Source of the DNA: an uncultured Gammaproteobacteria bacterium
GTDB lineage: Bacteria > Pseudomonadota > Gammaproteobacteria > UBA9214
NCBI GenBank assembly: GCA_963773065.1
Contig: CAVYZN010000012.1
Location: forward strand, 1-26,221
Length of the DNA stretch: 26,221 nucleotides
Direction of reading: 5' to 3'
The position numbers and the translations under genes were made by a program. Within the stretch, counting starts at the first letter, position 1. Every line of letters begins with the position of its first letter. Under the pieces are notes generated by a model. The model made no database searches and had not been told where the DNA came from. It saw nothing but the letters and a program-made list of their open reading frames with translations. Below, in pieces: positions 1-26,221 of the stretch.

Positions 1-1366
1 GTAATCGTGTGGGTGCTTTTGGGTCATTTTAGAGGATCGGCAACATGCACGTCAGATCTCTTTAGCCACAGATCTGTCGCAGCCGTATGCGCGGCGCTGG
101 ATGACGCGGATCTTGTTGTTCAGGCCCTCAACGAAGCCGAGCGAGACTTTGTTCTCGGGCATGCAGTAGGCGGCGATTCCATCCCAATGACGCTCGATCA
201 TCTCAGCGAACTTCTCATAAGGCTTCAGGCGTTGCCACTTGAGGCTGGCACGCCAGTTGTCGAAGAAGCGCCGTGCCCAGCCCTCACGTTCGTAGTCCCA
301 GAGCTGGCCAAAGGATTCCTTGAGCAGATAGGCGGTGTTGAGGCGCCGGTTGGCCGCCAGCAGGGCCTTCAGCGCCGTGCGGCCCTCCAGGCTCAGGTTC
401 TCCTTGCGCGACAGCAGCGTGTACTTCTGCCCCTTGATGTAGCGTCGCTCTTTGCCGCTGAGGCGCGCGTACTCGCTCCTTGCGTACCTGATCCAGGGCC
501 TTGCCCAGGTGGCGCATCACATGGAACTTGTCGAACAGGATCGCCGCCTGCGGAGCGCGTTTCTGAGCCACATTGCGAAACGGCTTCCACATGTCCATCA
601 CCGCCAGGCGGATGCGTTTGGCCTTCTTTTCCCCGAGCCAGTCATAAAACTGCGCCATACTCGCCTCGGAACGGTCCGCGCCACCGAACCAGATCGGCTG
701 GCAACGGATGAGATCGCTGACCACGATGCGGTAGGTGTGTCCCTTGCGAATGGAGAATCTCATCGATGCCGATCGCCTTGGGGCCCGGCGTACCCGCGCG
801 GGCCAGTTGCGTCCGCATGTATTGCTTGTCCAGTGCCTTGACCGTGTGCCAGTCCAGGTGCAGTTCCTTGGCCACCGCCTTGATCGTGGCGCTGGCGCAG
901 CGCCGGCCTACGTAATGGGCAAACCGCTTCGTGTACAGCGGATTGTCGGCCAGGAAGTCCAACCGCTCGCGCTTCACCTTGCCGCAGCGCCGGCACGCCA
1001 CACGCCTGAGCTCCAGGTAGAGGTACACACGGGTGTCGCCGCAGGACAGGTCGCGCACCCGTGGACCTTGCGGTCGTACCAACCCGAATGCGCACGCCCA
1101 CAGGCGCTGCAAACCGGTTTTTTGACCGCCGTGTGAGCGTGATGACACGGGCCTGCGGGTCACCGAACACACCGCGCACCGTGGCTTGGGGACGGAAACC
1201 GGGAAAGATGTATGCATCCGCCAATCGGCGGGGTCGTTTGCGTGAAGTAGCCATCGGGTTATCATGCCAAAATCCTGTGCCTCAGCAAATGCAGTTTATG
1301 CCAGTAATTACAGGGCCTGGTCACGCTGCAAGGCCGGTTTTTACCCACACGATTACGCGATGACCC
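1..1366 (-). mobile_element. ISL3-family insertion sequence; the terminus at the window's left edge is cut off by ~10 bp
   Basis: Terminal inverted repeat: ACCCACACGATTAC at 1343-1356 (+) is the reverse complement of GTAATCGTGTGGGT at 1-14. The full end reads GGGTCATCGCGTAATCGTGTGGGT from 1366 on the minus strand. It is flanked by AT-rich GATATAAA (1367-1374), a candidate 8-bp target duplication. It encloses an ISL3 transposase. Confidence 0.9.
29..1254 (-). pseudogene. ISL3-family transposase, split across several frames
   Basis: Consecutive segments in different frames: MATSRKRPRRLADAY..., VCSACG..WYDRK, RVRDLSCG..RRVACRRCG, AIGIDEI, SIRKGHTY..AVMDMWKPF..FDKFHV, ..GFVEGLNNKIRVIQRRAYG. Shifts at ~1120 (A6C slippery site), ~1062, ~757, ~475 and 40-85. 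Confidence 0.88.
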
Positions 1367-3540
1367 GATATAAAAATCACTACATCAAATCCAGGCGACA
1401 GGGGAAGTGGCTCTACATCATCATCATCCCGCATGATGCTATCCTCCAGGCGACTGCCCCAGAAGGAATCCGGGGCCGATGACCAGACGGCGCGATTCAT
1501 AAACTCGAGGGTTTCGTCATCCTTGGCCAAAAAGCTGAGTTCGCGAAGATTCAGGGCATCGGGTCCCTCTTGCAGGCAACGATCCCGCAATGACTGGAGA
1601 CGGGCACGCCGATTATCATTGTGCCGCAATCGCGCCAAGGCACGATGCACGCGGTTGAGAACGGGATCTATGATAGCTTCCTCGAATGCGGAAAGGCTTG
1701 ACCTGACTGGCGGCAGAACACGCTCGTCGACGATGTCATGAAGCAGTGGAAGGTCTTTCCGTTCCTCGGGAATAACCAGTAAACCCAGACGCCGTAGTCG
1801 CCACCCCAGGCTGACTCGGCTCAGGTATACCGAGGTTGGTGCGGCAATGATCAGTGGCAGAGCCACGGGCAGGGACCAGATGAAAAACATCGGTTTGAGC
1901 CAGAAAGCGAAAGCAGCCCAGGTGATGGCAATCAGGGTGCCGGGCGCCTGATTGAGGATCGCGGTGGACCAGCGCGTTTCATCGGTGCGGTTCTGACCCG
2001 CCCAGGCCAGGGATACGTTGAACAGGGACTCAATCACGTAGCGGCTATGAGTCAACATGCGGATCGGCGCCAGCAGTGTCGATACCAAGATCTCCAGCAG
2101 CACGCCGATTGTCAGTCGGCTGATGCCACCATAGTCCTCACGCGGATGGCTGAGCGAGACATCGAGGATGGCAAGGAACTTGGGCACGAACAGCAGCAGG
2201 GCGGTGCTGCCGAGCAGTCCTATGGCCCACTCGGGATGCCACTCCGGCCACAAGGGGAACAGGCTGTGATTGGAGGGGAAGTAATTGATCGGCCACAGCA
2301 CCAGGCGCGTGGTTTCGATACTGGTCAGCACCAGGAAGACCAGCCACAGGGGGGAGGTCAGATACGACATGATGCCGTTGAGAAACGCCAGTCGATGGGC
2401 GAAGCGGATTTTCCGGCCGAGCAGCATTAACCAGAGATGCTGCAGGTTCCCCTTGGCCCAGCGGCGGTCGCGGGTAAGTTCATCCACCAGCGTCGGCGGA
2501 GATTCTTCATAACTCTCCGGTAGATCAGGCTCCATCCAGATCTCGTAGCCGGCCCGACCCATGTAGGCCGCTTCCACGAAGTCATGGCTCATGATCGGTC
2601 CCTTGAAGAGTCCGATGCCCGGCAGTTTCCGCAAACCACAGTGCCGGATAAACGGATCGACCCGCAACACGGCGTTATGTCCCCAGTAGACCGCTTCCCC
2701 CAGTTGCACCGAAGCCAGTCCGGCACTGAACAAGGGGCCGTAGTAGCGGTTGGCGAACTGCTGAAAGCGCGCAAAGGCCGACCTGGCATTGATCAGGGAG
2801 GGGGTGGACTGCAGGATGCCGATCTGCGGTTCCAGTTGCATGTGCCGCACCATCCGCACCAAGGCTTCTCCGCTCATCACGCTGTCGGCGTCCAGCACGA
2901 TCATGTACTGGTAATGCCGGCCCCATCGCCGCAAAAAATCGGCAATGTTGCCGCTCTTGTAGTGCAGGTTGATCGTGCGGCGACGATAGAAGAGGTGATT
3001 GGCCGCGCCCAGTTCCTCGCAAAGCCGGAACCAGGCCGCCTGTTCCGCGAGCCAGACGTTGGGGTCGCGGCTGTCCGACAGGATATGGAATTCGAAATGT
3101 TCCAGATGTCCGGTGGCTTTCAGGGAACGGTAAACCGCCCGCACTCCACGAAAGGTACGGCCGATCGGTTCATGGTAGATGGGTATGAGGACGGCGGTGC
3201 GGACAAGCGGCGTCTGCGCGAGCTGTGCCGCACTGTGGCGGCGTGCAAGCGAGTGGACATCGCCCCCACAGCGGCGCAAGACAAAGCCAAAGACCGCAGT
3301 CCAGAAACCGACCGAAATCCAGGTGAAAAGGACCGCGAACACACCCGCCAGGCCCTGCTCCACGCCGCTACCGCCATGGTAGGGGAGCACCGAGATCATG
3401 AAATAGGTACCCACCAGTGTTTGCGTCAACACCAGCAAGGTCAACAACCCACGGCGCAGCATCGCCATGGGACGCCAGCGTGCACCCCGGGTAGCGGGCT
3501 GCGGAGTTGCGACCCCAATCGGTCCGGCGCGGAGATCCAT
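1321..3540 (-). CDS. opgH: Glucans biosynthesis glucosyltransferase H (GT2); the last ~15 codons come from the IS end
   Basis: Motifs PIYHE, ILSDS, KSGNIADF, VLDADSVM, YWGHNA, SHDFVEAA, RDRRWAKGNLQH; multiple TM helices; lies downstream of opgG. Confidence 0.95.
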   Translation of the reverse strand: MDLRAGPIGVATPQPATRGARWRPMAMLRRGLLTLLVLTQTLVGTYFMISVLPYHGGSGVEQGLAGVFAVLFTWISVGFWTAVFGFVLRRCGGDVHSLARRHSAAQLAQTPLVRTAVLIPIYHEPIGRTFRGVRAVYRSLKATGHLEHFEFHILSDSRDPNVWLAEQAAWFRLCEELGAANHLFYRRRTINLHYKSGNIADFLRRWGRHYQYMIVLDADSVMSGEALVRMVRHMQLEPQIGILQSTPSLINARSAFARFQQFANRYYGPLFSAGLASVQLGEAVYWGHNAVLRVDPFIRHCGLRKLPGIGLFKGPIMSHDFVEAAYMGRAGYEIWMEPDLPESYEESPPTLVDELTRDRRWAKGNLQHLWLMLLGRKIRFAHRLAFLNGIMSYLTSPLWLVFLVLTSIETTRLVLWPINYFPSNHSLFPLWPEWHPEWAIGLLGSTALLLFVPKFLAILDVSLSHPREDYGGISRLTIGVLLEILVSTLLAPIRMLTHSRYVIESLFNVSLAWAGQNRTDETRWSTAILNQAPGTLIAITWAAFAFWLKPMFFIWSLPVALPLIIAAPTSVYLSRVSLGWRLRRLGLLVIPEERKDLPLLHDIVDERVLPPVRSSLSAFEEAIIDPVLNRVHRALARLRHNDNRRARLQSLRDRCLQEGPDALNLRELSFLAKDDETLEFMNRAVWSSAPDSFWGSRLEDSIMRDDDDVEPLPLSPGFDVVIFISGHRVIVWVKTGLAA

Positions 3541-3794
3541 TACAGGTAGGGTGCGTAGCCGATACTGGCACGCTTGATCGGCGGAGTCGCCGGGGGCAAC
3601 CGCAGATCGGGTCCGGCAATGCGGTTGGGCAATTCCGCCATCACCCGCTCAATCAGATCGGCATCCCCTTCCGCCACGACCTGTTCCACAATCAGAAGCG
3701 CCACATGGGTCATGTCCCGGGTGAGCGGCACGCCGGACCAGCGCAGGTAGGCCAGCACCCGGCCGAGGGCATACTCCGCGGTGGTACGCGCCAT
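3540..3794 (-). CDS. 84-aa protein between opgG and opgH, possibly a detached OpgH N-terminal domain
   Basis: ATG lies 2 nt after the opgG stop and its stop overlaps the opgH ATG (TAATG). The C-terminal PPATPPIKRASIGY resembles the end of the cytoplasmic N-domain of long OpgH proteins. Confidence 0.7.
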   Translation of the reverse strand: MARTTAEYALGRVLAYLRWSGVPLTRDMTHVALLIVEQVVAEGDADLIERVMAELPNRIAGPDLRLPPATPPIKRASIGYAPYL

Positions 3795-3796
3795 GC

Positions 3797-5336
3797 CTAG
3801 CCACCCGTGTCTAAGATGGCGTTATCCGCCGGCAGCTTGTATGTCCAGGTCTCGGTTACGGCCTGATCGTCCTTGCTGAGGAAAGCCCGCAGGGAAAGCG
3901 GCTGGTTACCCGCCGGCTTGGCGAGGATCGAAGTCGCCATATATGATCCGCTGCCGCGTATTCCACGAAATGTTCGATCACCTCACCACCCTCGCTGGCG
4001 GTTACGGAACTGACGACTGGCGCGTTGCCAGGTAATTTCGTGAGGGACCGCCGGCAAAATCCACAAGAACCCGGTAGGCTCCTGCGACGCTACCGCCGCC
4101 GGTCTTGTTGCCGTCTCCCACGAAGGTATTGACCGTCTGCCCGGCAGGTTCGTTCGCGATCGTACGGTCGCCGAAACTGACGGTATACTTGTAGGTCACG
4201 GCCTGGTCTTTGTTCACCGCTTCCTGAGGGCTCCAAAAGGCCACGATGTTATCGTTGGTTTCTGAGTTGGACGGTAGCTCCACCAATACCACATGCCCCT
4301 TGCCCCAATCACCCTGGGTTTCGACCCAGGCGCTGGGACGTGTCTCGTAGTGCGCACCGAGGTCCTGGTACTGCCAGAACTGGTCGTGGCGCTGCAACAA
4401 CCCGAAGCCCCGCACGTTTTCCGTCTGAAAGTAGTTCATCTCCAGGTTCCGGGGATTGAGCAGCGGGCGCCACAGCCATTCGCCACTGACGCCGTTGTGG
4501 ATCAGCAGGCCATCGGAGTCGTGCACTTGCGAGCGCCACTCACCCATGGGGCGGGGTGTGTTTTCGCCGTAGTAAAACATGCTGGTCAGCGGGGCCACGC
4601 CCAGGAGTTGAATGGCATCGCGGGTAAAAAGGCTGGCCTCCACCTTGAGTTTGGTAGGCTTGCCCGGATACACCGTAAACCGGTAGGCTCCGGTGACACT
4701 CTTGCCGTCGAGCAGACCATAGAAAATCGTGGCATTGGCATCATTATCGGGGCGCACCAGCCAGTATTCGACAAAGGACGGGAACTGTTCACCGGAAGCG
4801 AGTCCGGTGTCCACGGCTATGCCGCGGGCGGAAATGCCGAAGGTGTTGTCCTTGGCGACACCGCGGAAATAGCTGACCCCGGCGAACACCAGGAACTGGT
4901 TCTGGGTATCGGCATCCTGCAGGGGATAGGTCAGCTTGAAACCGGCGTAACCGAGGTCGGGGGGCACACGCTTCTGCAATTCTTCATCGGAGAAGGTGAA
5001 ATAGTCCTTTCGGTAGGGCACGTCATGCACACCTTCTGCATCAATCATGTGCAACTTCACCGGATGGTGGTAGAAGAGCCCCGTGGATATCAACATTACC
5101 TGGAAGCGGGAATGGCTGGAGCGCCACAGGCTCTGGTCGGGTTTGAAGCGGATGCCCTGGAATTGATCGTAGCTTAGATCCTCCATGAACCCGGGGATCG
5201 TTTCCGGTGCCTGATAAGTCTGTTGCGCCAGAGCCTTGGCTTTCGCGAGGACGTCCTGAAAACCAAATCCCCGCGCCTGGGCTGGTATGGTGACGAATAA
5301 TGCGACAAGTGTTGCGACGAAGGTCATGCGACGCAT
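3797..5336 (-). CDS. opgG: Periplasmic glucan biosynthesis protein G, with two apparent 1-nt deletions near the 3' end
   Basis: Sec signal peptide; LSYDQFQGIRF, SYFRG, GISARGIAVDT, VHDSDGL, ETNDNIVAFW. The tail (LTKLPGNAPV..WRL / SILAKP..LRAFL..TETWTY..GG*) continues after shifts in short homopolymers at ~4045 and ~3932. Confidence 0.92.
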
Positions 5337-5639
5337 TTCAAGCGACTCCCTTGTTATTTACAATAACCTTTTTTGTTTATTCTCATGCTGCATTGATCCA
5401 GAACGACTACCACTATCGCCTAGCTTGTCACGGATCGTTTGGTTCCAGCCATTAGTTGTACTTCTCAAGACTTTCATAGGAGATACTGCCGCTGACATCC
5501 GCATACCAATGACTCTTGAAAACTCCAGGTCGAAATTCGCTTAGATATTAAGCCGCGGCTTCCAGTAAGAAAACAGGGTCCATGTAGGCCGGGCATGGCT
5601 TAAAAAAACTTCGCATTATCTGCTGAGCTTCATAATTTG

Positions 5640-5688
<49 letters not shown>

Positions 5689-5744
5689 TGATTTTCAAAC
5701 AGCGCATATCTTACTCTTTTATATATAATTTACACCCCTCTTCT

Positions 5745-5817
5745 GCGTCTAAAATTATCGCGAAATTAGGCCAGTAACCCATTGTTTTCGCTGAAAACGG
5801 GTAATGGTTTTAGACGC
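5745..5817. repeat. Perfect 10-bp inverted repeat GCGTCTAAAA / TTTTAGACGC, candidate integrase arm sites
   Basis: Arms at 5745-5754 and 5808-5817, adjacent to the tRNA-Pro fragment. Confidence 0.5.
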
Positions 5818-5867
5818 TCGCGTGAGCACCTTCAGGTTCGCTTGTATATCAATTCATCATGTGGCGC

Positions 5868-5924
5868 ACACACTACTCGGCGGCCGAATTGCAGAACTTG
5901 ATCGATGCTGCCAAGTTGGTCTAA
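5868..5924 (+). pseudogene. C-terminal remnant of a tyrosine recombinase/phage integrase
   Basis: Translates THYSAAELQNLIDAAKLV*, matching the catalytic-Tyr 'TxHY' tail of phage integrases. It sits 90 bp from the tRNA-Arg fragment. Confidence 0.6.
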
Positions 5925-6014
5925 TGAGAAATCCCCCGCAAAAGTCCCGCACAGTTTTACTGAAACAGAAAGCGACTGCGGGACATATCGCAACGCTTAA
6001 TTTACTTGTTAAAA

Positions 6015-6060
6015 TGGCGCGCCCGGAGAGATTCGAACTCCCGACCGCCTGGTTCGTAGC
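6015..6060 (-). other. 3' fragment of tRNA-Arg(ACG), att core
   Basis: Minus strand reads GCTACGAACCAGGCGGTCGGGAGTTCGAATCTCTCCGGGCGCGCCA. The 5' half is replaced by AT-rich sequence. Confidence 0.88.
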
Positions 6061-6223
6061 TTTAAATATGTTTTTTATCTAATTGTTATTATTAACTTAT
6101 AGGCGGTCGCGCCCGTTGCATATTGCAGTACTGAGCATCACCGTGCAGGACTGAGTTCGGCAAAAGTTCGGCACAAAAGTCACCGAGAGTTGATTTGTCG
6201 TAACTACCCAGTACCTGCCCTGC

Positions 6224-6255
6224 GGACTTTGGTTAGGTTCAACCCTCCTCCACCA
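6224..6255 (+). other. Degenerate tmRNA (ssrA)-like 3' end, att remnant
   Basis: GGAC...GGTTCAACCCTCCTCCACCA resembles the tmRNA 3' end (GGTTCAA..CC..CTCCACCA). It is followed directly by a terminator and an island-end-like sequence. Confidence 0.5.
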
Positions 6256-6261
6256 ATTACT

Positions 6262-6295
6262 AAAGGCCAACCGCTCTCGGCTGGCCTTTTTCTTT
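6262..6295 (+). terminator. Rho-independent terminator
   Basis: AAAGGCCAACCG-CTCT-CGGCTGGCCTTT hairpin followed by a T-tract. Confidence 0.75.
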
Positions 6296-6325
6296 GCGGA
6301 GTACCGCGTGTTTGCGGGGGTTCCT

Positions 6326-6535
6326 GCGGAAGCCTGCGGACTTCGCACACCGGTCCAGTAGCCCGTTCAAAGCCCCATTCCGCTCTCTCCGGGCCCTTTT
6401 TCTCTCGGACCCCATAGCGTCAAGATTTTGAAGTCCGGAAGCACCACAAATGCGGTCATTACAAATCAAGAGGTTACTCGCGGACTTTTCAAGCGGTTGG
6501 ATAGGATCATTGCCTACCCGGAGGAAATCACCTAC
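6326..6535 (+). repeat. ~210-bp diverged direct repeat, copy 1
   Basis: Shares colinear blocks with 10443-10654: GCGGAAGCCTGCGGA, CCCGTTCAA, CTCTCTCCGGGCCCTT, GAAGTCCGGAAGCA, TTACAAATCAA, GGTTACTCGCGGACTTTTCAAGCGGTTGGAT, TCATTGCCTACCCGGAGGAAA, CCTAC. Confidence 0.92.
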
Positions 6536-6753
6536 GCGCGGCTAGCCCTCGGCGCAGATCATCGGGGCCGCAGGTCGTGCTTGCTCAATATGGCTGATTA
6601 TGCCCTGTGCAGACGGTCGAGCAGCGAGATGATGGCGCCCATCATTCAGACATCCACTCGGCCCAACGCCGTGAGTTGACCCGCATGATCTATCGTGCGA
6701 CATCATATAAGACGAGGTAGCGAGACGTGCCAGCGGGGACATCGCCCGCCGTT

Positions 6754-6770
6754 GTTAAGTATTCCTTAAG
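6754..6770 (+). promoter_or_regulatory. PmrA/QseB-type binding box
   Basis: GTTAAG-N5-CTTAAG direct repeat ~50 bp upstream of the operon that encodes a PmrA/QseB-like regulator. Confidence 0.65.
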
Positions 6771-6818
6771 CTTCACCCCGTAGTGTGTCCGCATGACCAG
6801 TCAATGCGGAGCATTCTA

Positions 6819-7235
6819 ATGAACACACTACTTTATCGGCTTGCCACCGCAGCGTTGGCGGCTTCCCTCAGCACCGGCGTCGCCGCTGAGACACCCACGG
6901 ACATCCAGCAGTCGCTTGAAACGGCCGCCGGCCAGGAGAGCGTCCATTTCGATGGCTTTTCGGCCCAACGGGGCGAGGAGTTTTTCAAGTCCGCCCACGG
7001 CCGCGACTGGAGTTGCGCCTCCTGTCACACCACGAATCCCCTGGCCGCCGGTCGTCACGCCAAAACAAACAAAGAAATCGCGCCGCTGGCACCGCAGGCC
7101 AATCCCGAACGATTCACCCGTCCGGAGAAGGTCGAGAAATGGTTCCGGCGCAACTGCAACGATGTCCTCGGCCGATCCTGCACGGCGGCGGAAAAGGGCG
7201 ATGTCCTCGTCTATCTCATGGCACTCAAGAAATAG
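6819..7235 (+). CDS. shp: Sphaeroides heme protein-like monoheme cytochrome c (DUF1924)
   Basis: Signal peptide, CASCH, and C-terminal KVEKWFRRNCNDVLGRSC disulfide motif. GGAG precedes ATG 6819. Confidence 0.88.
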   Translation: MNTLLYRLATAALAASLSTGVAAETPTDIQQSLETAAGQESVHFDGFSAQRGEEFFKSAHGRDWSCASCHTTNPLAAGRHAKTNKEIAPLAPQANPERFTRPEKVEKWFRRNCNDVLGRSCTAAEKGDVLVYLMALKK

Positions 7236-7244
7236 GAGCGCACC

Positions 7245-7715
7245 ATGCATCACGAAGCCAAATTGTTCATAGTCGCATCACTGGCGCTAGGCGCGGCCAC
7301 TGCGGTAGTCGCGGATGACGATGACGGTCGCCGTTATGCCACCAGTCACCCGGCATGGAAAGCCGAATGCGGCGGATGTCACGTCGCCTATCCGCCGCAG
7401 ATGCTGCCGACGCGTTCCTGGCGCGCCCTGATGTCTAATCTCAACAACCACTTTGGCACCGATGCCAGCCTCGATCCGCAGGTGGCGGCGGAGATCAGTG
7501 CATTTCTCGAACGCAACGCGGGACGCGAACGCACCCCGGCCGCACAGCCCGTGCTGCGCATCACCGAGACCCCGTGGTTCATACGCGAGCACGATGAGGT
7601 GCCCGCGCGGGTGTGGACGAGCGCGAACGTGGGGAGCCGCTCCAACTGCGGCGCCTGCCACGCGAACGCGGATCAGGGCAGTTACGGCGAAGGCAGCCTT
7701 CGCCTGCCGAAATAA
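7245..7715 (+). CDS. dhc: Diheme cytochrome c (DHC family)
   Basis: Signal peptide, ECGGCH..AYPP..LP..SW, HFGTDASLD, LRITETPWF..EHDE, NCGACH. AGGAG RBS. Confidence 0.9.
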   Translation: MHHEAKLFIVASLALGAATAVVADDDDGRRYATSHPAWKAECGGCHVAYPPQMLPTRSWRALMSNLNNHFGTDASLDPQVAAEISAFLERNAGRERTPAAQPVLRITETPWFIREHDEVPARVWTSANVGSRSNCGACHANADQGSYGEGSLRLPK

Positions 7716-7726
7716 CGGAGGTTGTT

Positions 7727-8336
7727 ATGGCAACACGCATACTTGTCTGGGATATCCCGACACGCCTTTTTCACTGGCTGCTCGCGGCGTCATTCGCTGG
7801 TGCCTTTCTGACCGCGGAATCGGAGCGGTACCGCGACGTGCACGTGGCGCTGGGTTACCTGCTGCTCGCGCTGATCGGATTCAGGGTCGTCTGGGGGCTG
7901 GTCGGCACGCGCTATGCGCGGTTCCGGTCGTTTGCCTTCCGGCCGTCGCAGGTGCTTTCCTATCTCAGATCGCTGCTGCGCTGTTCGCCGCAGCATTACG
8001 TCGGGCACAACCCCGCCGGCAGCTGGGTGATCTACGGGCTCCTGCTGCTGGGCGTACTGAGCGGCGTTACGGGTTATGCCACCTATAACGAACTGGGCGG
8101 CGAGGCGTTCGAGGAACTGCACGAAGCGTTCGCAAGCGCCATGCTCGCGCTGGTCACCCTGCATGTGGGTGGGCGTGATCGTAAGCAGCCTGCTGCACCG
8201 CGAGAATCTGGTGGGCAGCATGCTCAGTGGTTATAAAACGGGCCAGGCAGCGGAAGGTATACGCAACGCACGCTGGCTGACGGGCACCCTGCTCGTGGCA
8301 GGTGCCATGGCACTGGGGATCGGCGTATTGTGGTGA
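7727..8336 (+). CDS. Membrane cytochrome b (b561/CybH-like), +1 indel at ~8170
   Basis: VWDIPTRLFHW, HVALGY, FRVVWG..G..YARF, GHNPAG, ELHE, LHV; continues GVIVSSLLHRENLVGSMLSG in the next frame. Confidence 0.88.
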
Positions 8337-8337
8337 T

Positions 8338-9006
8338 ATGCGCATCTTGCTGGTTGAGGACGACACACTGCTGGGCGATGGCATCCGTGCCGGTCTGACG
8401 CAGGCCGATTTCGCCGTGGACTGGGTACAGGACGGTATCCTCGGCGATACTGCGCTGCAGACCGAGACCTATGCGGCCGTCGTCCTCGACCTGGGGCTGC
8501 CCCGGCTTTCCGGAGTGGACCTCTTGCGTGGAATCCGCGCGCGCGGCGATGCGACACCCGTGCTGATCCTTACAGCACGCGATGCGGTCGGCGATCGTGT
8601 GAAAGGCCTCGACAGCGGTGCCGACGACTATCTGATCAAGCCGTTCGACCTGGACGAACTGGCAGCGCGCTTGCGCGCCCTGATACGTCGCAGCCAGGGC
8701 AGCGCAGTGCCGGTACTCCGCCTGCATGGAGTCCTGCTCGACCCCGCCCAACACCGCGTCGAATACCAAGGCCAGCCGGTGGAACTCACGGCGCGCGAGT
8801 TCGCCCTATTGCAGGAACTCATGCTTAACGCCGGTCGTGTGCTCTCACGCGAACAACTGGAGCAGCGTGTCTATCCCTGGGGGGAGGAACTGGAGAGCAA
8901 CGCCATTGAGGTTCATGTCCACCATCTGCGGCGCAAGCTGGCACCGGAGCTGGTGCGTACGGTACGCGGCGTCGGCTACCTGATGCGAAAAGAGGACCAT
9001 GACTGA
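8338..9006 (+). CDS. OmpR-family response regulator (QseB/PmrA-like)
   Basis: MRILLVEDD, VLDLGLP, GADDYLIKPFDLDEL, winged helix SNAIEVHVHHLRRKL..RTVRGVGY. Confidence 0.95.
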   Translation: MRILLVEDDTLLGDGIRAGLTQADFAVDWVQDGILGDTALQTETYAAVVLDLGLPRLSGVDLLRGIRARGDATPVLILTARDAVGDRVKGLDSGADDYLIKPFDLDELAARLRALIRRSQGSAVPVLRLHGVLLDPAQHRVEYQGQPVELTAREFALLQELMLNAGRVLSREQLEQRVYPWGEELESNAIEVHVHHLRRKLAPELVRTVRGVGYLMRKEDHD

Positions 9007-10354
9007 GCGCATCCACGGACATTCGATCAGGCGCCGGCTGCTGCTGGCGCTGCTCGCCACGACGCTGCTGGTCTGGGGCGCAACCCTGCTCTTGAGCTAC
9101 CGCGATACGCGGCACGAACTGGATGAACTGCTGGATGCGCACCTTGCCCAGTCTACCTCTCTGCTGATTGCCCAGATCAGCCACGAGACCGACGAAATCG
9201 ACGTGGAGCATCCACCTCGACTGTACCACTACCAACGCAAGGTCGCCTTCCAGATCTGGGAACGGGGCAAGTCGCTGTTACTTCACTCCGCCAGCGCGCC
9301 CAATGTGCGACTGTCGCCCGCCGATCAGGGCTTCAGCGACAGTCTGGTCGGTGGCTCCACGTGGCGCGTGTTCAGCGCCTGGGACGACACGCGGCATTTT
9401 CTCATCCAGGTCGGCGAGCGACGCGAGGCGCGCGACGCGCTTGCCAACACCATCGCCAAGGCCATGTTGCTGCCTCTGCTGGTCGCGCTGCCGGTGCTGG
9501 CGCTGATGATCTGGTTCAGCGTGGCGCGGGCACTGCGCCCGCTGCAGGTGCTCGGTAGCCAGGTTGCGTTGCGACATGCGGACAACCTCGCGCCGATCGA
9601 GGCGGCCACCACGCCGAACGAGGTGCTACCACTGCTGCAAGGGCTCAACAAGCTGTTCGAGCGCATGCGCGCATCTATCGACAGCGAACGCGGCTTTACC
9701 GCCAATGCCGCGCACGAACTGCGCACGCCGCTCGCGGCGATCCGGACCCAAGCCCAGGTGGCGCGGGCCGCCAGCGACGAAGCGGAACGTCGGCGCGCGC
9801 TGGACAACGTCATCGCCGGTTGCGACCGTGCCGCGCACCTGACGGATTAGTTGCTGACGCTGGCGCGGCTGGAGCCGAACCAGCCGGTAGAGCGCGAGGC
9901 TGTCGATCTGAAGGCGCTGGTAGTGAACGTCGTGGCCGAACTCGCGCCTGCCGCTATCGCCAAAGACGTCGACCTGCAACTGGCGCCGGGTGTCGCGGTG
10001 GCGGTCGCGGGCTCGCCGGGACTCCTGGCGATAATGGTGCACAATCTCATCGACAACGCCATCCGCTATACCGCTCGCCACAGCGCGGTACAGGTGGAGA
10101 TCACGCCGACCGGCGACGGCGCCGAGTTCTCGGTGCTCGACCAGGGACCGGGCATTTCGGAGGACGAGCTGGGCCGTGTGTGGGACCGTTTCTATCGGGT
10201 GCTGGGCAGCGGCGAGACCGGCAGCGGCCTGGGGTTGTCCATTGTCAAGCGCATCGCCGAACTTCACGATGCTAAGGTGTCGCTCACACCGGTGGCGCGC
10301 GGCACCGGACTGCATGTCCGGGTGCACATCGCCGGCGGACAGGCGCACCGCTGA
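8999..10354 (+). pseudogene. QseC/PmrB-like sensor histidine kinase with an in-frame TAG at 9848-9850
   Basis: Two TM helices and H-box AAHELRTPL. The same frame continues after TAG (LTD*LLTLARLE) through NLIDNAIRY, DQGPG and GSGLGLSIV. Confidence 0.88.
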
Positions 10355-10442
10355 ACAATCCTCGACGCACAGGCTTATCCGATAATCAACCCATAAATCG
10401 AATACAGCAGGACACTCCGATGGTCAAACAAATTCCGCTTAC

Positions 10443-10654
10443 GCGGAAGCCTGCGGATATCGCCTCCTTGCCCAGCGACCCGTTCAAGGCCCTATTCCAC
10501 TCTCTCCGGGCCCTTCTTCTCCCCCCTCGCCCAGCGCCAAAAAAACCCGAAGTCCGGAAGCATCGAAAATGCTATCTTTACAAATCAAAGGGTTACTCGC
10601 GGACTTTTCAAGCGGTTGGATGGCGTCATTGCCTACCCGGAGGAAACCGCCTAC
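10443..10654 (+). repeat. ~210-bp diverged direct repeat, copy 2
   Basis: Colinear with 6326-6535 (see copy 1). Confidence 0.92.
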
Positions 10655-10756
10655 CGAACAAAACGACAACAGGGCGTGCTCGGAACTCTTGATGGTTGAG
10701 GTCAGGCCGATCACCGTAGCAATCGCTCCAGGACCCACCATGATCGGCATGGCCAT
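10655..10756 (-). pseudogene. Internal fragment of a MarC-family membrane protein
   Basis: AMPIMVGPGAIATVIGLTS matches the MarC P-x3-GPG-x-I motif. Confidence 0.6.
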
Positions 10757-10759
10757 TCC

Positions 10760-11150
10760 GCCATGAGTGCAAGTTCTGGGGTAAGTTCATGGTAGCCGCT
10801 CAGCATCACCTGGTTCGGCAGCGCGAAGTCGAAGGTGCTTTGGGGGTTGTTCAAACCCGACAATTGAAGGACGGCATTCAACCCGGGGCCGACACCGTTA
10901 AACGAGGGCTGGTCCTTGTATTTGAGATCCACCTTGGAGGATAGGTGAGCCCCACGCGCGTGCCGGCCCGGGGTTCGACCAAGAGGCCCGCGTTCCAGCC
11001 GATGTCCGTGTCGGTGTCCTTGAATTTCATGCGTCCATCCGAGGCATTCGGTTCGAGGTTGTTGATATTCGTCCGGGCGCCGAGTTCACCATAAACCAGC
11101 CACAGGCCACCGCCGACCGACAGCCAGTTGTTCACCTTGTAACCGAAGGC
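10760..11150 (-). pseudogene. Internal fragment of a FadL/OmpP1/TodX-family outer-membrane transporter
   Basis: FGYKVNNWLSVGGG, GWNAGLLVEPRAGTRVGLTY, (shift) SKVDL..LPNQVMLSGYHELTPELALMA. No N- or C-terminus present. Confidence 0.75.
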
Positions 11151-11182
11151 CCCAAGACGAGACCTAGAGCGGTGGCCTTCGG

Positions 11183-11524
11183 GTTGCCGGCGAGGAGGCG
11201 TACAGGGCCAACAGGGGTGACGTCTCCGAGCCCCATTGACGTGTAGGTCTCCGCGGAGAAGTACAGGCAGTTGGTGACGGAAATGCTGGGCGGTCCAGCG
11301 AGACTGCCTTCGCCAAGGTGGGTCACCATGAGGTAGAACGTGAACCCGTAGGCGGCGATTTCGAGCGCGTGCGCCGCAAACGCGCCGAAGATCACGACCA
11401 GCACCTTGGTCCGGCTGGGAATCCGCAAGCCCGGCAGCCACCGGTACAGACCGCGCAGGGCTTCGTAATGAATGGTGGTGGTCATTCCGATCAGCAGCAG
11501 GGCGACACAGGCTACGAGTGGCAT
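11183..11524 (-). pseudogene. 2TM potassium-channel-family protein, 3'-truncated
   Basis: LYFSAETYTSMGLGDVTPVGPVRLLAG pore-loop motif; the inner helix is cut off after LLAG. Confidence 0.75.
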
Positions 11525-11831
11525 GGCAGCGTGTTGGGCGGATAGTCTAGGGGACTAGGGTGACCGCAGCGCCGTCACGATCCCGAACGACAAGTGCATA
11601 AGCCGCATGCCTTCCTTCCTGGTGCTTACAGACGTCAGTTGCCTGGCGACCGGACGGTTCATCCGTTCCGGCGGAGTTCTTCTGGGGTGTAGGCCAATGC
11701 TGGTTATCTCTGACACGAGATTCCGGAAACATTCCCTCGACTAGGACAAAAACTTGCCTCCGAAACATGCTGTGTCCTATCCATTCGCGTTTGGGTAACT
11801 AGCGGGTGTTATCCCAAATGACGTCCACATG

Positions 11832-11902
11832 GCCACGGAAGCACACGGAAAAACACGAAAGTTACGCTCTTTTTTTCCATGTCTTCGGTGTGATTCCGTG
11901 GC
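11832..11902. repeat. REP/MITE-like imperfect palindrome
   Basis: GCCACGGAAGCACACGGAA...TTCGGTGTGATTCCGTGGC, with internal CACGGAA iterations. Confidence 0.6.
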
Positions 11903-12066
11903 TATTTATCACGCTTGGGCACTTGATTAAGTGCCATTGGCCTTAAGGACGACTCCCCGTCCCATTCTGTCCGGCTAGACGTTGAAGGTTTGGCGGATCC
12001 CGCCAGCATGGTCCGGCGCGAGCGCCTTTCGCAGCAGCCGGCACACCCGCGGACAAGCACACGCGA

Positions 12067-14838
12067 TCAGTCTATGCCACCCCCGCCATGGCAGACCGAA
12101 CATCCCACGGGCTCGCCCTTGTGCACCAGCGTGCCGCGCAGGTTGCGATCCGCCTTGGCGACCGAGAGCACAGTACCCGTGTTGCTGGAGCGGGATCCCG
12201 CACCGTGGCACACCGAACAGTTGCTGCCGCTTGCCAGACTTTGATGGCCACCGCGGGCGAAACTGGTGTCGGCGCCCACCGGGTGCATGCCGTGCGGTCC
12301 ACCGAGGGTGTTGACGCTGTCCATGGCGGTGCCGTGACAGACGCTGCATTCCACGATGGCCCCCGTGTGCCCCTGCAGCTGGGTAGCCGGGACGTTGTCG
12401 TTCGCATTCGGGTTGGCGTTCGGCCATTCCGCATGGGTCGCCCCGTGGCAGCCCTCGCACATGACCCCGCCGTGACTGGTGCTCACGCGGTATAACCTCG
12501 GGTTGCCAGCCGCCGGATTGGCGAAGCCGTTGAAGGAAACCGGCACTGCGGGTTCCGCGAATCGCTTGTTGGTGGGGACGATCGGCGTGGCCTTGGCATC
12601 ACCGGTCTTCCAGGCTTGTCGCAGGCGAATGCCGTCGGTGTTGCCATTGGTGTCCACCGTATTGACCAGGGTCCCCGCCGTCCCCGCGAGGTTGTCGACC
12701 GCATCCCCCGTATGGCAGGAACCGCACCCGGGCTCGTTCGCCCACGGCACGCGCGGCTGACTGCTTGACGGGTCATAGAAGTTACCCTGATTCAGGATGA
12801 ACGTCCCCGGGTTGGACGGCGAAACGTTCTTGGAAAAGTCGTTGCCCACCTGCAGCATGCTGCCATGACAGTCGCTGCAGAGGATGTCCGCATTGAACAT
12901 CACCCCGCGCAGGCATTTCGTGTTCTTGCCCGGGTGGCACTGGTAGCAACTGTTATCCAGCGCCGACAGGCGCGCGGACTGGTTGCTGACGTTGCCGTTT
13001 GCATCCTGCGTGGGCGCCGGCATGGGTGGGAACAGGCTGGTAAACTGGCCATGGTAATTGTGCATCACGCGCGAATTGCTCTGGTGCGCCAGCTGGTTGC
13101 GGCCGTTGGCGTCGGTGCCAGGCGCGCCGGACATCGGTCCGACCTGCGCCAGATCCAGCGCCGGGGTGTAATGACAGACCTGGCACACCACCGGTTTGTT
13201 CTGCACCAGCGCCTTGTTGATCAGGCAGTTGGCGTCGCCGTCGCCGCCGTTGGTGTGGATGTCGCAGGGCGCGGTCTTATTGGCCGTGTCCACGTATTCG
13301 GCACCGTGCCGCAGGTCGTGCAGCCGCAGAATATTGATGTCCGCCGCATACTCGACACTCACTTTCATCGGCATGTTGCTGTCCGGATCGTCCAGGCTGG
13401 TGGCCACCGGCAGCCCGGCGTTGCGCAGCGCGTCGGTGGGCTGGCTGCTGCGGCTGTTCTGCACGTCGGTGGGATCGGAATGGCAATTGGTGCAGCTTGC
13501 CTCTCCGGAGATCGGCAGCACCGTATCCACCGTCGCCACAGTGGTGGTGCCGTTTTTCGCCTGCACGCGAACTAGCGGATAGGGGTTCTCGCGCCCGATG
13601 TCGTCGAAGGCCGAGAACGGGATGCCCGCGCCCTCGTACCAGTTGACGTCGTTGGCCACGTAGCCAAACGGGAAATTCACGAAAAACGGCTTGTTGACAT
13701 AGTGCTCCTGAATCGCCTGCGACGCATTCTGGGCATAGGGCATGGCAAGTCCCGGCATTGCGTACTGCACCGCCGTCAGTTGCTCGTCACCGCTGTTCAC
13801 CTTGCCGTCGGCGCCGATGTAGAGATCCTCCAAATTCGGCACCGGCAAGCCCACGTCGGCTGTGACCGGCTTAGTTGCACCGGCCAGACCGGTGGACAGC
13901 GGCGTGACCAGGGCCGGGTAGAACGCGTCATAGGCACCGAGCGGAATCACTTCCCAGAAGTTGGTCTTGTAGGTGGCGCCGTCGGGTCTCACCCCGTTCA
14001 GGACACCCGTCTGCCCCAGTATCGGGTCCGTCGGGTTATAGGCCGCCGAGTAGTAGAGACTCACGTTCGAGGGGTTGAGCGTCGGGGTGGAACCCTTCTG
14101 GATCACCTGGGCAAGCAGCACCTGGAACGGCGGCAGGATGCTCGCCACACGGGTGTCCAGATCCCCGCAGTGCATGCCGAGGTCATTGATCGCCAGCACG
14201 CTGTAGCTTGTGTTCGCAACCTGCGGCTGCCGCGGTACCACGCTGGTGATTTTGCCGCTGGAGGTCTGGCTGGTGGAATTGATCGAAACGCCAGGCGCCG
14301 ACGGGGTACCGCCGGTCACGGTAATCAACCGGCTTTGTAGCGGACAGGACGCACCCGCCGAGTCGGTCGCCTCCAGCGTGGTCACGAATACGCCAGCATT
14401 TGCATAGGACACCCTGACGGGATCTTCGACGCTGGCGTCTGCTGGCGTACCGCCGGAGAACGTCCAGTGGATGCTGACCGTGTCGCCCGCGTCAGGGTCG
14501 TTCACTGTCGCGGTGTAGGTTATGCTGTCACCCGACCTGATGGTGATATCGCCTGCCGGGGAATTGATCGCGCAGATCGGCGGGGTGTTGGCAGCCGTGC
14601 CGCCACCTACAGCTTCATTCTCACTGTCACCCCCACCACCACCCCCACCACCGCCGCAGGCGGTCAGACCGAGCAGTAGCAATGCTGTCAATGCTGCGGC
14701 ACAGCGGTGGGAAAATACACCGCGAGTCGGTTGCAGGTCATGGCACGGCCCCGACTGGATGCAACGACGCCACTGTGCTCGCGAAGCAAACGTCGCCGAC
14801 TTAAACGAATTGTGTACACACCATGATGTCCGAATCAT
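12067..14838 (-). CDS. Multiheme (9x CXXCH) c-type cytochrome lipoprotein with a PKD-like domain
   Basis: Lipobox LLLLGLTA-C then poly-Gly; PKD-like segment (WTFSGG..SYANAGVFVTTLEATD); NDLGMHC motif; CTNCH, CQVCH, CYQCH, CSDCH, CGSCH, CEGCH and CSVCH x3. The start is uncertain (ATG 14838 or TTG 14844). Confidence 0.9.
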   Translation of the reverse strand: MIRTSWCVHNSFKSATFASRAQWRRCIQSGPCHDLQPTRGVFSHRCAAALTALLLLGLTACGGGGGGGGGDSENEAVGGGTAANTPPICAINSPAGDITIRSGDSITYTATVNDPDAGDTVSIHWTFSGGTPADASVEDPVRVSYANAGVFVTTLEATDSAGASCPLQSRLITVTGGTPSAPGVSINSTSQTSSGKITSVVPRQPQVANTSYSVLAINDLGMHCGDLDTRVASILPPFQVLLAQVIQKGSTPTLNPSNVSLYYSAAYNPTDPILGQTGVLNGVRPDGATYKTNFWEVIPLGAYDAFYPALVTPLSTGLAGATKPVTADVGLPVPNLEDLYIGADGKVNSGDEQLTAVQYAMPGLAMPYAQNASQAIQEHYVNKPFFVNFPFGYVANDVNWYEGAGIPFSAFDDIGRENPYPLVRVQAKNGTTTVATVDTVLPISGEASCTNCHSDPTDVQNSRSSQPTDALRNAGLPVATSLDDPDSNMPMKVSVEYAADINILRLHDLRHGAEYVDTANKTAPCDIHTNGGDGDANCLINKALVQNKPVVCQVCHYTPALDLAQVGPMSGAPGTDANGRNQLAHQSNSRVMHNYHGQFTSLFPPMPAPTQDANGNVSNQSARLSALDNSCYQCHPGKNTKCLRGVMFNADILCSDCHGSMLQVGNDFSKNVSPSNPGTFILNQGNFYDPSSSQPRVPWANEPGCGSCHTGDAVDNLAGTAGTLVNTVDTNGNTDGIRLRQAWKTGDAKATPIVPTNKRFAEPAVPVSFNGFANPAAGNPRLYRVSTSHGGVMCEGCHGATHAEWPNANPNANDNVPATQLQGHTGAIVECSVCHGTAMDSVNTLGGPHGMHPVGADTSFARGGHQSLASGSNCSVCHGAGSRSSNTGTVLSVAKADRNLRGTLVHKGEPVGCSVCHGGGGID

Positions 14839-14840
14839 TA

Positions 14841-15647
14841 TCAACTGGCTCTTTGTTTAGCGAAGGAAATAAGCGTCGGCACTTGCTTGATGATCGTGCG
14901 ACTGACGATTCCCGGCAGGATCGCATTGAGGCGCGCGAACAGGCTTTCCGGGAAGCCGATATAGGCCTCTTCCCTATCCCTTTCAATGGCCAGTACGATC
15001 ATTTTCACCACCCATTGCGGATCATCCATATGTATCAGCTTGAGCTCTGCCATGCGGTGTACCACGGGCGGGTTGAACGGTGTTCTCACAGCGCGCGGAG
15101 AGACATAGGTGACGCCGACGCCGCTGCCGGTGAGTTCGCGGCGTAACGCCTGGGAGAAGCCGCGCAGGGCAAATTTGCTGGCCGAGTAAGCGGCGAAGCA
15201 GGGAAAACCGATACTACCGAACATCGACCCTATGTTGACGATGCGCCCGTGACGCCGCTCGATCATTTGTGGTAGTACGGAACGCGTCATTTGCATGGGG
15301 GCCTCGACGTTTACCTGGAGCAGGCGCTGTATCATGCCCGGGTCTTGCTCGTCGAAACGGACGAAGTCCATCACGCCAGCAAGATTGATGAGGATGTCGA
15401 TGCCCCCCCATGCCTGTATCATCATGTTGACGGCGCGTTCGCGATCTTCGGCACGCGTGAGATCAGCTTGTGTCGTCAATATTTCCGTCGGGAAACTTTT
15501 TAATTCACGCAATATGCGTTCGGCGTTTTCGTGAGTTCTGTCGAGCAGGCACAACCTGGCCTTGCGAGCCGCGAGTTGCGCGCACAATTCCCGGCCAATG
15601 CCACCGCCTGCGCCGGTGACGAGGATACGTTGCGATTCAAGATTCAT
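14841..15647 (-). CDS. Short-chain dehydrogenase/reductase
   Basis: TGAGGGIG, INLAG, VNIGS, YSASK; AAGGA RBS. Confidence 0.95.
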   Translation of the reverse strand: MNLESQRILVTGAGGGIGRELCAQLAARKARLCLLDRTHENAERILRELKSFPTEILTTQADLTRAEDRERAVNMMIQAWGGIDILINLAGVMDFVRFDEQDPGMIQRLLQVNVEAPMQMTRSVLPQMIERRHGRIVNIGSMFGSIGFPCFAAYSASKFALRGFSQALRRELTGSGVGVTYVSPRAVRTPFNPPVVHRMAELKLIHMDDPQWVVKMIVLAIERDREEAYIGFPESLFARLNAILPGIVSRTIIKQVPTLISFAKQRAS

Positions 15648-15725
15648 GCGTGTTTCCTTTTTAATTGCAATTCGTCGCGTGGGTCAGGGTGTGTTTGATT
15701 AACTCACCGTGCCCTTCAGTGCCTT

Positions 15726-16376
15726 TTACGTTTTGTCTTGAATCTTGGCAATGATGGCCTGGATCTCTTCGCGACGTCCCTGGTCGGCTAACGGCCGATT
15801 GGGGCGGGCGGGAGCATGCATGGCTTTGTCGAGGTAAGTCAGCGCCTCAGGATAGCGACCCTTGCGGTACAGGAAGTCGCCGTAGAAATAATTCGGGTCG
15901 ATACCAGCAGGGTTGATCTCCAGGGCTTTCTTCAGGAAGATCTCGGCTTTTTTGTCGTCGCCATAACTTATCGGCCAGCCAGGCACCTGATAGTAAAGGC
16001 TGCCGAGACTGGTATAGATGGAACCGTTCAGGGCGTCGGGATCGATCTTTTCCGCCTGTTCCAGGAGATCGCGGGCCTCTCGCACCATGCTCAAAGCACC
16101 CAACCCGCCTTTTGCGCCCGCGTGGGTGCTGAGAACGATAGCCTTCCATACCAGTGGCTCGGCATGCCCTGGATAGCGCGTGATCAGCGCGTCCACCATT
16201 TCTTCCACGTGGAGATAGGCAGCCGCTTGTTTGTCCTCCGGGATCTGGTAATGGACATGCTCCCATGCATGCTGAATCTCGACAATACCGTTGTTCAGAT
16301 CGGTATCCTGGGCAGCCGCCGTGGCGGAGAACAGAACCAGGAGCAGGATCGATAGCGCGTGTTGGATGCGTTGCAT
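15726..16376 (-). CDS. Secreted TPR-repeat protein
   Basis: Signal peptide ending AAA-Q, TPR-like helices (KALEINPAGIDPNYFYGDFL), and SLGSLYYQVPGWP. GGAG spacing favours ATG 16376 (alternative 16385). Confidence 0.85.
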   Translation of the reverse strand: MQRIQHALSILLLVLFSATAAAQDTDLNNGIVEIQHAWEHVHYQIPEDKQAAAYLHVEEMVDALITRYPGHAEPLVWKAIVLSTHAGAKGGLGALSMVREARDLLEQAEKIDPDALNGSIYTSLGSLYYQVPGWPISYGDDKKAEIFLKKALEINPAGIDPNYFYGDFLYRKGRYPEALTYLDKAMHAPARPNRPLADQGRREEIQAIIAKIQDKT

Positions 16377-16400
16377 AGGTGTCATCTCCAGTGTCTGGGT

Positions 16401-17048
16401 TTACTTGGATATGGAGCGGAAAATGTTTCCATACAGGTGATAAAACATGTTCGCGCAGTGGATCACCGTGTTCTGATCTTCGTCGCAAGTGATGCGGTTC
16501 ATCAGGTTCCGGAAAAACTCGATGTGTCCCTGATCCAGAACCCCGTGGGAATCGAGATAGCTGAAGGCGTTGTCAGGCAGGTTCAGGTGTTGCTTGATGA
16601 CCGCGGCCGCACTGGAGGCGATAGCTGCGCTGGTGCCTTCCAGCACCAGGACCATGCCGAAAAAGCCAACGGGGTTGCGTCGCTGAATCACGTCGTAGGC
16701 ATAGGACACCATCAATTCGGTGGCCGCGAACGGCGTTGCGTCGCGGGCCGCATTACGGTCGCCGCCGCAGGCCGTGATGTCGTCCAGAATCCACTCCTCG
16801 TGACCCGTTTCTTCCTCGATGTACTCGCCGACGGCCTCGCGCAACCAGGCGTAGTGCTCGGGTAACCGGCAGCCGCAACCCATCAGCAATGGTACGGTGT
16901 GCTTGACGTGATGGTAGGCCTGTTCCAGAAAGGTGATGTAATCCTCCCTGGTGATGTCGCTATGCAGTGCGCGTTGCAGGATGGGTATCGCCAGGAATTT
17001 CTCTCGCTCGGTGTCGGTGGCGGCGAGGAGCCGGTCATGGAATGGCAT
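16401..17048 (-). CDS. Heme-oxygenase-like diiron enzyme (TenA/PqqC/CADD superfamily)
   Basis: Helical fold with YHHVKH, EEETGHE, VLEGTS and H-x3-D-x2-H (HGVLDQGH) metal-ligand pattern. ATG lies 4 nt after the upstream stop. Confidence 0.85.
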   Translation of the reverse strand: MPFHDRLLAATDTEREKFLAIPILQRALHSDITREDYITFLEQAYHHVKHTVPLLMGCGCRLPEHYAWLREAVGEYIEEETGHEEWILDDITACGGDRNAARDATPFAATELMVSYAYDVIQRRNPVGFFGMVLVLEGTSAAIASSAAAVIKQHLNLPDNAFSYLDSHGVLDQGHIEFFRNLMNRITCDEDQNTVIHCANMFYHLYGNIFRSISK

Positions 17049-17052
17049 GTTA

Positions 17053-18525
17053 TTACGTTGCCTTGTACAGCCATTCAATCTGTCTGGAATACCTGGCGGC
17101 GATGGCCTGACGGTTAAGTACACCGACACCGTTGGCGAGACCGTTGTGGCTGCAGAAGGGTTCGACGGCGACGATCCAGTCTTTTACCCGCGCATAGTCG
17201 GGCAACGTTTGATTCAGGGCCTCGATGTCCGGTCCGATCCGTGCTCCCGCGGCCGCGTCGCAGGGCACGACCACGGCGATGTTCCAGTCGCGTCCCTCGC
17301 CGAATAACGCTGCCTGGGCGATGGCAGACGTTCCGGTCAGTTCGCTTTCGATCCACTCGGGGGCGAGCTTGCGGCCATGCGCCGTCGCGAACGCGGTTTT
17401 CTTGCGCCCGGTGATACGAAGATTACCGTCGCTGTCGAGGAAACCGATGTCACCTGTCGCCCATTCTTCAAGGGAACGGAAGGGCTGGCCGAGGTAACCG
17501 CTGAAGAGATTACCGCCAACCACAATCTCGCCGTCCGCAGCGATGCGTACCCTGGTATGGGGTAACGGACGTCCGACGCTCCCGATGCAGTTCTGCCCGG
17601 GGACATTCATGCTTACCACAGACGCTGCTTCCGAGAGCCCGTAACCTTCGTAGACCGGGAGGCCCAGGGCGCGGGCCCGATTCAACAGCAGCGGGGAGAC
17701 GGGCGCGCCGCCCACCGCGATAAAACGCAGCGACGACGGCATGCGCACGCCCTGCGTGGCAGCCTCGACCAGTATTTTCAATAAATGCGGAACCAGAACG
17801 GTTACTGTCGGCTGGTAATGATTCAGCGTCGCAATGAGCTGATCGGCGCGTACCCCCGTGGAACCATGGATTCCGCAATCCGAGAGATCGGGCACACAGG
17901 CCGTGCTTCCGCAGAAAAGCGGTGTGTATAGTCCTGCGATATTCGCCAGCAAGGTGGAGAGCGGCAGCAGGGTGAGAGCCTTATCCTGGCCGGAGGCGCC
18001 GACGGCCGCACCCAGCGAAGCGGTGACACGCTCCATGGCCGTGCCCGTCAGGCATACCCCCCTCGGCTGTCCGGTGGTGCCCGAGGTGTAGGTGATTTTG
18101 GCGGTGGACGGCGGCAAGGCAGCACTTTCCGTCTGTGTGATGACGAAGCAGGCCAACGTTTTTCCTGCCACTGTGATTCCCTTCTCCAGACGGGCAAGAG
18201 CAAGATTCAGCACGCGTGACGGTTGGTCGCTTATGATCAACTCCAGCCCGGCGTCGACGATCAAGTGCTGTAACTGCCGGTCGGAGAAAAACGATGGCAT
18301 GGGGATGCACGCGGCACCCCGGTGGTGCGCTGCCAGATCCAGGATCGCCCATGGGCATCCGTTGGCGAGCAGAAGACCGATCCTTTTCAACTGCAGGGTG
18401 GAGCCAATCCGCTCGATTTCCTGTTTCAGTTCACGATAGTTAAGGGAAATGCCGCCGTCGGCAAGGGCAGTGTGACGGGGGCGTTTCCTGGCGAACCAGG
18501 CAATGCGGTCGAGTATCGCTTGCAT
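17053..18525 (-). CDS. AMP-dependent ligase (ANL/acyl-CoA synthetase-like)
   Basis: YTSGTTGQPRG, VGGAP, YEGYGLSE, ATGDIG, GRKK. Confidence 0.92.
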   Translation of the reverse strand: MQAILDRIAWFARKRPRHTALADGGISLNYRELKQEIERIGSTLQLKRIGLLLANGCPWAILDLAAHHRGAACIPMPSFFSDRQLQHLIVDAGLELIISDQPSRVLNLALARLEKGITVAGKTLACFVITQTESAALPPSTAKITYTSGTTGQPRGVCLTGTAMERVTASLGAAVGASGQDKALTLLPLSTLLANIAGLYTPLFCGSTACVPDLSDCGIHGSTGVRADQLIATLNHYQPTVTVLVPHLLKILVEAATQGVRMPSSLRFIAVGGAPVSPLLLNRARALGLPVYEGYGLSEAASVVSMNVPGQNCIGSVGRPLPHTRVRIAADGEIVVGGNLFSGYLGQPFRSLEEWATGDIGFLDSDGNLRITGRKKTAFATAHGRKLAPEWIESELTGTSAIAQAALFGEGRDWNIAVVVPCDAAAGARIGPDIEALNQTLPDYARVKDWIVAVEPFCSHNGLANGVGVLNRQAIAARYSRQIEWLYKAT

Positions 18526-18528
18526 GAG

Positions 18529-19266
18529 TTAAACCGCCTCGCGGATGGCCGGTGATTCGTCCAGGCGGCTGCTTGCACCCAGATGCTGCGCTTCCTGCAT
18601 CAGTGCATGGAGTCTGGGCTGGCGTTGCGAGATATGGGCGCTCAACTTTTTGTACCCGGCTTCGATGTTACCGGCGTATACCATCGGTCCGGCTTCATAA
18701 TAGCTGCCCCAGTTGTTGCCGCCGTCCGCCAGGCGTTTGGGGTCGGGGGTGGCAATTTGAACGGGTCTCAGTCCCAGACGCTGGAAGGCGTTGAACACGG
18801 GTTTGACGGCGGTAAACAACACCCAGCGGTAGCCTGCGGCCTGCAGGAGCACCGTCATCGCCGCAATGACCCAGCGCGCTTCGCCCATGCCGGTGAGGGC
18901 CAGATTACCCACTTCCACCACGTGACGGCGTTCGACGGTTTGATCGAGATGCGTGGTCATCACCTTTTCCACGGGCATGTCCAGGTACTGTTCGGAGAAC
19001 AGCGGTTGCGCCATGCCGTTGCGGTAACCGACGACACCGCGGATCTGGCCGCCGGTGGTAAAGGCGGTCAGGTTCGGATAGAACACGCGCAACTCCGCAC
19101 CGTAGGTTTGCTGGAAGGTGTGGTGAATAAAGCATTCCAGCGGTTTGCGTCCTGTGTCGTGCTGACCGCGGCAGTGGATCCTGACGGGGTCACGCAATTC
19201 AGTGAGCAGGGGCTGGACGCCCGCGACGATACAGGGGTTGTGTTCGAGTTCGGCTGTGATATTCAT
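18529..19266 (-). CDS. 'Thermostable hemolysin' family protein (GNAT-like putative acyltransferase)
   Basis: F..TYGA, LFSEQYLD, VVEVGNLA, WVLFTA, WGSYY..GP family motifs; no signal peptide. Alternative start 19293. Confidence 0.85.
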   Translation of the reverse strand: MNITAELEHNPCIVAGVQPLLTELRDPVRIHCRGQHDTGRKPLECFIHHTFQQTYGAELRVFYPNLTAFTTGGQIRGVVGYRNGMAQPLFSEQYLDMPVEKVMTTHLDQTVERRHVVEVGNLALTGMGEARWVIAAMTVLLQAAGYRWVLFTAVKPVFNAFQRLGLRPVQIATPDPKRLADGGNNWGSYYEAGPMVYAGNIEAGYKKLSAHISQRQPRLHALMQEAQHLGASSRLDESPAIREAV

Positions 19267-19316
19267 CCTGGCGCCTTTTAGTTGCTGCCTCATGAAAGGT
19301 CTGCTGCCAGGACTGT

Positions 19317-19333
19317 AGCCAGCTTCATGCCAA
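19317..19333 (-). promoter_or_regulatory. sigma54 (-24/-12) promoter
   Basis: Minus strand TTGGCATGAAGCTGGCT has exact GG-N10-GC spacing, directly upstream of the operon; a sigma54 activator is encoded nearby. Confidence 0.7.
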
Positions 19334-19390
19334 CTTTCTATTACATTGATAACTATGAATTAGTTAGGAAGAGGTGCAGCGATTCTCTGT

Positions 19391-19420
19391 TACAAAAGTT
19401 TGCAGTGCGCAAAAATTGTA
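19391..19420. promoter_or_regulatory. Candidate enhancer (UAS) for the sigma54 activator
   Basis: Imperfect dyad TACAAAAGTTTGC-AGTGC-GCAAAAATTGTA about 85-115 bp upstream of the predicted start. An IHF-like TATCAATGTAATA (19339-19351, minus) lies between it and the promoter. Confidence 0.45.
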
Positions 19421-19434
19421 CGAGGAATTCTGCA

Positions 19435-19947
19435 CTAGTTTGACTGCCCGGCGTCCCGGGCGGGTAGGCAAAGTTTCGCTAACGCCTCGCGTTGCGAGGG
19501 CGCTACGGGAATCGCCAGCACTTCCTTGACCCGTGCATCGAGACGACACGCGGCGATATAGCCAATGGCTCCCGGTGTCTTTGCAACGAACTGCACCACC
19601 GCCTCTTGTGAACTGAGGACATAGGGGGGCGCAACACCCTGGAAGTAACGCTGGTTCCAGTAGTCCTGAAGCTGTTGCGCGCTTTTGTTGAAGAGAGTTT
19701 CCGCCAGGCTCAGGCGCAGGGGATTTTCGGGGAGCAGATTGACGGGGACAAAAGGACGTCCGTTATCATCCATGAAAATCTTTTTCAGATAGATATCGCG
19801 CAACATAACCCGATTGATGGAAAAATCAGGAGCATCCGTGGCGACGATAATGATGATGATCTCGTCCCTTGCCGATGCCGGGTCATACCACATCAGGGCC
19901 AGCAAGACCATGGCGCATCTCGTCAGGTGGCGAGTGTGACCTGTCAT
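19435..19947 (-). CDS. Small exported periplasmic binding-like protein (PstS-like PBP2 half domain)
   Basis: Signal peptide; LRDIYL, YWNQRYFQGVAPP, VVQFVAKTPGAIGYI. Confidence 0.75.
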   Translation of the reverse strand: MTGHTRHLTRCAMVLLALMWYDPASARDEIIIIIVATDAPDFSINRVMLRDIYLKKIFMDDNGRPFVPVNLLPENPLRLSLAETLFNKSAQQLQDYWNQRYFQGVAPPYVLSSQEAVVQFVAKTPGAIGYIAACRLDARVKEVLAIPVAPSQREALAKLCLPARDAGQSN

Positions 19948-19951
19948 GGCA

Positions 19952-21040
19952 CTAGAAAAGGATCGCCAGCGAGCCTAGCCAGCCGCTGGGTGCCATGATC
20001 TCGTTGTGATGGCCGTCGCGATATTCGAATTTAACCGACACTGCCCTGTGCGGACGGTAGGCGATCCCCACGGTGTCGATGGTGGCGGTAGGCGAGATAG
20101 CGGGCGCCTGGTATTTTTCATACCGTCCTACAAGGTAAAAGTATCCGGGAAGAGGCAGTACTGCCTGAACGAAACCGCCGTGTTCATTCGGGTCTGTGGA
20201 GCCGAGGCTGTTGCGGTAAACCCATTCCCCGCTGAACTCCATGCGCTTGACTGTCCACAGGGCATCTGCACCAATCAGCTCCTGGGTGTCCTGCAAGTCA
20301 GACAGCTTGAAACGCACGTAGGAGACGCCGACCTGAACGGCATCGTCCATGAAGTGATAGGCAACCCGGCCGCCCGCCGCCCGCTTGAAGGCATTGTGGG
20401 GAGAGGTGCCCGATGTGTCGTCCTCGAAAGCGAGCTCATCTCTCTGTGTGGGGTCCAGAGGTCCGCTGTCATCGGCGTACAGGCTGTAATCCAGGCTGTT
20501 CCCGCCGACAGCGATGTCACCGTACAGCATCGCGCCGGTCGCATGCCGTGCAAAGGGCGCGGTCGTGGTGACCGGTCGGTCCGCAGTCCACATCAGCGGA
20601 TCGGCATGGATTACGTTCCAGCGTCCCACCGGGGTGAGGTATTTGCCGAAGCGTAAATTGATCGCATTTGTCGCCCGGTAGTCGGCATACAACCGCTCCA
20701 GATCGAGCTCCGTATGCCTGCCGGTGACGCCGTCGTGAGACAACTGCATGGCATCGCCGAGTTCTATTTCGGAGAACAGTTGCCAGCGTTTCGTGAGCGT
20801 TTTACTGACGAACAGGCTGATGTCCCGTGCCGTGAAATTCCAGTCCTTATTCTTCAGGTTGGAGTAGTAAAGGCTCAGGTAACCGCCGACGACGAGGTTT
20901 TGCTGCGGAAAGTTCAGGCCTTGCCCCAGGCTATAGGGATCGGGGTTCCAGATAGTGTTTTCGCCCGGGGCGGCGGCGGATGAAAAGCCGGCAATGAGCA
21001 GCAGGAATCCCAGTCCGGCGCCGGGTCTCGATAGGGACAT
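19952..21040 (-). CDS. Outer-membrane beta-barrel/porin-like protein
   Basis: Signal peptide, amphipathic strands (LERLYADY, NLRFGKYLTPVGRWN, VKFEYR) and C-terminal Phe. Alternative start 21085. Confidence 0.8.
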   Translation of the reverse strand: MSLSRPGAGLGFLLLIAGFSSAAAPGENTIWNPDPYSLGQGLNFPQQNLVVGGYLSLYYSNLKNKDWNFTARDISLFVSKTLTKRWQLFSEIELGDAMQLSHDGVTGRHTELDLERLYADYRATNAINLRFGKYLTPVGRWNVIHADPLMWTADRPVTTTAPFARHATGAMLYGDIAVGGNSLDYSLYADDSGPLDPTQRDELAFEDDTSGTSPHNAFKRAAGGRVAYHFMDDAVQVGVSYVRFKLSDLQDTQELIGADALWTVKRMEFSGEWVYRNSLGSTDPNEHGGFVQAVLPLPGYFYLVGRYEKYQAPAISPTATIDTVGIAYRPHRAVSVKFEYRDGHHNEIMAPSGWLGSLAILF

Positions 21041-21257
21041 TACTAGACCACCCTGCGCCGAGTCGGGGAGAATGGCGAGGCGCAACGATGCATGGGAACC
21101 TTATATGTAAGGAGTCGAGGTAAGCCGTCACTGATTTGCGGACCATTGCCGCAGATGAAGTCGCCCGAAAAATAGCAGGCTTTTGTTAAATAAGATAGCC
21201 CTGGTGTGCGATGACTACTGACTGCGTAGAATGACCGCAGGCGGAAACGGAAGGCGA

Positions 21258-23051
21258 ATGACAAGAGTGCCCGTGACGATTAACAAAGCCCTGCTGCGGG
21301 CCTTTTTCGCGCTGGTCTTCGGCGCCGTTGTTCTGCTGGGGGCGTTGTCTTTCTATCAGTTCCGCCAGACCCTGCAGGCGGAGATTGCCAACAATCTGCA
21401 ATTTGGCGCGAACGCGGTGATGCAACGCATCGATGCCTTCTTTTTCGAGCGGATGGAAAACATCCGTATCTGGCGTCGCCTGGAGGTGATGCAGGACATC
21501 CGGGTGAATGACGTCGACAAGCGTTTATCGGTCTTCCTTTCGGATTTGCAAAAGGGACACGGCCATGTCTATCACCTTCTGTTGTGTACGGACAGGGACG
21601 GCAAGGTAGTCGCGGCGAGCGATCCTGCGTGGATCGGACGCAGGAAGGTTCCCGGGGGTGTCTGGCAGAAGATACCAGGCGCCGGTCTTGACGAACCCGT
21701 CGTGCTGGAGCCGCTGCAGGTCGATGATGCGACGACGGTGGCCATGCGCACCACGGTACCCGATGCGTTTAGCAAGGGAGAGCTGGGTTATTTCTATGCC
21801 GTCATGGGTTGGGAGGAGGTATGGGATCTGCTGGATGATGCGGTGATGAACAGCGCGCGAGAAGCCTTGCTGCTCGATGCCGCGGGCAGAGTCATCGCCG
21901 CCTCTGCTGCATTGCGCCAGCGGCAGGGGATCGACGGACTCGACCTCAAGGGCTGGTACACGCACAGCCACGGCAAGAACCCCGAGATCCGTGACGGTGA
22001 CCTGCTCGGATACTCCGCGCTGCTGGTGGGCGGCGCCGCGTCGGGCGGATATCAACATTTCCCTGGCTTCGGCTGGCACCTGCTCATGGTGGTACCCACC
22101 ACGGTTGCCTTCGCTCCGATCTGGCATTTGCTGATCGCCATGGTGATTTTATTGTTGTTGACCCTGTTGGCGGCGGGATGGCTCTCGACGCGCCTGGCGG
22201 CGAGGATCGCCCGACCCATCATGGGATTAACAGAGTTAACGCGCCGGTATCGCAAAGGGGAACAAATCAAACCGGCGAACACGCCGGCGACACTGTCCGA
22301 GGTGGGTGAGCTGACCCGGGCGTATACCGATATGATCGGGGCGCTGGAACGCTCGCGTGTGCAGATCGTGCGCGCGGGAAAGCTGGCTGTGGTGGGCGAG
22401 ATGGCGGCGGTGATGGCCCACGAGGTGCGTACGCCGTTGGGGATTCTGCGTTCTTCCGCGCAGATGCTGGAACGGCAGCCTGATCTGGGTGAAAGGGAAC
22501 GCGAGCTGACAGGCTTCATCATCAGCGAAACCGATCGTCTAAATCGTCTGGTGAGCATGTTGCTGGAATGCGCCAGTCCCCGGGCTCCGGACTTCAAGCC
22601 TCATGATATTCATGCGGTCGCCGGTCATGTGCTCGACCTGCTGGCATCCCGGGCGGTAGGCAAGGGCGTGCAGTTGCAACGGGAACTGACGGCACAGCAT
22701 TCCATCCTGGTGTGCGATCGCGAGCAACTGATCCAGGTTTTCCTTAACCTGGTGATCAATGCCTTGCACTTCGTGCCAGCAGGGGGGCGCATCGTCATCG
22801 CCACGCGCAACGAACAGGGTTCGATCGTGGTCAGCGTCTCCGACGACGGTCCCGGCCTCCCCGCCGAACTGCGGCAGCGGGTATTCGATCCGTTCTTCAC
22901 GCGGCGCGAAGGCGGCATCGGCCTCGGCCTGACCATCGTGCAGCAGATCGTGCAGGTGCACCATGGTGAAATCCGGATGACGGAAAGTCCATGGGGCGGT
23001 GCCTGTTTCACTATCCGCTTCGACAGCTACGACGAGGGTAACGAGCACTGA
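21258..23051 (+). CDS. Sensor histidine kinase (large Cache-like periplasmic domain, HAMP, HisKA, HATPase)
   Basis: Two TM helices ~260 aa apart; MAHEVRTPL, QVFLNLVINA, DDGPG, FDPFFT, GIGLGL. Alternative start 21231. Confidence 0.93.
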   Translation: MTRVPVTINKALLRAFFALVFGAVVLLGALSFYQFRQTLQAEIANNLQFGANAVMQRIDAFFFERMENIRIWRRLEVMQDIRVNDVDKRLSVFLSDLQKGHGHVYHLLLCTDRDGKVVAASDPAWIGRRKVPGGVWQKIPGAGLDEPVVLEPLQVDDATTVAMRTTVPDAFSKGELGYFYAVMGWEEVWDLLDDAVMNSAREALLLDAAGRVIAASAALRQRQGIDGLDLKGWYTHSHGKNPEIRDGDLLGYSALLVGGAASGGYQHFPGFGWHLLMVVPTTVAFAPIWHLLIAMVILLLLTLLAAGWLSTRLAARIARPIMGLTELTRRYRKGEQIKPANTPATLSEVGELTRAYTDMIGALERSRVQIVRAGKLAVVGEMAAVMAHEVRTPLGILRSSAQMLERQPDLGERERELTGFIISETDRLNRLVSMLLECASPRAPDFKPHDIHAVAGHVLDLLASRAVGKGVQLQRELTAQHSILVCDREQLIQVFLNLVINALHFVPAGGRIVIATRNEQGSIVVSVSDDGPGLPAELRQRVFDPFFTRREGGIGLGLTIVQQIVQVHHGEIRMTESPWGGACFTIRFDSYDEGNEH

Positions 23052-24421
23052 TGGAAACACACAGGATTCTGGTGGTCGACGATGAAGTGAAGATGCGCCG
23101 CTTGCTGGAGATGGCCCTGAAGAACATGGGGCACGACGTGGTTCAGGCCGCCGACGGTGCGGAGGCCATGGCCTATTTCGATGAAGCGCCCTTCGACCTG
23201 GTGATGACCGACCTCAACATGCCGCGCATGGATGGCATGCAGCTACTGAGAAATTTGCGGGAGCGGGGCGAGGAGGTTCCGGTGATCGTACTGACCGCCT
23301 TCGGCACCATCGAAACGGCGGTGGAGGCCATGAAGCTGGGGGCCGCCGATTACATTATCCGGCCCTTCGAGATAAATACCGTGGAACTGGCGGTGACGCG
23401 TGCGCTTGCCACGGGGGCCATGCAGCGCGAGAACCGTTTCCTGCGCGATGAGGTCGAGCGGGGATGGGGCGAGTTCATCGGGCGCAGTCCGAAGATGCGC
23501 GAACTCTACGATCTCATCCGGCAGGTGGCGCCGGCGCGCAGCAGCGTGTTGATCGCTGGAGAAACCGGCACCGGCAAGGAACTGGTGGCACGCGCCATTC
23601 ACCAGGCCTCGGGGCGCGGTGGCCTGTTCGTGCCCATCAACTGCGCGGCCATCCCCGCCGACTTGCTGGAAAGCGAACTTTTTGGCCACCAGAAGGGCGC
23701 ATTCACCGGCGCCCATCGCGACCGCATGGGCAAATTCGAGCTGTCCAGCGGCGGAACGATGTTCCTCGACGAGGTCGCCGAAATGCCACTGGGTCTACAG
23801 GCCAAGCTGTTGAGGGTGTTGCAGGAAGAGACGGTGGAGCGGCTGGGCGCGCAGCGTGCCATCAGGGTCGATCTGCGTATCGTCGCGGCCACCAACCGCG
23901 ATCCACAGCTGGCAGTGGATGACGGCGCAATGCGCCAGGATCTGTTTTTCAGGTTGAACGTGGTGCGCGTTGACGTGCCACCCTTGCGGGAGCGGCGCGA
24001 GGACATTCAATTACTCGCCGGGCATTTCCTGCAAAAATACAGCAGCGAACTGGGTCGCCCGGTGCCGCGCCTGACCGAGGCGGTGACGCAGAGTCTGATG
24101 GCCTATTCGTGGCCGGGAAACGTCCGCGAACTGGAAAATCTCATGGAACGCGCCAGCGTGCTGTGCCGCGGCACGACGGTTGATCTGCAACTGGTCCCGG
24201 CGGATATGACCGCCGCTACTCTCGCCCCGCTTTCCGCCCCGGCGATCAGCAGCGCCGGAGAACCCGAATCGCTGGTGCTGGAAGACCGGGTCTCCGCATT
24301 GGAGAGACGCTTGATAACGGTGGCGCTGGAGCGCAGCGGCGACAGCAAGGCCGCGGCCTCGCGCCTGCTCGGGGTCAGCGAGCGCACCCTGTGGTACAAG
24401 ATCAAGAAATACGGCCTGTAG
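23051..24421 (+). CDS. sigma54-dependent response regulator (NtrC/AtoC family)
   Basis: Receiver domain (VVDDE, TDLNMP), GETGTGKE, ESELFGHQKGAFTGA, FLDEV, WPGNVREL, Fis-type HTH; TGATG coupling to the kinase. Confidence 0.96.
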   Translation: METHRILVVDDEVKMRRLLEMALKNMGHDVVQAADGAEAMAYFDEAPFDLVMTDLNMPRMDGMQLLRNLRERGEEVPVIVLTAFGTIETAVEAMKLGAADYIIRPFEINTVELAVTRALATGAMQRENRFLRDEVERGWGEFIGRSPKMRELYDLIRQVAPARSSVLIAGETGTGKELVARAIHQASGRGGLFVPINCAAIPADLLESELFGHQKGAFTGAHRDRMGKFELSSGGTMFLDEVAEMPLGLQAKLLRVLQEETVERLGAQRAIRVDLRIVAATNRDPQLAVDDGAMRQDLFFRLNVVRVDVPPLRERREDIQLLAGHFLQKYSSELGRPVPRLTEAVTQSLMAYSWPGNVRELENLMERASVLCRGTTVDLQLVPADMTAATLAPLSAPAISSAGEPESLVLEDRVSALERRLITVALERSGDSKAAASRLLGVSERTLWYKIKKYGL

Positions 24422-24466
24422 CGCGCCGAATCGGGATTGTGGCGGTCAGACTACCTGGCTGGCCCC

Positions 24467-24566
24467 TCACCGTCGCCCTTTCAGGCACAAGGCGAGAACT
24501 CCCCAGGTAAGAACGCGATCCTTCACCGCACACCCGCCGGATTTACGCCGCCTGCGCCTTGGCCAC
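24467..24566 (-). other. Remnant of a group II (class C-like) intron ribozyme 5' region
   Basis: Minus strand GCGTAAATCCGGCGGGTGTGCGGTGAAGGATCGCGTTCTTACCTGGGGAGTTCTCGCCTTGTGCCTGAAAGGGCGACGGTG resembles class C intron sequence upstream of the RT ORF as I recall it. No RT ORF or domain V is present. Confidence 0.55.
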
Positions 24567-24615
24567 TAGCCCAACTTGGCGGATTCGGCCTCGATTTTGA
24601 GGGTGTCACAAAGCG

Positions 24616-24705
24616 TTCTCGGGCCTGGTCAGACACCCAGGTGCCGGCTTCATCTGCCTTCAGGATAGTGATGATCTGTTCTTCGATAAATCGCTTTCAC
24701 TTCAT
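24616..24705 (-). pseudogene. IS3-family transposase OrfA N-terminal remnant
   Basis: MK*KRFIEEQIITILKADEAGTWVSDQARE compared with the consensus MKKxRFTEEQIIxILxEAEAGxxVxDLxR. Confidence 0.7.
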
Positions 24706-24740
24706 GTTGCGACCTCTCTCGGTCAGAGTCGGATGGAGAG

Positions 24741-24985
24741 TCATAATAAATCCCCCTTATCCTCCCCCACTGCTCCTCCCACACCAGCGGCGTCCCCGCC
24801 GCCAGGTCGAACAGCGTCACCTCCGGCGGCAGCGTCTCGTCCAGGATGGCGGCAACGATATCGGGTGCCAGCGTGGTCAGGTTGACCATGCGGCTCACGT
24901 AGCTGTCGTCGATCCCCTTCATGTACGGACAATCTCCTTCATGGACTTCGCCTCACCCGATTCCAACAGGGCCAGCCAGCGGTGC
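24741..24985 (-). pseudogene. 3' part of the small HTH protein that accompanies island serine recombinases
   Basis: HRWLALLESGEAKSMKEI / GIDDSYVSRMVNLTTLAPDIVAAILDETLPPEVTLFDLAAGTPLVWEEQ; 5'-truncated and frameshifted at ~24922. Confidence 0.7.
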
Positions 24986-25458
24986 CTGTGGCGATCTTCG
25001 TAGGTAATCGCATGGTCTAAGTTCGGCAAAAATCCGCTTCATATCCCTTACTCTGTCCATACACGGTTTATTACTTACTGATTAAATTGGTCGTTTGTAT
25101 TCAATTTTAGGGTCGACCGAATGTTTATTGACTAGATGGTTGGTGGATGATTACTGCTCAAGTACTCGTGGTAAGATAGCCAAACGTCGGTCCCTGCATA
25201 ATAAGTCGTGAACCAGTTAGAATATCGTCAATCACGGGGAACCCATATTTGTCGTTATTACGAGTTCACTAATGACAACGCACGTCCACAGAGACAGACG
25301 TCGTGGCAATCCCATATCATCCTTTAACGGTTGTTGATAACATCCATAGCCACGCCATGTTGTCGATTCAACCTTGTTTCATCAACACGCACTCGCACCC
25401 ATTGCGGCGGATCTTTGTTTAGCAGAACTTCCACCTATTTCTGCGCGGGTATATCTAT

Positions 25459-25680
25459 TTAACCACCGCACAAGCGCCGTCGGCTGCGACCACTCCTGCG
25501 GCAGCGAGAACCTCGTAATACGCGGTGCCCACACGGCTTCGGGTTACCGAGAACGAATGGATCGACACCGTCAGCTTTTAACAGGCCAGCTCGGAGTGGG
25601 TCTATGCCCGGCAGATCCGTCAGGCTCGGGCTTACGGCGGCAATCGCCTTCAAATCGGGCTGAGATCTGGATGATGTCAT
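25459..25680 (-). CDS. Hypothetical protein, possibly a fragment
   Basis: ATG lies 2 nt after the corrected helicase stop; no recognisable motif. Confidence 0.3.
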   Translation of the reverse strand: MTSSRSQPDLKAIAAVSPSLTDLPGIDPLRAGLLKADGVDPFVLGNPKPCGHRVLRGSRCRRSGRSRRRLCGG

Positions 25681-25682
25681 GA

Positions 25683-26221
25683 TCAGAACGGTCTACGCAG
25701 GACCTCGAAAACTGATTTGAACCGCACCTGCTGGCAGCCTGCGGCCAATGCTTGTGCGTATGCACCTGCCAACTGTGGACCGAATCGGTTTGGGTCGCAG
25801 TCCCAGAGGGGGTGGTGATTATCTCAGCCTGGCTACCACGGCGGCCTGCCTGCAATCCTCCGTATGTGACTTGATGCCAGCCAGGCAAGGCAGCAAAGTA
25901 TGGTCCAGCCGCCGTAGCGTCGAGACCCTGCCAATATGCAACTGAAAAGTCGATTGGCGCGTTGGGATCCAATGCCAAACGCGCAAGATCTAGCCCAAGG
26001 CGCCAGTCGAGGATACTGTGGTAGGGCAGGTTGCTAAAGTCACGCAGGCAATCAGGACATGAGGTTGTGCACGCGCTGGCTCCCGGGCCTGCATGCTGCT
26101 GGCCCACGAGAAAGCCATAAAAGGTAGGGTTCGACTGGCCGACCATATACTGCAGAAGTGCCTCAGTTTCAGCAGGCTCTCCTAGCAGGGAAGCATACCC
26201 AGCCCCGTTCTCCAGGCTGTC
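25683..26221 (-). CDS. C-terminus of a DUF1998 (MZB) SF2 helicase, DruE/DrmB/YprA-like; 5' part outside the window, 1-nt indel at ~25813
   Basis: DSLENGAGYA..CTTSCPDCLRDFSNLPYHSILDWRLGLD; after the shift HPLWD..SVFEVLRRPF*. Confidence 0.85.

Follow-up and report, generated by a model that had tools for sequence, protein, structure and literature searches.

A Candidate Nine-Gene Sense-and-Make Unit with a Recruited Nonaheme Cytochrome in an Uncultured Gammaproteobacterium

Overview of the Locus

The locus described here is read as a nine-gene sense-and-make unit with autoinduction, which has been joined by one recruited passenger, a surface cytochrome; we assign this overall reading a probability of roughly 0.45. 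It lies in the window (the whole stretch of 26,221 nucleotides that was analysed) from an uncultured gammaproteobacterium whose genome matches dsrA and RuBisCO, matches that identify the host, by sequence, as a sulfur-oxidising autotroph. Gene neighbourhoods indicate that the conserved unit almost certainly comprises nine genes, not ten: those for an outer-membrane barrel, a half-binder, a kinase and an activator, together with a five-gene cassette, which probably makes a greasy signal or envelope molecule.

A preceding sequence-only reading of this DNA had listed ten intact open reading frames and a tightly spaced, co-oriented gene set; all ten frames are indeed open, and the gaps between the six minus-strand genes amount to 3, 4, 15, 78 and 2 nt. 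Pfam families on the product side are PF12261 (T_hemolysin), AMP-binding, Haem_oxygenas_2, TPR, SDR, and PKD plus cytochrome. On the sensor side, these are a weak Porin_O_P for the barrel, dCache_1 (below cut-off), HisKA and HATPase for the kinase, and receiver, sigma54 activator and HTH domains for the activator. Regulators in the window are the sigma54 activator and an OmpR-type protein; it holds no tRNA or Rfam match.

The Biosynthetic Cassette

The first cassette gene (18529..19266, minus strand; frame open from 19293) belongs to PF12261, “thermostable hemolysin”. The structure model of its product (pLDDT 93.7) has FeeM, LasI, MesI, TofI and RpaI as best structural matches. It displays the LuxI-type GNAT fold (Z 14.5 against TofI and LasI, rmsd 3.0–3.4, 161–167 residues aligned), and the FeeM structure 2g0b is the top Foldseek match (E 1.8e-5; Z 13.0, rmsd 3.8, 171 aligned). 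Identity to the LuxI/FeeM synthases is 9–17%; the hemolysin profile found zero matches among PDB sequences at E ≤ 10, and FeeM family membership is not apparent by sequence, PF12261 being the only family matched at E ≤ 0.01. LuxI enzymes bind SAM through Arg, Phe, Trp, two Asp and Arg. The PF12261 family, inspected by eye, keeps a GxR motif and an invariant Glu, with no Trp or acidic pair matching that site, and the window contains no cognate LuxR. On the basis of the model, the “hemolysin” is predicted to be an amide synthase. A secreted protein with a toxin fold is not supported, given the GNAT fold and the lack of an evident signal peptide.

In the ANL adenylating enzyme (17053..18525, minus strand), the ATP motifs are kept, the P-loop, AVGG and GYGLSE motifs forming invariant columns across 29 sequences. 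The usual C-terminal catalytic lysine is absent: the column that we take to be A10 holds Lys in 3/29 and Arg in 17/29 sequences, neither of them in the window's clade, and Val in the window protein. The heme-oxygenase-like diiron oxidase (HDO; 16401..17048, minus strand) is a PF14518 member matching PDB 3dde; its candidate ligands E81, H84, E138, H169, D173 and H176 (numbering of alignment A3) are invariant in 23/23 sequences, and six Glu/His/Asp diiron ligands are the CADD pattern. It scores 25.9 bits against a cut-off of 200 for the CADD equivalog TIGR04305. The SDR oxidoreductase (14841..15647, minus strand) scores above the NCBIfam PRK09072 cut-off. In Streptomyces biosynthetic clusters, a PF12261 gene co-occurs with ANL and TauD genes, and TauD stands in place of HDO in some clusters.

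The secreted TPR protein (15726..16385, minus strand) models onto BstC, a TPAT/TatT protein and Tp0956 (TM 0.71 to 7t1s, 0.78 to 8g52 and 0.66 to 3u64), a fold match of moderate weight, as helical repeats match easily. These three proteins bind sterols or fatty acids, according to passages of PMC11713862. The window protein reaches 29.3 bits against the BstC model's cut-off of 350, and inspection revealed a signal peptide without a lipobox and, hence, no lipoprotein anchor. It is predicted to be a lipid carrier and is the candidate carrier of a hydrophobic product.

The earlier suggestion that these enzymes make an acyl compound is strengthened by the hemolysin and TPR folds: considering the LuxI/FeeM-like synthase fold together with the TatT/BstC-like carrier fold, the cassette is likely to make a hydrophobic acyl-amide. 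No product for it was found in the literature searched, which took in few subscription papers.

Promoter and Upstream Site

The cassette appears to be headed by a conserved sigma54 promoter. The GG-N10-GC site that had been proposed is present as a predicted −24/−12 element (19317..19333, minus strand) between the binder and hemolysin genes, with a candidate upstream activator site (19406..19435, minus strand) about 86 bp ahead of it; these, the activator and a genomic rpoN gene make up the features of a sigma54 operon. The barrel and binder genes lie upstream of the site, i.e., not behind the promoter. By itself the site is weak, with 800 equally scoring sites in the genome; it is credible because relatives have it in the same position (shuffle p ≤ 0.04 in 10/13 regions tested). 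The upstream-site consensus was derived from the same loci, so that p-values for that site there are circular. When the whole genome was scanned for a regulon with promoter and upstream motif, 12 of 800 promoter-like sites gave a weak double match, and only the window's own was convincing.

The Barrel, Half-Binder and Kinase Module

Facing this promoter is what appears, from sequence comparison, to be a conserved module. The activator (23051..24421, plus strand) is of the NtrC/AtoC type with receiver, AAA+ and Fis HTH domains (best NCBIfam model AtoC, below its cut-off). The Cache-type sensor histidine kinase (21231..23051, plus strand) is divergent from the gene of the 362-residue outer-membrane beta-barrel (19952..21040, minus strand), which ends in a C-terminal Phe and has no solved relative by sequence. 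The secreted PstS-like binder (19435..19947, minus strand) is a single lobe of about 145 residues that corresponds to just a part of PstS. It is, thus, not a PstS-type ABC binding protein, which would have two lobes, and ABC genes are absent among the window ORFs scanned. To speak of an “import” module, as proposed, goes too far: inner-membrane transporters are absent from the window, and only half of a binding protein is present.

Prediction of the barrel–binder complex gave an ipSAE of 0.83, the best of three controls reaching 0.00; the runs had at least 83% of contacts in common and a partner pLDDT of at least 82. The ipSAE mark, which applies only roughly with the alignments used here, was reached by 116/157 solved and 2/215 mismatched pairs. 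The half-binder is, thus, predicted to form a cap over the barrel opening on the periplasmic side, and, if the predicted complex holds, the two could constitute a new outside-in sensing architecture.

Distribution of Cassette and Module

The cassette occurs in 35/400 sampled genomes of the class and also in Vibrio. A two-component system adjoins the hemolysin gene in 38/41 loci, 29 of them OmpR/QseBC-like and nine with the barrel/binder/Cache-kinase/sigma54 module (eight scored by script, plus the frameshifted L033 read from the map), usually with the conserved promoter and upstream site. In the hemolysin tree, the eight module-type hemolysins all lie to the same side of one branch (SH-aLRT 94, not starred), and the window kinase forms one branch with nine other module kinases, including that of the distant genome G162 (SH-aLRT 99); both are quick trees with SH-aLRT support only. 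Of the neighbourhood proposed earlier, the sensor part is, thus, borne out, being conserved in 9/41 loci and co-inherited with the cassette according to the hemolysin tree, whereas the cytochrome is no conserved member, standing alongside the cassette in 0/41 other loci, an outcome that the earlier reading had itself named as refuting its proposal.

The barrel and half-binder pair is widespread, with binder homologues present in 89/400 genomes of the class sample (a count that includes the unpublished G063, from which no other result is drawn); in the wider binder family, a receptor was seen in only 8/35 loci among the neighbours scanned, and 300 other genomes of the phylum sample yielded no close barrel. 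Among the ten closest binder loci of the class sample, the module stands without the cassette in G162, G134 and G039, and the cassette is kept only in part in G227 and G290; hence, the module can do without adjoining product genes. The cassette, in turn, is also found next to unrelated kinases, as would be expected of a regulated output no less than of a signal, and on a Novosphingobium plasmid it precedes an ECF sigma/FecR/TonB receptor set, another outside-in sensor. In plasmid records, genes for iron, copper and lipid A functions are among the cassette's neighbours; the neighbour sets comprise a cupredoxin with an FTR1 permease and a family-39 glycosyltransferase, HiPIP and VIT, PepSY with cytochrome b and lipid A genes, and EptA. 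In 2/41 loci, cytochrome b/SHP/DHC genes lie within the cassette. Single-protein locus searches found only two related loci in named genomes and none in viral contigs, and the activator query against metagenomes gave one relevant locus among 80.

The Nonaheme Cytochrome

The last minus-strand gene (12067..14838) encodes an NDLGMHC-type PKD lipoprotein cytochrome with nine CxxCH motifs, in agreement with the nine hemes first claimed, and a lipobox-like LTAC. Its heme region has no solved relative, and a Methylococcus sp. protein matches it at 64%. The window's assembly shows indels elsewhere; because of these and of the 60-residue leader, which is about 25–30 residues longer than in the closest homologues, the start of the cytochrome is uncertain.

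The genus relatives G001 and G004 carry the orthologue behind an LMF1/DCC1 gene (in G001 without a good sigma54 site), and the window genome has a clean empty ancestral site on contig C8 with synteny on both sides. Since two genus relatives keep the gene elsewhere and its ancestral site is empty here, the cytochrome appears to have moved in behind the SDR gene recently as an accessory output gene, and not to be a fixed part of the unit. The SDR stop and the cytochrome ATG are 2 nt apart, with no terminator-like site listed between them, and co-transcription with the cassette is probable here. None of the listed contigs bridges this junction, which proves nothing, and the region is pieced together from blocks common to different relatives. 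In G162, a member of the same cytochrome family is directly preceded by the module's orthologue, by a sigma54 site and by an upstream site with the identical 12-mer (0/200 shuffles); the link between module and cytochrome comes from this one genome, as its only genus relative (55% complete) gave no binder match. It is plausible that the cytochrome is a recruited output of the module, and co-regulation by it in the window's lineage is fairly likely.

Proposed Mechanism and Alternatives

In the reading that we prefer, the ANL enzyme would activate an acid, the GNAT protein would couple this acid with an amine, the acyl-amide would be tailored by the diiron oxidase and SDR, and the TPR carrier would move the hydrophobic product across the periplasm. 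Product accumulating outside would enter the barrel, and the cap would hand it towards the Cache domain, whereupon the sigma54 activator would raise operon expression further, i.e., autoinduction. The output would be whatever stands behind the promoter, here a nonaheme surface cytochrome that moved in. That the sensor has the cassette's product as its ligand is proposed tentatively; autoinduction fits but is unproven, and a metal- or envelope-stress output is about as likely. A quite possible, if doubtful, alternative is a sensor that responds to an external cue, e.g., Fe(II), copper or some redox-active small molecule; the cassette would then be no more than an output, producing a lipid of the envelope or an acyl compound that binds metal, alongside heme/iron proteins. 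The metal, heme and lipid A genes near the cassette, the cytochrome genes inside it in two loci and the modules lacking a cassette speak for this, as do passages reporting that SHP operons usually carry a sensor pair, QseC-like or other (PMC2909971), and a reported QseBC response to catecholamines plus iron (PMC4660874). It sits less well with autoinducer synthases as the synthase's best structural matches, with the co-inheritance of module and cassette, and with the absence from the window of an O-acyltransferase for a membrane aminolipid.

A cytochrome outside the module's regulation, whether as a neutral passenger or as an assembly artefact, is unlikely. Its absence beside all 41 other cassettes, its different setting in G001/G004, the unbridged junction in an assembly with indels and the patchwork character of the region fit that view; the 2-nt gap, the two-sided synteny around the empty site, as a real move predicts, and the independent joining of module and cytochrome in G162 oppose it. 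The earlier option of a cofactor or modification made by the enzymes and delivered to the cytochrome by the TPR protein draws on the tight adjacency in the window and on a decaheme lipoprotein after the TPR gene in locus L022. It is, nevertheless, very improbable and was rejected, given that hemolysin matches were absent from 19/22 cytochrome genomes of the class sample (the other three, with about 1.9 expected, have it on a different contig), that three single-contig genomes with the cytochrome lack HDO and hemolysin matches alike, that the L022 protein is unrelated and that the TPR fold suggests a lipid carrier. Most improbable is a true protein toxin activated or exported by its neighbours: the Pfam name, the record annotation and the description of V. 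parahaemolyticus VP1729 as a hemolysin (passages of PMC10469919) favour it, against the GNAT fold without evident signal peptide, the Streptomyces gene company and the reported ability of N-acyl amino acids themselves to cause hemolysis (PMC5643525 and PMC4897644).

Significance and Comparison with Known Systems

In Vibrio, the first gene of the cassette has for a long time carried the hemolysin label; the predicted folds would make of the cassette an orphan pathway of ligase, amide synthase, diiron oxidase, reductase and lipid carrier, and the cytochrome link would represent a surface redox protein that, in an autotroph oxidising sulfur, came under the control of such a switch. A wider generalisation, rather unlikely at present, is that PF12261 cassettes are widespread unrecognised signal synthases and that the signal is read here by a new kind of trans-envelope receptor, a small porin with a periplasmic half-binder cap that passes the ligand on to a Cache kinase, which drives extracellular electron-transfer cytochromes recruited independently in different lineages.

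Closest to the cassette is the Vibrio dth/delta-VPH region (VCA1110–VCA1111; VP1729–VP1735), in which, according to passages of PMC12208996 and PMC10469919 that assign no product, hemolysin, ligase DthC, an iron-containing redox enzyme and a QseC-like kinase are neighbours or predicted partners. The likeness lies in this set of hemolysin, ligase, iron redox enzyme and kinase; Vibrio has QseBC, whereas the window has a Cache kinase/sigma54 activator, a barrel and a half-binder. The CoA-dependent LuxI synthases RpaI, BjaI and MesI and the N-acyl amino acid synthase FeeM share the fold of the hemolysin, a ligase encoded alongside and a signal-like logic; compared with LuxI/FeeM, the cassette adds an oxidase, a reductase and a periplasmic carrier and has no LuxR in the window. 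As in BstABC/TatT, the TPR protein, whose model matches BstC, Es_TatT and Tp0956, is encoded beside biosynthetic genes like BstC, but it is shorter and seems to be a soluble protein, not a lipoprotein, and the window encodes neither a TRAP nor an RND partner for it.

Cell-surface signalling, composed of a TonB receptor, FecR and an ECF sigma factor, ties an outer-membrane barrel to a transcription switch. The barrel would be linked to such a switch here, too, and one plasmid pairs the cassette with such a system; the window, however, has a small porin-like barrel with a separate single-lobe cap and no plug domain, and output would run via kinase and sigma54. With the CADD/TenA-like diiron oxidases, the HDO has PF14518, the 3dde match and six candidate ligands in common, while scoring far under the CADD cut-off. 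The window cytochrome, which may be homologous to MCA0421/MCA0423, is likewise a large surface multiheme protein. Methylococcus c553o-type surface multiheme proteins are large, metal-controlled and implicated in extracellular electron transfer, as stated in passages of PMC6281684 and PMC4831470.

Architecture of the Locus

The observation of the sequence-only reading is real, but narrower than claimed. All ten open reading frames (ORFs) are open as stated, their families agree with the labels assigned, and the nine CxxCH motifs claimed were counted in the NDLGMHC-type cytochrome (12067..14838, −). The sigma54 site is located at 19317-19333, downstream of the binder gene. Six genes lie behind it, as proposed: the cytochrome and the five-gene cassette (14841..19266, −) comprising PF12261 “hemolysin”, ANL ligase, diiron HDO, secreted TPR protein and SDR. 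The barrel (19952..21040, −) and the PstS-like binder (19435..19947, −), instead, share the divergent region with the Cache kinase (21231..23051, +), upstream of the site; together with the sigma54 activator (23051..24421, +), these three are referred to as the module.

The window spans one entire contig. The genome it belongs to (3.84 Mb; 91% completeness, 6% contamination) has matches to rpoN, dsrA and RuBisCO. Its assembly contains indels, e.g., in dsrA and in a cytochrome b gene near the cytochrome. Pieces of an ISL3 transposase are found at the left end (1-1265), short, mobile-element-like remnants to the right of the activator (24437-25003), and one contig joint connects positions 14235 and 24530.

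Distribution and Likely Product of the Cassette

PF12261 matches are present in 35/400 class genomes and 5/40 relatives. Among 41 loci surveyed (34 class matches above the cut-off and five relatives, plus a Pseudomonas and a metagenome contig), the hemolysin is accompanied by ligase and SDR in 39, by HDO in 38 and by TPR in 34. A two-component system adjoins it in 38/41, being OmpR/QseBC-like in 29 and of the window's module type in nine (eight scored by script plus the frameshifted L033, taken from the locus map). Eleven of 52 plasmid records were inspected: four have the five-gene form, four have TauD replacing HDO beside hemolysin and ligase, and two have the hemolysin but no adjoining ligase. 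In the remaining one, ligase and HDO are fused, with a TatT-annotated gene and ECF/FecR/TonB genes coming next. On three Streptomyces plasmids (L190, L191, L197), hemolysin, ligase and TauD lie within biosynthetic clusters; the neighbours in one of these resemble nitrous-acid pathway genes, and a gamma-butyrolactone locus adjoins the same cluster. In L022 (genome G246), a decaheme lipoprotein unrelated to the window's cytochrome follows the TPR gene (5417-7432), and EptA is divergent from the two-component pair.

The modelled hemolysin (pLDDT 93.7) best matches FeeM and AHL synthases; its fold is that of an enzyme rather than a toxin. A protein toxin was rejected. For “hemolytic” clones, N-acyl amino acids are a precedent in the accessible portions of PMC5643525 and PMC4897644. 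The six candidate diiron ligands of HDO are kept in 23/23 sequences, and the ligase retains its ATP motifs while the usual C-terminal lysine is absent. The TPR model (pLDDT 94.9) matches BstC and TatT proteins, described as lipid binders in the available text of PMC11713862. Taken together, these features of hemolysin, HDO, ligase and TPR protein point to a hydrophobic amide that would reach the periplasm.

The Sensor Module

Conservation of the module as a partner, as the earlier reading had it, was borne out by the nine cassette loci mentioned and by the ten closest binder homologues (E ≤ 3e-22), all of which lie beside barrel, kinase and activator. Downstream, these ten carry a full cassette (five), a partial cassette (two), a cytochrome (one) or other genes (two). 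Overall, binder homologues occur in 89/400 class genomes, a count that takes in the unpublished G063. The module kinases form a single branch (tree without G134 and G039), and module-type hemolysins form their own (tree without L033 and L107). The sigma54 promoter recurs in 10/13 regions tested, the misses being G290 (p 0.13) and two module loci without cassette or cytochrome. In L072 (genome G134), the module heads another operon (10515-16357) encoding a P-loop protein, a tyrosine phosphatase family member, a PEP-utiliser domain, a 729-aa protein and an SDR.

The binder is a single lobe of a PstS-like protein. Among 38 further binder matches, 31 have an adjoining same-strand ORF of 300-520 aa with an aromatic C-terminal residue, although the barrel profile matched no more than eight. 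Binding between barrel and binder is supported by complex prediction (score 0.83 vs. 0.00 for the best control; the mark is reached by 116/157 solved and 2/215 mismatched pairs), with contacts agreeing to at least 83% and a partner pLDDT of at least 82. The predicted contacts involve a conserved aromatic loop of the binder. On the barrel, they map to short turns, to the first strands and to the C-terminus, a face that may be read as the periplasmic mouth. In L087 (5779-8181) and L088 (5962-8553), a barrel-like gene is followed by one that joins the half-binder domain to a LysM-containing lytic transglycosylase, which hints at a cell-wall link.

Origin of the Cytochrome

The cytochrome had been proposed as a conserved cassette neighbour; this did not hold, as it is found beside 0/41 other cassette loci (at least 6.9 kb downstream visible in 39/41). 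Conversely, cassette genes are near none of 19 mapped cytochrome loci, six of which have a kinase/regulator pair at most one or two genes away. These loci come from 16 of the 22 genomes with matches among the 400 of the class, plus the genus relatives G001 (twice) and G004. The hemolysin co-occurs in 3/22 cytochrome genomes (~1.9 expected from the tallies), always on other contigs. With cytochrome genomes mostly devoid of hemolysin, delivery of a cofactor or modification to the cytochrome by the cassette, one of two options raised earlier, was rejected.

In G001 and G004, the orthologue sits behind an LMF1/DCC1 gene. Because the same site on contig C8 of the window's genome is empty, identity with G001 stops at the SDR stop codon, and DNA identity is 81% for the cytochrome, as in the syntenic background, vs. 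87-92% for module and cassette, the cytochrome is probably native to the lineage and recently moved behind the module, which appears more recently shared. A ~110-bp repeat with many dispersed copies across the genus lies just beyond the cytochrome (11829-11938). At 1.7 kb from the cytochrome, on the same side, a block of SHP, DHC, cytochrome b and a QseBC-like pair (6783-10354) is, as a separate unit, 92% identical to G002; its kinase has an in-frame stop (9848-9850), and cytochrome b is frameshifted. Two more NDLGMHC-type cytochrome genes with Calx-beta-like front ends (G000, contig C23, 63047-67102 and 92061-95898) are both broken by frameshifts or stops.

In the distant genome G162, a cytochrome of the same family (40% identity) is preceded, without the cassette, by an orthologue of the module, by a strong sigma54 site and by the 12-mer upstream site of the window. 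The 12-mer occurs in 6/186 loci; four of these repeat the promoter of the window or of G001, and one occurrence lies elsewhere in L045. Within this single genome, the arrangement would speak against pure chance. The G162 locus (L071) also encodes a small secreted Cys/Lys-rich peptide close to the binder (163-429), lacking a Pfam match, which we take to resemble bufferin precursors, and a thioredoxin-like gene and ApbE after the cytochrome (9036-10515).

Proposed Function and Relation to Known Systems

The locus would best be read as a nine-gene sense-and-make unit whose output slot is interchangeable. Autoinduction, i.e., sensing of the cassette product by the module, would be its likeliest single loop, at a probability of roughly 0.4. 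A nearly equal chance is given to a module that senses metal or envelope stress and has the cassette as its output. Cassette neighbours that include iron, copper, heme and lipid A genes speak for this rival, as does the link of SHP operons to QseC-like kinases described in the accessible part of PMC2909971.

In Vibrio, this set of genes is known as the dth region, for which the available portions of PMC12208996, PMC10469919 and PMC3652848 give no product, nor did literature searches on the cassette yield one. Surface multiheme cytochromes under metal control are described for Methylococcus (PMC6281684 and PMC4831470, in excerpt), and the nonaheme protein of bioRxiv 10.64898/2026.01.22.701106 appears in its accessible text without a signal peptide. 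By membership tests, the window's unit belongs to neither the CoA-dependent LuxI nor the FeeM systems; nevertheless, it would work alike, with cell-surface sensing in addition.
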